Shown here in pieces: positions 1 to 64,000 of a stretch of 64,000 bases of DNA. Location: positions 252,274 through 316,273 of the forward strand of contig JBAXXQ010000001.1 of NCBI GenBank assembly GCA_037127795.1, in the 5' to 3' direction. How positions within the stretch are numbered: position 1 is the first letter of the stretch; each line of letters starts with the position of its first letter. The notes under the pieces were generated by a model. It saw nothing but the letters and a program-made list of their open reading frames with translations, had not been told where the DNA came from and made no database searches. The stretch comes from a bacterium (GTDB taxonomy: Bacteria; Patescibacteriota; Minisyncoccia; Phycocordibacterales; UBA9973). The position numbers and the translations under genes were made by a program.

Positions 1-3
1 ATT

Positions 4-339
4 ATGATAGTGCTTTTAAAAACTTTTTTGTTTGTCGGTATTATTGCCGTGTCTGTATTGTTTCTCTATATTATTGGGTGGTACTTAGGGCGACGCAATT
101 TATTTGTCCCAGGTGGTAAGAATGCAACAATAATTCTTATTGCACTGACAATTTTGGGCGGGATACCAGCATTGCTTTATATTCCACATATTCCTTCTAT
201 TATGGATACAGGAAAGGATGGTGTAGATGCTGGAGTATGGCTTATGATCGGTAGTTTTGTATCAAACGCTATTACTATTATGAATGGTGCCAAGTCCGGG
301 CAAAAAAGTATAACGAAAGAAGTTCTCAAAAAACCGTAG
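4..339 (+). CDS. Hypothetical small polytopic membrane protein. ORF abuts the window edge and may be 5' partial.
   Basis: ORF track; hydrophobic segments; followed by hairpin terminator. Confidence 0.4.
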   Translation: MIVLLKTFLFVGIIAVSVLFLYIIGWYLGRRNLFVPGGKNATIILIALTILGGIPALLYIPHIPSIMDTGKDGVDAGVWLMIGSFVSNAITIMNGAKSGQKSITKEVLKKP

Positions 340-400
340 CAGGTAAAATGTAAAAATTTAATATTGAGATATTGTACTGTAGTATCTTTGTATTTAAAAA

Positions 401-427
401 GCCGCAATATATTTGCGGCTTTTTTGT
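401..427 (+). terminator. Rho-independent terminator
   Basis: Hairpin gccgcaa-tatat-ttgcggc followed by TTTTTT. Confidence 0.55.
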
Positions 428-466
428 ATGATATACTAGTGATATTATAATTTTTTTACAGACCAT

Positions 467-916
467 ATGATACAGATTTTTTTATTGGGAATTTTGGGGG
501 CGGTTATTAGTGCAATTATAGGGACTATCTGGTATTCACCAAATACTCCTATGGGAAAAATCCATATGGAATCTATCGGATTTTCGAAGCTTTCAAAAGA
601 AGAGCAAGAAAAAAAGATTGTAGCAATGAAGCCACACATGTGGAAAAGCTATCTCGCGCAAATGTTCTTCTCTTTTTTGTCTGCAGTATTTATTGCATTT
701 GTTATGACGATGACCAAGCAAAATGGCGTTGCACCATATATAGTATATTTTTATGTACTTTCTGTTTGGCTTTGTTTTACTGCGCCTTTGATAGGACAGT
801 CATTGCTTTGGGGGAATTGCGATCCAAAATTGAAATGGAAAAAATTCTTCTCAGATATTTTTGCAAACTTGGTGATGTTTGTAGTGATAGTATTTGTGTG
901 TAGTTTGATAGTATAA
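467..916 (+). CDS. Hypothetical integral membrane protein (4 predicted TM helices)
   Basis: ORF track; strongly hydrophobic composition. Confidence 0.45.
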   Translation: MIQIFLLGILGAVISAIIGTIWYSPNTPMGKIHMESIGFSKLSKEEQEKKIVAMKPHMWKSYLAQMFFSFLSAVFIAFVMTMTKQNGVAPYIVYFYVLSVWLCFTAPLIGQSLLWGNCDPKLKWKKFFSDIFANLVMFVVIVFVCSLIV

Positions 917-931
917 AAATAATATAAATAT

Positions 932-1333
932 ATGTTAAAAGAATTTAAACAATTTTTATTGAGAGGTAATGTAGTAGATCTCGCAGTCGGTGTGGTTATT
1001 GGTGCAGCGTTTGGTACTATTGTGACAGCGCTTGTTGCAGATTTACTCACCCCATTGATAGCCGCTATTGCAAAGGTTCCAGATTTTTCTGGTATGTTTT
1101 TCACTATTCACGGAAGTAAATTTATGTACGGACATTTTATCAATGCACTGTTCTCATTTTTACTTGTTGCTTCATCGGTATTTTTCTTTGTAGTAAAACC
1201 AATGAATGTACTCATTGCGCGTTCTCGTAAAGAGGTTCCTATAGACCCAACAACAAAAAAATGTACTGAATGTCTTAGCGAGATCCCAATAGATGCAAAG
1301 CGTTGCGCGCATTGTACACAAATAATTGTATAA
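932..1333 (+). CDS. mscL: Large-conductance mechanosensitive channel MscL, with an unusual C-terminal CxxC...CxxC tail
   Basis: N-terminus [28 protein letters not shown] matches the MscL signature (E. coli [28 protein letters not shown]); TM1/TM2 layout; C-terminal KKCTECL...RCAHCTQ. Confidence 0.8.
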   Translation: [133 protein letters not shown]

Positions 1334-1341
1334 AAATAAAA

Positions 1342-1367
1342 AGCTCAACCTAGGTTGAGCTTTTTTC
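1342..1367 (+). terminator. Rho-independent terminator
   Basis: agctcaacc-tagg-ttgagct stem followed by T-tract. Confidence 0.55.
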
Positions 1368-1400
1368 GATGTAATACTTATTAGGGAAAAGTCTATATAT

Positions 1401-1431
1401 TGACATAAATATGTATATATGCTATCATATA
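1401..1431 (+). promoter_or_regulatory. Sigma70-like promoter with extended -10 (TTGACA-17-TGcTATCAT)
   Basis: ttgacataaatatgtatatatgctatcatat upstream of ORF 1442/1469; shares the ATATGC-TAT motif with the 31 nt repeat promoters at 33032 and 47126. Confidence 0.4.
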
Positions 1432-1441
1432 TACAAATATA

Positions 1442-2017
1442 TTGTTTAAAAATCAAAATTTTTTTATTATGGAATCTAGTCTTTTTTGGAGTCATGCATT
1501 AATGCACAGTACTCCGTTGTATGTTTTTGTTATAGCGCACGGCATTATGTACAGCATGCTCCTGTTAGGGAGAAAGGTTTTTGAAGGTCATGCATATGAT
1601 GTATCCTTATCTTCAAGATATGGAGACATAGGCCTGACCGCCTTCTGTATATATGCTGGGTATATATTACAACAACATGAAGCTCGTGAATTTATTGGTA
1701 GTTGGATGGAGAATCCGGTATATCATTATTGTTCACTTGGAGCTGCTGTTATATGTGCTGCTGTATATTTTATTGACCAAAAGCCAAAATACGAAATGGA
1801 TGGCTGGCACGCTATAGTGGTAGTACCATTGTTTGTGTACTTTATTGGTACACTTGCTCCGGTGTATTATTATTTCGGCTCTCCAGTACAGATTGCTATC
1901 GGTGTCTTATTCCTTGTCTCATGGATAATTTTTCTTATCATAGACATAAGAGAGGAAAGACTAAACCAAAGAATGTGGCTTGCAATACATAAGCCGTGGG
2001 TTCGATTTAAAAAGTAG
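1442..2017 (+). CDS. Hypothetical integral membrane protein (alternative start at 1469, MESSLFW)
   Basis: ORF track; multiple hydrophobic helices; terminator downstream. Confidence 0.45.
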   Translation: MFKNQNFFIMESSLFWSHALMHSTPLYVFVIAHGIMYSMLLLGRKVFEGHAYDVSLSSRYGDIGLTAFCIYAGYILQQHEAREFIGSWMENPVYHYCSLGAAVICAAVYFIDQKPKYEMDGWHAIVVVPLFVYFIGTLAPVYYYFGSPVQIAIGVLFLVSWIIFLIIDIREERLNQRMWLAIHKPWVRFKK

Positions 2018-2043
2018 TTTTTAACTGGGTATTTTATCCAAAA

Positions 2044-2072
2044 AGGTCTTCGTTTTTACGGAGACCTTTTTT
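2044..2072 (+). terminator. Rho-independent terminator
   Basis: ggtcttcg...cggagacc hairpin followed by TTTTTT. Confidence 0.45.
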
Positions 2073-2120
2073 ATTTGTGTATATACCTTTTCTGGTATAG
2101 AATGCGAAAAAAATAATTGT

Positions 2121-2609
2121 ATGAGAAAAAAACCTTTTTGGGTTACTGAACGTGATAAACGTTCTTTAAAAAGTGACCATATCAACAAAGTTTTAGGAGA
2201 AAAAAATGTTATTCATAGAAAAAAATCTGATATTGTACATTCAGAAAAAATCATGACAAAACATCATCGGAGACCTCGCGCTCTTGATGGAAGTAATTTT
2301 CCATCAAATATTTCCATGATTTCAAATGAGATCCATAAGGCCTGGACTCTTATTATGGGTGATATGAGTGCGGAGCAAATTTGTAATCATATAAATATAC
2401 ATTTTAAACCTAGAAGTGCTACGGTTATATGTATTTTTATTAATGGGCATCGTTGTAAAAAAGCTGGTGCACCTGGGACCCATGATGAAGCAAAGATTTC
2501 TTATGCATGGAGAATTTTATTTAAGGATTGTAGAAGTTTTAAAAGTAAAATTGATTTTATCAACAGTACCTTACTTGACCCAAGCTATCATCTGTACATC
2601 AGGTATTAA
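2121..2609 (+). CDS. Small HNH (His-Me finger)-like protein of the degenerate, Cys-less type
   Basis: Motif KHH-RRP-RAL-DG-SNFPSN...NEIHKAWTLIMGDMSAEQI resembles the small HNH family (KHHIIPRSRGG...N...HxAWHxLFGNxTPEE). Confidence 0.4.
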   Translation: MRKKPFWVTERDKRSLKSDHINKVLGEKNVIHRKKSDIVHSEKIMTKHHRRPRALDGSNFPSNISMISNEIHKAWTLIMGDMSAEQICNHINIHFKPRSATVICIFINGHRCKKAGAPGTHDEAKISYAWRILFKDCRSFKSKIDFINSTLLDPSYHLYIRY

Positions 2610-2613
2610 TAAA

Positions 2614-2645
2614 ATCCCACCAGACGTGTGTTTGGTGGGATTTTT
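2614..2645 (+). terminator. Rho-independent terminator
   Basis: atcccaccagac-gtgtg-tttggtgggat hairpin plus T-tract. It lies inside the 5' extension of ORF 2628, which argues for the later start at 2661. Confidence 0.5.
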
Positions 2646-2660
2646 ATATATACTATACCT

Positions 2661-3707
2661 ATGGAAACAACAATTAGAAAAACTATTGGTATATGTGGAG
2701 TGGTCGTAGGGTTTGGGGCAATGCTCTATGTTTTATTTATTGCAAAAACTATTTTGTTGTATCTCGTCGTTGCTATCATGCTCGCTATAGCAATATATCC
2801 GCTCGTTTCTCGTATTGAAAAAATACTACACGTGCGAAAAACACTCGCTGTCATACTTTCATATATTATTTTAGGGGTACTAGTTGGTCTTATTATTGGA
2901 GAGGTTATTGTACCACTTGCACACCAAGGGACTTCGTTCATTCGCAATATTCCTACTGTGTGGAGTACGTTTTTGCAAAATCCTCACGTCTTGGAATTGG
3001 TGACTCGGTATCATTTAGAAAATAGTCTCGCGCAACTCTCAAATCAGACATCAGGAATATTGCTTGGTGGAGGAGGATCTATTGTTGTTATTACAGGAAG
3101 TATTATTGCGCAAATAACAGCGACTACTATAGTATTGGTTTTGACATTTTTATTACAAATTGAAGGAGAAAATATTTGGCATTCACTACTTGGTTTTCTC
3201 ACAGAAAAAGATGCGGCAAATGCAAGACGTATCGGAGCAAAAATTACTAAAGCAATCAGTGGGTTTGTTTCAGGAAATTTGTTTATCAGTCTCATTGCGG
3301 GGACAGTAACATTCTTTACGTTGTGGCTACTCAAAGTACCCTATGCATTTGCGCTTGCGGGGCTTGTCGCGGTATTTGATCTTATCCCGCTTATTGGCGC
3401 CTCTATCGCAACTATTGCTATCGGGCTTGTCGCACTTTCAAAAGGACTTTTTGTGGCAATTCTTGCGGTGGGCATTATCTTGATATATCAGTTTGTTGAA
3501 GGGCATTTTATACAACCAATTGTGTATTCAAAATCTATCAATCTCTCTGCGTTGATAATTGTTATTGCTAGTGTGTTTGGTGCAGAGCTTGGAGGTATAC
3601 TCGGTATCTTGATGGCTATACCAGTAGCGGCTGTTATTCAAATAATTTGTATTGAGACATACGAATTTTTTGCAAATAGAAAAGTGCATACAGAGGTTGT
3701 AGGGTAA
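2661..3707 (+). CDS. AI-2E family transporter (PerM/UPF0118-like permease)
   Basis: ~350 aa polytopic membrane protein with conserved Gly-rich loop and C-terminal helices typical of the AI-2E family; start set at METTIRK after the upstream terminator. Confidence 0.6.
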   Translation: METTIRKTIGICGVVVGFGAMLYVLFIAKTILLYLVVAIMLAIAIYPLVSRIEKILHVRKTLAVILSYIILGVLVGLIIGEVIVPLAHQGTSFIRNIPTVWSTFLQNPHVLELVTRYHLENSLAQLSNQTSGILLGGGGSIVVITGSIIAQITATTIVLVLTFLLQIEGENIWHSLLGFLTEKDAANARRIGAKITKAISGFVSGNLFISLIAGTVTFFTLWLLKVPYAFALAGLVAVFDLIPLIGASIATIAIGLVALSKGLFVAILAVGIILIYQFVEGHFIQPIVYSKSINLSALIIVIASVFGAELGGILGILMAIPVAAVIQIICIETYEFFANRKVHTEVVG

Positions 3708-3765
3708 AAAAAATGATTTATTGACATTTCAATATTTTAAAGTAGTATTACAAAAAATATTGTAA

Positions 3766-4254
3766 ATGAAAAAAACGAAAAAAGTGTGCGTAATTGCACT
3801 ATCTTTTGGTATGCGTAGTCTTACCGAAAATAGAAGAGATGAATACGGTATTAGTAATTATTCTATTGCACAAGTTGCGATGGGATATAACCTTCCTATT
3901 ATTTCTCAGTGGGAAATTTCGAGATTGTTATCTATCGAAAAAGTTACACCTGTTCTTTCTGTGGAGTCAAAAAGAGGTAAATATCTTGATTCTCGAGATG
4001 TACTCATTGCGGCAAAAAACTTCATGGATCAAAACGGTTTTACTCATGCGGTATTGGTCGGACATCATGCACATCTACCAAGGGTGCGTATGATAGCTGA
4101 ATCAATGAAAATTGATTTGGAGAGAGATCTTGATAATTATTGGTGGATTCCTTATGATAATTTTTCTACACAGTGGTGGACCAGAACGTGGTATTTTTGG
4201 TGGCTTCGTGAACCGTTGGTATATATTCATCATCTAACTAAAGGGTGGATATAA
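3766..4254 (+). CDS. DUF218 / YdcF-ElyC-SanA-like protein
   Basis: AVLVGHHAHLPRVRMIAESM resembles the DUF218 core (VLVTSxxHMxRA). Confidence 0.45.
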   Translation: MKKTKKVCVIALSFGMRSLTENRRDEYGISNYSIAQVAMGYNLPIISQWEISRLLSIEKVTPVLSVESKRGKYLDSRDVLIAAKNFMDQNGFTHAVLVGHHAHLPRVRMIAESMKIDLERDLDNYWWIPYDNFSTQWWTRTWYFWWLREPLVYIHHLTKGWI

Positions 4255-4324
4255 AAATGTATTTAAAAGCTATTCGTAATAGGATGGCTTTTTTATTTTG
4301 TATATATTGGTATACTTATCACAT

Positions 4325-4570
4325 ATGGAAGACTCAAAAGAAATTTGGTTTAGACGCAAATTGTATGGCTGGGGGTGGACACCTTGTACATGGCAAGGCT
4401 GGGCAACACTACTCGCATAGGTAGTAATTGTTGCAGTATTGGCAGGAGGGCTCGATTACTTTTTTTGGAGGAAAATAGGAGTATTACTTGCTACCGCTAT
4501 GCTCATATATATTTGCTACACCAAAGGAGAAAAGCCGTGCTGGCAGTGGGGGAAGCGCAAAGATTTATAA
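4325..4570 (+). pseudogene. Trp-rich small membrane ORF interrupted by a single in-frame TAG at 4418 (pseudogene, readthrough, or two micro-ORFs)
   Basis: Manual translation: MEDSKEIWFRRKLYGWGWTPCTWQGWATLLA-TAG-VVIVAVLAGGLDYFFWRKIGVLLATAMLIYICYTKGEKPCWQWGKRKDL-TAA. Both halves are in the same frame. Confidence 0.25.
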
Positions 4571-4599
4571 TTGACTTTATTTGTATATATGATACAATA
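4571..4599 (+). promoter_or_regulatory. Sigma70-like promoter (TTGACT-16-TACAAT)
   Basis: ttgactttatttgtatatatgatacaat upstream of the 4618 ORF. Confidence 0.35.
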
Positions 4600-4617
4600 T
4601 GAAAAATTATTGTATAT

Positions 4618-4944
4618 ATGACAACAGCAAAAGGTGGTACACCGTACATCCCACAAAGTACGTCGCACAAAAACTCTCATGTAGTTCATGATGACGTGAT
4701 TAATAACTACATTGCAGATTCTGGAAAATTTAAAGTATGCAGACTCATTCACGGAAGAGAATCAAAGCGCCTCGGAGGAAAAGACTTTAATACAGTAACA
4801 GAAGCCTTGCAGGTTGCTGAGCATTTTATCAAACAGAGGGCGACTTCTGTTCAGGTTTTTGATGATCAAGGGAAAGATTTGCTTTCCAATGGAAAAGTAA
4901 AAGATGAATATTTATATTTGTTGGATACAGTCCCTACTGCCTAA
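4618..4944 (+). CDS. Hypothetical soluble protein
   Basis: ORF track; strong terminator immediately downstream. Confidence 0.4.
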   Translation: MTTAKGGTPYIPQSTSHKNSHVVHDDVINNYIADSGKFKVCRLIHGRESKRLGGKDFNTVTEALQVAEHFIKQRATSVQVFDDQGKDLLSNGKVKDEYLYLLDTVPTA

Positions 4945-4951
4945 GTTAGTA

Positions 4952-4994
4952 AGCCCGAGAAAAAATGAAATATCATTTTTTCTCGGGCTTTTTT
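4952..4994 (+). terminator. Rho-independent terminator (long hairpin)
   Basis: agcccgagaaaaaatga / tcattttttctcgggct followed by TTTTTT. Confidence 0.6.
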
Positions 4995-5016
4995 GTTTTT
5001 GTGATAAAATCAAAAC

Positions 5017-6093
5017 ATGCGTATAGAAAATGAAATAAAACTTGATTATAGTGATGTGTTGTTGCGACCAAAAAGAAGTACTCTTGAATCTCGTAAAGAA
5101 GTAGAGCTTGAGCGAACTATGGCATTTTATCATTCATCCAAAACATGGACAGGTATTCCTATTATGGCGGCAAATATGGCAACGTGTGGGACATTCGATA
5201 TGGCTCGTGCACTCGCGCCACACAAAATGATTACGACATTTCATAAATACTATACTGTCGCAGACTACACAGAATTCTTTTCTTCTTTTAATAATCCTGA
5301 CTACATTGCATACACGCTCGGTATACGCGATGAAGATATTGCAAAATTGCGAGAAATGATAGACACCAAGCTGATATACAATTTTTCTTTTATTTGTATC
5401 GATGTACCCAATGGTTATTTGGAACGATTTTTAGAAGCAATAAAATTGGTACGTTCATTGTGTCCTGATCATATTATTATTGCTGGTAATGTTGTAACAA
5501 ATGAAATGACTGAAGAGATAATTCTCTCTGGTGCAGATATTGTAAAGGTAGGTATTGGCCCAGGATCTGTGTGTACTACTCGTCGTATGACGGGTGTCGG
5601 ATATCCGCAACTTTCTGCGGTTATAGAATGTGCTGATGCGGCGCACGGTATCTCAAATGGGCGTGGCGGATACGGACTCGTGATTGCAGACGGCGGACAA
5701 CAATACCCTTCATGTATTGCAAAAGCGTTTTGTGGGGGAGCAGACTTTAATATGGCAGGGTCACTATTTTCTGGTTTTGATGAAAGTGCGGGGAATGTGA
5801 TAGAAAAAGATGGGAAAAAGTTTAAAGAATATTTTGGTTCATCATCAAATAAAGCATTGCAAGATTTTTATGGTAAAAAAGATGCACACCGAGCTTCAGA
5901 AGGACGCTTTGTATTGATGCCATACAAGGGTGGTAGTGTAAATGTTTTTATACAAGATTTGTTCGGCTCACTTCGTAGTACAGGTACCTATATTGGTGCA
6001 AAACGACTCAAAGAATTTCCAAAACGTGCGACATTTATACAAGTGCACCACCAACTTACTACCTATTTAGAAAAATACGATATCGGAGAATAG
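5017..6093 (+). CDS. guaC: GMP reductase (IMPDH/GMPR family, no CBS insert)
   Basis: Near-colinear match to E. coli GuaC: MRIE..L.F.DVL.RPKRSTL.SR..VELER, GIGPGSVCTTR, GVGYPQLSAVIECADAAHG, catalytic Cys loop. Confidence 0.8.
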   Translation: MRIENEIKLDYSDVLLRPKRSTLESRKEVELERTMAFYHSSKTWTGIPIMAANMATCGTFDMARALAPHKMITTFHKYYTVADYTEFFSSFNNPDYIAYTLGIRDEDIAKLREMIDTKLIYNFSFICIDVPNGYLERFLEAIKLVRSLCPDHIIIAGNVVTNEMTEEIILSGADIVKVGIGPGSVCTTRRMTGVGYPQLSAVIECADAAHGISNGRGGYGLVIADGGQQYPSCIAKAFCGGADFNMAGSLFSGFDESAGNVIEKDGKKFKEYFGSSSNKALQDFYGKKDAHRASEGRFVLMPYKGGSVNVFIQDLFGSLRSTGTYIGAKRLKEFPKRATFIQVHHQLTTYLEKYDIGE

Positions 6094-6133
6094 TGAGGTG
6101 CTATATATAGATTTTGTGCTATACTAAGCCCCT

Positions 6134-7546
6134 ATGAAATTATTTTCCAGAAAAACAAAAATTATCGCAACCATTGGCCCGGGGTCAGAATCAAAAGAAA
6201 TGTTCGCAAAACTTATTCACGCAGGGGTGAATGTAGCGCGTACCAATATGAGTCATGATGATCACGCAGGGCACACCAAGCGTATCAAAACTATTCGTGC
6301 TGTTTCAAAAAAAGAAGGAGTACCAGTAGCTATCTTGCAAGATCTTTCAGGACCAAAAATCCGTATTGGAGACTTTGCACAAGGACCTGTTGAGCTCGTA
6401 CCAGGAAAGCAATTTATTCTTTCAGGAACTCCTTGTGAAGGAGACGCAACAAAAGTATTTTTCAATTACCCAGATATTCGTCGCGATCTCAAGGTAGGAC
6501 AAGTGATCATGCTTGATGATGGAAAAAAGAAACTCGTAGTAACAAAAATTGCAGGAGATGATATCATAACAAAAGTTGTTGTCGGTGGTACAACAAAATC
6601 TCGTCGTGGGGTGAACCTCCCAGGTGCATACCTTTCTATTTCTGCACTCACAGACAAAGACAAAAAAGATCTCGCACTCGGTCTTGAGCTTGGTGTAGAT
6701 ATTATTGCATTGTCATTTGTGCGTACCGCAAAAGATATTGAAGAGCTTCGTGGTTTGATAAAAAAAGCAAAAGGTAATCAACTCATTGTTGCAAAGATTG
6801 AGACAGAAGAAGCAATTGCAAATATTGATGAAATTATTGCAGCAACAGATGCAGTTATGGTTGCTCGTGGAGATCTCGCTGTAGAGATTGGTCCAGAACG
6901 TGTTCCTGCTATTCAAAAAACTATTATAAAAAAATGTAATGATCTTGGTAAGCCGGTTATTGTTGCAACACAAATGCTCGAATCAATGATTCAAAGTCCA
7001 GTACCTACTCGTGCTGAAGTTTCAGACGTTGCGAATGCAATTTTTGATGGTGCAGATGCAGTCATGCTTTCAGAAGAAACAGCACTCGGTGCATATCCAG
7101 TAGAAGCAGTAACTACTATGCATCATGTTGCGCTCGATATTGAAGCACACATTGGGACACACCGTAGATTCCGTGTTCGTCATGACGATATTGTAGACTC
7201 TATTAGTTCTTCTGTAGTACACAACGCTGAAGACGCACATGCTCGTGCTATTGTTGCGCTTACTTCGAGTGGATTCACTCCTCGTATGATTGCTCGATAC
7301 AAGCCACAACAACCAATCATTGTACTTACTAGTTCAGAGCTTGTTGCTCGCCAAGTAATGCTTTCATATGGTTGTTTCCCAATTGTAGAAAAGAAATTCA
7401 AAGATATTTCTCAAGTTATGAAGGGGGTACATACATACTTGGAGCAAAAAGATTTGATCAATAAAAAAGATATCGTTATTCTATCAGCGGGGACTCCATG
7501 GGGTGTTTCTGGTGGTACAAACATGCTCGCAGTGCTTTCTCAATAG
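6134..7546 (+). CDS. pyk: Pyruvate kinase
   Basis: KTKIIATIGPGSES, NVARTNMSHDDH, MVARGDLAVEIG and C-terminal domain; 470 aa. Confidence 0.85.
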   Translation: MKLFSRKTKIIATIGPGSESKEMFAKLIHAGVNVARTNMSHDDHAGHTKRIKTIRAVSKKEGVPVAILQDLSGPKIRIGDFAQGPVELVPGKQFILSGTPCEGDATKVFFNYPDIRRDLKVGQVIMLDDGKKKLVVTKIAGDDIITKVVVGGTTKSRRGVNLPGAYLSISALTDKDKKDLALGLELGVDIIALSFVRTAKDIEELRGLIKKAKGNQLIVAKIETEEAIANIDEIIAATDAVMVARGDLAVEIGPERVPAIQKTIIKKCNDLGKPVIVATQMLESMIQSPVPTRAEVSDVANAIFDGADAVMLSEETALGAYPVEAVTTMHHVALDIEAHIGTHRRFRVRHDDIVDSISSSVVHNAEDAHARAIVALTSSGFTPRMIARYKPQQPIIVLTSSELVARQVMLSYGCFPIVEKKFKDISQVMKGVHTYLEQKDLINKKDIVILSAGTPWGVSGGTNMLAVLSQ

Positions 7547-7563
7547 TGGTATACTAGAGAGGT

Positions 7564-7920
7564 ATGAATATCATAATAAAATCAACAAACATGGAGCTTA
7601 CTCCGGCGATTAAGGATTATGCAGAAAAGCGTATCTCAAAAGCAATTGTAAAATATGTCACTGATGCCGCAGATCTTTCTATAGAAGTTGCAAAGACTAC
7701 CAATCATCACAAAAACGGTGATGTATTTATGGCAGAAACAAATGTCACTACTCCACTCGGTACACAATATCGCGCAGTGTCTGAAAAACCAGATCTCTAC
7801 GAAGCGATAGATGATGTCCGTGATACATTGGTACGTGAATTAAATAACTCAAAAGATAAAAAAGAAAATCTCTGGAGACGAAGCTCTCGCGCAATCAAAA
7901 AGATGGTACGAAAGTGGTAG
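7564..7920 (+). CDS. hpf: Ribosome hibernation promoting factor (HPF/RaiA, short form)
   Basis: N-terminus M.I.I.S.N.ELTPAI.DYAEKRISK with the beta-alpha-beta-beta-beta-alpha HPF signature; ~118 aa. Confidence 0.7.
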   Translation: MNIIIKSTNMELTPAIKDYAEKRISKAIVKYVTDAADLSIEVAKTTNHHKNGDVFMAETNVTTPLGTQYRAVSEKPDLYEAIDDVRDTLVRELNNSKDKKENLWRRSSRAIKKMVRKW

Positions 7921-7944
7921 TATTACGATAGTAAAAATAATAAG

Positions 7945-7983
7945 CATAGAGTATACTGTATGTATCTCTATGCTTTTATTTTT
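7945..7983 (+). terminator. Hairpin terminator after hpf (overlaps the start codon of the next gene)
   Basis: aagcatagag...ctctatgctt hairpin followed by ttattttttg. Confidence 0.35.
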
Positions 7984-10900
7984 TGTTCGACACAAGAAGA
8001 CTTTTTTTGCGCTCACATTTGTGTTTCTTTTTGGTGCAACAGTGTCTTTTGCGAATCCTCCTGTAGGTGGCTATGACCCTGGTACTATCCTTGATCCAGA
8101 TTGTGCACCAGGTAGTACAGACTGTACAGTAAATATAAATAATAAAATTAGTGCAGGAAATGGGGTTGAATTTGTCGGGCAAGCAATACAAGTCAAACTC
8201 GATGGAGCAAGTCTTTATAAATCAAATACGGGGTTAAAAATTTCTGATGGGTATATTGGACAAAGTTCTATTACTACTGTCGGGACTATTATTGCGGGGC
8301 ACTGGCATGGCGATGTGATAGATATTGCGCATGGTGGTACTGGGCTTGGCGCAACACCACAAAACGGAGAATTCCTTATCGGTAATGGTACTGGATACGA
8401 TTTGGTAAATCTTGCTGGGGCTGATGGTGTTGTTATTACAAATTCAGGAAGTACTGTGACTATTGGTCTTGGTACTAGTAATATACCAGTTATAACGAGT
8501 GTTTCTGGTACTGACTATATTCCAATCTATCAAACCACTAGTCCTGATGTTCGTAAAAAAATCACCTATAATGATTTGTTTTCTGGTGTTTTAGGGTCTT
8601 TGAAATATCAGGGTACATGGGATCCTGGTACAAACACACCTGCTATAGCAGATAGTGATTGTAATAGTTCTGCAAAAGGTAATTTTTATATTGTAGGTGC
8701 TTCAGGTAATAGACATATTGGTAGTGAATTTAGTTGGGAGTCTGGTGACTGGCTTATTTGTAAGGGGACTGTTTGGGAAGAGGTTGAAAAAACAAATAAT
8801 ATTGATTCTGTATTTGGTCGTATGGGAAGTGTTGTTGCTATGAATGGGGACTATACCGCATCACAAATCACTAATGTACCTTTTGGTAGTATTAGTTCTA
8901 TTACAGTGCAAAATGCTATTAATGAACTTGCGACAGAAAAAGAGCCAGTGATTGTTCCAGGACTTGCAAATGAATATTGGCGAGGAGATAAAACATGGCA
9001 AACATTGGATACTTCAAATGTTTCAGAGCATCCAGCAAGATTGTATTTTACTAATGCTCGCGCGGTAACAGCACTTACCGGGCAAAATCTTTCTATTTTT
9101 AATAACAATGTGGGATACAATTCTGGTACAGGTGCAGTAGGGCAAATTCCTTTTTGGAATGGTACAAATACTATAACAGGTGATACAGGGCTTGTTTGGG
9201 ATAATACTGATAAACAGCTTGTTATTGGTGGTGGGTCAAACTTCGCATTCTCTACACCATCTGCGGTGACTTTTAATATTGGTGGAAATGTCGATACGTT
9301 TTTTCAGGCAAATATTCAAAATCAGTCAAATGGTGCAAACGCATCAACTGATTGGATTGCAACATCTGACAATGGAAATGAGCTCGCAAACTATGTAGAT
9401 ATGGGAATTAATAGTTCTGGGTACAATACACCATCATTCAATATTACCGGAGTAAATGATGCATATTTATATAGTGCTGGAAATGATTTTGCGATCGGTA
9501 ATGCATCAATAGGAAAATCTTTAAAATTCTTTACTGGTGGAACAACTACTGCAAATCAGCGTTTAGTTATAGATGGTACAGGTGATGTAGTTTTTACACC
9601 AACATCTTCGTCTGCGACAACCTCATCATCTTCATTATCGTTTAATTCGACGTATGCGTTGACGGCTGCAAATACTGCAGTAACCACAGGGACTGTGTCG
9701 GCATTGGTAACAGCTCAGGGTGAGGTGGTCGGAAGTAGTATTACAAACGGGGTATTTAATGCGAGTGGACACAAATTGAGCTCTGCGGTGACATGGCCTA
9801 CAGTGCTTACTCCGACGTATTTTGATGAATATGATATTGCTGCGGGTGCAGGGTATTCACCAGTGATTCAATCTATTTCTATTGATACCGCTGTTACCGG
9901 AGGAAGTAATCAGCTTATTGGAGATTTGCGATATTCAACAGATGGAGGAAATACTTTTACATCTGCTGGGTCTGTAAAAAATTTCCCATTAACCTCTGGA
10001 TCGTATTTAACATTTTCATATACAGGTCTTTCTATTTCTGTTCCTAGTAATACTACTATTATATTTAGAGTATTTATATATGCGTCAGGAGTGGTGACAT
10101 CATCTCGTTCGGTGTATATGCGTAATATGCAAATTAATGGACAGATTGGTACTTCTACTGGATCTGTAAAAGGGGTAAGTATTGCAGGTAATTATACTGC
10201 ATCTGCAAGTAACCACGTGCTTAGTGCTTTGTACATAAATGGTACCTATAATGCCGCTGGGTATACTGGAGTAAAAAATTATGATTTGTATCAAGCAAAT
10301 GCGGCCGCAAGTAATTATTTTGCAGGAGTGGTAGGTATTGGGAATCTCAATCCGACATACATGCTCGATGTAGGAAGTAGTAGTGTCTCTGGTATTGTCG
10401 GGCGTTTTACGAATGCAACAGGGTCTTGTACGATATCTCCGACAACAACATCACTCTCATGTTCTTCAGATATAAATCTTAAGAAAAATATTGTCGTACT
10501 TGCAGACAATACACTCTTTACGCTCAGCACTATAACTACAGCACCAACAGCTACTACATTGGATAAAATAATGTCCCTTACCCCAGTGCAATATAATTGG
10601 AAAACAGAACAAGATACCGACCCAAAACACACCGGATTTATCGCGCAACAAGTAGAGCAAATATTCCCAGATCTCGTACTTACTGATCCAGAGACAAATC
10701 TCAAATCTGTAAACTATATGGGCTTTGCGCCATATCTTGTACAAGCGGTACAAGAGATAAATGTTACTATAAAAAATCTTTCTTCATTGGATACTGGAAA
10801 TATAAATTCTCTCGGCTCGCTCATAAAACAATTTCTTGCTGATTCAAAAAATAATATAGAAGATTTGTATGCAAAAAATATCCATAGTAGTAATCAAATT

Positions 10901-11044
10901 TGTATCAATAGTACTTGTATCAATGAAGATCAACTCAAACAAATGTTGAACAATACTACTCCGGTACAGCAATCAGTAGTAGATATTTCTATACAAGACC
11001 CTGCTATACCAGCAGTAATACCTGATACGAATTCTACCCAATAA
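7970..11044 (+). CDS. Giant secreted tail-fibre-like protein with C-terminal intramolecular chaperone / auto-processing domain (peptidase S74-like), paralog 1
   Basis: Signal peptide; Gly/Thr/Ser/Asn-rich body; C-terminal SCSSDINLKKNIV...LTPVQYNWK...HTGFIAQQVEQIFPDLV matches the endosialidase/tail-fibre chaperone motif (S-D-x-x-L-K-x-N-I ... GhIAQ-V); conserved CxxxxC-DQLKxML tail. Confidence 0.7.
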   Translation: MLLFFVRHKKTFFALTFVFLFGATVSFANPPVGGYDPGTILDPDCAPGSTDCTVNINNKISAGNGVEFVGQAIQVKLDGASLYKSNTGLKISDGYIGQSSITTVGTIIAGHWHGDVIDIAHGGTGLGATPQNGEFLIGNGTGYDLVNLAGADGVVITNSGSTVTIGLGTSNIPVITSVSGTDYIPIYQTTSPDVRKKITYNDLFSGVLGSLKYQGTWDPGTNTPAIADSDCNSSAKGNFYIVGASGNRHIGSEFSWESGDWLICKGTVWEEVEKTNNIDSVFGRMGSVVAMNGDYTASQITNVPFGSISSITVQNAINELATEKEPVIVPGLANEYWRGDKTWQTLDTSNVSEHPARLYFTNARAVTALTGQNLSIFNNNVGYNSGTGAVGQIPFWNGTNTITGDTGLVWDNTDKQLVIGGGSNFAFSTPSAVTFNIGGNVDTFFQANIQNQSNGANASTDWIATSDNGNELANYVDMGINSSGYNTPSFNITGVNDAYLYSAGNDFAIGNASIGKSLKFFTGGTTTANQRLVIDGTGDVVFTPTSSSATTSSSSLSFNSTYALTAANTAVTTGTVSALVTAQGEVVGSSITNGVFNASGHKLSSAVTWPTVLTPTYFDEYDIAAGAGYSPVIQSISIDTAVTGGSNQLIGDLRYSTDGGNTFTSAGSVKNFPLTSGSYLTFSYTGLSISVPSNTTIIFRVFIYASGVVTSSRSVYMRNMQINGQIGTSTGSVKGVSIAGNYTASASNHVLSALYINGTYNAAGYTGVKNYDLYQANAAASNYFAGVVGIGNLNPTYMLDVGSSSVSGIVGRFTNATGSCTISPTTTSLSCSSDINLKKNIVVLADNTLFTLSTITTAPTATTLDKIMSLTPVQYNWKTEQDTDPKHTGFIAQQVEQIFPDLVLTDPETNLKSVNYMGFAPYLVQAVQEINVTIKNLSSLDTGNINSLGSLIKQFLADSKNNIEDLYAKNIHSSNQICINSTCINEDQLKQMLNNTTPVQQSVVDISIQDPAIPAVIPDTNSTQ

Positions 11045-11049
11045 AACCT

Positions 11050-11274
11050 TTTGTTTTGTAGTCTTTACATAGTATACTTATAGCGTATATGCGCCACTTT
11101 TTTATCACACACAAGAAAACATTCTTCGCAATGTTATTTGTGATACTTTTTAGTACTACTATCTCTTTTGCTGACCGTGCAAACCCCTACACTGCAGGAG
11201 AAACTCTTGATCCAGACTGTGCGCCAGGAAGTGGGGTGAATTGTACGGTACATATTGCTGGTGGAGGAGGAACT
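11050..11274 (+). repeat. Copy A of a ~225 bp identical cassette (promoter + 5' end of gene)
   Basis: Sequence from tttgttttgtagtctttacatag... to ...gctggtggaggaggaact is identical to 14127-14354 except for a 3 nt GGA indel. Confidence 0.85.
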
Positions 11275-14121
11275 CAGACATTGCAAGATGTAACAACTGC
11301 AGGGAATTCTATAACTAATGATATTGGGAATCTTGCTGATAATACATGGAGGATAAATAGTAATGGTGTTGCAAGATTTGGACATCCTATAACTGGTACT
11401 GGAGTAGAGATAGACCCGGATGGAACTATACAATCAGTTGGTGGTAGTTATTCTACGTTTTTTACCGTGTATCCAGGTGGAGGGCAAATTTTAATGGGAG
11501 ATTTTGATGAAACTAGTGGTAAAACAAAATATTTATTAGATGATGTAGCACAAACCCAAACCTTCAATGCTAATAATGGGTTCTTATTTACAGGTGTTAA
11601 TTATCCAGGAGGGTTTGCAAGTATCAACCCAGATACTAATGAAATATTGTTAGGAGAATTCAACACATCAAATGATAATACACATATAGATATATTAAAT
11701 AATTCAGGACATACAGGTAATTATATAAGAACATATTCAAATCATGGGGAATTTAATAATTTAGGTGAAGGGATTAATTTAGATTTTGAACACAACCTAT
11801 TTCAATTAGGTGTATACAGTCAAGAAGGTCTTCAAACCTATATCTCTTTAGATGACAATGCTCAGACTCAATCTTTTAATGCTAGTAATGGGTTTAATTT
11901 TACAGGAAATAATTTTTCTTATGCAAATAGTGGTGGAGAGTATTTAATTAATGCAAACTTTAATAATCGAACTATTGTAATAGGAGATAATCAGCGTATT
12001 GCTGGTAATGGTAATAATTTAACTATTGATGATAATAACAATCTTATTACTTTAGGTAATATATCTTTAAGTGCTTCAATTGAATTAAACACATGGTCAG
12101 GTATAAATACATATTATGCTTATAGGGGGCATAATTTTACAGGAGGTGGTACATTGTCTACTGATGGTGATATAAGTGTAGGAAATAATATTGGAAACAC
12201 TGTTACAGGAGGATGGAGTATAGATAATGCAGGCGCAGCTCATTTTGCAGCAGGGAGCTTCAGTGTAGAAGGTAATGGTAATATTAATAGTGATGGTCAA
12301 TTAAGCCTTGCGGGTGGTAATGCCGGAATATTTAGTGATGGAAGTTTTAGTACTTATAATAACTCACTTGCTGCTAAAACAATAAGTTACAATGGGCATT
12401 TGTTACAAGTAACAGATAGTGTTTATGGTGGTAATTTTTTTAATGTAACAGAGGATGGTACTTTATCAATATCTCAATCTTCAAGTGGCAACAACACATT
12501 ATACATAAATGGTAGTGGTCAGTTCTATATAGCAGATAAGCAGAATGGTTACCAAACATTTAATGTGGGGTATGATTATTCTTATTTTCAAGATAAATAT
12601 TATGGTACTGGTATAGATGCTCAATATGCAAGATTTGAAAAAGATAATATATTCTTTCAAGATGTAACTGGTACACAGAAATATTTTACAGCTGATACTT
12701 TTGGTATACAAACAACTGATCCGATATCTGGAGTTAATGTGTTAGGTCCTAAATGGCTGTTAGGAAGATATAATACTAGTACTCAATCTTTAAATGTTTC
12801 TGTTGATGGTACACAATATAATATTCCTACGCAAACAATTTCGGTAAATGTATCAAATAATTCCGTATACTCTAGTTTATTAGGAAGTTCTAATTTGGCA
12901 TATTCTAATGTTTTAGGAAATAACGCAGGTCTTGGGGCAAGTGGTACATATAATAATTTTTTAGGACCACTTAGTGGCTTTGGAACAAGTGCCTCTTATT
13001 CAAATTTTATTGGAAACGGTGCTGGAGGGTTTGCGACAAATGCATCTCACTCCAACTTTATCGGAGATGGAGCTGGAGCCTTCTCATCATCTTCATCATA
13101 TTCTACCTTTATAGGTTTTCATGCTGGTGCTGATAGTATTTTTAATCCTTTAAATGGACAAAACAATATTATTATTGGTACAAATATAACTCTTCCTCCG
13201 AGTACAAGTAATGCTATTAATATAGGCGGTGTTTTGTTCGGTCTTAATACTCAAAATGATTATAGTGCCAATACTGCTTATTTTACCGCTGTTACCTCTG
13301 GCAAAATAGGTATTGCTAATGCTAATCCGTATTATACCCTCGACGTAGGTAATTCGTCGGTATCAGGAATAGTAGCTCAGTTCACCAACTCATCAGGTAG
13401 TTGTACTATCTCCCCAACAGGTTCAGCAGTTTCTTGTTCTTCCGACATCAACCTCAAGAAAAATATTGTTGCACTCAAGGATAATACACTCTTCACTCTC
13501 AACACTATCACTACAGCACCAACAGCTACCACACTAGACAAACTCATGACACTTACTCCAGTAAGTTACAACTGGAAAACAGAAAACGATACTGATAATA
13601 AACACACTGGATTCATCGCACAACAAGTAGAACAAGTATTCCCAGATCTAGTAACTACAGATCCAACCACTAATCTCAAATCTCTCAACTATATGGGCTT
13701 TGCACCGTATATAGTACAAGCAATACAAGAAATGAATTTCAAGATGACTGCAATCATTCCTGATGATCTTGATGCGACTGCGTATGCAAAAATAAAAAGT
13801 TTCTTGCATCAAGTTGCAACTGATGGAGAAATTACTTTCAATACTTTGAAAACAACACTTATCACTAGTGATGAAATTCGTGCAAATAAAACAACAACCA
13901 ACCAGCTCTGTGTCGGCACCACTTGTATCGATAGTGATCAGCTTGCAAAAATGCTCCAGTCTGCAAATTCACAAAATACAGCGCCAGGTACTCTTGTAGC
14001 AACTCCAGATACTACACAAACTCCAGCAACACCAGACCCTATACTAGCTCCTACTCCTGACCCAGCCCCAAGTACACCTGCTGTCACCGACACTACGACA
14101 CCTACTGTTTCTACACAATAA
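11089..14121 (+). CDS. Giant secreted tail-fibre-like protein with C-terminal S74-like intramolecular chaperone domain, paralog 2
   Basis: Same architecture; first 62 codons and 44 nt upstream identical to paralog 3; Gly/Ala/Asn repeat block; SSDINLKKNIVAL...YNWK...HTGFIAQQVEQVFPDLV; Pro/Thr-rich C-tail. Confidence 0.7.
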   Translation: MRHFFITHKKTFFAMLFVILFSTTISFADRANPYTAGETLDPDCAPGSGVNCTVHIAGGGGTQTLQDVTTAGNSITNDIGNLADNTWRINSNGVARFGHPITGTGVEIDPDGTIQSVGGSYSTFFTVYPGGGQILMGDFDETSGKTKYLLDDVAQTQTFNANNGFLFTGVNYPGGFASINPDTNEILLGEFNTSNDNTHIDILNNSGHTGNYIRTYSNHGEFNNLGEGINLDFEHNLFQLGVYSQEGLQTYISLDDNAQTQSFNASNGFNFTGNNFSYANSGGEYLINANFNNRTIVIGDNQRIAGNGNNLTIDDNNNLITLGNISLSASIELNTWSGINTYYAYRGHNFTGGGTLSTDGDISVGNNIGNTVTGGWSIDNAGAAHFAAGSFSVEGNGNINSDGQLSLAGGNAGIFSDGSFSTYNNSLAAKTISYNGHLLQVTDSVYGGNFFNVTEDGTLSISQSSSGNNTLYINGSGQFYIADKQNGYQTFNVGYDYSYFQDKYYGTGIDAQYARFEKDNIFFQDVTGTQKYFTADTFGIQTTDPISGVNVLGPKWLLGRYNTSTQSLNVSVDGTQYNIPTQTISVNVSNNSVYSSLLGSSNLAYSNVLGNNAGLGASGTYNNFLGPLSGFGTSASYSNFIGNGAGGFATNASHSNFIGDGAGAFSSSSSYSTFIGFHAGADSIFNPLNGQNNIIIGTNITLPPSTSNAINIGGVLFGLNTQNDYSANTAYFTAVTSGKIGIANANPYYTLDVGNSSVSGIVAQFTNSSGSCTISPTGSAVSCSSDINLKKNIVALKDNTLFTLNTITTAPTATTLDKLMTLTPVSYNWKTENDTDNKHTGFIAQQVEQVFPDLVTTDPTTNLKSLNYMGFAPYIVQAIQEMNFKMTAIIPDDLDATAYAKIKSFLHQVATDGEITFNTLKTTLITSDEIRANKTTTNQLCVGTTCIDSDQLAKMLQSANSQNTAPGTLVATPDTTQTPATPDPILAPTPDPAPSTPAVTDTTTPTVSTQ

Positions 14122-14126
14122 AATTG

Positions 14127-14354
14127 TTTGTTTTGTAGTCTTTACATAGTATACTTATAGCGTATATGCGCCACTTTTTTATCACACACAAGAAAACATT
14201 CTTCGCAATGTTATTTGTGATACTTTTTAGTACTACTATCTCTTTTGCTGACCGTGCAAACCCCTACACTGCAGGAGAAACTCTTGATCCAGACTGTGCG
14301 CCAGGAAGTGGGGTGAATTGTACGGTACATATTGCTGGTGGAGGAGGAGGAACT
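14127..14354 (+). repeat. Copy B of the ~225 bp identical cassette
   Basis: Direct comparison with 11050-11274. Confidence 0.85.
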
Positions 14355-17300
14355 AATGGGTGGGATAGTATGTTGGCGCAAAATCAAGTACAGACGCAGG
14401 ATAGAACTATTGATGTTAATAATAAATATTTACGATTTAGTAATATAAATGAAGTTGATTTTTCTGGGGTCTCTGGTCAAAACACTATTGAAATTGTGGA
14501 AGGGCAGGTAAATATGGGAGATATTGGTGGGGTTGGAAATGGTGTTTATTTTTCAGTTGATAGTCCTAATAATAAAATTTATTCATTGGCTGGAGGAAAT
14601 CCAGCTGGATTGAATCTTGATTTTAATAATCAAATATATGAATTGGGTGATTATGGTCACAATAATGATGCTACAACATTATCAGTAGATAATACTCATG
14701 ATATTATTTCTACTTATAGTGGTTCAAATAATTATAAAAATTCAGGTATTTATTTAGATTATGGAAATGCTGATTTTTATTATGGTGATTATGGTCACAA
14801 TCAAAATGGTACAGCAATTTTACTTGATGATCTAGCTCAAACCCAAACCTTCAATGCTAATAATGGGTTTACGTTTAATACTGACAATGGAGGATTTATT
14901 GTATCAGGTAGCAACAGTTACCATTATCAAGATGGGTTATTAGGGGCAATAATATCAGGTAGAATAGCATTTATAGGGGATAATTCTGGCGACTTTAATA
15001 GTACTAGTTTATTGGTTAATGACAATACTGGACAACAATTTATTGATTTTAATGCGCAAAACGGTTTCCAATTCACAGGAGGTTCTATAAGTAGTGATGG
15101 TAATATCTTACTAACAAACGGGGGTACTATATCTGCAAATGCAAATGATTTACAACTAATAAATAATGGTAATTCAAACTATATAAATGTAGGCGCAGGT
15201 GGTAATATAGAGGCACATTCAACAACTGGTGGGACGATAGCATTACAAGATGATTTAAATGGTGCAAAAATATTAATTAACAATTATGCGGGTGATATTG
15301 AATTAACATCTACTTTAGGAGCACCAATAAAAATGTTTGGAGGTAGTGTTCAAACTGATGGTGATATAGAAGGTGGTGGCAAGATAACCACACCTAATTC
15401 AACATTATTTTCAGATGGTTCTGTAGGACTTCCTCATGCTGCTATTAATGTAGACGGGGGTGGTTATTTATCTAATGGTAATTTTAGTTGGGATGCAGGT
15501 GGAAATATAACTACTTATGGTGATTTAAGTTTAATGGGGGGTAATGCGGGGATATTTTCAAATGGACATATATTTTCGGGGGTAGATGGGTTTAATAATT
15601 TTGATGCAACGCAATCTGGTTCACTTACAATTGCTTCAATTAGTGATGGAACAGCAACATTATTTACTGGTGGCGATGGAGATTTTTACATAGCAGATAA
15701 AACAAGTGGTAACCAAACATTCTATGTAGATGTAGCTGGAATGCAAACAACCGATGCAGTAGCGGGGGCGGGAACACTAAGCCCTGCGTGGAAGCTTGGA
15801 AGTTATAATAGCACTTCTGAATCTGTCGCTGTGTCTATTGGGGGTACACTATACAATCTCTCTACGCATGGTGTCGCACTCGATAGTAACAATAGCTTTA
15901 TTGTCGGAGGGGCTGGATCTTTTGGTGCAAATATAAATTCTGTATATGTAGGATTTGCAGCTGGGACTGGTGCAAATGATGCAAACAATTCAAACTTCCT
16001 TGGTGCAAATGCAGGGCTCAATGCGCAATTTGCAAACCATTCAAATTTCTTTGGTGCAGATGCTGGTAATGGTGCAATCAATGCAAGTGTCTCAAACTTC
16101 ATTGGGTACCAGGCGGGGTATGGGGCTGTGAATGCTACGGGCTCAAACTTCTTGGGGCAAGATGCCGGTCATGGTGCAACATATGCAACCAATTCAAACT
16201 TCTTTGGATTCCAGGCTGGATATGGTGCGCTCGGTAGTAATAGCTCTCCATTTAATAGTAACTTCTTTGGGTATCAAGCAGGGTATGGTGATTACAATCT
16301 CACCGACTCAAACTTCTTTGGATACCAAGCAGGATATATTGCAAATACTGCTATAAGTTCAAACTTCTTTGGAAATAGCGCAGGGTATGGAGCAACTAAT
16401 GCTGCGTATGCAAACTTTATGGGGTTTTATGCTGGGTATGGAGCTGGTAATGCAAACGGCTCAAACTTCTTTGGACGCAATGCAGGAGATTCTGCAAGTA
16501 ATGCATCATATTCAAACTTTATTGGATTTGCAGCAGGTAAGTATGCAACAAATGCTCAAATTTCAAACTTTATTGGAATCGGCGCAGGTCTTGATGCAAC
16601 AAATGCAAGTGAGTCAAATTTCTTTGGAGATAATACTGGGCGTGGTGCAACCAATGCTTCAAATGCAATATTTATAGGTGCAAGTGCTGGGTATAATGAT
16701 GCTGTAAATAATGTTTCAACTGGAGGGTTTTCAATTCTTATAGGGCCACATACAAATACTGGTGGCTATTCAAACAGTATTGCAATAGGTGGCTCTGCTA
16801 CCAATACCGCAACAAATCAATTTATGATCGGCTCAACTTCATTCCCAATCAATACTACTGTCATCAAAGGTGCAAGTACACAATGTACTATCACCACAGG
16901 TACAGGTATTGCATGTTCGTCTGATGCAAGTCTCAAGAAAAATATTGTAGCCGTACAAGATGGTACGCTTGCAAAAGTACTTGCACTCCGCCCGGTAACA
17001 TACAACTGGAATGATGAACAAGATACTGATCCGACACATATAGGATTCATTGCGCAAGAAGTAGAAACAGTATTCCCACAAGTAGTATCTATAGACCCTG
17101 CAACACATCTCAGACTGCTCTCTACGACCTCACTTATTCCTTATACTATCAAAGCTATACAAGAGATGCATATTACTATTACGTCTGTAATTCCAGATAC
17201 TCTTGATAGTACTGCGTATGGCAAAATAAAAGAATTTTTGCGAGAAATTGCTACAGAAGGGAAGGCTGTAGTAGATATTGTACAAACACATACACTCTGT

Positions 17301-17528
17301 GTAGACGATGTGTGTGTCACCCGTGATCAGTTCAAAAACATGGTCCAGCAAGCAGGTCAGCAACAAAGTGCTCCGAGTGTTGTTGTGCCTGTAGCACCTA
17401 GTACAACACCAGTAACCACTCCAACACCAGTTTCATCAGACGCTACTGTAGTAGACCCAGTTGTTACCCCAACACCAAGTCCTGTGGTAGATACTACTCC
17501 TGCTCCTGCATCTTCTGAAAATCAGTAA
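14166..17528 (+). CDS. Giant secreted tail-fibre-like protein with long SNFxG-xAG-GA-NA repeat array and C-terminal S74-like chaperone domain, paralog 3
   Basis: Identical N-terminus to paralog 2; ~17 tandem 14-16 aa Gly/Ala/Asn repeats; CSSDASLKKNIVAV...YNWN...HIGFIAQEVETVFPQV; Pro/Thr/Val-rich tail. Confidence 0.7.
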   Translation: MRHFFITHKKTFFAMLFVILFSTTISFADRANPYTAGETLDPDCAPGSGVNCTVHIAGGGGGTNGWDSMLAQNQVQTQDRTIDVNNKYLRFSNINEVDFSGVSGQNTIEIVEGQVNMGDIGGVGNGVYFSVDSPNNKIYSLAGGNPAGLNLDFNNQIYELGDYGHNNDATTLSVDNTHDIISTYSGSNNYKNSGIYLDYGNADFYYGDYGHNQNGTAILLDDLAQTQTFNANNGFTFNTDNGGFIVSGSNSYHYQDGLLGAIISGRIAFIGDNSGDFNSTSLLVNDNTGQQFIDFNAQNGFQFTGGSISSDGNILLTNGGTISANANDLQLINNGNSNYINVGAGGNIEAHSTTGGTIALQDDLNGAKILINNYAGDIELTSTLGAPIKMFGGSVQTDGDIEGGGKITTPNSTLFSDGSVGLPHAAINVDGGGYLSNGNFSWDAGGNITTYGDLSLMGGNAGIFSNGHIFSGVDGFNNFDATQSGSLTIASISDGTATLFTGGDGDFYIADKTSGNQTFYVDVAGMQTTDAVAGAGTLSPAWKLGSYNSTSESVAVSIGGTLYNLSTHGVALDSNNSFIVGGAGSFGANINSVYVGFAAGTGANDANNSNFLGANAGLNAQFANHSNFFGADAGNGAINASVSNFIGYQAGYGAVNATGSNFLGQDAGHGATYATNSNFFGFQAGYGALGSNSSPFNSNFFGYQAGYGDYNLTDSNFFGYQAGYIANTAISSNFFGNSAGYGATNAAYANFMGFYAGYGAGNANGSNFFGRNAGDSASNASYSNFIGFAAGKYATNAQISNFIGIGAGLDATNASESNFFGDNTGRGATNASNAIFIGASAGYNDAVNNVSTGGFSILIGPHTNTGGYSNSIAIGGSATNTATNQFMIGSTSFPINTTVIKGASTQCTITTGTGIACSSDASLKKNIVAVQDGTLAKVLALRPVTYNWNDEQDTDPTHIGFIAQEVETVFPQVVSIDPATHLRLLSTTSLIPYTIKAIQEMHITITSVIPDTLDSTAYGKIKEFLREIATEGKAVVDIVQTHTLCVDDVCVTRDQFKNMVQQAGQQQSAPSVVVPVAPSTTPVTTPTPVSSDATVVDPVVTPTPSPVVDTTPAPASSENQ

Positions 17529-18345
17529 AAGATATTCGTTTGCCATTTTCTGGAATAACAGTATCTATAATAAAATTGCCGCCTACGAAGTGTGCTTCTA
17601 CTATTTTTACTCGCTTAGTAATGCCTTCTTTTTTTGTATAAAAATATAATCCTGGCCAGCCAAAGTATGCGCGGTATTTTCTATCGAGTTCTATAGGATC
17701 ATCATCAAGATTGATTTCTCCGTGTTCTTTGGTGATTTTTTTTGTCTTACTTATATGTCGTGTGTCTTGTGGTATTGGGTGAGTATTATGTAAAAAAATA
17801 TCTTGGATAGTCTGAGGGAGTATCGCTACTGCGAGCGTGTTTAATTTTGCACGAAGGCTTCCTGTCGTGTCGTCTGGTGCTATAGCAAGCTCTTGTTGTG
17901 CAATGATATCTCCTGCATCGAGCTCATATACCATTTGTTGTATTGCAATACCAGTGACAGCATCGCCATGCAAAATAGCACTTTCTACAGGGGTTGCGCC
18001 GCGGTATTTGGGGAGGAGGGAATAGTGCACATTTATAGTGCCATACGTAGGAAGTTGTATAAGTGCTTCAGGGAGGATTTTGCCATATGCGACAACAACA
18101 AAAAGATCAAAATGTTCTTTTTGTAATTGCTCTATATATTCTGGTGTAATACGTTCTGGTTGATATACTGGGATATGCTCGTAGTCGCCCCAGTGTTTGG
18201 GAGCAGGAGACTCGATATGCATTCCACGACCTACTGGTCTATCTGGGTTGGTAATAATTGCACTAGGAGTAAGTCCCGCGTTTTTTAAACTATCTAAAAA
18301 GTCTACGGTAAATGCTGGTGTTCCAAAGAATGCTATTTTTTTCAT
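17494..18345 (-). CDS. fmt: Methionyl-tRNA formyltransferase
   Basis: MKKIAFFGTP...; formyl-transferase N-domain (HYSLLPKYRG) and C-terminal domain; def-fmt operon context; 3' end overlaps the giant gene 3' end by 35 nt on the opposite strand. Confidence 0.85.
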   Translation of the reverse strand: MKKIAFFGTPAFTVDFLDSLKNAGLTPSAIITNPDRPVGRGMHIESPAPKHWGDYEHIPVYQPERITPEYIEQLQKEHFDLFVVVAYGKILPEALIQLPTYGTINVHYSLLPKYRGATPVESAILHGDAVTGIAIQQMVYELDAGDIIAQQELAIAPDDTTGSLRAKLNTLAVAILPQTIQDIFLHNTHPIPQDTRHISKTKKITKEHGEINLDDDPIELDRKYRAYFGWPGLYFYTKKEGITKRVKIVEAHFVGGNFIIDTVIPENGKRISFTDFQKMQEQE

Positions 18346-18842
18346 TATTTTGTGTGATGAGGTGCTGGTACATCTTCGAGATTACTTGCTTTGTCTATAA
18401 AAAGGACACCAACAAGGTGGTCCATTTCATGTTGAAAAATTTGTGCGAGTAGTCCGCGACCACTCAATACAAATTCATTACCAGCAAAATTTGTTGCACG
18501 AATAGTTGCTGTTTCTGAACGTTTTACTTTGCCGTATTTCCAGCGTACAGAAAGACATCCTTCAGATACTACTACTTTCTTTTTTCCTACACGGATAAAA
18601 GAAGGATTGATACAAACGATATCATTTTCTGCATCAGAAAAAATCTTTTTTGATATGACAAAAATTTGTTTACTTACTCCTATTTGTGGTGCAGCAATAG
18701 CAACACCGTCTTCTTCGTGAGAAAGCGCTTCGCTCATATCATTGAGTATTTTTTGCAGTGCGGGAGTATTGAATTCGTCGGCGCCTACTGGTGCTGCGTC
18801 GTGGCGCAATACAGGAGCTGGTTCTTGCAAGATAGGTTTCAT
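18345..18842 (-). CDS. def: Peptide deformylase
   Basis: Motifs EGCLS and HEMDHL (metal ligands). Confidence 0.85.
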   Translation of the reverse strand: MKPILQEPAPVLRHDAAPVGADEFNTPALQKILNDMSEALSHEEDGVAIAAPQIGVSKQIFVISKKIFSDAENDIVCINPSFIRVGKKKVVVSEGCLSVRWKYGKVKRSETATIRATNFAGNEFVLSGRGLLAQIFQHEMDHLVGVLFIDKASNLEDVPAPHHTK

Positions 18843-18843
18843 G

Positions 18844-20130
18844 TTATTTCAATTGCTTAATGTATGTATGGAGATCGGTGAGAGCGACAGTGTCTTGTGA
18901 GCGTGTTTCCATATTGCGAACGAGGACGCTACCTTCCATAGCTTCTTTTTGTCCAAAGATTATTGCATACGGTGCTCCCGATTTTTCTGCAATACCAAGT
19001 TGTGCAGAAAGAGAATCTTTTGAAAGAGATTGCAATATTGGTACATGTGCCTTACGAAGAATTTCAATAACATTGAGACTCTTTAATTTTGCATCAAGAC
19101 CGATTTGTATAAAGTATACCTTTGGTTTTTTGAGTATTCGTGGAGTGAGATCTTTGCACCATGGGCGTTCAATAATACGATCTACACCGATACTACCACC
19201 AACTGCAGGAATATCTTTCTTTGAGCCAAGTTGTTTGCCGAGATAGTCATATCTACCACCGCCAGCGATAGTCATAAGACCGCCGTCTTCTGTTGGTTCC
19301 ATGATTTCAAACACCGTGTGTGTGTAATACGAAAGTCCACGTACAAGACAATTGTCTATACGATAGGGGATATTCATTTCTTCTAGGTATTCAAGTACTT
19401 CTTTGAAGTGTTTTTTGCCATATAGAGAAAGAGATGAAAGAGAACTTGGTGCGTTTTTATTTATCTCTTTTGTTTTTGGATCCTTTGAATCAAGGATGCG
19501 GAGTGGATTTGTTTTGAGACGTTCTTTGTCTATAGCAGGAAGTACATCAATGTGTTTTTTGTAATAGTTGGTAAGCTCTTTGATATATAGCGGGCGAGAT
19601 TCTTTGTCTCCAATAGAGTTTATATTTACTACGAGTTCTTTTGCGCCTGCTTCTTCGAGCATAGTATAGATCGCTTTGATAATAAGTGCGTCCATAATAC
19701 TCTTGTCATTACCAAGTATATCTATATCAAATTGAGTGAATTGTCGGTAGCGGCCTTTTTGAGGATTGTCATGGCGAAATACAGGACCAGAGTGGTAGAA
19801 CATCAATGGTTGTGGTTCGTTTTGCATACCGTGCTCGATATATGCACGCATGAGACTTGCAGTGTGTTCTGGGCGAAGCGCGAGATGGTCACCTCCTTTT
19901 GTTTTGAGGGTGTACATTTCTTTGTCGACAATATCTGTCCCTACACCTACCGCACTAGTAAATGTTTCTTCGTATTCAAAAATAGGTGTTTCTATTGGTG
20001 AGAAGCCAAAATAGATAGCAACCTCTTGTGCCTTTTCAAAAAACCCTTGCATCTTGTAGTAGTCTGCGCCCATTATGTCGCGTACTCCTTTTGGACTTGC
20101 TATTTCTTTTTTATTAGTTTGTTTTTCCAT
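18844..20130 (-). CDS. hisS: Histidyl-tRNA synthetase
   Basis: Class II motifs: RPEHTASLMRAY, FRHD..QKGRYRQFTQ, GGGRYDYL. Confidence 0.85.
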   Translation of the reverse strand: MEKQTNKKEIASPKGVRDIMGADYYKMQGFFEKAQEVAIYFGFSPIETPIFEYEETFTSAVGVGTDIVDKEMYTLKTKGGDHLALRPEHTASLMRAYIEHGMQNEPQPLMFYHSGPVFRHDNPQKGRYRQFTQFDIDILGNDKSIMDALIIKAIYTMLEEAGAKELVVNINSIGDKESRPLYIKELTNYYKKHIDVLPAIDKERLKTNPLRILDSKDPKTKEINKNAPSSLSSLSLYGKKHFKEVLEYLEEMNIPYRIDNCLVRGLSYYTHTVFEIMEPTEDGGLMTIAGGGRYDYLGKQLGSKKDIPAVGGSIGVDRIIERPWCKDLTPRILKKPKVYFIQIGLDAKLKSLNVIEILRKAHVPILQSLSKDSLSAQLGIAEKSGAPYAIIFGQKEAMEGSVLVRNMETRSQDTVALTDLHTYIKQLK

Positions 20131-20704
20131 ATGATGATTTTTCTGATCCTGGATAAATAGCGAACTTGGTTACCGGAAGCAATCGTAGTAATGCGACACC
20201 ACGAATATTTTCTTTAGGGACTGTACCCCAACTTCGTGAATCGTAACTTCCTGCGCGATTGTCTCCCATAACAAAATATTGATCTGCTGGTACGGTAACT
20301 TCCATATAGTCCTCTCGAGGGTGAGTGATATATGGTTCATTAAGAACAAGACCTTCAGGATGATCTTTGTTGATAATGGTTACCTTGGTGCTGTAGATTT
20401 TCACTGTTTCTCCTGGGAGACCAATAATACGTTTGATGTAGTATTTGGTAGGTTCTGGTGGAGCTTTGAATGTGACTACATCACCGCGAGTGTATTGATG
20501 ACCGAGATGGTAACTAATCTCATCGATAATAAGATAGTCAGAAGTACCAAATTCTGGATCCATACTTGCGCCATTTACGATAAAAGGACGTACAATAAAC
20601 GCTTGTATAAAAATAGCGAGTCCGACAGCGAGACAAATATATAAAATATCATCAAATGATACCCGAATACGGTCCTTCCATGTCTTTGTTGTTTCAACTT
20701 CCAT
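20114..20704 (-). CDS. lepB: Signal peptidase I
   Basis: NGASMDP (catalytic Ser box), YIKRIIGLPGE, GDNRAGSYDSRSWG. Confidence 0.8.
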   Translation of the reverse strand: MEVETTKTWKDRIRVSFDDILYICLAVGLAIFIQAFIVRPFIVNGASMDPEFGTSDYLIIDEISYHLGHQYTRGDVVTFKAPPEPTKYYIKRIIGLPGETVKIYSTKVTIINKDHPEGLVLNEPYITHPREDYMEVTVPADQYFVMGDNRAGSYDSRSWGTVPKENIRGVALLRLLPVTKFAIYPGSEKSSYGKTN

Positions 20705-20782
20705 TGTAGGGCTAGTATAGCAAAAAAAGCTTTATAATACAAAATACAAGACAAAAACCCTTTTTTGGTGTTTACTATAGCT

Positions 20783-21346
20783 ATGTATATCATTGCAGGG
20801 CTCGGAAATATAGGAAAAAAGTATGAAAACCATCGCCACAATATGGGCTTTATGGTACTCGATGCATATGCCAAAAAACACGATATATCTTTTACCGAAG
20901 AGAAGCTTTTTGTAGGAAGTGTTGCAAAAGTAGCTGATATGACTTTTGTAAAACCTGCAACATTTATGAATGATTCTGGATTATCTGTAAAAAAACTATT
21001 ACGCGATCCAGAAGATAGTGTAGTGGTAGTGTATGACGATATCGATATCAATCTCGGAGAAATAAAATGTTCTTTTGGGAAAAGTGCGGGAGGACACAAT
21101 GGGGTGCAGTCTGTTATTGATCACTTCGGTACCAAAGAATTTTTTCGGATTCGCGTAGGGGTGCGGCCAGTGCATGAAGAACTACAAAAACATATTTTAC
21201 CGCCGCACGGTTTTGAAAATTTTTTACTTTCAAATTTTGCACCACAAGAGCTTGCGCTTGTAGAACAGGGGATTGCAAAAGCGGTGACAGTACTCGAACA
21301 ACTTGGTCAAAAAACATTTGAAGAAATAATGAACGCGCATAATTAA
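20783..21346 (+). CDS. pth: Peptidyl-tRNA hydrolase
   Basis: IAGLGNIGKKYENHRHNMGF (Pth motif GLGNPG..Y..TRHN.G); ATG at 20783 preferred over the track's TTG start. Confidence 0.8.
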   Translation: MYIIAGLGNIGKKYENHRHNMGFMVLDAYAKKHDISFTEEKLFVGSVAKVADMTFVKPATFMNDSGLSVKKLLRDPEDSVVVVYDDIDINLGEIKCSFGKSAGGHNGVQSVIDHFGTKEFFRIRVGVRPVHEELQKHILPPHGFENFLLSNFAPQELALVEQGIAKAVTVLEQLGQKTFEEIMNAHN

Positions 21347-21393
21347 AATTTGACAGAAATAGTAATATATGTAATTATTGCTTAAATTAAATT

Positions 21394-21894
21394 TTGTCAA
21401 CTATGTCTATTAATTCATGGATCCTACTTATTGTAGGGGTAATTTTATTGTTTTGTTTTTTATACTTTAATAGAGATCTTTTTAAATCAAAAAGACTTGA
21501 AGAAGAAAAAAAGTTAAGAGAGATTATGCACCCTTGGGGGATATTATCTTTTGCTGGGCGTAATATATGTAAGCTTTTTGTTGTGGAAGAAATTCTTAAT
21601 GATCGAGTAGGTATTCGGTATGTTGGAGAATTCCCTCAATATATTACATGCCCATACGCTGATAAAGAGGTAGAAACAATTAGTTTTACTGGCTCATTAC
21701 TTGAAAGAAAAGAGCTTTCTTTTCTTTCGCGAAAAGATCTTCCGATTGAGATACAGGAGATTGGTTGTATTATACAATTTCTTTCTGTTAAGGATAATGT
21801 TTTTGAAGTAAAAAAATATCATCCTGATAATAGATTTCTTAGTGCACTTATATGTATTGATACGTATATAGGTACTATTTCTAAAAAGAATTAG
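21394..21894 (+). CDS. Hypothetical N-terminally membrane-anchored protein
   Basis: ORF track; N-terminal TM helix; bidirectional terminator downstream. Confidence 0.4.
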   Translation: MSTMSINSWILLIVGVILLFCFLYFNRDLFKSKRLEEEKKLREIMHPWGILSFAGRNICKLFVVEEILNDRVGIRYVGEFPQYITCPYADKEVETISFTGSLLERKELSFLSRKDLPIEIQEIGCIIQFLSVKDNVFEVKKYHPDNRFLSALICIDTYIGTISKKN

Positions 21895-21895
21895 C

Positions 21896-21934
21896 AAAAA
21901 GCCGTTTGGAAAATTTCCAAACGGCTTTTTTACT
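21896..21934. terminator. Bidirectional rho-independent terminator between the 21394 gene (+) and rpsA (-)
   Basis: aaaaagccgtttggaaa / tttccaaacggcttttt perfect palindrome flanked by A/T tracts. Confidence 0.6.
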
Positions 21935-21955
21935 GAATGTTGTACAAATAAAGAA

Positions 21956-23074
21956 TTATTTAGATTCTTTTTCGTCTTTCAATTCTTCAAGTTTTTGTTC
22001 ACCAAAAACGAGAGTCATACGTTGTTCTTTTGGTTCGAAGAGAGTCACAGTAAATGGATATGTTTTTCCAAGTACAAGTGCTTCTTTGAGTTTTTCTTCA
22101 CCACCAAATGTTGAATTGTGGACAAGTCCAGCAACTCCTTCTTTGATAGAAACCAATGCGCCGTGTTTGTTGTAGCGAAGTACTACTCCTTTTACAATGT
22201 CGCCACGCTTGATAGTTTTTTCAAATGAACTCCAAGGGTTTGCTTTCAATGCTTTGATAGAAAGAGAAATTTTTCCGTCTTTGATATCAATGATTTTTGC
22301 TTTAACAGTATCTTTGAGTTTGAAGAGTGCACGAGGATCTTCTACGAGGCCCCAATCAAGCTCACTGATGTGTACAAGTCCTTCGAGACCGTCTTCGATT
22401 TTGAGGAATACTCCGAAGTCTACAATACCTGTTACAGAACATTCAAGTTCATCACCAACAGCATATTTACTTACTACTTCTTCGCGTTCTTCTGGATTTG
22501 TTTCTTTTTCAGAGAAGATAAGTTTTCCTTCTTTTGGATTTGCAGAAATAATCATCACAGGAAGTTTTGTTCCTACGAGTTTCTTCAATTCACGCAAGAT
22601 TTTGTCCTTATCAGAGTCTTCTACGCGAGGGTAGTGCTCAGGCTTGAGTTGTGATGCTGGAAGAAATCCAGATACACCTTGCCATTCCATGATAAGACCA
22701 CCTTTGTTTGCATCTTTGATTGCAATATCAAAAATAGTTTTTGCCTTGATAGCATCTTCTGCTTCTGCCCATACGAGTGCTTGTTTTGCTTCTTTCAAAG
22801 AAAGCTCAACATACCCATCAGTATTTTCTGCTTCAACAACTTTTGCTTTTACCAAGTCACCGATATTGATATTTTTTACCAAATCACGTGCAGCGATAAA
22901 TTCGCGACCGTATATGATACCTGTACCAAATGGTGCGAGATCTACATATACTGATGCTTTTTGTATTGCCAAAACTTTTCCCTCAACAATTTCATCAACT
23001 GCTGGTTTTGTAGGACCTGTTTCCTCGGCAACTACTGCTGTTTTTTCTACTAATTCGTCTTTTTTTGTTTTCAT
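21956..23074 (-). CDS. rpsA: 30S ribosomal protein S1 (short, 4 S1-domain form)
   Basis: Repeated S1 domains (GKVLAIQKASVYVDL..., GDLVKAKVVEAE..., GDELECSVTGIVDFGVFLKI..., GDIVKGVVLRYNKHGALVSI...). Start set at MKTKKDE (23074); the track's TTG-extended start at 23161 reads through a structured leader. Confidence 0.8.
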   Translation of the reverse strand: MKTKKDELVEKTAVVAEETGPTKPAVDEIVEGKVLAIQKASVYVDLAPFGTGIIYGREFIAARDLVKNINIGDLVKAKVVEAENTDGYVELSLKEAKQALVWAEAEDAIKAKTIFDIAIKDANKGGLIMEWQGVSGFLPASQLKPEHYPRVEDSDKDKILRELKKLVGTKLPVMIISANPKEGKLIFSEKETNPEEREEVVSKYAVGDELECSVTGIVDFGVFLKIEDGLEGLVHISELDWGLVEDPRALFKLKDTVKAKIIDIKDGKISLSIKALKANPWSSFEKTIKRGDIVKGVVLRYNKHGALVSIKEGVAGLVHNSTFGGEEKLKEALVLGKTYPFTVTLFEPKEQRMTLVFGEQKLEELKDEKESK

Positions 23075-23165
23075 AAAAATAAATTGCCACCCGACAAAGG
23101 TGGCGACCCTAATTATTAGGGTAACGACCTTTGTAGATTTCATTTTGATTGGCGGTCTCAAAATG
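23075..23165 (-). promoter_or_regulatory. Structured rpsA 5' leader with mutually exclusive hairpins
   Basis: Minus-strand RNA: acaaaggt-cgtta-CCCTAAT-a-ATTAGGG-tcgcc-acctttgt nested stem, competing with the ccacc-tttgtcg-ggtgg hairpin located ~14 nt before the AUG. Confidence 0.35.
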
Positions 23166-23271
23166 AGGTTATTCTACAATGGTTAATTGTTAATTTTGTT
23201 ACTTCACTACAATAATCTGAAGTACGTGTAGGATAGCATATTGGGACTAAAAAATCAACGTATGATATACT

Positions 23272-23916
23272 GTGACCATTATGGTAATTACACATTTCGG
23301 AAAAGGCTATTTTAAGCTCACTTTAGGGGATTTGACCATTGCTATCAATCCGCCAGCAAAGGACAGTAAAGGGTTCCCCAAGCCACCTCGTTTTGGTGCT
23401 GATATTGCACTTATAAGTTTGCACCACCCAGACTACGATGATGCAGAGACAGTATCTCTCGGAGACAAACAACCATTTGTGATCGATGGTCCTGGAAGTT
23501 ATGAGATACGAGATATCTTTTTTACTGGCGCATCTAGTACTACTGTATTTAATGGAGAATCAAAAATAAATACCGTGTACAGTTTTGAGCTCGATGGTAT
23601 CAAAGTAGCTTTTATGGGGATTCTCAATAACGACGCAGTCCTCAGTGGAGAAGCAAAAGAAATCGCAAGTATTGCAGATATTATTTTTGTCCCAATCGGT
23701 GGCGGTAATGTCTACGATAGTGCAAAAGCATACAAGACAGCGCTTTCTTTTGAACCAAACGTTATTATTCCGTATGAATTTGATGATGCGTCACTCGCTC
23801 GGTTTTTGAAAGATGGTGGACAAGAAAAAACTGAAGTTATAGAAAAATACACTGTAAAACGAAGAGATTTGGACGGTAAACAGGGGACTATTGTTGTAAT
23901 AGAAAGTAAATCATAA
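23272..23916 (+). CDS. MBL-fold metallo-hydrolase
   Basis: ~210 aa; His-rich motif region (ISLHHPDYDD) and beta-lactamase-fold spacing; typical small Zn-hydrolase of reduced genomes. Confidence 0.5.
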   Translation: MTIMVITHFGKGYFKLTLGDLTIAINPPAKDSKGFPKPPRFGADIALISLHHPDYDDAETVSLGDKQPFVIDGPGSYEIRDIFFTGASSTTVFNGESKINTVYSFELDGIKVAFMGILNNDAVLSGEAKEIASIADIIFVPIGGGNVYDSAKAYKTALSFEPNVIIPYEFDDASLARFLKDGGQEKTEVIEKYTVKRRDLDGKQGTIVVIESKS

Positions 23917-23928
23917 CAACCTTTTTGT

Positions 23929-24120
23929 ATGGATACCAAGCCATCAACTAAAAAAACATATATACCAATCATCGTATCTATACTATGTGGTATTGTGTTG
24001 TTTAGTATTATGGTAGTACGTCTTTTGAATAGTCTACAAAATCCTCAAGTAAAAAATACAAATGAATTTGAGTCTTTTTATAAAACACTTACCAACAAAA
24101 CGCAATCGTTTTTTCAGTAA
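23929..24120 (+). CDS. Small single-pass membrane protein (hypothetical)
   Basis: 63 aa ORF with one TM helix directly upstream of gyrA. Confidence 0.3.
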   Translation: MDTKPSTKKTYIPIIVSILCGIVLFSIMVVRLLNSLQNPQVKNTNEFESFYKTLTNKTQSFFQ

Positions 24121-24145
24121 AAAAATGATATACTAGGAGTATCAT

Positions 24146-26596
24146 ATGGCAGAAAAAATACCAGTAGAAGAAGAAATCGCACGAGGAAAGACTGTTCCGG
24201 TAAATATTGTACGCGAGATGAAAGATAGTTTTATCGACTATGCGATGAGTGTTATTACTGATCGTGCGCTTCCTGATGTGCGTGATGGATTGAAGCCGGT
24301 ACACCGACGTATTTTGTATTCTATGCATGATAGTGGGCATACTGCATCTGCAAAATTTGTAAAATCTGCTCGTATTGTCGGAGACGTGCTTGGTAAATAC
24401 CATCCACACGGAGACACATCAGTGTATGATGCTATGGTAGGTATGGCACAGCCATTCTCATATAGATATCCGCTCATTCAAGGGCAGGGAAACTTCGGAT
24501 CTGTCGACGGTGATAGTGCTGCTGCGATGCGTTATACCGAGGCTCGTATGTCAAAACTCGCTAGTGAAATGATGCGAGATATCGAAAAAGATACTATCGA
24601 TTTTCGTCCCAACTACGACTCAACTCGCAAAGAGCCGTCTGTGCTTCCAACAGCAGTACCAAGTCTTCTTTTGAATGGTACATTGGGTATTGCGGTGGGT
24701 ATGGCAAGTAATATTCCTCCACACAACCTCGGTGAAGTGGTAGATGCATGTTTGCACCTTATAGAGCATGATGATGCTACAAATGAAGATATCGCAGAAT
24801 TCATCAAAGGGCCGGATTTCCCAACAGGAGGAATTGTATTTAATAAAGCCGATATTTTACACGCTATTGCGACTGGTCGCGGTGGTGTAGTATGTCGCGG
24901 AGAAGCTGAAATAACAGAGACAAAATCAGGGTTATATCAGATTACTGTATCGTCTTTGCCGTACCGTGTGAACCGTGCAACCTTTGTAGAATCTATTGCA
25001 AATCTCGTACAAGAAAAGAAGCTTGAAGGAATCAAATCTCTTGACGATCTTTCTGCAAAAGATACACGCATTGTTGTAGGACTCAAGACTGGAGTAAATC
25101 CACAAAAAGTTTTGAACTTCTTGTACAAACACACCCAACTCGAGCAAACATATCACTACAACATGGTGGCACTTGTTGATGGTGTGCCAGAGACACTTTC
25201 TATCAAGTCTATTTTGAATGCATTTATTGGACATCGTGAAGTAGTGATTCGTCGTCGTACTGCATTTGATTTGCAAAAAGCAAAAGACCGTGAGCATATC
25301 TTGCTTGGTTTGAAAAAAGCACTCGATCATATCGATCGGATCATTAGTCTTATCCGTGCCTCAAAAGACTCTGCTGCTGCAAAAGTTAATTTGATAAAAG
25401 AATTTAAATTCTCTGATTTACAAGCAGATGCTATTTTGGAAATGCGTTTGCAAAAATTGGCAGGTCTCGAAAGAAAAGCGGTGGAGCTTGAATTGAAAGA
25501 AAAACAAGAACTCATCAAAGAGCTCGAAAGTCTTCTCGCAAGTACTAAAAAAATCTTCAAAGTTATTGCTACAGAATTGGCAGAAATAAAAGACAAATAT
25601 GGTGATGAGCGAAAAACAAAAGTTATTGCTGGAGGAACAAATAAAGTAAGTGATGAAGATTTGATCCCAGAAAAAGATTCTATCTTGGTATTTACTGCGG
25701 GTGGGTATGTGAAGCGTACAGATCCAGATGAATATAAAATGCAAAAGCGTGGAGGTGTCGGCGTGGTAGATCTCGAAACAAAAGAAGAAGATTTTATTAC
25801 ACAACTTTTGGTGACAGATACACATAGTGATTTGTTGTTCTTTACCAATCTTGGTAAGGCATACCAAATAAAAATGTATGAACTTCCAGAAGGACGTCGT
25901 GCAACAAAAGGTAAGTCTATTATGAATTATTTGTCTCTTGCATCAGATGAGCAGGTGACTTCTATTCTCGCTGTACCAAAGAAATTGAAAGAAGAAAAAG
26001 CTTCATTGATGCTTATCACCAAACAAGGTGTTGCCAAAAAAGTTTCTTATGAGAGTTTCAAAGATGTTCGTCGCAGTGGTATTATCGCTATTCGTTTGGA
26101 CAAGGGTGACGAGCTCGGCAATGTGCTTCGTGTACAAAAAAATAATAGTGTTATTCTTGCAACAAAGACTGGGCAAAGTATCCGCTTCTTGGAAACAGAT
26201 ATTCGTGAAATGGGACGTACTGCAGGAGGGGTACGTGCTATGAAGCTTGGAAAAAATGATGTAATTATCGGTGCTGATGTAGTACAAGAAGAAAAAGATG
26301 TGTTTATGCTTGTAATGGGTGCAAACGGTCTTGGTAAGAAAACAGCAATGGAAGAATACAAGATTCAAAAGCGTGGAGGCTCTGGTATAAAGACTGCAAA
26401 AGTAACTGCAAAAACAGGAGAACTTATGGTTGCAAAAATTGTAAAGAACGACAGTGAGCTTGTTGCTATGTCAAAGAAAGGACAAGTGATCCGTGTAGAC
26501 CTCAATACTATTCCTTCATCAGGAAGACAAACACAAGGAGTAACAATCATGAAGCTTCGCGCAGGAGACTCTCTTGCAAGTGTAACTTGTGTGTAA
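24146..26596 (+). CDS. gyrA: DNA gyrase subunit A
   Basis: [29 protein letters not shown]; QRD-region; C-terminal beta-pinwheel repeats; 816 aa. Confidence 0.9.
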
Positions 26597-26638
26597 ATTG
26601 TATACACGCATATAATAAACGTGATACACTAGATTCAT

Positions 26639-27163
26639 ATGTTTATGGATCCTAAGATTACACTTTCTGGAATGAATTTTCAGGTGACAGATACTGTTGC
26701 AGATTTTGGTGCTGGAAGTGGATTTCTTGCATTTACTCTCGCACAAATGATACCGAGTGGTCATGTGTTTGCTATTGAAATAAATAAAGACATGGTGACG
26801 CGTATTGCAAAAGAAGCAGAGGATAAAAATATTACCAACATACATCCACTCTGGGGAGATATAGAAATTTTGGGAGGAAGTGGACTCGCTGATGCGGCAG
26901 TAGATACTGTCGTACTATCCAATGTATTGTTTCAGCTCGAAGATAAAAAAGGAGTATTTGCAGAAGTAAAACGAGTACTCAAACCAGGTGGGCGAGTACT
27001 TCTTATAGATTGGTCTGATTCTTTTTCTGGGCTTGGTCCAGCACCGCATCATGTGTTTACCAAAGATCAGGCTATGGCACTTTTAGGTGAGTTTGGGTTT
27101 ATTATAAAAAATGACAATCTTCCGGTCGGAGATCATCATTATGCTATACTAAGTAGTATATAA
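26639..27163 (+). CDS. Class I SAM-dependent methyltransferase (small)
   Basis: Motif I VADFGAGSGFLA; post-I acidic residue; LKPGGRVLLIDW motif. Confidence 0.6.
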   Translation: MFMDPKITLSGMNFQVTDTVADFGAGSGFLAFTLAQMIPSGHVFAIEINKDMVTRIAKEAEDKNITNIHPLWGDIEILGGSGLADAAVDTVVLSNVLFQLEDKKGVFAEVKRVLKPGGRVLLIDWSDSFSGLGPAPHHVFTKDQAMALLGEFGFIIKNDNLPVGDHHYAILSSI

Positions 27164-27164
27164 T

Positions 27165-28466
27165 ATGACAAGTTTTAAAAACATTTTACTTGGACTCTTT
27201 ATTGTACTTTTTGTCGGCGCTATTTTGGTATTTTCTGGGGTGATAAATATTGGTGGGACGACACAACAAAAAGTGCAAACAAATTTATCCCTTTGGGGAC
27301 CGTTTCCTTCAATTGCTATGCAGGGTATTATTACTGATTTTAATAATATTGATACGTATACACAAATTAGTTATACCCAAGTCTTACCAAATGATTTGCA
27401 TAGGCAGCTCGTCGAAGCTATCGCTTCAGGGAAAGGACCTGATATGGTCATTTTTTCAAACGAAAATTTCTTACAAGATATTGATAAGTTATATGTAACA
27501 CCTTTTGCTACATATCCTGAGAGAACATTTCGTGATACGTATATAGATGGAGCTAGTACGTTTTTAAATAATGATGGTGTTGTTTTGTATCCGCTCGTTG
27601 TTGATCCTTTGGTTGTGTATTACAACAAAGATCTTCTTGCTGCTGCAAAATATATCTATCCTCCTCGTACATGGTCTGGGCTCAATCAAAGCGTGCCACT
27701 ATTTTTGAAAAAAGATAAAACAGGTATTACGCAAAGTGCTATTGCATTGGGTGAATCTCCTAATATGGAGCATTTCAAGAAAATATTTTCTACTCTGTTA
27801 TTACAATCAGGGGTTCCTGTTGTTTCTTATAATACTGATGCAAAGAGGTATTTAGTAAAACTTAATACTGAGCGATCTGACCCAAATAAAGCGACACCAC
27901 AAGAACAAGCATTTTTGTACTATCAATCATTTGCTGATCCGACAAGTCAGCTCTACAGTTGGAATAAAAAACTTCCAGAAGCACAAGACGCGTTTCTTTC
28001 TGGAAAGAGTGCCTTTTATCTTGCTCCCGCTAGTGAATTGTTTGAAATTCAAACAAAAAATCCAAATCTTAATTTTGATACGACGGCAATGTTTCAACCA
28101 GACAATGCGGTAAGACCTATTACATACGGTACTATTTATGGTGTAGGTATTCTCAAAAATAGTTCAAATCTTGCTGTTGCGTACAATGTACTCGGTTCTC
28201 TTTTGGGAAAAGATATTGTCGATACTATATCAAAACAGGTATCACTTCCTCCGGCACGTCGTGACCTTTTACAGGTACAACCAGCAAATCCATATGCTGC
28301 AGTATTTTTTAATCAAGCACTACAAACATTTACATGGCCTGATCCTGATAAAAATGGTACTGATACTGCCTTTCGTGATATGATAAGACAAGCAGCTTCA
28401 GGGGAAAGAGATATTAATCAAGCATTATATGAAACACAAAATCAAATTCAATCTTATATTCAGTAG
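27165..28466 (+). CDS. Extracellular solute-binding protein (ABC family 1, MalE-like), membrane-anchored, orphan
   Basis: N-terminal TM anchor; PLVVDPLVVYYNKDLL...PPRTWSGL matches the SBP family-1 signature; no adjacent permease or ATPase. Confidence 0.5.
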   Translation: MTSFKNILLGLFIVLFVGAILVFSGVINIGGTTQQKVQTNLSLWGPFPSIAMQGIITDFNNIDTYTQISYTQVLPNDLHRQLVEAIASGKGPDMVIFSNENFLQDIDKLYVTPFATYPERTFRDTYIDGASTFLNNDGVVLYPLVVDPLVVYYNKDLLAAAKYIYPPRTWSGLNQSVPLFLKKDKTGITQSAIALGESPNMEHFKKIFSTLLLQSGVPVVSYNTDAKRYLVKLNTERSDPNKATPQEQAFLYYQSFADPTSQLYSWNKKLPEAQDAFLSGKSAFYLAPASELFEIQTKNPNLNFDTTAMFQPDNAVRPITYGTIYGVGILKNSSNLAVAYNVLGSLLGKDIVDTISKQVSLPPARRDLLQVQPANPYAAVFFNQALQTFTWPDPDKNGTDTAFRDMIRQAASGERDINQALYETQNQIQSYIQ

Positions 28467-28824
28467 TTTATTTTTATTCATAACAGCTATACCAGCTTTT
28501 GCAAAAGGTCCAGCAGGAAGTGTTATAGGTATTCCTTGTGATGGAGTAAATTGTAACATTGAGGATATTTTTACCTTGATTAATAATCTCATAAAATTTG
28601 CTATTACAAAATTATTTTTCCCAATTTTTATTGTAGCTATTTTGTACATTGGATGGAGTTATCTTACCGCTGGTGGAGATACCAAGAAGGTTGCTAATGT
28701 AAAACAAATGGCTTGGCATATGTTTTTAGGGGTAATCCTTGTTCTTGCATCATGGCTTATTGTTAAAACAGTACTCGATGTACTAGGGGCAACAGATGCG
28801 GGGATGTTTTTGACAGGTAATTAA
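28429..28824 (+). CDS. VirB2/TrbC-like pilin-type protein 1 (signal peptide + two-helix hairpin)
   Basis: Sec signal (AIPAFA/KG), then two long hydrophobic helices separated by a TAGGDTKK loop; overlaps the SBP gene by 38 nt. Confidence 0.5.
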   Translation: MKHKIKFNLIFSSLFLFITAIPAFAKGPAGSVIGIPCDGVNCNIEDIFTLINNLIKFAITKLFFPIFIVAILYIGWSYLTAGGDTKKVANVKQMAWHMFLGVILVLASWLIVKTVLDVLGATDAGMFLTGN

Positions 28825-28840
28825 TGTATACTTATATTAT

Positions 28841-29323
28841 ATGCAATATAAAAATCTTAAAAAAATATTCGCTGTAGGTATATTTTTGGGAATAATGTTT
28901 TTTTCAAATTTGTTAGTATTTGCTCAAGGTAACCCTGGTGCAAATAGTACTGGGACACCAACAAATAATCCTGGTGCAAATGCTACAGCAAATCAAACAA
29001 CTCCATCTGCTACGGCAAATAATACTGTTATTCCGCCAGGAGATACAAAGATAAGTTATAGTATTAATAACCCGCTTGGAGTTACTAGTATTGATGAGGT
29101 TATACAAAAAATAATGGCTGTTATAGTTAAACTCGCAGTTCCTGTAATTATCTGCCTCTTTTTATATACAGGATTTATGTTTATTACAGCACAGGGAGAT
29201 ACCACAAAATTAAAAACAGCAAAAACTATGCTTTGGCAAGTAATTGTAGGAACTATTATTATCCTTGGTGCATGGGCTATAGCAGCTGCTATTGTTACAA
29301 CAGTAAGCTTAATAACAGGATAA
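28841..29323 (+). CDS. VirB2/TrbC-like pilin-type protein 2 with Asn/Thr/Pro-rich spacer
   Basis: Signal (LLVFA/QG); low-complexity NPGANSTGTPTNNPGANATANQTT linker; helix-AQGDTTK-helix C-terminal hairpin. Confidence 0.5.
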   Translation: MQYKNLKKIFAVGIFLGIMFFSNLLVFAQGNPGANSTGTPTNNPGANATANQTTPSATANNTVIPPGDTKISYSINNPLGVTSIDEVIQKIMAVIVKLAVPVIICLFLYTGFMFITAQGDTTKLKTAKTMLWQVIVGTIIILGAWAIAAAIVTTVSLITG

Positions 29324-29324
29324 T

Positions 29325-30476
29325 ATGAAAAGATTTTTATTCTCACTCATACTAATAGTAAGTATATCAATCCCGGCATTTGCCTTTGCTGGAGAGATAA
29401 CAGCACAAAGTCAGTGTAAAAATTTATCTAGCATTTCAACAAGTGCTCAATATACTATTTGCTGTACGAGTACTTTTAAGGCCGCTATTTGTAGTAGTCT
29501 TACCACAAGTCAACAATGCACTTTAGGAGTACTTCCTGCGGATCAATGTCAGAATCAGTGTGATTCTATAAAATCAAAAAATGACTATGATGTATGTTGT
29601 AATCTTTCTGATCATCCTATTTGTAAGTCACTTTCAGTACCAGAACAATGTGCATACGGAGCGCCTATTAATCCATCGCTCTGTGTGTCTACGCAACAGC
29701 AAGTGACCCAGAATCAACCTCAAACATACACTCCTGGTGCGACTTATACATCAGGGCAATGTGATGCATTTTCTAGTATTGATTCTTTGGATAAGTACAA
29801 TAGTTGTTGTGTTGATTTAAAAACAAATACTCCTCATTCTCCTCAACCTACAAGTTGTCTTACAATGACAAAAAATCAACAATGTGCTCTGGGGGTACTT
29901 CCTGCTGATCAGTGCCAGAATCAATGTAGTTCTATTACCTCTAGGGATGATTATACGACTTGTTGTGCAGGTGCTGTTGTTGCCAACTCATGTGTTGCAT
30001 TATCACAAGCAGATATATGTTTGTTCAAAACTTTTAATTCTACTATTGAGGCAACAAATGCGGGCTGTCCGGATGCAAATATTGCCGGGTTTGTTTCTCC
30101 TGGTTCTGGGGTTGGGGGAAGTCTTTTAGGGGGTGATCCTTTGGGAACATATAGTAAAAATGTTGTCGTAGAAACAACCTGTTCAAAAGTAAATCTTTCA
30201 AAAGTTGACTTGAAAAGTTTTTGGAGTTTCTTTTTGTGGGTTCGATGTTTTATAGGAAGTCTATTTCCATTATTGATGACAATTGCGTTCCTTGTCTTTA
30301 TGTGGAATATTGTCAACTACATAATTAAACCTAATGCATTAAAGAATAATGAGCGCCGTACATATATAATCGCGGGATTAATAGGGTTATTTGTTATTGT
30401 TGGTATGTGGGGCTTGGTTGCATTCACAACATCAACCCTTGGAATAGGAAGTGTTATACCACAGCTGCCATTGTAG
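29325..30476 (+). CDS. Cys-rich secreted modular protein with C-terminal VirB2-like two-helix membrane hairpin
   Basis: Signal (AFAFA/GE); two ~110 aa tandem Cys-rich modules (QQC.LGVLPADQCQNQC.SI.S..DY..CC repeated); C-terminal FFLWVRCFIG...AFTTSTLGIG hairpin. Confidence 0.5.
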   Translation: MKRFLFSLILIVSISIPAFAFAGEITAQSQCKNLSSISTSAQYTICCTSTFKAAICSSLTTSQQCTLGVLPADQCQNQCDSIKSKNDYDVCCNLSDHPICKSLSVPEQCAYGAPINPSLCVSTQQQVTQNQPQTYTPGATYTSGQCDAFSSIDSLDKYNSCCVDLKTNTPHSPQPTSCLTMTKNQQCALGVLPADQCQNQCSSITSRDDYTTCCAGAVVANSCVALSQADICLFKTFNSTIEATNAGCPDANIAGFVSPGSGVGGSLLGGDPLGTYSKNVVVETTCSKVNLSKVDLKSFWSFFLWVRCFIGSLFPLLMTIAFLVFMWNIVNYIIKPNALKNNERRTYIIAGLIGLFVIVGMWGLVAFTTSTLGIGSVIPQLPL

Positions 30477-30545
30477 ATTTGATATATAGGTGTGGTATAC
30501 TATAAGGGTACTAAATAATTAAAAGATAGTAATTAATTGTAATTT

Positions 30546-30926
30546 ATGAAAAAATTTTTGATAGCATTAAGTGCAGTACTTGTTCCTGCAAGTTTGTACG
30601 CACAATCACCAAGTCATTTGAATAATCTTATAGATGAAATTTTTAACCTTGCAAATAAGGCTGTTGCGTTTTTGATGATATTGGCAACATTGTATTTTAT
30701 CTGGGTTATTATAAAACTTATTACACAAACAGATTCTGCAAAAAGAAAAGAAAACAAAGAGCAAGTAAAATGGGCAGTTATTGGTCTTGCTATTATGGTC
30801 TGTGTATGGGGTCTTATCCGTTTTGCTGCTGATACTCTTGGTATTAGTACAACTAATGGAAACCAAAATAATATTGCAATCCCTTGTCCACCAGGTACAA
30901 ACCCTGTTGGAGGTGGTTGTCGTTAA
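30546..30926 (+). CDS. VirB2/TrbC-like pilin-type protein 4
   Basis: Signal (SLYA/QS); two hydrophobic helices separated by a TQTDSAKRKENKEQ loop; Gly/Cys C-tail. Confidence 0.5.
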   Translation: MKKFLIALSAVLVPASLYAQSPSHLNNLIDEIFNLANKAVAFLMILATLYFIWVIIKLITQTDSAKRKENKEQVKWAVIGLAIMVCVWGLIRFAADTLGISTTNGNQNNIAIPCPPGTNPVGGGCR

Positions 30927-30940
30927 GCTACTACAATACT

Positions 30941-31315
30941 ATGTTGTCTGAATTTATTGCATTTGCACAGGTATCACACGATCAGACATTAGAAGGTGTT
31001 TTATCTCGTATTAATTATTATATTATCAATCCCGCAATTATGTTGCTTTTTACGATAGCGACAGTGGTATTTATTTGGGGGATTATAAAATATATTAGAA
31101 ATGCTGCAGATCCAAAAAAGCGTAAAGAAGGACAAGATCATATGTTGTGGGGGATTATAGGATTTACTATTATGGTAGGAGTATACGGGATTATTACTAT
31201 AATTACTCAATTTTTTGGGTTCTCAAATGTAACTGTAACTCCAACAAAAATAAAAGTAACTCCTCAAAATATCCCATCGGTAAAAATTAAATCTTTTAAT
31301 TTACCTACTAAATAA
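30941..31315 (+). CDS. VirB2/TrbC-like pilin-type protein 5
   Basis: Start chosen at ATG 30941 (track ORF 30884 overlaps the previous gene); two helices around RNAADPKKRKEGQD. Confidence 0.45.
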   Translation: MLSEFIAFAQVSHDQTLEGVLSRINYYIINPAIMLLFTIATVVFIWGIIKYIRNAADPKKRKEGQDHMLWGIIGFTIMVGVYGIITIITQFFGFSNVTVTPTKIKVTPQNIPSVKIKSFNLPTK

Positions 31316-31334
31316 AAACTACCTACAAATAAGA

Positions 31335-31368
31335 AAAGCCTTCCTGAAATCAGGAAGGCTTTTTTTTT
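31335..31368. terminator. Bidirectional rho-independent terminator
   Basis: aagccttcctga-aa-tcaggaaggctt followed by TTTTTTTTT. Confidence 0.6.
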
Positions 31369-31388
31369 GTGGAATAAGGAACATAACA

Positions 31389-31997
31389 TTACTTTGGATC
31401 TGATATTTCTACGTGTAATTTTTTTACAGGAGTAATTGTGTGTATAACAATAACGCACAATCTCGGAAAGGTTGTATTTGTTTGTTCGATAGTTGTATTG
31501 TTTTTTACACGATAGTAAAAAAGTTTTTTTGCATCTCGTGCAAAAACTTCAAACTCACCTGATTCAGAAATTGTTTCAAATCGCTTCATGTCTGGAGCGG
31601 TAAACTTAATCGTTTCATCAGATTTCAAATCCATTTCTTTTCCAAAAGTAACTCTCGGTGTACACATTTCTTTGAAAGTGTATTTAATCTTTTCTGGCCA
31701 TACAAAATCAGGTGGATTCCACGAAATTAGTATGATACAGAATAAAATTATTCCAATGAGCCACCAAATCCAGGAAGGAAATGAACTTGGTTTTTTAAAG
31801 TTTTTTACTAAAAAGTAAATACCAGTAAAAAACCCAACAATGCCCACCATATATAACATCCAAACCCCCATGAATAACCAGAAAATCAGGATAATGATTG
31901 CGAATATCAATAAAGCAGCAAGTGTGTAAAATAAAAATAATTTTTTACTACTCTTGTGGGCTTTACGAGTCCCGTATTGATTACTACTGTTGTCCAT
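31389..31997 (-). CDS. Membrane protein with C-terminal beta-rich domain (possible NfeD-like partner of the upstream SPFH-like protein)
   Basis: Two or three TM helices then a soluble C-terminal domain; start taken at MDNSS (31997) to limit overlap. Confidence 0.4.
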   Translation of the reverse strand: MDNSSNQYGTRKAHKSSKKLFLFYTLAALLIFAIIILIFWLFMGVWMLYMVGIVGFFTGIYFLVKNFKKPSSFPSWIWWLIGIILFCIILISWNPPDFVWPEKIKYTFKEMCTPRVTFGKEMDLKSDETIKFTAPDMKRFETISESGEFEVFARDAKKLFYYRVKNNTTIEQTNTTFPRLCVIVIHTITPVKKLHVEISDPK

Positions 31998-32988
31998 TAT
32001 TACCTCCTCTTTTTTTTGTACCAGTTTCTTCATCATCTTTTCCAAGTAGAATCGATTCTAGTGTTGATAGAGTACCACCTCCTTGATTAAAATACTTAAG
32101 TCCTTGCGGAAGGCCTTTGTTCGATGCTTCTGCTACTTTTGCAAGATTTTCAGATGTTTTGTTAATAAAATCTGCATGAGCTTTATATTTTTTCTCAATA
32201 AATTTCATGTTTACCTCATTCATTGCATCTTGTCCTTTGGCTTTAAGTTCTTCTGTTTTAAGGATGTGTTCTTGTGCTTTAGTATTGTTTTCTTCTATAC
32301 CAATATTTTCTTCTGCATTTAAAAAATCTTGCGATTCTTCAGCTACAAAGATATATGGTATAGCAGGGAAGCCTAAAATTTTGAATTGATTAGAGGTAAA
32401 AAAGTCAGAATTATTAAGCTTGGTGATATCTTTATCTATCTCACTTAATATATCTGTACCTGCTACTTGTCTAATTTCTTTAAACTTTTTTTTGCTTGCC
32501 CACTCACGAACAACACTAATCACTTGGTTATGGATCTGCCCCAATGGATCTTCGAGACCTTTTGCTTTTATTGGGTTTCCTATCTCTACTGAGATTTGAA
32601 GTACCAATTCCAGACTTGCTGCATCTTCAGATATTACTTCCGCAACATCAAGATGTGATTCATTTTTCATAATATCTACCCATTCCTCTCTTGTCCCAAT
32701 TACTAATTTAGATTTTAAGAATTGTCTTAGGTTGATATATTTTTTTCTCTCCACACCATTTATGGTGATCATTTCAGTTGCCGCAGATTCTACATCTGCA
32801 ACTTCTTCTTTCCAGCGAAGTTTAACCTTGCTTGTTCCATAAGGCCAAACAATAAGAGGGAAATTGGCATCGGTAATACCGCTAGGGTCGCTTGGGTCAT
32901 TTATGATCCAGTCAACGTCTTTGCCAAATTTTGTCATGATGGTATATACTCCAGTCTTTTCTGGTACCAATTGGATAAATTTTGTCAT
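31984..32988 (-). CDS. SPFH/band-7 (flotillin)-like protein, TM-less (tentative)
   Basis: N-terminal beta-rich region (LIVWPYGTSKVKLRWKEE...ITINGVERKKYINLRQ) then a long Lys/Glu/Ala coiled-coil tail, as in flotillin-like proteins. Confidence 0.35.
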   Translation of the reverse strand: MTKFIQLVPEKTGVYTIMTKFGKDVDWIINDPSDPSGITDANFPLIVWPYGTSKVKLRWKEEVADVESAATEMITINGVERKKYINLRQFLKSKLVIGTREEWVDIMKNESHLDVAEVISEDAASLELVLQISVEIGNPIKAKGLEDPLGQIHNQVISVVREWASKKKFKEIRQVAGTDILSEIDKDITKLNNSDFFTSNQFKILGFPAIPYIFVAEESQDFLNAEENIGIEENNTKAQEHILKTEELKAKGQDAMNEVNMKFIEKKYKAHADFINKTSENLAKVAEASNKGLPQGLKYFNQGGGTLSTLESILLGKDDEETGTKKRGGNNGQQ

Positions 32989-33031
32989 ACTAGTAATGTT
33001 TATTTTGTTTTTAATGTATTTGTATATATAA

Positions 33032-33062
33032 TAGCATATTTATATATAAAAGTCAAGTATCT
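33032..33062 (-). promoter_or_regulatory. Copy 1 of a 31 nt repeated promoter module (minus strand TTGACT-17-TGcTATTAT) driving gene 31984-32988
   Basis: tagcatatttatatataaaagtcaagtatct identical to 47126-47156; ~44 nt upstream of the minus-strand start codon. Confidence 0.55.
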
Positions 33063-33115
33063 GAATAACCCTTATATATACTATACTTATCGCATATAAA
33101 TTAATACAAAATATT

Positions 33116-34186
33116 ATGTTAGAACGATTTGAAAAGGCGCTACATTCGCAAGAAAACCCAACGAATGAAAAAGGGTATGAGCCTAGCTTAAAAGAAGTTT
33201 TGAAGAAAAAAGAAGACTCTGATTTATTTGGTGAATTACTCAAAAGAGAAGGTAAGATAAATCTTGCTACCCGACTGGCAAAAGGTGAACTTACTGAATC
33301 TGATATCGAAGAACTCGATGAATATCGGACTGACTTTATGGGATCTATGGATCGAGTTAAAACAGTAAAAGAATCTATATCAAAAGAGCTTATTCATGCA
33401 TATACAAGACATAATTCAGACCTACAGAAAGTAATTTCTTTGGTGGGGGTAGATGAATATGAATCAATAGTAAAAGATAAATTGGCACGTCTTTCTATTA
33501 CAGCACCAGATGATTTTGAGGCTTTGTATAGATCTGTTGAAAGTAAGAATGATTACAAAGACGGGTATTATAAAAACTTAGATGAGCGAGTTGTTGCTCT
33601 CTGTAAAGAAAAAAAGATTAATCCAGAAGAATACTTCAAGGCTATCCTTGTTGAAGATCCTGATGAAAGAGAAGAAGCATTGCGAACTGTTGTACGTAAG
33701 GGGTATTCTTGGTTTGGAAAAGCAACAGATTGGCTTTCTAAGGGGGCGTACTCTAGAGATGATAGAGATACACTAACTGATACTTCAAGGTATATCTTTA
33801 GTGCGAACGATGATATGCGGGATGCTCAGGGTGAAGTCGGATATTTTCTCGCAGCTCTTACTTCAAATGAGGTTATTCGAAATGCTGTTTCAAAAGAGAT
33901 AATTGGAGATCCTGCAAATAAAGAAGTTTTTGAAGGTTTTAGTACTATAAAAAATGAACAACCTACAAAAGAAAAGGTTCAATTAGATTGGAATTCTTAC
34001 AAAGCTCAAGTAAAAGATTGGGCAGATCTTACTCCTGACGATCAGGATATGCACCGAGAGTCATTTCTGGATACTCAAAAAGAATTGTATGAGAAACAGC
34101 AAAGTAAAAAAACTAGTTTCTGGTCTTCAATTTTTGGAAGTTTCTTTGATCTCTTTGCTACTATTAATAAAGATAGTCTTAAATAA
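33116..34186 (+). CDS. Hypothetical highly charged alpha-helical protein (356 aa)
   Basis: ORF track; no recognisable motif; hydrophobic C-terminal tail. Confidence 0.45.
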   Translation: MLERFEKALHSQENPTNEKGYEPSLKEVLKKKEDSDLFGELLKREGKINLATRLAKGELTESDIEELDEYRTDFMGSMDRVKTVKESISKELIHAYTRHNSDLQKVISLVGVDEYESIVKDKLARLSITAPDDFEALYRSVESKNDYKDGYYKNLDERVVALCKEKKINPEEYFKAILVEDPDEREEALRTVVRKGYSWFGKATDWLSKGAYSRDDRDTLTDTSRYIFSANDDMRDAQGEVGYFLAALTSNEVIRNAVSKEIIGDPANKEVFEGFSTIKNEQPTKEKVQLDWNSYKAQVKDWADLTPDDQDMHRESFLDTQKELYEKQQSKKTSFWSSIFGSFFDLFATINKDSLK

Positions 34187-34191
34187 TATAT

Positions 34192-34404
34192 ATGACACAC
34201 GAAGAACTATATACTACATTCATGGATTTTGTTGAGAAAAATGATGAAATAGGAGCACGGCAATTTCTCATCGATCATCTGAATGATTTTCCTGAAGAAA
34301 TACGAAAACAAATCGCTTTTGAATTTTTTGTTGACGCAGTTAAAAAAGATGAGGCTATTGAGTCTATTCAAAAAAGAGCATTAGAGATTATTACACAAGA
34401 ATAA
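34192..34404 (+). CDS. Hypothetical small acidic protein (70 aa), co-transcribed with 33116
   Basis: 5 nt after the upstream stop; terminator follows. Confidence 0.35.
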   Translation: MTHEELYTTFMDFVEKNDEIGARQFLIDHLNDFPEEIRKQIAFEFFVDAVKKDEAIESIQKRALEIITQE

Positions 34405-34420
34405 TAGTGCATATAAAAAA

Positions 34421-34443
34421 CCTCTCATATTGAGAGGTTTTTT
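34421..34443. terminator. Bidirectional terminator (also ends the minus-strand tRNA operon)
   Basis: cctctca-tat-tgagagg flanked by AAAAAA and TTTTTT. Confidence 0.55.
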
Positions 34444-34446
34444 ATA

Positions 34447-34522
34447 TGGTGCGCCTAGCAGGACTTGAACCTGCGACATTCTCCTTAAGAGGGAGCTGCT
34501 CTACCAACTGAGCTATAGGCGC
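34447..34522 (-). tRNA. tRNA-Lys (anticodon CTT), CCA encoded
   Basis: Reverse complement GCGCCTATAGCTCAGTTGGTAGAGC...CTCTTAA...GGTTCAAGTCCTGCTAGGCGCACCA folds into a cloverleaf. Confidence 0.8.
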
Positions 34523-34623
34523 ATATTTATTTTGTAAAAGTATTTTTCTATAGTATCACTTTGCGAACGGAGCCGCTACAACTGAACTATGGGTGCGTAT
34601 ATGCATTTTATAAAAATGCCGTG

Positions 34624-34705
34624 TGCCGAGGAGAGGACTTGAACCTCCATACCTCGCGGTGCTTGCTCCTAAGGCAAGTGCGTCTACCAATTTCGCCACC
34701 TCGGC
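34624..34705 (-). tRNA. tRNA-Leu (anticodon TAG), long variable arm, no encoded CCA
   Basis: Reverse complement GCCGAGGTGGCGAAATTGGTAGACGC...CTTAGGA...GGTTCAAGTCCTCTCCTCGGCA. Confidence 0.8.
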
Positions 34706-34740
34706 ATGAATCATACTATATACTATCTTTGTAGGTTTTT

Positions 34741-34900
34741 CAACAAAACAATTTATTTGGGACTCGGTCACGAGTTACTAATTCGCCTTGCTCATAAGTA
34801 CTCGCGACCCCGCCTCAGCGCTGTATCGCCTCCCAGGCGCGCGCTTCCGGCTTTCTCGTCTGCACTCAAGGCAATCATAAAAAATACTCAAAAGAGTGTT
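34741..34900 (-). ncRNA. Candidate structured RNA (GC-rich island within the tRNA operon); identity unknown
   Basis: Local GC is much higher than the surrounding spacers; complementary segments ggtcacgagt...actcgcgacc, GCGCGC palindrome, CCGGAAGC; no ORF; co-oriented between two tRNA-Leu genes. Confidence 0.2.
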
Positions 34901-34911
34901 TTTTATGATTG

Positions 34912-34994
34912 TGCCCGAGGCGGGACTCGAACCCGCACGACATCACTGTCTGAGGATTTTAAGTCCTCTATGTCTACCATTCCATCACTCGGGC
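34912..34994 (-). tRNA. tRNA-Leu (anticodon TAA), long variable arm
   Basis: Reverse complement GCCCGAGTGATGGAATGGTAGACATAGAGGACTTAAAATCCTC...GCGGGTTCGAGTCCCGCCTCGGGCA. Confidence 0.8.
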
Positions 34995-35016
34995 AAAGAA
35001 CACGCAAAATGCGTTG

Positions 35017-35088
35017 AGGTCCGGGCGAGAATCGAACTCGCGTATAGTTCTTTTGCAGAGAACCGCCTTACCACTTGGCCACCGGACC
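35017..35088 (-). tRNA. tRNA-Cys (anticodon GCA)
   Basis: Reverse complement GGTCCGGTGGCCAAGTGGTAAGGCGGTTCTCTGCAAAAGAAC...GCGAGTTCGATTCTCGCCCGGACCU; discriminator U. Confidence 0.8.
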
Positions 35089-35096
35089 GTTATATA

Positions 35097-35423
35097 CTAC
35101 TCGTCTTTACTGAGTAGTGCGTCTATAGTTTGTCTTGCTTTTTCTCCTTTGTCAATCATTGTATCAATAAAAGGAATTGTGTGAAAGGGGAACCCTTTTT
35201 TGATATAATCGCGCATTTCTTTGCGTTGACGCTTCAAAAAATTGAGCGCGTCTTCTTCTTGAGATTCTGGAAGTACTGTCACGAGGATATCTGCTTTGCG
35301 ATCTTTTTCGTAAAGGTGTACAGAGGTCACGGTGATAAGTGATGTTTTGTTGGTCACTGTCTCAATAAAGCGTGCTGCACGCTCTCGGATGATTTCTTCT
35401 TTTTTTGCGTTTTTATTTTCCAT
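35097..35423 (-). CDS. rbfA: Ribosome-binding factor A
   Basis: Downstream of infB; KH-like core LITVTSVHLYEKDRKADILVTV. Confidence 0.7.
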   Translation of the reverse strand: MENKNAKKEEIIRERAARFIETVTNKTSLITVTSVHLYEKDRKADILVTVLPESQEEDALNFLKRQRKEMRDYIKKGFPFHTIPFIDTMIDKGEKARQTIDALLSKDE

Positions 35424-35427
35424 ATTT

Positions 35428-36912
35428 TTATACTGTCTTAAAGGTAAATACTTCTAATACATCACCAGGGGCGATATCTGTTTTACATTCGACGAGCATA
35501 CCACATTCTCCTTCAGAAAGTTCTTTTACTTTTTGCTTTGCATGTTGTATTTCGATAATAGTACCTTCTGCAATAGGGAAGTCGCGACGAACAATACTTA
35601 CTCGAGCACGCTCGCTGATCTTACCTTCATCTACGCGACAACCAATAACTTGACGTTCTTTTGTTTTTGAAAATACTTTCAAAACTTTTGCAGTACCGAG
35701 TACTTCACGAACTTCTTTGCGAGGGCGACGCTTTTCGAGTTCTATTTCGAGCCATTCAGTAAGTTTGTAAATAATATTGAAACGCTCTACTGTCGCACCA
35801 ACTTTTTCATTGAGCTCTCGTGCTGCATTGTCGAGCGCTACATTGAAACCAAGAATAATAGTTTCTTTGTCTGATTGCGCAAGCTTCACATCACTTTCTG
35901 CAATAGCGCCGATTCCTTTACCAATAATCTTGATACGAACACCGTCTATTTGCATACGTTCAATTTCTTTTTGTGTTGCTTCTACAGTACCGTACACATC
36001 AGCCTTGATGATAAGAGGAATAACTTTTGCTTCATTGTCCACAATCATAGTTATTTTGTCATCACTTTTGGCAAATTCCAATTCTTCGATATATGCGAGT
36101 GCATCTTTCTTTTTATCAAATACTGCAATAGGGACACCAACACTAGGGAGACTATCAAATCCTACAAGTGCTACGGGGGTACCAGGGGTAGCTGCTTCTA
36201 TAGGCTTCCCGAGGAAGTTTTCCATGATACGAGTAGTGGTCATTGCTGTCCCTGTTACAAGGAATTGTCCTTTGTGGAGTGTACCGTTTTTGATAATAAT
36301 AGTTGCGTGAATACCGCGACGTTCATCGAGGCGACTTTCGATCACGAGTCCTTCTACAGTACCTTCTGCATCTCCTGCGATACCTTCCATATCTGCAATA
36401 AGAATAATAGTTTCTAGGAGGTCTGACACATTGGTACCTTGTTTTGCAGAAATAGCAACGAATGGGATATTTCCTCCGTATCCTTCTACAAGTACTTCTT
36501 GCTCTGCGAGAGATTGTTTGGTGCGCTCGATATTTGCATTTGGTCTATCTATCTTGTTTATTGCAACGATAAAAGGAATACCTGCTGCACGGATAGTGTG
36601 GAGTGCTTCGATAGTTTGTGCTTTTACACCGTCTTCTGCAGAAACAACAAGAATAGCAATATCACATGCTGCAGCACCACGAGTACGCATACCAGTAAAT
36701 GCGGCGTGTCCTGGTGTATCGAGGAATGTTATTGAGCGAGATTCTTTTTGGTAGGGAATAGTGATCTCGTATGCACTGAGGTGTTGTGTGATACCGCCCG
36801 CTTCTCCATCAACCACATTTGTTTTGCGGATGTAGTCTAGCAAGGTACTTTTTCCATGGTCGATGTGACCCATGATTGCTACTATTGGTGGTCGTGGAGT
36901 TGAATTTTTCAT
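35428..36912 (-). CDS. infB: Translation initiation factor IF-2 (short form lacking the N-terminal extension)
   Basis: G-domain GHIDHGKSTLLD, DTPGH, NKID; domains II-IV; 494 aa. Confidence 0.9.
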   Translation of the reverse strand: MKNSTPRPPIVAIMGHIDHGKSTLLDYIRKTNVVDGEAGGITQHLSAYEITIPYQKESRSITFLDTPGHAAFTGMRTRGAAACDIAILVVSAEDGVKAQTIEALHTIRAAGIPFIVAINKIDRPNANIERTKQSLAEQEVLVEGYGGNIPFVAISAKQGTNVSDLLETIILIADMEGIAGDAEGTVEGLVIESRLDERRGIHATIIIKNGTLHKGQFLVTGTAMTTTRIMENFLGKPIEAATPGTPVALVGFDSLPSVGVPIAVFDKKKDALAYIEELEFAKSDDKITMIVDNEAKVIPLIIKADVYGTVEATQKEIERMQIDGVRIKIIGKGIGAIAESDVKLAQSDKETIILGFNVALDNAARELNEKVGATVERFNIIYKLTEWLEIELEKRRPRKEVREVLGTAKVLKVFSKTKERQVIGCRVDEGKISERARVSIVRRDFPIAEGTIIEIQHAKQKVKELSEGECGMLVECKTDIAPGDVLEVFTFKTV

Positions 36913-37379
36913 AATGTTTTTTTGGCCTCTGCGAGAGCGAGAGATTCTTCTTTAGTTAATGCTTGTTGTGGTTTGAATTCACGTATTTGTTTTGCGTATA
37001 CACCAGTATGGTTGCGACTAGTGATCACAGAGAGTACGTAGCCATTTCCTTTTTCATCAAGGAAGCCGCTCGCAAAACTTTGTTCGCCACCATCGTTGGT
37101 AAATGCGTTGTATCTAATAAGTGAGTATCCGCGAATACTTTTTTGTACACGAGAATCGATAATATCGAGTGCTTCTTTATGCGCAGCAAGCACGTCGTCT
37201 GTCCGAGCTGTTTTTTCAGTAAGCCAGGCGAGGGTCGCTTCGAGCGATTTGCCGTCTTTGCCAATCATAAATGACCGAAGTTTCTTTTCTTGTTGTAATA
37301 CCATATATCCGACACCAATAATACCTAAAATGCACAGAATAGATGCAATAGAGATAAGTAATGATATACTGCTAGACAT
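36909..37379 (-). CDS. Hypothetical N-terminally anchored protein (DUF4446-like), translationally coupled to infB
   Basis: 4 nt overlap with infB start; single N-terminal TM helix. Confidence 0.4.
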   Translation of the reverse strand: MSSSISLLISIASILCILGIIGVGYMVLQQEKKLRSFMIGKDGKSLEATLAWLTEKTARTDDVLAAHKEALDIIDSRVQKSIRGYSLIRYNAFTNDGGEQSFASGFLDEKGNGYVLSVITSRNHTGVYAKQIREFKPQQALTKEESLALAEAKKTL

Positions 37380-37405
37380 AAGACTTCCATTATACGTTAT
37401 TTCCT

Positions 37406-38560
37406 ATGTTTTTCAAGTATTTTTCAAAAAAACGTCGTATATACCTCGATTTTGCTTCTCGGGCTGTTTTTGGCAGTTCTGTGGGTAATCCGAACGCTTT
37501 ACACCAAGAAGGGCTTCATGAAGCTGCACGGCTTGCTACTGCGCGAGAAAATATAGCAAAAATAATAAAAGTACAGCCTAGCGAAGTGGTGTTTACGAGT
37601 GGGGCAACTGAGTCAAACAATATCGCATTACAGGGGGTAGTGTATGGACTACTTGCGCGAGGGTACAAAAAAGAAGAAATAGAAATTATTACGAGCGATA
37701 TAGAGCATGCGTCTATTTCTGAAGTTGCACAAGGACTCGCTGATCGTGCTGGTATTGTGTATACACAAATTACTCATACTGATGGCTATGTGAATCCCAA
37801 AGATATTGTTCCAAGTAAAAATATTCGTGCATGTATTGTGTCTATTATTTTTGTGCAAAATGAAATTGGTAGTATCCAGCCCATAAAAGAAATTGCAAAA
37901 CGTATTCGCCATGTGCGAAAAGAATTTCCGGAAACTGTTTTTGTATTACACACTGATGCGACACAAGCTCCTTTGTATATAGACCTTTCTGTACCAAGTC
38001 TCGGTATAGATATGATGACGGTGGGCTCTGCAAAATTGCCAGTACAAAATGGGGTAGGGTTTTTGTATATAAAAAAGAATACTCCTATGGCGCCAGTGTA
38101 TTTTGGTGGGGGACAAGAATTTGGATTTCGCTCAGGAACACAACCAGTAGCTCTTATAGAACATTTTGCACATGCAGTAGTAGCGGCGCAAAAGATGCGC
38201 GCATCTTTTGCGCCGCACATCCAAAATCTCCGCGATTATTTCGAAACACGTATTCAAGAAAGTTTTCCTTTTATACAAATCTCAAGTATTGCTGGCTATC
38301 GCGCTCCACATATAAGTCATCTTTTAATCCCACATATAGATAGCGAGCTTTTGGTTATAGAGCTCGACGCACGAGGGATAGCAGTATCTTCACAAAGTGC
38401 ATGTAGTAATGATACCGAGAAGCATCTTCCAGAAAACCTCCAACCCAAAAACGTCGCAACATTACGCGTATCATTTGGCAGTACTACCAAAAAACGTGAT
38501 ATAGATAGATTAGTTAAGGCTATATCACAAGTATTGACAAAATATAATAAAAGTTTATAG
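37406..38560 (+). CDS. Cysteine desulfurase (class V aminotransferase, IscS/NifS-like)
   Basis: IYLDFAS...NPNALHQEG..., SGATESNN, PLP-lysine region GSAKLPVQNGVGFLYIKK, C-terminal catalytic Cys loop SSQSACSN. Confidence 0.75.
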   Translation: MFFKYFSKKRRIYLDFASRAVFGSSVGNPNALHQEGLHEAARLATARENIAKIIKVQPSEVVFTSGATESNNIALQGVVYGLLARGYKKEEIEIITSDIEHASISEVAQGLADRAGIVYTQITHTDGYVNPKDIVPSKNIRACIVSIIFVQNEIGSIQPIKEIAKRIRHVRKEFPETVFVLHTDATQAPLYIDLSVPSLGIDMMTVGSAKLPVQNGVGFLYIKKNTPMAPVYFGGGQEFGFRSGTQPVALIEHFAHAVVAAQKMRASFAPHIQNLRDYFETRIQESFPFIQISSIAGYRAPHISHLLIPHIDSELLVIELDARGIAVSSQSACSNDTEKHLPENLQPKNVATLRVSFGSTTKKRDIDRLVKAISQVLTKYNKSL

Positions 38561-38579
38561 TATATAAAATTAATTGTAA

Positions 38580-39056
38580 ATGAAAAAAAATCTTATATCG
38601 TATAAAGATATTGCAACTATACCTGAAGGGTATGTATATAAATCACCAAAAATAAAATCAAGATATTTATGGACGTTATTTTTTGGTTTTTTAACAGGTG
38701 ATTTAAATCCTGTACATATCAATATATTTACTTATAAAAAATACAAATCAAAACTAGGAGGACTTTCTCGTCATGGTATAAGCACTATTGCTCAGGCTGA
38801 AAGTTTTATTTTTAAAATATTTACCTTTATTGAGCCTACTGAAATAATTGCACAAGGATATAATGTTATACGATATCTAGCCCCGATACATATTGGAGAC
38901 ACGATAGAGTATTCCTATACACTTGTAAGTAAAAAAATTTCAGAAGAAAAAGAGTCTGCTAAATGTACTTGGTTGATAGTAGGAACCAATCAAATAGGTA
39001 AACAAGTATTTACCTGTGAATGGGTAGTTTTGTATTATAAAATAGAAAGGGTATAA
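38580..39056 (+). CDS. MaoC-like hotdog-fold dehydratase
   Basis: GDLNPVHIN motif and hotdog length (~158 aa). Confidence 0.5.
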   Translation: MKKNLISYKDIATIPEGYVYKSPKIKSRYLWTLFFGFLTGDLNPVHINIFTYKKYKSKLGGLSRHGISTIAQAESFIFKIFTFIEPTEIIAQGYNVIRYLAPIHIGDTIEYSYTLVSKKISEEKESAKCTWLIVGTNQIGKQVFTCEWVVLYYKIERV

Positions 39057-39064
39057 AAATAAAA

Positions 39065-39096
39065 TGCCTCCTGTATGTATACTGGAGGCATTTTTT
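39065..39096. terminator. Bidirectional rho-independent terminator
   Basis: tgcctcc...ggaggca stem flanked by AAAA and TTTTTT. Confidence 0.6.
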
Positions 39097-39304
39097 ACAC
39101 GTTAAAATAAAAATTTTCAAAAGGTTGGCGTTCTTCAAGAAGTCGCTTTTCTCTCATTCTTCGAAGCTTTTCGCATTCTGCTGTAATTTTAGGAGAATTG
39201 TAATCAACTTTTTTGAATTGGAAATTTTCTCCGTTTTTAAAAATTTCAGAAAGCGATGCTTTTTGTTTCGGAGTACACTCTATTCTGATTGGTTTGTTTT
39301 CCAT
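39095..39304 (-). CDS. Small hypothetical protein (start MENKPIRIE)
   Basis: ORF track 39095-39337, trimmed to an internal ATG. Confidence 0.3.
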   Translation of the reverse strand: MENKPIRIECTPKQKASLSEIFKNGENFQFKKVDYNSPKITAECEKLRRMREKRLLEERQPFENFYFNV

Positions 39305-39394
39305 ATTTTTTTCTTTTACTATACCAAAAATAGGCAATAAGTCTATGGTTTTATATAAGTATAAAATTGTTTTAGTTTATGCTATATTATTTTT

Positions 39395-42091
39395 ATGCCC
39401 CCATTAAGTCAATTTACTACCAAAGCAAAAGAAGCGATAAAACGAGCCCATGAGCTCGCTATTGAGCGTGGACAAAACAATGTCGGCGCATTGCATTTGC
39501 TCGCAGGGCTTTTGATACAAGAAGAATCAAACATTATTCCATTACTTGAAACTATGGATGTCGATACTATCCACCTTTCAGACACTGTTCTTGAGTCTAT
39601 GGAAGAAGTGCAAGGCTCTACTACTGTCGCACCGTCATATCAGATGTTCCTCACAAGTGATCTCGCACATACTATCGAGCAATCTCTCAAAGTTGCTGCA
39701 GAATTAAAAGATCCATTTGTTTCTACTGAACATTTGTTTATCGCATTGTGTGATACAAAAAATCAGACTACTGATATTCTCGCAAAATTTAATATTACAA
39801 AAAAAGGATGCGTCGAAGCATTGCTCCAATACCGCAGTGAACCACAAGCAAAAACTTCTGGTACAAAAATGCGCATGATAGGAAAATTTACTCGCAACCT
39901 TACCGATATGGCGCGCGAAGACAAACTCGATCCTGTGATAGGACGCGATATGGAAATAATGCGTATTATGCAGATTCTTTCTCGCCGTACCAAGAACAAT
40001 CCTATTTTGATAGGTGAAGCGGGAACTGGAAAAACTGCTGTTGTAGAAGGTCTTGCAAATCGTATTGCACGTGGAGATGTAAGTGAATCTTTGAAAGATA
40101 AACAAATTGTATCACTCGATATTGGATCACTCCTCGCAGGGACAAAGTATCGTGGAGAATTCGAAGAGCGGTTGAAACAAATTTTGAAAGAAATAGAAGC
40201 TGCACAAGGAAAGATTATTCTTTTTATTGATGAGATACATAGTATTGTAGGAGCAGGAAGTGCTGAAGGTACTGTCGATATGGCAAATATGCTCAAGCCT
40301 GCACTTGCTCGAGGTGAGCTTCGTGCAATAGGTGCGACAACACTCAAAGAATATCAAAAACATATAGAAAAAGATCCTGCGCTCGCACGACGATTCCAGC
40401 CGGTATTTGTCGAAGAACCAAGCGTAGAAGACACCGTCGCTATACTTCGTGGGTTGAAAGAAAAGTATGAGCTCTATCATAGTGTACGCATTACTGATGA
40501 TGCGATAGTCTCTGCAGTGGAGCTCTCTAGTCGCTATATAACCAACAGATTCCTCCCAGACAAGGCAGTAGACTTGCTTGATGAGGCGTGTTCTGCGCTT
40601 CGTATGGTTCTCGAAAATAAGCCGATATTACTCGATGAAGCGTATCGCAAAATAATGCGTCTCGAAATAGAGAAAGAAGCATTGAAAAAAGATCTTGATC
40701 AGGGTGGTGATATTGCACAGCATGCAAAAGCTCGCATGAAAGATATTGAGCTTGAAATTGCAAATATCACAGAAAAAAATCGTGAGCTCGAAATGAAATG
40801 GAAAGGTGAAAAAACATTGCTCGATGATATGAGTAAGTTGAAAAAAGATTTGGATCTTCTCCGTCTCGAAGCAGAAAATGCAGAGCAACGTGCAGATCTT
40901 GGTCGTGCTGCAGAGATTCGCTATGGACACATTCCACTTTTGCAAAAAGAATTTGATGCAAAATCTGTAAAGCTTAAAAAATTACAAAAAAATCGACGTG
41001 TATTGAAAGAAGAAATTACGAGTGAAGATATTGCAAGTGTGGTCGCTCGATGGACAGGAGTACCAGTAATAAAAATGCTCGAAGAAGAGCGAGAAAAATT
41101 GTTACATCTTGAAGCAGAGCTCAAAAAGCGTGTCGTAGGGCAAGATATTGCAATAGAAAAAATCTCTCATGTGGTACGTCGCAATCGCGCAGGTATTGGT
41201 GATCCAAATCGTCCTATTGGCTCATTCCTTTTCCTTGGTCCGACAGGAGTAGGGAAGACAGAGCTCACCAAAGCACTTGCAGAATATATGTTTAATGACG
41301 AAAAAGCGCTTATTCGTGTCGATATGAGTGAATACATGGAGCGCCATGCAGTATCGAAGCTTATTGGCTCACCACCAGGATATGTCGGCTATGATGAAAG
41401 TGGGCAACTCACCGAAGCGGTCCGTCATCGCCCATACTCTGTAATACTTTTTGATGAAGTAGAAAAAGCTCACCCGGAAGTATTCAATGTATTACTCCAA
41501 GTGCTCGATGATGGACATCTCACCGATAGTAAGGGACGAAAAGTGAACTTTAAAAATACGATTATTATTATGACTTCAAATATTGGGTCACAATATATTC
41601 AAAAAATGGAAACTATTGGATTCCATACCAATAGCAATGAGAGAGAATACATGCAGACCAAAGAAAAAGTCGAAGAGTCTCTCAAAGAATATTTCCGCCC
41701 AGAATTTCTCAATCGTATCGATGAGGTAGTAGTCTTTGATATGCTCGGGGTAGAGGAGATTGCATCAATAGTACGTATTCGTTTTGATCAGGTCCTTGCT
41801 CGGCTCAAAGAAAAACAAATCGCTGTCACTATCGATGAAAAAGCACTTTCATTATTGGCAAGTCTCGGGTATAATCCTATGTACGGGGCACGCCCCCTCA
41901 ATCGGCTCATTCAGACTAAAGTCTTGAATCCGATTGCAAAACAAATCATTTCTGCAGAAATTTCTGCAGGTGATACAGTCCTCGTAACTGTAAAAGATAA
42001 TGACATCATTGTCTCAAAAGTTTCAAAAAAGCGAGCGACGACTAGTTCTTTCCAAAAACAATCTCCCAAAAAGGCCAAAATTGCTAATTAA
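39395..42091 (+). CDS. clpB: ATP-dependent chaperone ClpB
   Basis: Clp N-domain repeats, two AAA+ modules (GEAGTGKTAV, GPTGVGKTEL), long coiled-coil M-domain, 898 aa. Confidence 0.9.
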   Translation: MPPLSQFTTKAKEAIKRAHELAIERGQNNVGALHLLAGLLIQEESNIIPLLETMDVDTIHLSDTVLESMEEVQGSTTVAPSYQMFLTSDLAHTIEQSLKVAAELKDPFVSTEHLFIALCDTKNQTTDILAKFNITKKGCVEALLQYRSEPQAKTSGTKMRMIGKFTRNLTDMAREDKLDPVIGRDMEIMRIMQILSRRTKNNPILIGEAGTGKTAVVEGLANRIARGDVSESLKDKQIVSLDIGSLLAGTKYRGEFEERLKQILKEIEAAQGKIILFIDEIHSIVGAGSAEGTVDMANMLKPALARGELRAIGATTLKEYQKHIEKDPALARRFQPVFVEEPSVEDTVAILRGLKEKYELYHSVRITDDAIVSAVELSSRYITNRFLPDKAVDLLDEACSALRMVLENKPILLDEAYRKIMRLEIEKEALKKDLDQGGDIAQHAKARMKDIELEIANITEKNRELEMKWKGEKTLLDDMSKLKKDLDLLRLEAENAEQRADLGRAAEIRYGHIPLLQKEFDAKSVKLKKLQKNRRVLKEEITSEDIASVVARWTGVPVIKMLEEEREKLLHLEAELKKRVVGQDIAIEKISHVVRRNRAGIGDPNRPIGSFLFLGPTGVGKTELTKALAEYMFNDEKALIRVDMSEYMERHAVSKLIGSPPGYVGYDESGQLTEAVRHRPYSVILFDEVEKAHPEVFNVLLQVLDDGHLTDSKGRKVNFKNTIIIMTSNIGSQYIQKMETIGFHTNSNEREYMQTKEKVEESLKEYFRPEFLNRIDEVVVFDMLGVEEIASIVRIRFDQVLARLKEKQIAVTIDEKALSLLASLGYNPMYGARPLNRLIQTKVLNPIAKQIISAEISAGDTVLVTVKDNDIIVSKVSKKRATTSSFQKQSPKKAKIAN

Positions 42092-42148
42092 GTATTTTTT
42101 GTGCTGGGTATTGTTTTAATATCCCCGTTATGTATAATAACGGGACCA

Positions 42149-42231
42149 GCGTCGGTGGTAGAGTGGTCAATTACAACAGACTGTAAATCTGTCGCCTTCG
42201 GGCTACGAAGGTTCAAATCCTTCCCGGCGCA
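42149..42231 (+). tRNA. tRNA-Tyr (anticodon GTA), long variable arm
   Basis: GCGTCGGTGGTAGAGTGGTCAATTACAACAGACTGTAAATCTGTCGCCTTCGGGCTACGAAGGTTCAAATCCTTCCCGGCGCA; G-U pair in acceptor stem. Confidence 0.8.
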
Positions 42232-42243
42232 CAAAATACAAAA

Positions 42244-42270
42244 ACACCAGAATACTCTGGTGTTTTTGTA
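42244..42270 (+). terminator. Rho-independent terminator after tRNA-Tyr
   Basis: acaccag-aatactc-tggtgt followed by TTTTT. Confidence 0.55.
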
Positions 42271-42346
42271 TTTTGTGCCTATTATATAAAATTAGAATTT
42301 ATATAATACTATTGACATGTTTTAAAAAAGAAATTATTATATATTT

Positions 42347-43435
42347 ATGAATATAAAAAATTTACCTGATGGATTGCAAGAAAAATTTCCATTAAGCTCA
42401 AAAAAATTTTGGAAAAAATACTTAAGTGCAAATATTTCACTTTTGGTAATTACTATAATATTAACACCTTTTATTATTTTGGTTATTTCTTCGTTAAGTA
42501 CTTATGATCAAGGTGCTTTTTATGTAGGTTTGGTCATAATAAGTCTTTTTGTATTACTATGTATAATATCTCTGTTGCGTGCATGGTATATAAAAGCATA
42601 TATACGTAGTTATTATTACAATAATGAGAAAAATTATATTACTATACGTAAAGGAGTTTTTACTTCTGCGGAAATTCACGTACCATATCACAAAATTCAA
42701 GATGTTTATGTCGATCAAGATTTTCTTGATCGAATTATGGGGCTATATGATGTACATATTGCAAGTGCAACTATTGGGTCATCTATAGAGGCTCATATTG
42801 ATGGTGTTGAAAAAAAATCAGCTGATGGTTTAAAAGATTTTTTACTATCGAAAATACAAAATAGTGGAGAAAATTCTTCAGAAAATGGTGTGGATATAAA
42901 AATACAACCTAATATTACAAATTCAAATAAAATAATATTAAATTTTGATAATAAAATATCAAGTGATGAATATCCTATTATTTCAGCATGGTGGATAGGG
43001 AGCATTCTATCTCGTATTGGAACTTTAATTATAATTGCCTTTCTTGTTATGATACGTACTTCGCAAAATGGTATAAATAGTTCAACTATTATTTTGCTAG
43101 CCAGCTTTTTTGTTATTGGATTTTTTTGGGGAATAATAAGACTATCTTTATTTGTTAGAAATTATAGCTTTGATTTTACTCCTGAATATTTATATGCTCG
43201 TTATGGAATTTTTTCAATAACAGAAATTCATATGCCGTATAATACTATTCAAGATGTAAGAATTGAGCAATCTTTCTTTGATAAAATATTTGGTGTTTAT
43301 ACTATTATGATTGAAAATGCTGTGGGTGGGGGTAGAACATTGGCCCTTATTGGACTCTCAAAAACAAGTGCGGATACAATTTTTATTACTATTAAAGATC
43401 AAGTCATGGGAAAGCATGATGTAAATAAAATTTAA
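42347..43435 (+). CDS. YdbT-like membrane protein with two bPH_2 (DUF304) domains
   Basis: Two repeats of TM-pair followed by F.S.EIH.PY..IQDV...Q.F.D.I.G.Y. Confidence 0.55.
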   Translation: MNIKNLPDGLQEKFPLSSKKFWKKYLSANISLLVITIILTPFIILVISSLSTYDQGAFYVGLVIISLFVLLCIISLLRAWYIKAYIRSYYYNNEKNYITIRKGVFTSAEIHVPYHKIQDVYVDQDFLDRIMGLYDVHIASATIGSSIEAHIDGVEKKSADGLKDFLLSKIQNSGENSSENGVDIKIQPNITNSNKIILNFDNKISSDEYPIISAWWIGSILSRIGTLIIIAFLVMIRTSQNGINSSTIILLASFFVIGFFWGIIRLSLFVRNYSFDFTPEYLYARYGIFSITEIHMPYNTIQDVRIEQSFFDKIFGVYTIMIENAVGGGRTLALIGLSKTSADTIFITIKDQVMGKHDVNKI

Positions 43436-43441
43436 TTTTTT

Positions 43442-44266
43442 ATGGAACAATATAATTCTTATAAAAAAGTAAAAAATAATAAATTTACTAATCTTATTAT
43501 ATTAAGTATTTTTATTATAATATCGGTTGTTATTTTTATTATCTATTTTTTAATAAATAATAAAGAATTTGGATTCTCATCAAATATTTCTTCGTATGCT
43601 AATTCTGCTCAAGAAAATTTAAATAAAGGAAAATATTCTGAAGCAGCAGCTGATTTTGATAAAATAATAGCTATTGCACCTAAAGATTCTAAGATACTTG
43701 CATATGCGTATAGTGCAAAAGCAGATGCCGAATTTTTAGATAATAATATGAGCTCTGCTGAGTCTGACTATAATCAGGCATTACTGATTAATCCTGAATT
43801 AAAGGATGCTTATTATTCTCTTGCTAAGATATATAGAGCAAAAAATCAAAAGAAAGCTATTTCATTTTTAGAAAAAGCTATCTCTTTAGATCCAAAAAAT
43901 ATACAAAAACCATCAAATGAATATATATTAGATACAGAAAATTTAATATATGGCGGTATGGGGGATAATCAAAAAGTCATTGAAATCAGTACTAAAATGC
44001 TTTCTTTTAATCCAAATAATGGAGATGCTTATTTTGAAAGAGGTACCGCATATAGTAATCTTCATCAATTTAAGTTGGCATTAGATGATCTTAATAAAGC
44101 AATGTCTATTAGTTCGGCATGGAATACATATCTTGTTAGAGGTAGTGTTGAAAAAAGTTTAAGCATGAAAACTCAGGCGTGTGATGATTTTAAACAAATT
44201 AAAACACCACCAATTGATCCTGGGTATGTGCTTGGATATAAAGATTTGTCTGATTATTGTAAATAG
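43442..44266 (+). CDS. Membrane-anchored tetratricopeptide-repeat protein
   Basis: N-terminal TM helix; repeated A..Y..A..Y...G.Y..A TPR pattern. Confidence 0.55.
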   Translation: MEQYNSYKKVKNNKFTNLIILSIFIIISVVIFIIYFLINNKEFGFSSNISSYANSAQENLNKGKYSEAAADFDKIIAIAPKDSKILAYAYSAKADAEFLDNNMSSAESDYNQALLINPELKDAYYSLAKIYRAKNQKKAISFLEKAISLDPKNIQKPSNEYILDTENLIYGGMGDNQKVIEISTKMLSFNPNNGDAYFERGTAYSNLHQFKLALDDLNKAMSISSAWNTYLVRGSVEKSLSMKTQACDDFKQIKTPPIDPGYVLGYKDLSDYCK

Positions 44267-44285
44267 GGTATAAAATTTTTATTTA

Positions 44286-45353
44286 TTGTATACTATATAC
44301 ACAATGACTCATCATATAAATCGGTACTTTTTGAAAGTTGCAGGTATTGGAGTACTTATACTTGTCTGTGCGTTTTTTGGGTCTCAATTATTTGATGCGC
44401 GGATAGAGTCAAAGCAAAAAGCTGATCTTATAGAAGAAACAAAAGAGCTTGCATCATTTGTTGATTGGCAAAATATTGCAAATCTTCATGCAGACGAAAC
44501 CGATCTCACAAACCCAGAATATATTCATCTCAAAAAAGTATTTGTAAATTTTCATGAAGCAGATAAAGATAGTCGCTTTGCATACTTGCTTGGTTTTCAT
44601 GAAAATACAGGAAAGCAATTTTTTTATGTTGATTCAGAAGATCCGCATTCAAAAGATTATTCTGCACCAGGATCTGTATATGAAGAAACAACACAAAAAG
44701 ATGTTACTGGTTTCAAATCTGGTACTTGGTATGTCGAAGGTCCATATAGAGATAGTTGGGGCGAATGGGTATCTGGTAATGCACCAGTAAAAAATAATGC
44801 AGGTGTAGTGGTGGCTCAAGTCGGGATAGATATTTCTACTGCGCAATGGCATAGACAAATCCTTGTTTCAAATCTTATTATCGCAATCATTACATTTTTA
44901 TGTCTTTGTATTACACTCATTCTCGCAAAAGTATTTTATAAAAAAGAGCAAAAAGTTGCAGAGCTTACCAAAGAAAAAGAAGTCTTGCTTCATGATGTAT
45001 CTGCGCTCAAGTCAGTACAACTCCTCGCATATGTCGGGCGTATCACTATTCAATTCCCAGAAAAGATTATTTCCCTTGATGAACAATTTGCGCCATTGTA
45101 CAAAGAGCAAAAAACTGACACACTATCATTCAATGATGTTCGTGCATATATACACCCAGACGATATAGAGCATTTTGAAAAAATGTTGGGAGAAATAGAA
45201 GGTGGAAGTGTCTCATATACGTGGTGCGATATACGATTTGGTAATTTGGAGAATGGCTTTCGCGAGTATCATATCTATGGTAATGTAAAAAAAGAAGAAA
45301 ATAGCGTCGTATTTTCTGGTATTATGCAAGATATTTCAGATATAAAATCCTAA
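44286..45353 (+). CDS. Membrane sensor protein: extracytoplasmic Cache-like domain flanked by two TM helices plus a cytoplasmic PAS domain, no output domain
   Basis: TM1 (VAGIGVLILV), ~170 aa periplasmic region, TM2 (LIIAIITFLCLCITLIL), C-terminal PAS-like fold (...YIHPDD...W..RF...G.....G.....D....). Confidence 0.45.
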   Translation: MYTIYTMTHHINRYFLKVAGIGVLILVCAFFGSQLFDARIESKQKADLIEETKELASFVDWQNIANLHADETDLTNPEYIHLKKVFVNFHEADKDSRFAYLLGFHENTGKQFFYVDSEDPHSKDYSAPGSVYEETTQKDVTGFKSGTWYVEGPYRDSWGEWVSGNAPVKNNAGVVVAQVGIDISTAQWHRQILVSNLIIAIITFLCLCITLILAKVFYKKEQKVAELTKEKEVLLHDVSALKSVQLLAYVGRITIQFPEKIISLDEQFAPLYKEQKTDTLSFNDVRAYIHPDDIEHFEKMLGEIEGGSVSYTWCDIRFGNLENGFREYHIYGNVKKEENSVVFSGIMQDISDIKS

Positions 45354-45354
45354 T

Positions 45355-46092
45355 ATGAAAGAAGAAAGTATTTATTTATATGGCAAACATGCGCTCCGTG
45401 AAGCGCTTATTGCTCGTCCCCAAGTTATCAAAAAAGTCTTTCTCGACGACAATGCCATGGCGGATCGTGATATCACTGATATCCTCGCAAAAAATAATAT
45501 CACCCCGGGCAAGCTCAAAGGGCAATCTGATATCGGCGTATCAAAAGACGCAGTACACCAAGGAGTAATTGCGCTTCTCAAAAATGAAAACCTCTATACA
45601 CCAATGTCTGTCGTAGATGATATTTTCAAAGAAAAGCAAAATCCACTTTTTGTACTTCTCGACGAGCTCCATGATCCACACAATGTAGGTGCTATTATTC
45701 GGTCTGCGGTAGCGTTTGGTGCAAGTGCAATATTTATACCAGAACACAATCAATCTCCAATCACTGGTACAGTAATCAAGACTTCTGTCGGTATGGCATT
45801 TCGTATTCCTATTATTCAAATTGGTAATGTGAACCAAACCATCCGTACACTCAAAGAAAAAGGTGTCTGGGTATATGGGCTCGTGATGGATGGCGACACT
45901 GTACTCAAAAATGCGCAGTTTGATACACCGACACTTGTCGTAGTAGGAAATGAAAGTGATGGCATCCGCCTCAAAACTTTGGAGCTCTGTGATATCAAGC
46001 TCTCTATACCAATGAATCCAGATTGTGAATCTCTCAATGCATCTATCGCAACATCTGTTGTTTTGTACGAATGGAGTAGGGGGAATTTGTAA
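45355..46092 (+). CDS. TrmH-family RNA 2'-O-methyltransferase (RlmB-like)
   Basis: SpoU substrate-binding N-domain plus SPOUT motifs (LLDELHDPHNVGAIIRSA, LVVGNESDGI, LSIPM...SLNAS). Confidence 0.75.
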   Translation: MKEESIYLYGKHALREALIARPQVIKKVFLDDNAMADRDITDILAKNNITPGKLKGQSDIGVSKDAVHQGVIALLKNENLYTPMSVVDDIFKEKQNPLFVLLDELHDPHNVGAIIRSAVAFGASAIFIPEHNQSPITGTVIKTSVGMAFRIPIIQIGNVNQTIRTLKEKGVWVYGLVMDGDTVLKNAQFDTPTLVVVGNESDGIRLKTLELCDIKLSIPMNPDCESLNASIATSVVLYEWSRGNL

Positions 46093-46095
46093 AAT

Positions 46096-46560
46096 ATGAA
46101 AAAAGTTTTTGTAGTATTATCTATAATATCTTGGATAGTGCTCTCTTTTACAGTTTTTAGTTATTTAAATGTAAGAGATACTATTAAAGATAGTTATCGT
46201 TTGCAAGATTCTTTTGTCAAAAGAGTATCTGAAATAAATGATTACTATGATACTCATAAAGTTTACCCAAAAGATGAAGATATCTTTGTTCTTAGTGAAA
46301 AAGAATCTAATAAAGAAAAACTAAATAATTTTATACCAAAAAATACTGATAAATATGTTTTAATTTTTCAAAGAGGCCATTATGATGTATGGTATGAATA
46401 TTACGCATATCCATCAGGTATCACCTCCTTGTCTTTTAATATAAAAGATTATATTAGTTTTTATTATTGGACACTTCCGCTTTTAATATTCACATTATTG
46501 AGTTTTTTAGGTTGGTACATTTTTTCAAAAAAAGAAAAAGATAATTATCTTCAAAAATAA
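46096..46560 (+). CDS. Hypothetical membrane protein (N- and C-terminal TM helices)
   Basis: ORF track; 4 nt after the trmH stop. Confidence 0.4.
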   Translation: MKKVFVVLSIISWIVLSFTVFSYLNVRDTIKDSYRLQDSFVKRVSEINDYYDTHKVYPKDEDIFVLSEKESNKEKLNNFIPKNTDKYVLIFQRGHYDVWYEYYAYPSGITSLSFNIKDYISFYYWTLPLLIFTLLSFLGWYIFSKKEKDNYLQK

Positions 46561-46696
46561 TCACATCTAAAACACGAAAATTTTCTGCTGAGAATTTTCT
46601 TTGTTCTGCGCCAGTCGCGCCATACAAAGTTTTATATATGAATATTTTTTCCGATATAAAATAAATAAAGCCGCTCATATAGAGCGGGCATATTAC

Positions 46697-47083
46697 TTAT
46701 CCAAGATTCATCCATAAGATTTCATCTTGATAAGTTATTATTTCATAATCTAGATTATCAAAACTTATAAAAAAGTTTCTTCCAGGTATTATGTTTTCAA
46801 TCCTAGGTATATCAGCATCAATTTCGCGAGCTGTTTCTATAACTGAGATTACATCATTATCCAATCTAAAATTGAATTTTTTTTCAAGCGTAAAGATAAG
46901 ATTTTCTTTGCTTTCTGGAGATAAGTTATCCCAATTTGCTAATAAATTTAAAACTCGATTACAAAAAGATTCGTGTTCGTTTTGTAAAATTTTTTTCTCT
47001 AATAGCATCTTAAGACAATCTGTTCTTTTCATAAAGAAATCTAAAATTGAATAATCTCTAAGAAAAAGTACTATCTTTCTCAT
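46697..47083 (-). CDS. Hypothetical protein driven by the repeated promoter module
   Basis: ORF track; promoter repeat 43 nt upstream. Confidence 0.4.
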   Translation of the reverse strand: MRKIVLFLRDYSILDFFMKRTDCLKMLLEKKILQNEHESFCNRVLNLLANWDNLSPESKENLIFTLEKKFNFRLDNDVISVIETAREIDADIPRIENIIPGRNFFISFDNLDYEIITYQDEILWMNLG

Positions 47084-47125
47084 TTGTTTTTTATTTTTTT
47101 TGTTAAGAAATATTTAATTATATAT

Positions 47126-47156
47126 TAGCATATTTATATATAAAAGTCAAGTATCT
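47126..47156 (-). promoter_or_regulatory. Copy 2 of the 31 nt repeated promoter module (minus strand TTGACT-17-TGcTAATAT)
   Basis: Identical 31-mer to 33032-33062. Confidence 0.55.
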
Positions 47157-47203
47157 ATGATATACATCTTTATTTATGGGCTTTTTTCTGCTATTATCAT
47201 TGT

Positions 47204-48523
47204 ATGGAAAATACTCAAAAGGTAGTTACAAGATTTGCCCCAAGTCCAACAGGGAATTTGCACTCAGGTTCATATAGAACCGCTATTTTTTCATATTTAT
47301 TTGCAAAAAAGCACAATGGGGAATTTATTTTACGTATAGAAGATACAGACAAAGAACGCTCAAAAAAAGAATTTGAAGACAATATTTTGGACAGTCTACA
47401 ATGGCTCGGTATTTCGTATGATAGCTTTTATCGCCAAAGCGAACACATTGCTCGCCACCAACAAGTACTCGCACAGCTTATTGCAGATGGCCATGCATAT
47501 ATTTCAAAAGAAGAGGCAAAAGATGGTAGTGGAGTAATCAAAGAAATCGTCCGTTTCAAAAATCCTGGCACTGATATAAGCTTCCAAGATGAGATCAAAG
47601 GTACAGTGACTATGCACACTGGTGACCTTGGAGATTTTGTTATTGCAAAAAGTGCAACAGAGCCGCTCTTTCACCTTGCAGTAGTGGTAGACGATTTTGA
47701 TGAAGGGGTGACGCATGTAATCCGTGGAGAAGACCATGTATCAAATACACCGCGCCAGATACTCATCCAGCGCGCAATCGGTGCTCCTACGCCTATATAT
47801 GCCCATATACCACTTGTACTCGGGCTCGATAAGCAAAAGCTCTCAAAGCGCAAAGGGGCCCTCGCTATGACCGAATATAGAGATCTTGGGTATTTGCCAG
47901 TGGCACTTTTGAATATGGTTTCTATGGTGGGGTGGAACCCAGGGACACCACAAGAACTTTTTGACAAAGTTGCGCTTATTGCAGAGTTTGATCTCGCAAA
48001 AGTGCAAAAGTCTCCTGCAGTATTCAATCCAGAAAAGCTTGATTGGTTCAATCGTGAATATATCAAACAACTTTCTTCTGTTGAATTTTGGAACTATGCA
48101 GAAAAATATATTGCACAAGATATAAAACTCGAAACTCTTTTGCGTGAGCGAATTACAAAATTTAGTGATATCAAGACTATGGTAGATAGTGGGGAATTGT
48201 CTTGGTTTTTTGCTGAGCCTGATATGAAGCTCGAAAATATTGTATGGAAAAATCTCAAAAATGATACAGAAGGTATTACAAAAACAAAAAAATATATTGC
48301 GACAGTAGTAGAAAATTTGGAAGTAGTACCAGAAGCTAATTGGAATAAAGATAGTATAAAAAGTGCTATATGGGATTTCGTAGAAGCGACAGGAAAAGGT
48401 GATGTGCTCTGGCCTATGCGACTTACGCTCTCAGGGCTCGATCGTTCTCCAGATCCATTTGAGCTTGCAGAAATTCTCGGTAAAGAAAAAACTATTGCAC
48501 GATTGCAAAAGGTTATTTCGTAA
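47204..48523 (+). CDS. gltX: Glutamyl-tRNA synthetase (short form)
   Basis: VVTRFAPSPTGNLHSGSYRTAIF (HIGH-like) and KLSKRKG (KMSKS). Confidence 0.85.
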   Translation: MENTQKVVTRFAPSPTGNLHSGSYRTAIFSYLFAKKHNGEFILRIEDTDKERSKKEFEDNILDSLQWLGISYDSFYRQSEHIARHQQVLAQLIADGHAYISKEEAKDGSGVIKEIVRFKNPGTDISFQDEIKGTVTMHTGDLGDFVIAKSATEPLFHLAVVVDDFDEGVTHVIRGEDHVSNTPRQILIQRAIGAPTPIYAHIPLVLGLDKQKLSKRKGALAMTEYRDLGYLPVALLNMVSMVGWNPGTPQELFDKVALIAEFDLAKVQKSPAVFNPEKLDWFNREYIKQLSSVEFWNYAEKYIAQDIKLETLLRERITKFSDIKTMVDSGELSWFFAEPDMKLENIVWKNLKNDTEGITKTKKYIATVVENLEVVPEANWNKDSIKSAIWDFVEATGKGDVLWPMRLTLSGLDRSPDPFELAEILGKEKTIARLQKVIS

Positions 48524-48532
48524 TATTTGTAT

Positions 48533-50608
48533 ATGAAAAAGCAAAACGTATTTGAATTAAAAAGCGACTATAGTCCGGCTGGCGATCAACCCGAGGCTAT
48601 CAAGCAATTGAGTAAAGGACTCGATGATAATTTGCAATTGCAAACTTTGCTTGGTGCGACTGCGACTGGAAAAACTTTTACCATGGCAAATATCATTGCC
48701 GAAAAACAAAAGCCGACACTTATTATTGCGCACAACAAAACACTTGCCGCTCAGCTCGCACAAGAGTTTAAAGTATTTTTCCCTAATAATGCCGTGCACT
48801 ATTTCGTATCGTATTACGATTACTACCAGCCAGAAGCGTACATGCCGACGACTGATACATTTATCGAAAAAGATGCACAGATAAACAAAGAAATAGATAG
48901 ACTTCGCCATGCGACTACACAATCACTCCTCACTCGCAATGATTGTATTATTGTCGCGTCTGTATCTTGTATTTATGGATTGGGTTCTCCCAAGGAATAT
49001 GAAAAAGTAAATTTGCACTTGAGTTTGAATACAAAAATTACTCGTACTGAGCTTATGCAAAAGCTGGTAAGTATTCATTTTACACGGACCAATGCAGACC
49101 TTAGTCCAGGGCAATTTCGTGCATTAGGAAATAAGGTAGAGATCATGCCGGTGTCTGAAGCGGTGACATATAGTATCGATCTCGGTGTACAAGGCATACA
49201 AAAAATTCTTAAAATAGATCCTGTAACATCTCGTATTATCCAAGAAGAAGGTGATATTTTTGTCTTCCCAGCAAAACACTTTATAACCAATGAGGCTGAA
49301 AAAGATAAGGCTATAAAAGCTATAAAAAGTGAGCTCGACGCACAATTGAAACATTTTGAAAAAGAAGGGAAGCTTCTCGAAGCGGAGCGTATCAAACGCC
49401 GTACCACATACGACCTCGCTATGATAAAAGAAATGGGGTACTGCTCAGGTATAGAAAACTACTCTCGTCATATGTCTGGCAAAAATGCAGGAGAACCACC
49501 AGAGACATTGCTTTCATATTTTCCACACGACAAAAACGGAAATCCTGAATTCTTGCTTTTTATTGACGAAAGTCATGTGACATTACCGCAACTACAAGGT
49601 ATGTATGCAGGGGATGCATCTCGCAAATCTACATTGGTGGAATTCGGCTTTAGACTACCGAGTGCAAAAGATAATCGCCCACTCAAATTTGAAGAATTTA
49701 AAGAACGGATTGGGCAAACTATTTTTGTATCTGCAACACCGGGAAAATATGAAGCAGAGCATGCAGAGCAAGTGGTAGAGCAAATCATCCGTCCGACAGG
49801 ACTCGTTGATCCAGTGGTAGAGATTCGTCCTATTCTTGAAGATGGTCCATATCTCGGTCAGGTGTATGATTTTATTGCAGAAGCAGAAAAAGAAATTGCA
49901 AAAGGAGGGCGAGTACTCGCAACAACACTCACAAAAAAAATGGCAGAAGATCTTGCAAGTTTTTTGAAAGAGAAAAAAATAAAATCAGAATATTTGCACA
50001 GTGATATCAAAACCATTGAGCGTATTCAAATTATTACCAAATTCCGTAAAGGAGAATTTGATATTTTGGTTGGGGTGAACTTGCTTCGAGAAGGGCTTGA
50101 TATGCCAGAAGTTTCGCTTATTGGTATTTTGGATGCAGACAAAGAAGGCTTTTTGCGCAGTGAAGTATCACTTATTCAGACTATTGGGCGTGCTGCGAGA
50201 AATGCCGATGGGCGCGTTATACTCTACGCAGATCGCATTACAGGCTCAATGGAGCGTGCTATAGGGGAGACTAGTCGTCGTCGCGAAAAACAACTCGCGT
50301 ACAACAAAAAGCACGGTATTACCCCAATGACTATCAAGAAGAAAATCCATGACATTATGGAAGGTATGGAAAGCGATCATGCTCGCGCGGTCAATGCTGA
50401 GCTCGCGCTTGATATGGCGCTCTTTGCTGCAGCTATGGAGCCATCAAAAGGTAAAAGCGGGAGAGGAAAAAAGAATCCTATAGAAAAGCTCATCAAGCTC
50501 AAAGAAGATGAAATGAAAGAATCGGTAAAACTTCTCGATTTTGAAACCGCTGCAATCCTCCGCGATGAAATAAAAGTCTTGAAAGAAAAAACGTATATTA
50601 CGGAATAA
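48533..50608 (+). CDS. uvrB: Excinuclease ABC subunit B
   Basis: Near-colinear match to E. coli UvrB (GDQPEAI, LLGATATGKTFT, YYDYYQPEAY, DESHVT, C-terminal UVR domain). Confidence 0.9.
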   Translation: MKKQNVFELKSDYSPAGDQPEAIKQLSKGLDDNLQLQTLLGATATGKTFTMANIIAEKQKPTLIIAHNKTLAAQLAQEFKVFFPNNAVHYFVSYYDYYQPEAYMPTTDTFIEKDAQINKEIDRLRHATTQSLLTRNDCIIVASVSCIYGLGSPKEYEKVNLHLSLNTKITRTELMQKLVSIHFTRTNADLSPGQFRALGNKVEIMPVSEAVTYSIDLGVQGIQKILKIDPVTSRIIQEEGDIFVFPAKHFITNEAEKDKAIKAIKSELDAQLKHFEKEGKLLEAERIKRRTTYDLAMIKEMGYCSGIENYSRHMSGKNAGEPPETLLSYFPHDKNGNPEFLLFIDESHVTLPQLQGMYAGDASRKSTLVEFGFRLPSAKDNRPLKFEEFKERIGQTIFVSATPGKYEAEHAEQVVEQIIRPTGLVDPVVEIRPILEDGPYLGQVYDFIAEAEKEIAKGGRVLATTLTKKMAEDLASFLKEKKIKSEYLHSDIKTIERIQIITKFRKGEFDILVGVNLLREGLDMPEVSLIGILDADKEGFLRSEVSLIQTIGRAARNADGRVILYADRITGSMERAIGETSRRREKQLAYNKKHGITPMTIKKKIHDIMEGMESDHARAVNAELALDMALFAAAMEPSKGKSGRGKKNPIEKLIKLKEDEMKESVKLLDFETAAILRDEIKVLKEKTYITE

Positions 50609-52102
50609 TTATTCCACGTGTACGGTTACGTTTGTTTTTTCATTTTTTACTTTAATAAAGAATGCGAGAAAACCTCCAATACATACCACAATACTTGATA
50701 TAAGAAATACGTTTGAGTATGCGTCTACTTGTGCCTTGAGTGTTATGAGTGCGATATATTTTTGTATATCTATAAGTGCGTGGCTGTGTAGTGTACTAAA
50801 GCGATTTATTTTGATTACATAGTTTTCTGTTGAGTTGGTAAGTATGGTACCAAATATTGCAATACCAAAAGCTCCTGCAATATTTCGTGCGAGAGAGAGG
50901 ATCGATGATGCAATACCAATCTCGTGTGGATCGACAACAGATGCAATGATATTGGTACGTTGTGCCATACCGAGCCCAAGTCCAAATGCCATAACACATA
51001 GAGGGATTATGATATCAAGCGCAGTAGATCGTGGGTCTATTCTTGCAAACAAAAGCAATCCCAATGCTGCAATAAATGTACTAATAGCAATGATATAGCG
51101 AGATTCTACTTTGCCGGTGAAGCTCCCACCGATAGGAGATGCAAGTACCATCATAAATGCCATCGGCATAAATAAATACCCAGATTCTGTTGCGGTGTAG
51201 CCGAGGAATGTTTGTGCAAAAATAGGTAATAAGAAAATACTTCCCATCATACCCATGAAGACGATAAAGTTGTTTATGAGTGTATGTACAAAAGCTGGTA
51301 TTTTGAAAAACTTCAAATCAACAATCGGCTCTGGTACCTTCTTTTCTATTTCGATAAATATTTTTGTAAATACAACAATGACTACATAACAAATAATACT
51401 GCTCAATGATAGCCAGCCCCAATCGGTCCCTTTATCCAAAACCAATACCAATGCAGACAGTGCGCTACCGAGTGTGATAGCTCCCCACCAGTCAAAGAAA
51501 TTTGAAACTTTTTCAGAGCGAGATTCATTGATGAATCGCATCGCCATAAGAAGCCCAATAATACCTACGGGTAGATTTATCAAAAAGACTGAACGCCAAC
51601 CGAAGTTGTCGATAAGTGGTCCACCAAGTAGTGGGCCGAATACACTTGCTGCAGCAAATGCAGAAGACCAAATACCGAGTGCTTGTGCGCGCTCTTTACC
51701 TTCTTTAAATGTCACCGCAAGAATTGCCATAGCGGTAGGGTAGTCGGCAGATCCTGCAATTGCTTGTATCACACGAAATACAATCATAGAAGAAAGATTC
51801 CATGAAAGTCCTGCAAGTACTGATCCAAAAATGAATATAGTAAAGCCAAGTATGTACACCTTTTTTCTTCCTATAGTATCGCCAAGCTTACCCCAAATAG
51901 GGACAAATATTGCATTAGCAAGAATATATGCCGTCGCAATCCATCCCGCAGAAGATGTGGTGATATTGAAGTCGTTGATAATCTTTGGTAGGGCAAGGTT
52001 TACAATAGTTTGATCGAGGCGCCCCAAAAAGGTACCCACAATAACAGTGAGCAATATCCACCAGCGGAGGGTATTTTTCTTTTCAGGCTTTTCTTCGGGC
52101 AT
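50609..52102 (-). CDS. MFS transporter, DHA2 (EmrB/QacA-like, 14 TM)
   Basis: 14 predicted helices; GRLDQTIVNLALP and GKLGDTIGRKK motifs. Confidence 0.75.
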   Translation of the reverse strand: MPEEKPEKKNTLRWWILLTVIVGTFLGRLDQTIVNLALPKIINDFNITTSSAGWIATAYILANAIFVPIWGKLGDTIGRKKVYILGFTIFIFGSVLAGLSWNLSSMIVFRVIQAIAGSADYPTAMAILAVTFKEGKERAQALGIWSSAFAAASVFGPLLGGPLIDNFGWRSVFLINLPVGIIGLLMAMRFINESRSEKVSNFFDWWGAITLGSALSALVLVLDKGTDWGWLSLSSIICYVVIVVFTKIFIEIEKKVPEPIVDLKFFKIPAFVHTLINNFIVFMGMMGSIFLLPIFAQTFLGYTATESGYLFMPMAFMMVLASPIGGSFTGKVESRYIIAISTFIAALGLLLFARIDPRSTALDIIIPLCVMAFGLGLGMAQRTNIIASVVDPHEIGIASSILSLARNIAGAFGIAIFGTILTNSTENYVIKINRFSTLHSHALIDIQKYIALITLKAQVDAYSNVFLISSIVVCIGGFLAFFIKVKNEKTNVTVHVE

Positions 52103-52104
52103 GA

Positions 52105-52752
52105 TTATTTATTTGGATAAATGGTAATTTTTGCAGACATACCATTTTTGATTTCTGGGTATGCAGTAGTGTCAAAGCGCACTTTTATATCGAATTTTTT
52201 TGTAGGACGTTTGTCTGAAATAGAGAAGGTGATAGTAGTATCGTCTGATGTTTGACTCACACTATCGACAGTTCCTTGATATGTTTTTGAGCCGAATGCG
52301 TCAATAGTAAAGCTTGCTGTTTGTCCTGGGGTAATATCTTTGAGTCCTTTGTTTTCTTCTATTTGCCCTACAACTTCGAGATCTTCAGGGTGTATCATAG
52401 ATACTACAGTTTGTCCTGGGTTGTACAGTGCACCAAGAGTGTTTTGAATACTTACTACGGTACCAGATACTTTTGAAGAAACGATAGTACTTCCTACGAG
52501 TGCTACAGGAGTGTTTGCTTCTATGTGGCCACCTTCTTGTACATATACTGCGTTGAGGATACCAGCACTTGGTGCAGAGAGATTTATAATAGGTGCTTGT
52601 ACTTGAGAATTTTCTATTGAAATAGTATTTGCTTGCAATTCCCAAGCGATAAATACAATTACCAAAACTATTGCGCCGACAAGTCCACTAAGACTTTGTA
52701 CCCAAGGTTTTTTAAATACACTTTCTTTTTTTGTTATTTTTTCTTGTTCCAT
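52105..52752 (-). CDS. HlyD-family periplasmic adaptor, short paralog without coiled coil
   Basis: N-terminal TM, biotinyl-lipoyl-like and beta-barrel segments. Confidence 0.5.
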   Translation of the reverse strand: MEQEKITKKESVFKKPWVQSLSGLVGAIVLVIVFIAWELQANTISIENSQVQAPIINLSAPSAGILNAVYVQEGGHIEANTPVALVGSTIVSSKVSGTVVSIQNTLGALYNPGQTVVSMIHPEDLEVVGQIEENKGLKDITPGQTASFTIDAFGSKTYQGTVDSVSQTSDDTTITFSISDKRPTKKFDIKVRFDTTAYPEIKNGMSAKITIYPNK

Positions 52753-52756
52753 AAAA

Positions 52757-54013
52757 TTATTGTAATACTGCTACTTTATCATTTTGAGAAAGTCCCGATA
52801 CGACTTCTACATGGTCTTGGTCGGTAATACCGATAGTTATTTCTTTTTGGACATTGGTATTGCCTTGGTGTACTACTGCATATGTTTTTCCATTTTTATA
52901 AATGACACTTGTTTTTGGAATAAGTAAAACATTATCTTTAGTAGTTGTTTGTGCGAGCATAGTAATAGCCGCAGAATTTGGTGTAATGATTTGTCCAGGA
53001 TTTATTGCAACACTATGTATAACACCATCATTTGGTGCGGTGATTATAGTATTGTTGTAATTTGCTTGTGCGATTTGTACTGCACCGAATGCGCTTTCTA
53101 CTTGTGCTTTTGCAGTTGCAACATCTTCTGGGCGAGCGGCAGTTTGGAGATTTATAAGTGCTGCATTTGCTTGATCAAGTCCTGCTTGTGCAAGTGCTAA
53201 TACTTGGTCTTTTGTTTGTAATGCTGTTTGGTATGCATTGTAGTTTGCAGTGTAGTTTACAGAATTTTTATTTGGAATATGAATAACCCAATTTGGTTGA
53301 CTTTGTTTTGTACTAAAAGTAATGAACAATCCAGTATCTGCAATTGGTTGGGGAACAGTAGTACTCATAGTGCCTGTGTAGTTGTCGAGCATCCCTGATG
53401 CATTGAAATATCCATTATCTCCTCCTGGATATGCTTGGATTATGATGTCTCCTTGTTGGGTTTTTGTATAACTACCAGAAAGTGTTGGTGCTTGCACAGT
53501 AGTATCGTTTGAGGTGGTTGTTATTTCGAGTCCACTACTAAGCAATTTTGAATATGCATTTGCTACAGCGATAGTTTGTTGTTTAGTCGCTTGGTCGAGA
53601 TTTACTTGTGCTGTTTTTACTGCAGCTTTTGCAACATCAATTGCAGAGCTTGTCGCACCATTGAGTACTTTTTGATAATTTGCTTGTGCAAGCGCATATG
53701 CAGCTTTTGCTTGGTTTATAGAGCCTTGTGCTGTGCCATTGTCGAGCGTTGCAAGTACTTGCCCTGTTTTGACTGAGTCGCCATTGTGTACAAGGACTGA
53801 TTGAATTTTTCCTCCAGAGACAAAAGCAAGTGTAAGGTTTTTGTTTGCTATGTCTGTTTGTGTTATTGAGCCAAGTGTTACAGGAACAAAACTATATACT
53901 TTTTTGGTATGAATCATTTTGTAGCTAATACCACTTACGATAATTGCAATACCAAAAAATATTGATATAGCGAGTTTTGGTTTATTGAAAAATGTAATAA
54001 TGTGTTTTTTCAT
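52757..54013 (-). CDS. HlyD/EmrA-family efflux membrane fusion protein with long coiled coil
   Basis: N-terminal TM; Q/A/L-rich coiled coil; C-terminal beta domain. Confidence 0.65.
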   Translation of the reverse strand: MKKHIITFFNKPKLAISIFFGIAIIVSGISYKMIHTKKVYSFVPVTLGSITQTDIANKNLTLAFVSGGKIQSVLVHNGDSVKTGQVLATLDNGTAQGSINQAKAAYALAQANYQKVLNGATSSAIDVAKAAVKTAQVNLDQATKQQTIAVANAYSKLLSSGLEITTTSNDTTVQAPTLSGSYTKTQQGDIIIQAYPGGDNGYFNASGMLDNYTGTMSTTVPQPIADTGLFITFSTKQSQPNWVIHIPNKNSVNYTANYNAYQTALQTKDQVLALAQAGLDQANAALINLQTAARPEDVATAKAQVESAFGAVQIAQANYNNTIITAPNDGVIHSVAINPGQIITPNSAAITMLAQTTTKDNVLLIPKTSVIYKNGKTYAVVHQGNTNVQKEITIGITDQDHVEVVSGLSQNDKVAVLQ

Positions 54014-54014
54014 A

Positions 54015-54431
54015 TTATTTTGCGGTTATTTTTTTTAATACAGTTATAAAATATTCTTTTTCTGAAATGGTTATTTTTGAAAACATTTTTTTGAAAAGAG
54101 AATGTTTTTTATTGGTAAGGTTTTTTACAATAAGAGAAGATTTGGGGGTGAGGGTGATATGTACTGTTCGTCTATCTGCTGGATCATATTGTCGTTTGAC
54201 CAATCCTTTTTTGATCATCGGAGTTATGATTGCGGTCACCGATGGTGGAGTTATCTGGAGTAGGGAAGCGATTTCTTTCATAGTCGGGTTTTTCTTTTCC
54301 GATACTATATGCAGGATTTCCCATTGTGCCATGGTGCAATCGATTTTTTTGGTTTGATCGCGCATCGTTTCTATGATCGCTCGCTTGAAATTAATCAGTG
54401 CGTTTTCTAGCTCTATGTCTATATGGTCCAT
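54015..54431 (-). CDS. MarR-family transcriptional regulator
   Basis: Winged HTH (AQWEILHIVSEKKNPTMKEIASLLQITPPSVTAII...GLVKRQYDPADRR). Confidence 0.7.
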   Translation of the reverse strand: MDHIDIELENALINFKRAIIETMRDQTKKIDCTMAQWEILHIVSEKKNPTMKEIASLLQITPPSVTAIITPMIKKGLVKRQYDPADRRTVHITLTPKSSLIVKNLTNKKHSLFKKMFSKITISEKEYFITVLKKITAK

Positions 54432-54519
54432 ATACTTAGCTTGTCTAATTATTATATAATCTAAATATATACGTACGAGAATAAAAAGTCAAACACAGAC
54501 CCTTTCAATATATGCATTT

Positions 54520-57210
54520 TTGTGCTATAAAGCATGGATGCCAACTCCTAAAAAGATCGAAAATATTCGTCCATTACCAGACAAAAAAGCACACGATAGT
54601 ATCGTGGTAAAAGGTGCGCGAACACACAATCTCAAGAATATTTCAGTAGAAATGCCTCGAGGTAAAATGATTGCAATCACTGGGCTTTCTGGAAGTGGAA
54701 AATCTTCTCTCGCATTTGATACTATATTTGCAGAAGGACAACGTCGCTATGTCGAAAGTCTTTCTTCATATGCACGACAATTTTTGAATCAAATGCCCAA
54801 GCCTGATGTAGATGAAATCACCGGACTTTCTCCTGCGATCTCTATTGATCAAAAATCTCGTTCAAATAATCCTCGTTCGACTGTGGCGACTATTACAGAA
54901 ATATATGACTATCTTCGTGTATTGTATGCGCGTGTTGGTAAAGCATACTGTCCTGTCTGCGGTACGGTGATTCAAAAGCTTTCTCTTGAAGAAATCAACA
55001 ATTTTATCATTGCAAAAATAAAAGAAATTGCAAAAGAAAAATCTGGTACAAAAAAGAAAGTAATGGATGTAGAGTGGAATGATACTCGTATACAAATCTA
55101 TGCACCGATTGTGCGTGGAAGAAAGGGTGAATATTATCAGCTTCTATATGATTTGCTTGGAAAAGGGTTTAGTACTGTCCGCATAGATGGCAAAATATTT
55201 AGTTTGCGTGAGAAAATAGAGCTCCACAAAACAACCAATCATAATATTGAAGTATTGGTAGATGAGCTCGCTGTGCATGAGTTTAAAGATAATCCTCGTG
55301 ATGCAGAATTGCGACTTTTTGAAGCAGTAGAGCGTGCAACGCTTGAAAGTAGTGGCTTGGTGCAAATTGTTTTTGGTGTATCAGAAGATTTTGAAATGCA
55401 GACACAAGTGCAATCAGAATTTCTTTTGTCATCAAAGTTTTCTTGTCCAAATGATGGATTCTCTTTCCCAGAAATTGAACCACGCCTTTTTTCTTTCAAT
55501 AGTCCATATGGCGCATGTCCGGATTGTAATGGTATAGGATCAAAGTTTTTTGGTGGTACAGAGCCATGTGATACCTGTCATGGTAAGCGCCTTCGCCCAG
55601 AAGCATTGCATGTATTTTTGGAAGCCATAATTAAAAAAGAAATAAAAAAAATAAACGTTGTAGAACTCACAGCTCTTTCTATCGAAGAAGCATTTGAATT
55701 TTTTGCTTCAATAAAACTTTCTCCAAAAGATGCAGAAGTTGCAAAAGCGGTAATTAAAGAAATTGAAGATAGACTCATATTCTTGCTCAATGTAGGTCTT
55801 GAATATCTCACACTCGATCGTACCGCAAATACACTCTCTGGTGGGGAGAGTCAACGTATTCGTCTCGCAAGTCAGCTTGGAAGTCGTTTGGTAGGTGCTT
55901 TGTATGTGCTCGATGAGCCGACTATCGGGCTTCACCAGCGCGACAATGAACGCTTGATTCAAACATTGCTTGATTTGCGTAATGCAGGCAATACTATCCT
56001 CGTGGTAGAGCATGATGAAGATACTATTTTTGCTTCAGACTTTTTGGTGGATATTGGGCCAGGAGCTGGTATACACGGGGGAAATGTTATTGTTGCAGAT
56101 TATCTCGACACATTACTTAAAGCAAAGAAAAATGATTCAGGAAGTCGGACACTTGCATATCTTCGTCATGAAGATGAAATTGCAATTCCTGAAAAACGCC
56201 GCGATCAAGACAAAGGCACTCTTCGTATCACTGGTGCGAGTCTGCACAATATCAATAATCAAAATATAGAAATTCCGCTTGGAAAAATGGTTGCAATTAC
56301 TGGGGTATCTGGTAGTGGTAAGAGTACGTTTTTGTATGATATTTTGTATAAAAATTTGCAAGCACGTTTTGAACGTAAATTGCGTAGTGCACAAATATAT
56401 AATTGTGCCTCATTTACTGGTACAGAATATCTTGCTCGCGCAATCATGATCGACCAAAGTCCTATTGGGCGTACTCCCCGTTCAAACATTGCGACATATA
56501 CTGGAGCATTTAGTCATATTCGAGAAATTTTTGCCGCAACAGAAGAAGCACGACTTCGCGGGTGGAAGATAAATAGATTTTCATTCAATGTAAAAGGTGG
56601 TCGTTGTGAAGCCTGTGAAGGTAATGGTGAAATAGCTGTAGAGATGCACTTCTTGCCGACTGTGTATGTGACCTGTGATGTATGTAATGGAAAGCGTTTT
56701 GATAAAGAAACACTCACCGTAAAATATAAAAAGAAAAGTATATATGATGTATTGCAATTGTCTGTAGAAGAAGCACTTGCATTCTTTGGAGATATTCCCG
56801 CATTGTATGATCGATTGAAAACACTTTCTGATGTAGGTCTTGGGTATGTAAAATTGGGACAAAGTGCAACAACACTTTCTGGGGGAGAAGCACAACGTGT
56901 CAAAATTGCCTCAGAACTTTTCCGTCCATATTTAGAAAAGACTATGTACTTGCTCGATGAGCCGACAGTAGGGCTTCATTATGATGATGTAAAAAATCTT
57001 ATTGGTGTACTCAATCGTCTTGTTGCAAAAGGGAATACGGTAGTAGTGATTGAGCACAACCTTGACCTTATCAAGTGTGCAGACTATCTGGTAGATTTTG
57101 GTCCAGAAGGAGGTATAAATGGTGGAAAGATTATTGCTCGTGGTACCCCCGAAGAAGTCGCAAATAACAAACACTCACACACCGGACACTATCTCAAAAA
57201 GATTTTGTAA
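54520..57210 (+). CDS. uvrA: Excinuclease ABC subunit A (compact 896 aa form)
   Basis: Two ABC modules ([15 protein letters not shown]; [10 protein letters not shown]), Zn-finger CxxC pairs, LSGGE signatures. Confidence 0.9.
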
Positions 57211-57211
57211 A

Positions 57212-57859
57212 ATGACTAATAAACAATTAGAAAAAGCTAAAGAGGTATGGAAGTTGATTGGTCCAGTGCTTTTGAAAAAGTATAAAAGAGATAAAAATTT
57301 TTTGGATTATACTAATCCTTTTGAGTTACTTATTGCGGTAATACTTTCTGCGCAAACAACAGATGAAGGGGTAAATAAAATCACCCCTATGCTTTTTGCA
57401 AAATATGGGACGCCTGAGAAAATGGCAAAAGCAAAAATAGAAGATTTACAAATGCTTGTGCAAAAAGTAAATTACAATCGCGTGAAGGCGGGGTATATAC
57501 AAAAGACCGCCAAAACTCTCTCCGAGAGTTTTGGCGGCAAAGTCCCGCTCGATGTAGAACAATTGCAAACTCTCTCTGGTGTCGGCCGCAAAACAGCGAT
57601 AGCAGTCATGACCAATCTTTCAGATACGCCCTATGGAATCCCTGTAGATACGCATGTGCTTCGTTTTGTAAAACGGTTTAATCTCACAAAAAACACTGAC
57701 CCAAATAAAGTAGAGCAAGATTTACTACAAATAATTCCCAAAAAAGATTGGAAACGCGCCGGCTATGCAACAAAGGAATATGGAAGAAAAGAGGGGAAAG
57801 CAAGACCGTATAAACCAGAACTTGATCCATTGATGGATGTGTATAAAAAAATGCGATAG
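57212..57859 (+). CDS. HhH-GPD DNA glycosylase of the endonuclease III type, without [4Fe-4S] cysteine cluster
   Basis: HhH motif LQTLSGVGRKTAIAVM plus catalytic Asp region; no C-terminal Cys-x6-Cys-x2-Cys-x5-Cys. Confidence 0.6.
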   Translation: MTNKQLEKAKEVWKLIGPVLLKKYKRDKNFLDYTNPFELLIAVILSAQTTDEGVNKITPMLFAKYGTPEKMAKAKIEDLQMLVQKVNYNRVKAGYIQKTAKTLSESFGGKVPLDVEQLQTLSGVGRKTAIAVMTNLSDTPYGIPVDTHVLRFVKRFNLTKNTDPNKVEQDLLQIIPKKDWKRAGYATKEYGRKEGKARPYKPELDPLMDVYKKMR

Positions 57860-57866
57860 GTTTTAC

Positions 57867-58091
57867 CTAGCGCACTTCATTTGCAAGATTTGTTTCAATA
57901 TTAAATTCAGATAGTCCAACAAGGAATTCAGCTAATATTTTTTTAGTCTTATATGAAGGGTTTTTAACTCTTTCTTGCTCCAGCATTGTTTCAACTCTAA
58001 AGTCATAGGTTCGAGCATCATCCTCTGAAACAAACTTGTTTGTTGCGAGGTTAAAATCTAGACCTTCTAATAACGCATCATTATTTTCCAT
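57867..58091 (-). CDS. Small hypothetical acidic protein
   Basis: ORF track only. Confidence 0.3.
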   Translation of the reverse strand: MENNDALLEGLDFNLATNKFVSEDDARTYDFRVETMLEQERVKNPSYKTKKILAEFLVGLSEFNIETNLANEVR

Positions 58092-58124
58092 AACTATAAT
58101 TTTATGTTATAATACACTTATATT

Positions 58125-59369
58125 ATGAAACGTCAAGACTTAGAAAAAGCAAATTTATCTGAAGCACCTGGCGTGTATTTTTTCAAAGATGGGTTTGGGA
58201 AGATACTCTACATAGGTAAAGCTACTTCACTTCGCGATCGCGTGCGAAGCTATTTTTCGCCGGATGTGATCAAGACTCGTGGTCCACATATTGTCGATAT
58301 GGTTTTTAAGGCTGAAAGGGTAGATTTTCAGGAAACAGGAAGTGTGCTCGAGGCAGTTATCGTAGAAGCAAATTTAATAAAAAAACATAAGCCGTACTAC
58401 AACACCAAAGAAAAAGATGATAAGAGTTTCAATTGTGTTGCTATTACCAAAGAAGAATTTCCTCGAGTAATTATCGTCCGTCAAAAAGATATTGATACTC
58501 GCGCCAAGACTATAACTTCAGTAAAACAAAATATCACACAGGCGCCATATGATGTATTTTTTGGCCCGTATCCGAGCTCGACAACGCTCAAAGAAGTGCT
58601 TGGTATTATCCGCAAGATTTTTCCATTCAGAGATCGTGCAAGTACACAAAAAGATCGCGCAATATTTTATCGTCAGATTGGTCTTGCGCCCGATATAGAA
58701 ACAAGTGTCGGTATTGCAGCGTATAAAAAAAGTATTAGCCATATCAAGCTCCTCCTGGGTGGTAATATGAAAAAACTTATAGCAACACTTACCAAAGAAA
58801 TGCTTGCTGCTGCAAAAACAGAACATTTTGAAGAAGCAGAAATGCTCAAGCGTAAGATATTTTCATTACAACATATTCAGGATGTATCACTCATCAAACG
58901 TGAAGGAAGTTTTGAATCAAGCGGATTTCGTATAGAAGCCTATGATGTCGCGCATATTTCAGGGAGTAGTATGGTAGGGGTGATGGTAGTAGTAGATGGC
59001 GAGCAAAGTAAAAAATCTGAGTATAAAAAATTCAATATTAAGGGATTTATTAAGTCCAACGATACTGGCGCGCTCAAAGAAATACTCACGCGCAGATTTG
59101 CTCATCCAGAATGGACTATGCCGCAAGTAGTACTAGTAGATGGTGGTATAGCGCAGCAAAATATTGCACGAGAAGTACTCAAAGACCTCAATCTCAATAT
59201 ACCAATCATTGGTGTAGTCAAAGATGAACGCCATAGACCAAAAGCGATAGTAGGAGATAAGTCATTAATTGAAAAACATAAATATGCATTATTGCTCGCA
59301 AATAGCGAAGCACACAGATTTGCAATTACTTTCCACAGACAAAAACGCGCAAAAGCTCTCTTGAAATAA
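58125..59369 (+). CDS. uvrC: Excinuclease ABC subunit C (short 414 aa form)
   Basis: GIY-YIG module (PGVYFFKDGFGKILYIGKATSLRDRVRSYF), UvrB-interaction/UVR segment, partial C-terminal nuclease region; ~200 aa shorter than canonical UvrC. Confidence 0.8.
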   Translation: MKRQDLEKANLSEAPGVYFFKDGFGKILYIGKATSLRDRVRSYFSPDVIKTRGPHIVDMVFKAERVDFQETGSVLEAVIVEANLIKKHKPYYNTKEKDDKSFNCVAITKEEFPRVIIVRQKDIDTRAKTITSVKQNITQAPYDVFFGPYPSSTTLKEVLGIIRKIFPFRDRASTQKDRAIFYRQIGLAPDIETSVGIAAYKKSISHIKLLLGGNMKKLIATLTKEMLAAAKTEHFEEAEMLKRKIFSLQHIQDVSLIKREGSFESSGFRIEAYDVAHISGSSMVGVMVVVDGEQSKKSEYKKFNIKGFIKSNDTGALKEILTRRFAHPEWTMPQVVLVDGGIAQQNIAREVLKDLNLNIPIIGVVKDERHRPKAIVGDKSLIEKHKYALLLANSEAHRFAITFHRQKRAKALLK

Positions 59370-59394
59370 AAAAGTTTGCTATACTATATGCAAT

Positions 59395-61281
59395 ATGAGT
59401 GCACCATACGACCCAGAGCATATTACGTATTTTGCGGAAACAGATTTTCGTAATCAAAAAACGCGCTTCGGTATAAAAAGTCGTGATCGTACTCGTCATA
59501 TGTATGTGATCGGTAAGTCTGGTGTAGGTAAATCTACATTGCTCGAAAACATGGCAATACAAGATATTCAAGATGGCCAAGGGCTTGCTATTTTGGACCC
59601 GCACGGAAGTTTTGCAGAAAAAGCTCTTGAATATATCCCTGAGCACCGTATCAAGGATGTGATTTATTTTTCTCCATTTGATACAGAATATCCAATATCA
59701 TTCAATGTGCTCGAAGATGTGGGTGCAGACAAGCGCCACCTTGTAGTATCTGGCCTTATGAGTACATTCAAAAAGATTTGGGTGGATGCATGGAGTGCTC
59801 GTATGGAATATATTTTGACAAATACACTTCTTGCGCTTTTGGAATATCCAGGAGCGACATTGCTCGCAGTGAACCGTATGCTTTCTGATAAAGATTTTAG
59901 AAAAGCGGTAGTTGATAATATTACCGATGCTGCAGTGAAAGCATTTTGGACAGAAGAGTTTGCAAAATATACAGAGCGTATGGCTGCTGAAGCTGTCCCT
60001 GCAATACAAAACAAGGTGGGACAATTGACCGCAAATCCACTTATCCGCAATATCATCGGACAACCAAAATCAAGTTTTGATATGCGTGCATTGATGGATG
60101 ATCAAAAGATTCTTATTGTGAACCTTTCAAAAGGACGTATCGGAGAACAAAATACCAACTTGCTCGGTAGTATGATCATCACCAAGATGTATCTTGCGGC
60201 TATGAGTCGTGCAGAAGTATCTGCAGAGCGCTCAAAATCTCTCGCACCATTTTATTTTTATGTTGACGAATTCCAATCATTTGCCAATGAGACATTTGCT
60301 GATATTCTCGCAGAGGCTCGTAAATATAAATTGGCACTTATTATTGCACACCAATATGTCGCACAGATGGATGAAAAAGTTCGTGATGCGGTCTTTGGAA
60401 ACGTAGGTACTACGGTGAGTTTCCGTGTGGGGCCGCTCGATGCTGAGCTTTTGGAAAAAGTGTTTGCGCCGCAATTTATGCAAAATGATCTTATCAATCT
60501 TGGTATGGCGCAGATTTACCTTACACTTATGATCAACGATATTGGATCACAAGCATTCTCTGCGCGAACATTACCACCACTTGCTCGCCCTCCTATTTCA
60601 TATAGAAATGATGTTATAGAAGATTCACGTAAACGCAATACACTCGATAGACCAGCAGTTGAAGCAAATATTGCCGCATGGTTTGCACAAGATGTACGAC
60701 CAAAAAGAGAATATCCTCCTAGTGGAGAGCAGAGTAATAATGAACCAAGTCAAGATAAACCTCGCATAACATTTGCAGAAAATAAGCCTCCATTTGTAAA
60801 AAAACCTTTTAATCCAGATGCACCAAGAGCTCCTTTTGTAAAAAAAGAATGGCCAAAGAAAGAGTTTACTCCTCGACCACCACAAAGTCCTGCTCCAGAA
60901 AAAACTCCTGTTGCTCATAATCCATTTAAAAAAGCTTTTGCGCAAGCTCCTGAAATAGAAACAGTCTTTGAGAAAAAAGATGTAGCAAAACCTTTTACTG
61001 ATGAAAAGCCACTTATTCAAGCTATTGCTCCAGTAAAACACGCAGAACGAGGTCCGACTGAGCAAAATAAAAACCTGCTTCGAGAAGCGCTCCTAAAAGC
61101 AGTTCCAGAAAAACCTAATACACCACCTCCAAGTCCTTACATTGCTCAAGATCCTCAAAAACCAATACAACAAAATAATACGCCGCCACCTATTCCAAAA
61201 TCGCCTCCTTTGCAAAGTCCAGTACCTGATTCCTCATTACAAGAAATTAGTCACGAAGATTTAAAAAAAGTTTTGGAATAA
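59395..61281 (+). CDS. VirD4/TraG/TraD-like P-loop ATPase (type IV coupling-protein-like) lacking TM helices, with a ~230 aa proline-rich C-terminal tail
   Basis: Walker A VIGKSGVGKST; Walker B region FYFYVDEFQSF; LALIIAHQYVAQMDE motif; low-complexity P/K/E tail (PPPSPY, PPPIPKSPPLQSP). Confidence 0.5.
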   Translation: MSAPYDPEHITYFAETDFRNQKTRFGIKSRDRTRHMYVIGKSGVGKSTLLENMAIQDIQDGQGLAILDPHGSFAEKALEYIPEHRIKDVIYFSPFDTEYPISFNVLEDVGADKRHLVVSGLMSTFKKIWVDAWSARMEYILTNTLLALLEYPGATLLAVNRMLSDKDFRKAVVDNITDAAVKAFWTEEFAKYTERMAAEAVPAIQNKVGQLTANPLIRNIIGQPKSSFDMRALMDDQKILIVNLSKGRIGEQNTNLLGSMIITKMYLAAMSRAEVSAERSKSLAPFYFYVDEFQSFANETFADILAEARKYKLALIIAHQYVAQMDEKVRDAVFGNVGTTVSFRVGPLDAELLEKVFAPQFMQNDLINLGMAQIYLTLMINDIGSQAFSARTLPPLARPPISYRNDVIEDSRKRNTLDRPAVEANIAAWFAQDVRPKREYPPSGEQSNNEPSQDKPRITFAENKPPFVKKPFNPDAPRAPFVKKEWPKKEFTPRPPQSPAPEKTPVAHNPFKKAFAQAPEIETVFEKKDVAKPFTDEKPLIQAIAPVKHAERGPTEQNKNLLREALLKAVPEKPNTPPPSPYIAQDPQKPIQQNNTPPPIPKSPPLQSPVPDSSLQEISHEDLKKVLE

Positions 61282-61284
61282 TAT

Positions 61285-62601
61285 ATGAAAAAAATCACAT
61301 GCATCATTTTTATTTTTCTTATCAGTATGCCCGCTCTGGCTCATGCAGATGTAATCATAAATGAAGTTGCATGGATGGGGACTAATAAAAGCTCTAGTGA
61401 TGAATGGATTGAGCTTGCAAATACAGATAGTACTGCTGTCTCACTTGCTGGATGGAAATTGCATACCGCAGACAACAGTGTAAATATAACCCTTTCTGGA
61501 TCTATATCTGGAAATGGGTTTTATTTATTGGAGCGTACTGATGATACGACAGTACCCAATATAACAGCTGATAAAATCTATACTGGCGCGCTTTCTGATA
61601 GTGGTGAAAAGCTTATATTGGAAGACAATACCGGTAGTGTAGTACAGAGTCTTGATTTTACTGCAAAATGGCCAGCAGGGAACACGACCACAAATCAAAC
61701 CATGCAGTGGAATGGTAGTACTTGGGTCACAGGAGATGCAACACCAAAAGCAAGTAATGTACAAACGACTGCAGATACAAATATCTCTACAGTAAACACC
61801 ACAACAAATACAAGTAATGGTTCACAGCAATACGTTCCACCAAAAGTAGTACCGCATATAGAATTTTCTTTTCCATCACCTCTGTACAGTGGTATGCAAT
61901 ATGAATTTGGTGCACAAGCAGTACTTGAGTATATGACCGAGCCGTATGGATATTTTGTCTGGAATATGGGGGATGGATCACATTTTACAAAAACAGATAA
62001 TACTGACCCACTCTCGTATACCTATGAATATCCTGGTACGTATACAGTATCTTTTGCGTATTACAGATCTGCATATGAGAAAAAGTCAATACTTTCTGGT
62101 ACAAAAAAGATTGAGGTTTTGAAACCTAGTATAGATATGAGTATTATAGATAATGGCGCAGCGCTTAGTATTCAAAATAGTACAGACAAGGTGGTGGATT
62201 TGTCTGGATGGCATTTGGAAACAAGTTCTGGTAATACCGTTTTTCCTGATATGACGTATATTGCGCCAAAAGCAGATGTTATTTTTTCTGCAAAAAATTT
62301 ACAACTTAGTTCAGTGCAAGGCGCAAAAATATATACACCATTTTCTGGATTTAGTACACAAGTAATACAACCCAATACTAAGGCAAATATTGTTATAAAA
62401 AATATTACAACAAAAAATAAAAACACCACATCTCGAAGTGTTCTCGGTACTGTAGCTCAACCTATACAAAATGTATCGACAGAGCCTATTGCTGCGCCAC
62501 AAACAAAAAACCACACCAAAAGTATTATTCTCGGTGTGGTTATTGCAACAGTTATCGGCCTGTTATTACTCCTTGAGCGTTTTATGACCCAGAAGGAGTA
62601 A
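61285..62601 (+). CDS. Lamin-tail-domain (LTD) secreted protein with C-terminal membrane anchor
   Basis: Signal peptide; VIINEVAWMG...DEWIELAN...LAGWKL (LTD signature); second LTD-like segment VVDLSGWHLE; C-terminal TM (ILGVVIATVIGLLLLL). Confidence 0.6.
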   Translation: MKKITCIIFIFLISMPALAHADVIINEVAWMGTNKSSSDEWIELANTDSTAVSLAGWKLHTADNSVNITLSGSISGNGFYLLERTDDTTVPNITADKIYTGALSDSGEKLILEDNTGSVVQSLDFTAKWPAGNTTTNQTMQWNGSTWVTGDATPKASNVQTTADTNISTVNTTTNTSNGSQQYVPPKVVPHIEFSFPSPLYSGMQYEFGAQAVLEYMTEPYGYFVWNMGDGSHFTKTDNTDPLSYTYEYPGTYTVSFAYYRSAYEKKSILSGTKKIEVLKPSIDMSIIDNGAALSIQNSTDKVVDLSGWHLETSSGNTVFPDMTYIAPKADVIFSAKNLQLSSVQGAKIYTPFSGFSTQVIQPNTKANIVIKNITTKNKNTTSRSVLGTVAQPIQNVSTEPIAAPQTKNHTKSIILGVVIATVIGLLLLLERFMTQKE

Positions 62602-63346
62602 CTGGTTTTGTAGGAGTTGTTTGTGTAGCTGCTGGTGCAGTATCCACTGGAGTACTCTGTGTATCTATTTTAATACTATCAATTTCTTTATTGAGAAGTT
62701 GTACTTCTTGGTCTGAAACTTTTTGGATAGCACCATCGATAGTTTTTAATGCAGCTGTTTGAGCGGTAGTATCTGTCGGTGTTGTAGAGGTGTCTGGAGT
62801 ACTCAATACTTCAGCCTTTTTTGCTTGAAGTGTTGCTTCTATATCGGTTGTTGTTTTGAGTGCGGTATTTGGATCGTTTTGTCCTAGAGTGGTAAGCTCA
62901 GCATTCAATGCAGTAACGTGATCATCGAGTGCTTTTTCTACTGTTGCTTGTTTTGCTTCGGTAAGAGTTTTGGTTTGTGCGAGGATTTGAATTTCGTTCA
63001 AACGTGTTTCGATACGAGCTTTTTGCCAAGCAATTTTTGCAGTAGGAGTTTTCATAAATGCACCTTTTACTTCTTCATTTACATTCACCTTGAATGCATA
63101 GAGTGGATCTCCAGGAAGCGCACTATTTGCGACAACTGAGATGCTGCCACATACAAAGACTACAAACATTGATGTTGAAAGGACAATACGGAGACCGTGT
63201 TGCGCACTTTTTTGTATCCATGAAATACGAGGCATTACTGGAGTGATACTCATTTGGTATGCCATACGAGCACGCAAAGAAGCCTTCTCATCAGGAGTGA
63301 GTTTTATTTCTTTGAATGATTGTAATTTTTGTAATTTATTCTCCAT
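62582..63346 (-). CDS. Putative membrane-anchored anti-sigma factor, by position
   Basis: Overlaps the upstream ECF sigma gene by 11 nt; single TM helix; Thr/Pro-rich extracytoplasmic tail. Confidence 0.4.
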   Translation of the reverse strand: MENKLQKLQSFKEIKLTPDEKASLRARMAYQMSITPVMPRISWIQKSAQHGLRIVLSTSMFVVFVCGSISVVANSALPGDPLYAFKVNVNEEVKGAFMKTPTAKIAWQKARIETRLNEIQILAQTKTLTEAKQATVEKALDDHVTALNAELTTLGQNDPNTALKTTTDIEATLQAKKAEVLSTPDTSTTPTDTTAQTAALKTIDGAIQKVSDQEVQLLNKEIDSIKIDTQSTPVDTAPAATQTTPTKPVTPSGS

Positions 63347-63863
63347 GGTATTTGTCGTATGACTTTCTTAGTTTTTCGATAATACGATGTATTTGTACAG
63401 CGAGCGCATTTGGTGTTTTATCAAAAAGCTCTGCTATATCATCGAGTGATCGTTCTTCTGCATAACGCAGAAAGATAATTTGTTTACTTTTTTCATCAAG
63501 TTCTTCGAGAAGTTTTTGCACTGAAGCAATGTCGTCTTGTTTGAAGATTGCATCGTTTGTAGTATCGACTTCTGGTTCGAACCCTTCTGTGACGAGATCA
63601 TCCAGTGAGTACGTCTTTGATCGTTTGTAGTAGTCTACAACAGCATTGCGTGCTGTTCTGTACAAAAAGGCTTGTGGATGGTCTATTTTTTGACCGCCAG
63701 CAAGGTATTGCCATACACGAGTAAAAACGTCTTGGGTGATATCGGTTGCAAGTGCTCGGTTTTTAACCCGAAATAATACAAAACGGAAGATTGCATCTTG
63801 ATATGTTTCAAAAAGATCAAAAAAATTATCTTCTACTGATTGTGACGACTGATCTGGCTTCAT
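63336..63863 (-). CDS. ECF-type RNA polymerase sigma factor (sigma-70 regions 2 and 4)
   Basis: Region 2 (DITQDVFTRVWQY), region 4 HTH (LRYAEERSLDDIAELFDKTPNALAVQIHR). Confidence 0.7.
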   Translation of the reverse strand: MKPDQSSQSVEDNFFDLFETYQDAIFRFVLFRVKNRALATDITQDVFTRVWQYLAGGQKIDHPQAFLYRTARNAVVDYYKRSKTYSLDDLVTEGFEPEVDTTNDAIFKQDDIASVQKLLEELDEKSKQIIFLRYAEERSLDDIAELFDKTPNALAVQIHRIIEKLRKSYDKYHGE

Positions 63864-63920
63864 ATTACAAGTTCATACAGTATAGAACCTTTTGGTCAAT
63901 TTTGCTATACTTGAGCCTAT

Positions 63921-64000
63921 GGAAACACAAAAAAGCCCTCTAAAAATCGTTGTGGTCGGTGCTGGTTTTGCGGGGATTGCAACAATCAAAAAACTACAAA
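63921..64000 (+). CDS. FAD/NAD(P)-binding oxidoreductase, N-terminal fragment (runs off window)
   Basis: KIVVVGAGFAGIAT dinucleotide-binding GxGxxG motif. Confidence 0.4.

Follow-up and report, generated by a model that had tools for sequence, protein, structure and literature searches.

The analyzed window, a stretch of 64,000 nucleotides, carries on its forward strand two genes separated by a spacer of only 3 nt (TAA-TAT-ATG): a short-form VirD4/TrwB-like ATPase gene of 628 aa (59395..61281, +), supported by its open reading frame, Pfam matches and homologues, and a gene for an LTD surface protein of 438 aa (61285..62601, +; Pfam LTD 2.2e-19, in two stretches). No terminator-like site was found on the + strand between them in a promoter/terminator scan, which gave no other strong signal. 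The ATPase gene comes after uvrA-nth-uvrC, and its GC content is unremarkable with respect to the remainder of the window. The product of the second gene had been described, in a first sequence-only reading of this DNA, as a secreted, membrane-anchored protein with two lamin-tail domains, and this layout was recovered: a signal peptide (aa 1-21), an LTD (aa 19-125), a PKD-like region (about aa 190-257; PKD_4 5e-5, 23.7 bits, below the 27-bit cut-off), a second LTD (about aa 280-365), and a C-terminal TM anchor (aa 413-430) followed by an 8 aa cytoplasmic end. Its gene overlaps by 20 nt, at the 3' end, a convergent gene for a DUF5667 membrane protein (62582..63346, -; Pfam DUF5667 6e-6, at the cut-off), whose start is overlapped by an ECF-type sigma factor gene (63336..63863, -; Sigma70_r2 4e-11, Sigma70_r4_2 3.5e-10). 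The same reading had an ECF sigma/anti-sigma pair converging on the LTD gene; the convergence and the sigma factor stand, while the DUF5667 protein is anti-sigma-like by position only.

The motor core of the ATPase (aa 1-432; 59395..60690, +) consists of a RecA-type nucleotide-binding domain (NBD) with an inserted all-alpha domain. The P-loop, D-E Walker B and AHQ...Q motifs reported at first sight were all located: Walker A GKSGVGKST at aa 40-48 (59512..59538, +), Walker B YFYVDEFQSF at aa 287-296 (60253..60282, +) and AHQYVAQ at aa 318-324 (60346..60366, +). In a 98-sequence family alignment, the P-loop residues G40, K41, S42, G43, G45, K46, S47 and T48, the Walker B stretch from Y287 to F296, and A318, H319, Q320, Y321, A323 and Q324 were invariant, as was W129-L141 within the all-alpha insertion. 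This insertion (aa 111-235; 59725..60099, +) comprises eight helices according to DSSP of the AF2 model and sits there between strands 89-92 and 239-243; it is the counterpart of the T4CP all-alpha domain. Pfam matches were obtained for TrwB_AAD_bind (PF10412; 5e-12, 45.8 bits vs. a cut-off of 20.5), with an alignment unbroken over aa 28-345 and thus spanning the insertion, for T4SS-DNA_transf (PF02534; 3e-10, 40.1 bits vs. 20.1), and for TraG-D_C (2e-5) and DUF87 (8e-6), both above their own cut-offs, the DUF87 match being secondary to those of T4CPs. Sequence searches of the PDB, whether started from the protein itself or from a profile of its family, returned the P-loop region of TrwB only (E ~0.003-0.004), a match so weak that structure comparison was relied on instead. 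By fold and motifs the product is an FtsK/HerA-superfamily motor, nearest to TrwB/VirD4, with an all-alpha domain inserted.

Among the features that characterize T4CPs, an FtsK/HerA-superfamily NBD that bears both Walker motifs (A and B) plus a conserved Gln, and an all-alpha domain within it, are both present. An N-terminal TM domain anchoring the hexamer is absent, the P-loop beginning at aa 40, and association with relaxase or Mpf genes (VirB4, VirB6) was found neither within ~8-10 kb in loci L001-L082 nor in the 64 kb window, distant pilin ORFs apart. As initially read, there are no N-terminal TM helices: no TM helix was detected along the protein (peak Kyte-Doolittle 19-residue mean 1.27, and 0.48 at most in the first 120 aa), and 197 of 201 family members likewise lack one.

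The remainder of the protein is a Pro/Lys/Glu/Ala-rich tail (aa 433-628; 60691..61278, +), predicted to be disordered (block-mean pLDDT ~36-70 in the AF2 model). Counted from aa 411 (218 aa), it contains 18.8% P, 11.5% K, 9.2% A and 8.7% E with two PPxP motifs, bearing out the low-complexity, PPxP-containing tail of the sequence-only reading, and it is mildly basic (net charge +7). In the family, tails range from 24 to 401 aa (median 230) and are hypervariable in sequence (mean top-residue frequency 0.40). Within these variable surroundings lie island 1, HNPFKKAF (aa 508-515; 60916..60939, +), whose columns are at least 40-70% conserved, and island 2, PFxDEKPL...PVKHAERGPTEQNKNLLREALxKA (aa 533-569; 60991..61101, +), apparent in both the alignment and the AF2 model, with a predicted helix at 556-568. 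The C-terminal peptide EISHEDLKKVLE (aa 617-628; 61243..61278, +) is also conserved and includes a predicted helix at 620-627; its motif was found in 95 of 120 close relatives vs. 1 of 2,400 shuffled tails. An apparent negative association between the type of C-terminal motif and the presence of an LTD partner (Fisher p ~0.005) was discarded as phylogenetically confounded, because it arises from lineage-specific motif variants such as the "...ERSPF" tips.

The family occurs in two architectures, a short form (motor and disordered tail) and a long form in which one TM helix and a DUF8128 domain of ~350 aa (PF26449), both lacking in the short form, precede the motor. Long forms were found in Saccharimonadia, Microgenomates, Berkelbacteria and others, and the same build is shared by phrog_5156 proteins from Bacillus phages (phage G gp156, CP-51 gp91). 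The motor core is common to the short form and the long forms of CPR genomes, at 44-55% identity; against the phage proteins identity was 18-28% (tblastn) with a Foldseek E of 1e-23, and the ATPase of the window matched only positions 397-782 of the phrog_5156 profile. The surroundings of the phage CP-51 member are nearly all hypothetical proteins. The idea of a split gene, with DUF8128 encoded separately nearby, was rejected locally, as tblastn gave no DUF8128 match anywhere in the window or across loci L001-L082. Long forms also have variable C-terminal tails; the motif E-[IV]-S/P-x-x-x-L-K-K-V-L occurred in none of 30 long-form proteins, and its exclusiveness to short forms is consistent with a tether that replaces the anchor.

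The T4CPs TrwB (R388), VirD4, Cagbeta and DotL share ~15% identity with the ATPase and, unlike them, it has no N-terminal TM domain and no nearby relaxase or Mpf genes, and is a very slowly evolving core chromosomal gene. The best NCBIfam match corresponded to the CD1115-family VirD4-like proteins of Firmicutes ICEs (NF045973, 7e-11). Among the NCBIfam T4CP equivalogs (CD1115 family, TraD, SXT TraD), however, the best score was 41.6 bits, far below the 250-bit cut-off, so the ATPase is not a member of that family, which is moreover ICE-borne. The 442-position NF045973 profile starts only ~20 positions ahead of the P-loop region, which suggests, from the profile, that the CD1115 family may be a precedent for a T4CP-like ATPase devoid of an N-terminal TM domain. 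The N-terminal domain of VirB4, whose C-terminal domain was also compared, is absent here as well. A match to CedD, a HerA/VirB4-like archaeal protein (PMC11868833), was confined to the P-loop in NCBIfam and was set aside as not relevant.

At least 8,000 close homologues were found, Paceibacteria-type and 59-94% identical; since the best of them reached E = 0 at 94% identity, the gene and its features are not a product of chance. Synteny was analyzed in the best 80 of 594 confirmed relatives, on contigs taken from one genome per species and with 68-95% core identity. Sequence change is slower in the motor core than in the products of adjacent genes: identity was 79%, vs. 59-63% for UvrC and 33-38% for the LTD protein in the same loci. 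No second T4CP paralogue was seen in the window or flanks. The ATPase gene belongs to the chromosomal core and is passed on vertically; it is neither a mobile-element nor a conjugation gene.

The LTD gene was the +1 neighbour, at a distance between -47 and +27 nt, in 36 of the 74 species loci that had a usable flank among the 80 kept (best 80 of 594), a coupling confirmed with independent gene calls, and 32 of 37 orthologous partners had the same LTD-PKD architecture. Roughly one lineage in two thus shows tight coupling of the ATPase gene to the gene for a surface-anchored LTD-PKD protein; the adjacency is conserved to that extent, the other half having no LTD partner. The conserved, chromosomal pair sits among peptidoglycan and glycan genes, not among T4SS or relaxase genes. 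Upstream of the short form, genes for a Mur ligase, for RsmI and for a small protein with two TM helices recur, and DUF4015 occupies one of the positions -1 to -3 in most loci, 38 of the same 74 (up to 55 of 80, best 80 of 594, when BLAST clusters 3 and 10 are taken together). GT-rich runs follow downstream in 57 of 80 loci (best 80 of 594); a set of 149 downstream operon genes included 70 GT4, 14 GtrA, 12 epimerases/dehydratases and 8 GT2, with no ABC or Wzx exporter among the top 25 downstream families. The clade of the window retains the LTD partner only, without the GT operon, and has UDG, RecG and PIF1 nearby. The sigma/DUF5667 pair adjoined the ATPase-LTD pair in 15 of 80 loci (best 80 of 594), all but two of them in that clade.

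VirB2-like pilins elsewhere in the window had also been pointed out, and four ORFs at 28429-31315 do match T4SS_pilin (PF18895), three of them scoring over the Pfam cut-off and the fourth under it. They lie ~28 kb from the ATPase-LTD pair, and in the window neither VirB4 nor VirB6 accompanies them, which leaves their proposed link to the pair without backing; the further claim of a joint DNA uptake or transfer apparatus found no support either, as VirB4, VirB6 and relaxases were absent within ~8-10 kb in the best 80 of 594 species loci and in L081-L082.

These properties resemble those of the orphan VirD4-like T4CP homologues of Patescibacteria, likewise VirD4-type HMM matches, chromosomal, away from virB4 and without relaxase, as described by Quinonero-Coronel et al. 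2025 (PMC12102498), and the ATPase very probably belongs to that set. That study reports 5,713 homologues, 148 of them near virB4, with relaxases rare, and suggests that these T4CPs were exapted. Of 3,035 Patescibacteria genomes, 80% contain VirB4 and 96% a T4CP homologue, while no coupling protein is recognisable within the T4SS cluster of Southlakia itself (PMC12102498, PMC10633639); in Southlakia the T4CP homologue is dispensable and the T4SS essential (PMC12102498). The available text gives counts and distance to virB4 only, and describes neither the short and long architectures and the anchor-less state nor the tail motifs and the LTD and envelope-operon synteny (PMC12102498). New here are the two architectures, the tail islands, the LTD synteny and the envelope-gene context.

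Our preferred reading, held tentatively at a probability of roughly 0.35, is that of a short-form orphan VirD4-like motor, tethered by its tail, that feeds substrate to a separately encoded T4SS, with the LTD-PKD protein at the surface. By analogy with TrwB, the motor core would assemble into an ATP-driven ring, and the tail motifs would act as tethers docking the soluble motor to a partner in the cytoplasmic membrane, taking on the role of the TM and DUF8128 module of the long form. Once docked, it would grip a cytoplasmic polymer through the very conserved all-alpha domain, an unfolded protein being a more likely substrate than relaxase-bound DNA, and pass it to a separately encoded conduit. 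A chromosomal pilus-type T4SS, with pilin genes elsewhere in the same genome, is proposed as the most plausible conduit because of the pilin ORFs and of the prevalence of VirB4 and T4CP homologues cited above. The co-expressed LTD-PKD protein would be the part of this envelope process that is exposed at the cell surface.

The neighbouring genes could alternatively reflect a motor for envelope biogenesis, independent of any T4SS, that together with its operon partners energises the assembly, export or placement of surface glycoproteins or wall glycopolymers. We regard this as unlikely, although the LTD-PKD anchor, DUF4015 and the GT4/GT2/GtrA genes form a conserved co-directional context, with the Mur ligase, RsmI and 2-TM genes upstream, and it would fit the exaptation suggested in the literature (PMC12102498). 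The long form nevertheless has another context (DprA-TopA), the clade of the window keeps the LTD partner without the GT operon, and synteny in tightly packed CPR genomes can persist without a functional link. To our knowledge, there is no case of glycan export by an FtsK/HerA-type or T4CP-type ATPase.

In Firmicutes, ComFA has a motor role in DNA uptake, and TrwB-type T4CPs are DNA-dependent ATPases. A comparable role for the present ATPase, which would refine the uptake idea of the first reading, appears doubtful: a soluble ring would draw in, via another channel (e.g., ComEC), DNA captured at the surface by the LTD-PKD protein. The long form directly follows dprA-topA at each of the 3 loci studied (synteny Der-Pth-DprA-TopA-HARE-HTH protein), yet dprA-topA pairing is widespread in bacteria whether or not a long-form gene is present. 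No competence gene adjoined the short form in the best 80 of 594 species loci; dprA was found only with the long-form loci L083 and L085. The mildly basic tail would suit DNA handling, as would the dispensability of the Southlakia homologue (PMC12102498) and of comEC (PMC12857230). Nucleases and phosphoesterases, extracellular or in the membrane, are the main carriers of LTDs, and ExeM without its LTD is less active as a nuclease in vitro, but the LTD is dispensable for ExeM in vivo and the role of bacterial LTDs was explicitly left undecided (PMC6085458); half of the lineages have no LTD partner at all. An improbable extension would make the motor and its membrane-anchored LTD-PKD partner a minimal module of two parts, found in Paceibacteria alone, that handles polymers across the envelope: the LTD ectodomain would capture extracellular DNA or some other polymer from the host, and the tethered ring would power its import through, e.g., ComEC, in place of a ComFA-type motor. 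Literature on FtsK or ComFA in Parcubacteria/Patescibacteria offered nothing decisive.

About equally improbable is a chromosome-handling translocase, FtsK- or HerA-like, serving segregation at division or DNA repair. It would agree with the superfamily, with uvrA-nth-uvrC just upstream in the window and UDG, RecG and PIF1 in its clade, with the dcw cluster that adjoins one long-form locus, and with a Pro-rich linker that recalls FtsK. FtsK/SpoIIIE proteins combine an N-terminal TM domain, a PF01580 motor and a gamma winged-helix domain, whereas the ATPase has neither TM nor gamma domain and gave no FtsK_SpoIIIE Pfam match. HerA carries a HAS barrel and has a NurA partner; here only a two-strand hairpin (aa 10-28, AF2 model) precedes the P-loop, and no NurA was seen in the best 80 of 594 species loci. 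The assignment to HerA with NurA, raised earlier as the alternative, thus did not materialize, the T4CP Pfam matches being stronger than that to DUF87. Finally, a mobile-element remnant or anti-phage defence ATPase (MADS mad8, HerA-Sir2 and similar) is already close to refuted: the PADLOC matches to mad8 (1.9e-15) and HerA are weak and the similarity to phrog_5156 phage proteins is strong, but the short-form loci showed neither an integrase nor a relaxase nor any defence partner and have envelope and housekeeping genes as neighbours, synteny is stable with very high conservation over many species, and GC content is ordinary for the window.

Much of bacterial diversity is patescibacterial, and nearly all surveyed genomes of Patescibacteria carry VirD4-like genes (PMC12102498). 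Through its link with Bacillus phage proteins, the long form marks out a separate clade of coupling-type motors that had no name before. The anchor-less build, the tail and the operon context make two points accessible to testing: the binding partner of the tail peptides, and the nature of the substrate (DNA, protein or envelope polymer). If the two-part import module were true instead, an export-type conjugation motor would have been turned to uptake, serving scavenging by organisms unable to make nucleotides. The loss of the anchor, the disordered, motif-bearing tether and the LTD-PKD operon in an envelope neighbourhood provide testable handles on the role of these VirD4-like proteins.

The ATPase, the 628 aa product of an ORF at 59395-61281 (+), carries Walker A (GKSGVGKST, aa 40-48), Walker B (YFYVDEFQSF, aa 287-296) and AHQYVAQ (aa 318-324) motifs, whose residues were all invariant in a family alignment of 98 sequences. 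No segment came near transmembrane (TM) hydrophobicity (maximal Kyte-Doolittle 19-mer mean of 1.27, and 0.48 within the first 120 aa), and the sequence from about aa 411 had a high content of Pro (18.8%), Lys (11.5%), Ala (9.2%) and Glu (8.7%). On sequence grounds, it is a coupling-type motor with intact catalytic motifs and without a membrane anchor. Every factual detail of the sequence-only reading on ORF positions, motifs, absence of TM segments and Pro-rich tail was confirmed, and its assignment to the coupling-type ATPases withstood testing. The database contained at least 8,000 homologues. The best 120 of these shared 59-94% identity; where a source was named it was Paceibacteria, Nomurabacteria or Minisyncoccia, and the annotation was 'type IV secretion system DNA-binding domain-containing protein'. 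The ATPase is a vertically inherited core gene, its core (~79% identity) evolving more slowly than adjoining genes at the same loci (UvrC 59-63%, lamin-tail-domain protein 33-38%). The window is chromosomal, low in GC (~0.37) and densely packed, with housekeeping genes including gyrA, clpB, uvrABC, infB, pyruvate kinase and tRNA genes.

An exhaustive family search of 1.84 billion cluster representatives returned 21,886 matches at E <= 1e-3, of which 5,818 reached E <= 1e-30, and two architectures were found. In the short form, to which the window ATPase belongs, the motor opens the protein and the tail comes after it; the long form carries the same motor (44-55% identity) behind one TM helix and a conserved ~350 aa domain, PF26449 (DUF8128). 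Among the matches listed, nearly all of those above ~56% identity were short forms. Long forms with DUF8128 were seen in Saccharimonadia, Microgenomates, Berkelbacteria, WWE3 and Dojkabacteria (e.g. proteins P0194, P0205 and P0213 and loci L083-L085), and aligned end to end with phrog_5156, which includes Bacillus phage G gp156, CP-51 gp91, JL and Shanette (phage matches H1-H13 and L086), defining a distinct clade of coupling-type ATPases common to Patescibacteria and large Firmicute phages. By tblastn, neither the window nor the 82 loci L001-L082 encoded a DUF8128 domain. The long-form context differed from that of the short form but was just as stable, with Der, Pth, DprA, TopA and a Sigma70_r4/HARE-HTH protein (~350 aa) followed by the ATPase (about 4400-11900 in L083-L085), and no VirB4 was found near it in these loci. 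In all three contigs the long-form gene appeared as two consecutive ORFs, suggesting a frameshift or assembly error.

The short-form tail (24-401 aa, median 230) was hypervariable, with a mean top-residue frequency of 0.40 versus 0.89 in the core (aa 1-432), except for three conserved islands: HNPFKKAF (aa 508-515), PFxDEKPL...AERGPTEQNKNLLREALxKA (aa 533-569) and the C-terminal EISHEDLKKVLE (aa 617-628). Tail helices were predicted only on the latter two. The C-terminal motif was present in 95 of 120 close relatives, versus 1 of 2,400 shuffled tails, and in none of 30 long forms. Alternative tips were '...L-K/R-x-M/L-L-R/K-x4-ERSPF', at many LTD-linked loci, and 'KPG-E/Q-x-I-x-F', in some short and some long forms (examples in L029, L044, L060 and L080, and in P0141, P0143 and P0184); such variants suggest docking peptides specific to lineages. 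The ATPase tail is disordered and bears conserved short motifs.

Between the ATPase stop codon and the start of the lamin-tail-domain (LTD) gene (61285-62601, +) lie 3 nt (TAA-TAT-ATG). The 438 aa LTD protein begins with a signal peptide and is anchored by a C-terminal TM segment (aa 413-430); Pfam recognises two LTD stretches in it (2.2e-19) and, under the cut-off, a weak PKD match. The locus set comprised the best 80 of 594 confirmed relatives, with one genome scanned per species; among the 74 species loci having a complete ATPase gene and downstream flank, an LTD-PKD orthologue was the +1 gene in 36, and the pairing first noticed in the window survived testing. The partners formed one BLAST cluster, 32 of 37 having both signal peptide and C-terminal anchor, and started -47 to +27 nt from the ATPase stop codon in 36 of 37 cases. 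The ATPase is operon-coupled to a surface-anchored LTD-PKD protein. Genes for an ECF-type sigma factor (63336-63863, -) and a DUF5667 membrane protein (62582-63346, -) do converge on the LTD gene, as had been claimed, and the 3' ends of the LTD and DUF5667 genes overlap by 20 nt (62582-62601). This pair was restricted to 15 loci, essentially the clade of the window; at L081 and L082 the block of ATPase, LTD/PKD, DUF5667 and sigma genes was also found by independent gene calls. A strong terminator-like hairpin on the minus strand (62541-62509) lies within the LTD gene.

At loci elsewhere the +1 gene was usually a GT4 glycosyltransferase (22 of 71). The 149 co-directional genes sampled at +2 and beyond included GT4 (70), GtrA (14), sugar epimerases/dehydratases (12), methyltransferases (9) and GT2 (8), with no ABC or Wzx exporter among the top 25 families. 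Upstream, DUF4015 occupied positions -1 to -3 at most loci, a small 2-TM protein (~28 loci), RsmI (28) and Mur ligase (27) recurred, and the window's clade had YkuD and D-Ala-D-Ala carboxypeptidase families, among others. The 2-TM protein (~80-130 aa, motif FLGVPSxWK, no Pfam match), encoded shortly before DUF4015 and 1-3 genes ahead of the ATPase (at L019, L022, L023, L029 and L032, among others), is a candidate membrane partner. UvrC adjoined the ATPase in 3 loci only; that of the window (58125-59369, +) has only 414 aa, with GIY-YIG, UVR and RNase H-like domains and no match to a C-terminal helix-hairpin-helix. The short-form ATPase sits in an envelope-gene neighbourhood; the family census and window-protein searches found no VirB4, VirB6, relaxase, NurA or integrase in short-form loci. 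Elsewhere in the window, three surface-protein genes of 1,010-1,120 aa stand in tandem (7970-17528, +); the second and third products share an identical ~60 aa N-terminus, and the first ends in a Peptidase_S74 (endosialidase intramolecular chaperone) domain, like phage tail fibres.

The pilin ORFs of the sequence-only reading proved to be four T4SS_pilin (PF18895) genes (28429-31315, +), of which three pass the Pfam cut-off and one falls short of it, clustered with a gene for a Cys-rich, secreted and anchored 383 aa protein without Pfam match (29325-30476). The 64 kb window has no gene for VirB4 or VirB6. The proposal that ATPase, LTD protein and pilins together form a DNA uptake or transfer apparatus found no support in context or literature. 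Orphan VirD4-like genes of Patescibacteria are already known from excerpts of two studies, and the family of the ATPase is published as to its existence. One excerpt (Quinonero-Coronel et al. 2025, PMC12102498) gives 5,713 VirD4-type T4CP homologues, spread over 2,918 of 3,035 Patescibacteria genomes, with only 148 of the homologues near virB4, and only 109 relaxases in total; the other (Wang et al. 2023, PMC10633639) describes a Southlakia T4SS cluster in which neither a coupling protein nor a relaxase is recognisable. Neither excerpt covers the architecture, context or role of these orphan genes. What appears to be new here is the short architecture lacking an anchor, the tail as a motif-bearing tether, the conserved pairing with an LTD-PKD protein, the placement among envelope operons, and the finding that the short form is sister to the DUF8128 long forms and to phage proteins from Bacillus.

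Given the pilin genes in this genome, the Southlakia T4SS cluster without its own T4CP and the near-universality of both gene sets in the phylum, we tentatively propose, at a probability of roughly one in three, that the ATPase is a trans-acting coupling motor for a separately encoded chromosomal T4SS. The excerpt of PMC12102498 reports that Tn-seq found the Southlakia T4CP homologue dispensable but other T4SS genes essential, which argues against an obligatory T4SS role; exaptation of these T4CPs 'cannot be ruled out', according to its authors. The likeliest rival, at rather low probability, is a role in envelope biogenesis independent of the T4SS, which synteny favours. A DNA-uptake motor acting with ComEC and a DNA-binding LTD, a refined form of the original idea, is more doubtful still. 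Since comEC is dispensable too (PMC12857230), the dispensability of the Southlakia homologue is compatible with DNA uptake. ExeM without its LTD is less active in vitro, not in vivo (PMC6085458). The identifier K02242, which we take to be ComFC, is given as ComFA in PMC12361377. FtsK/HerA-like chromosome handling seems slightly less probable again, and a remnant of a mobile element or defence system is highly improbable.

As a trans-acting coupling motor, the ATPase core would assemble as an ATP-driven ring, on the TrwB model, and its extremely conserved all-alpha domain may bind a conserved substrate. The tail motifs would tether this soluble ring to a membrane partner, a job held in the long form by the TM and DUF8128 module, and the LTD-PKD protein would be a co-expressed surface component.
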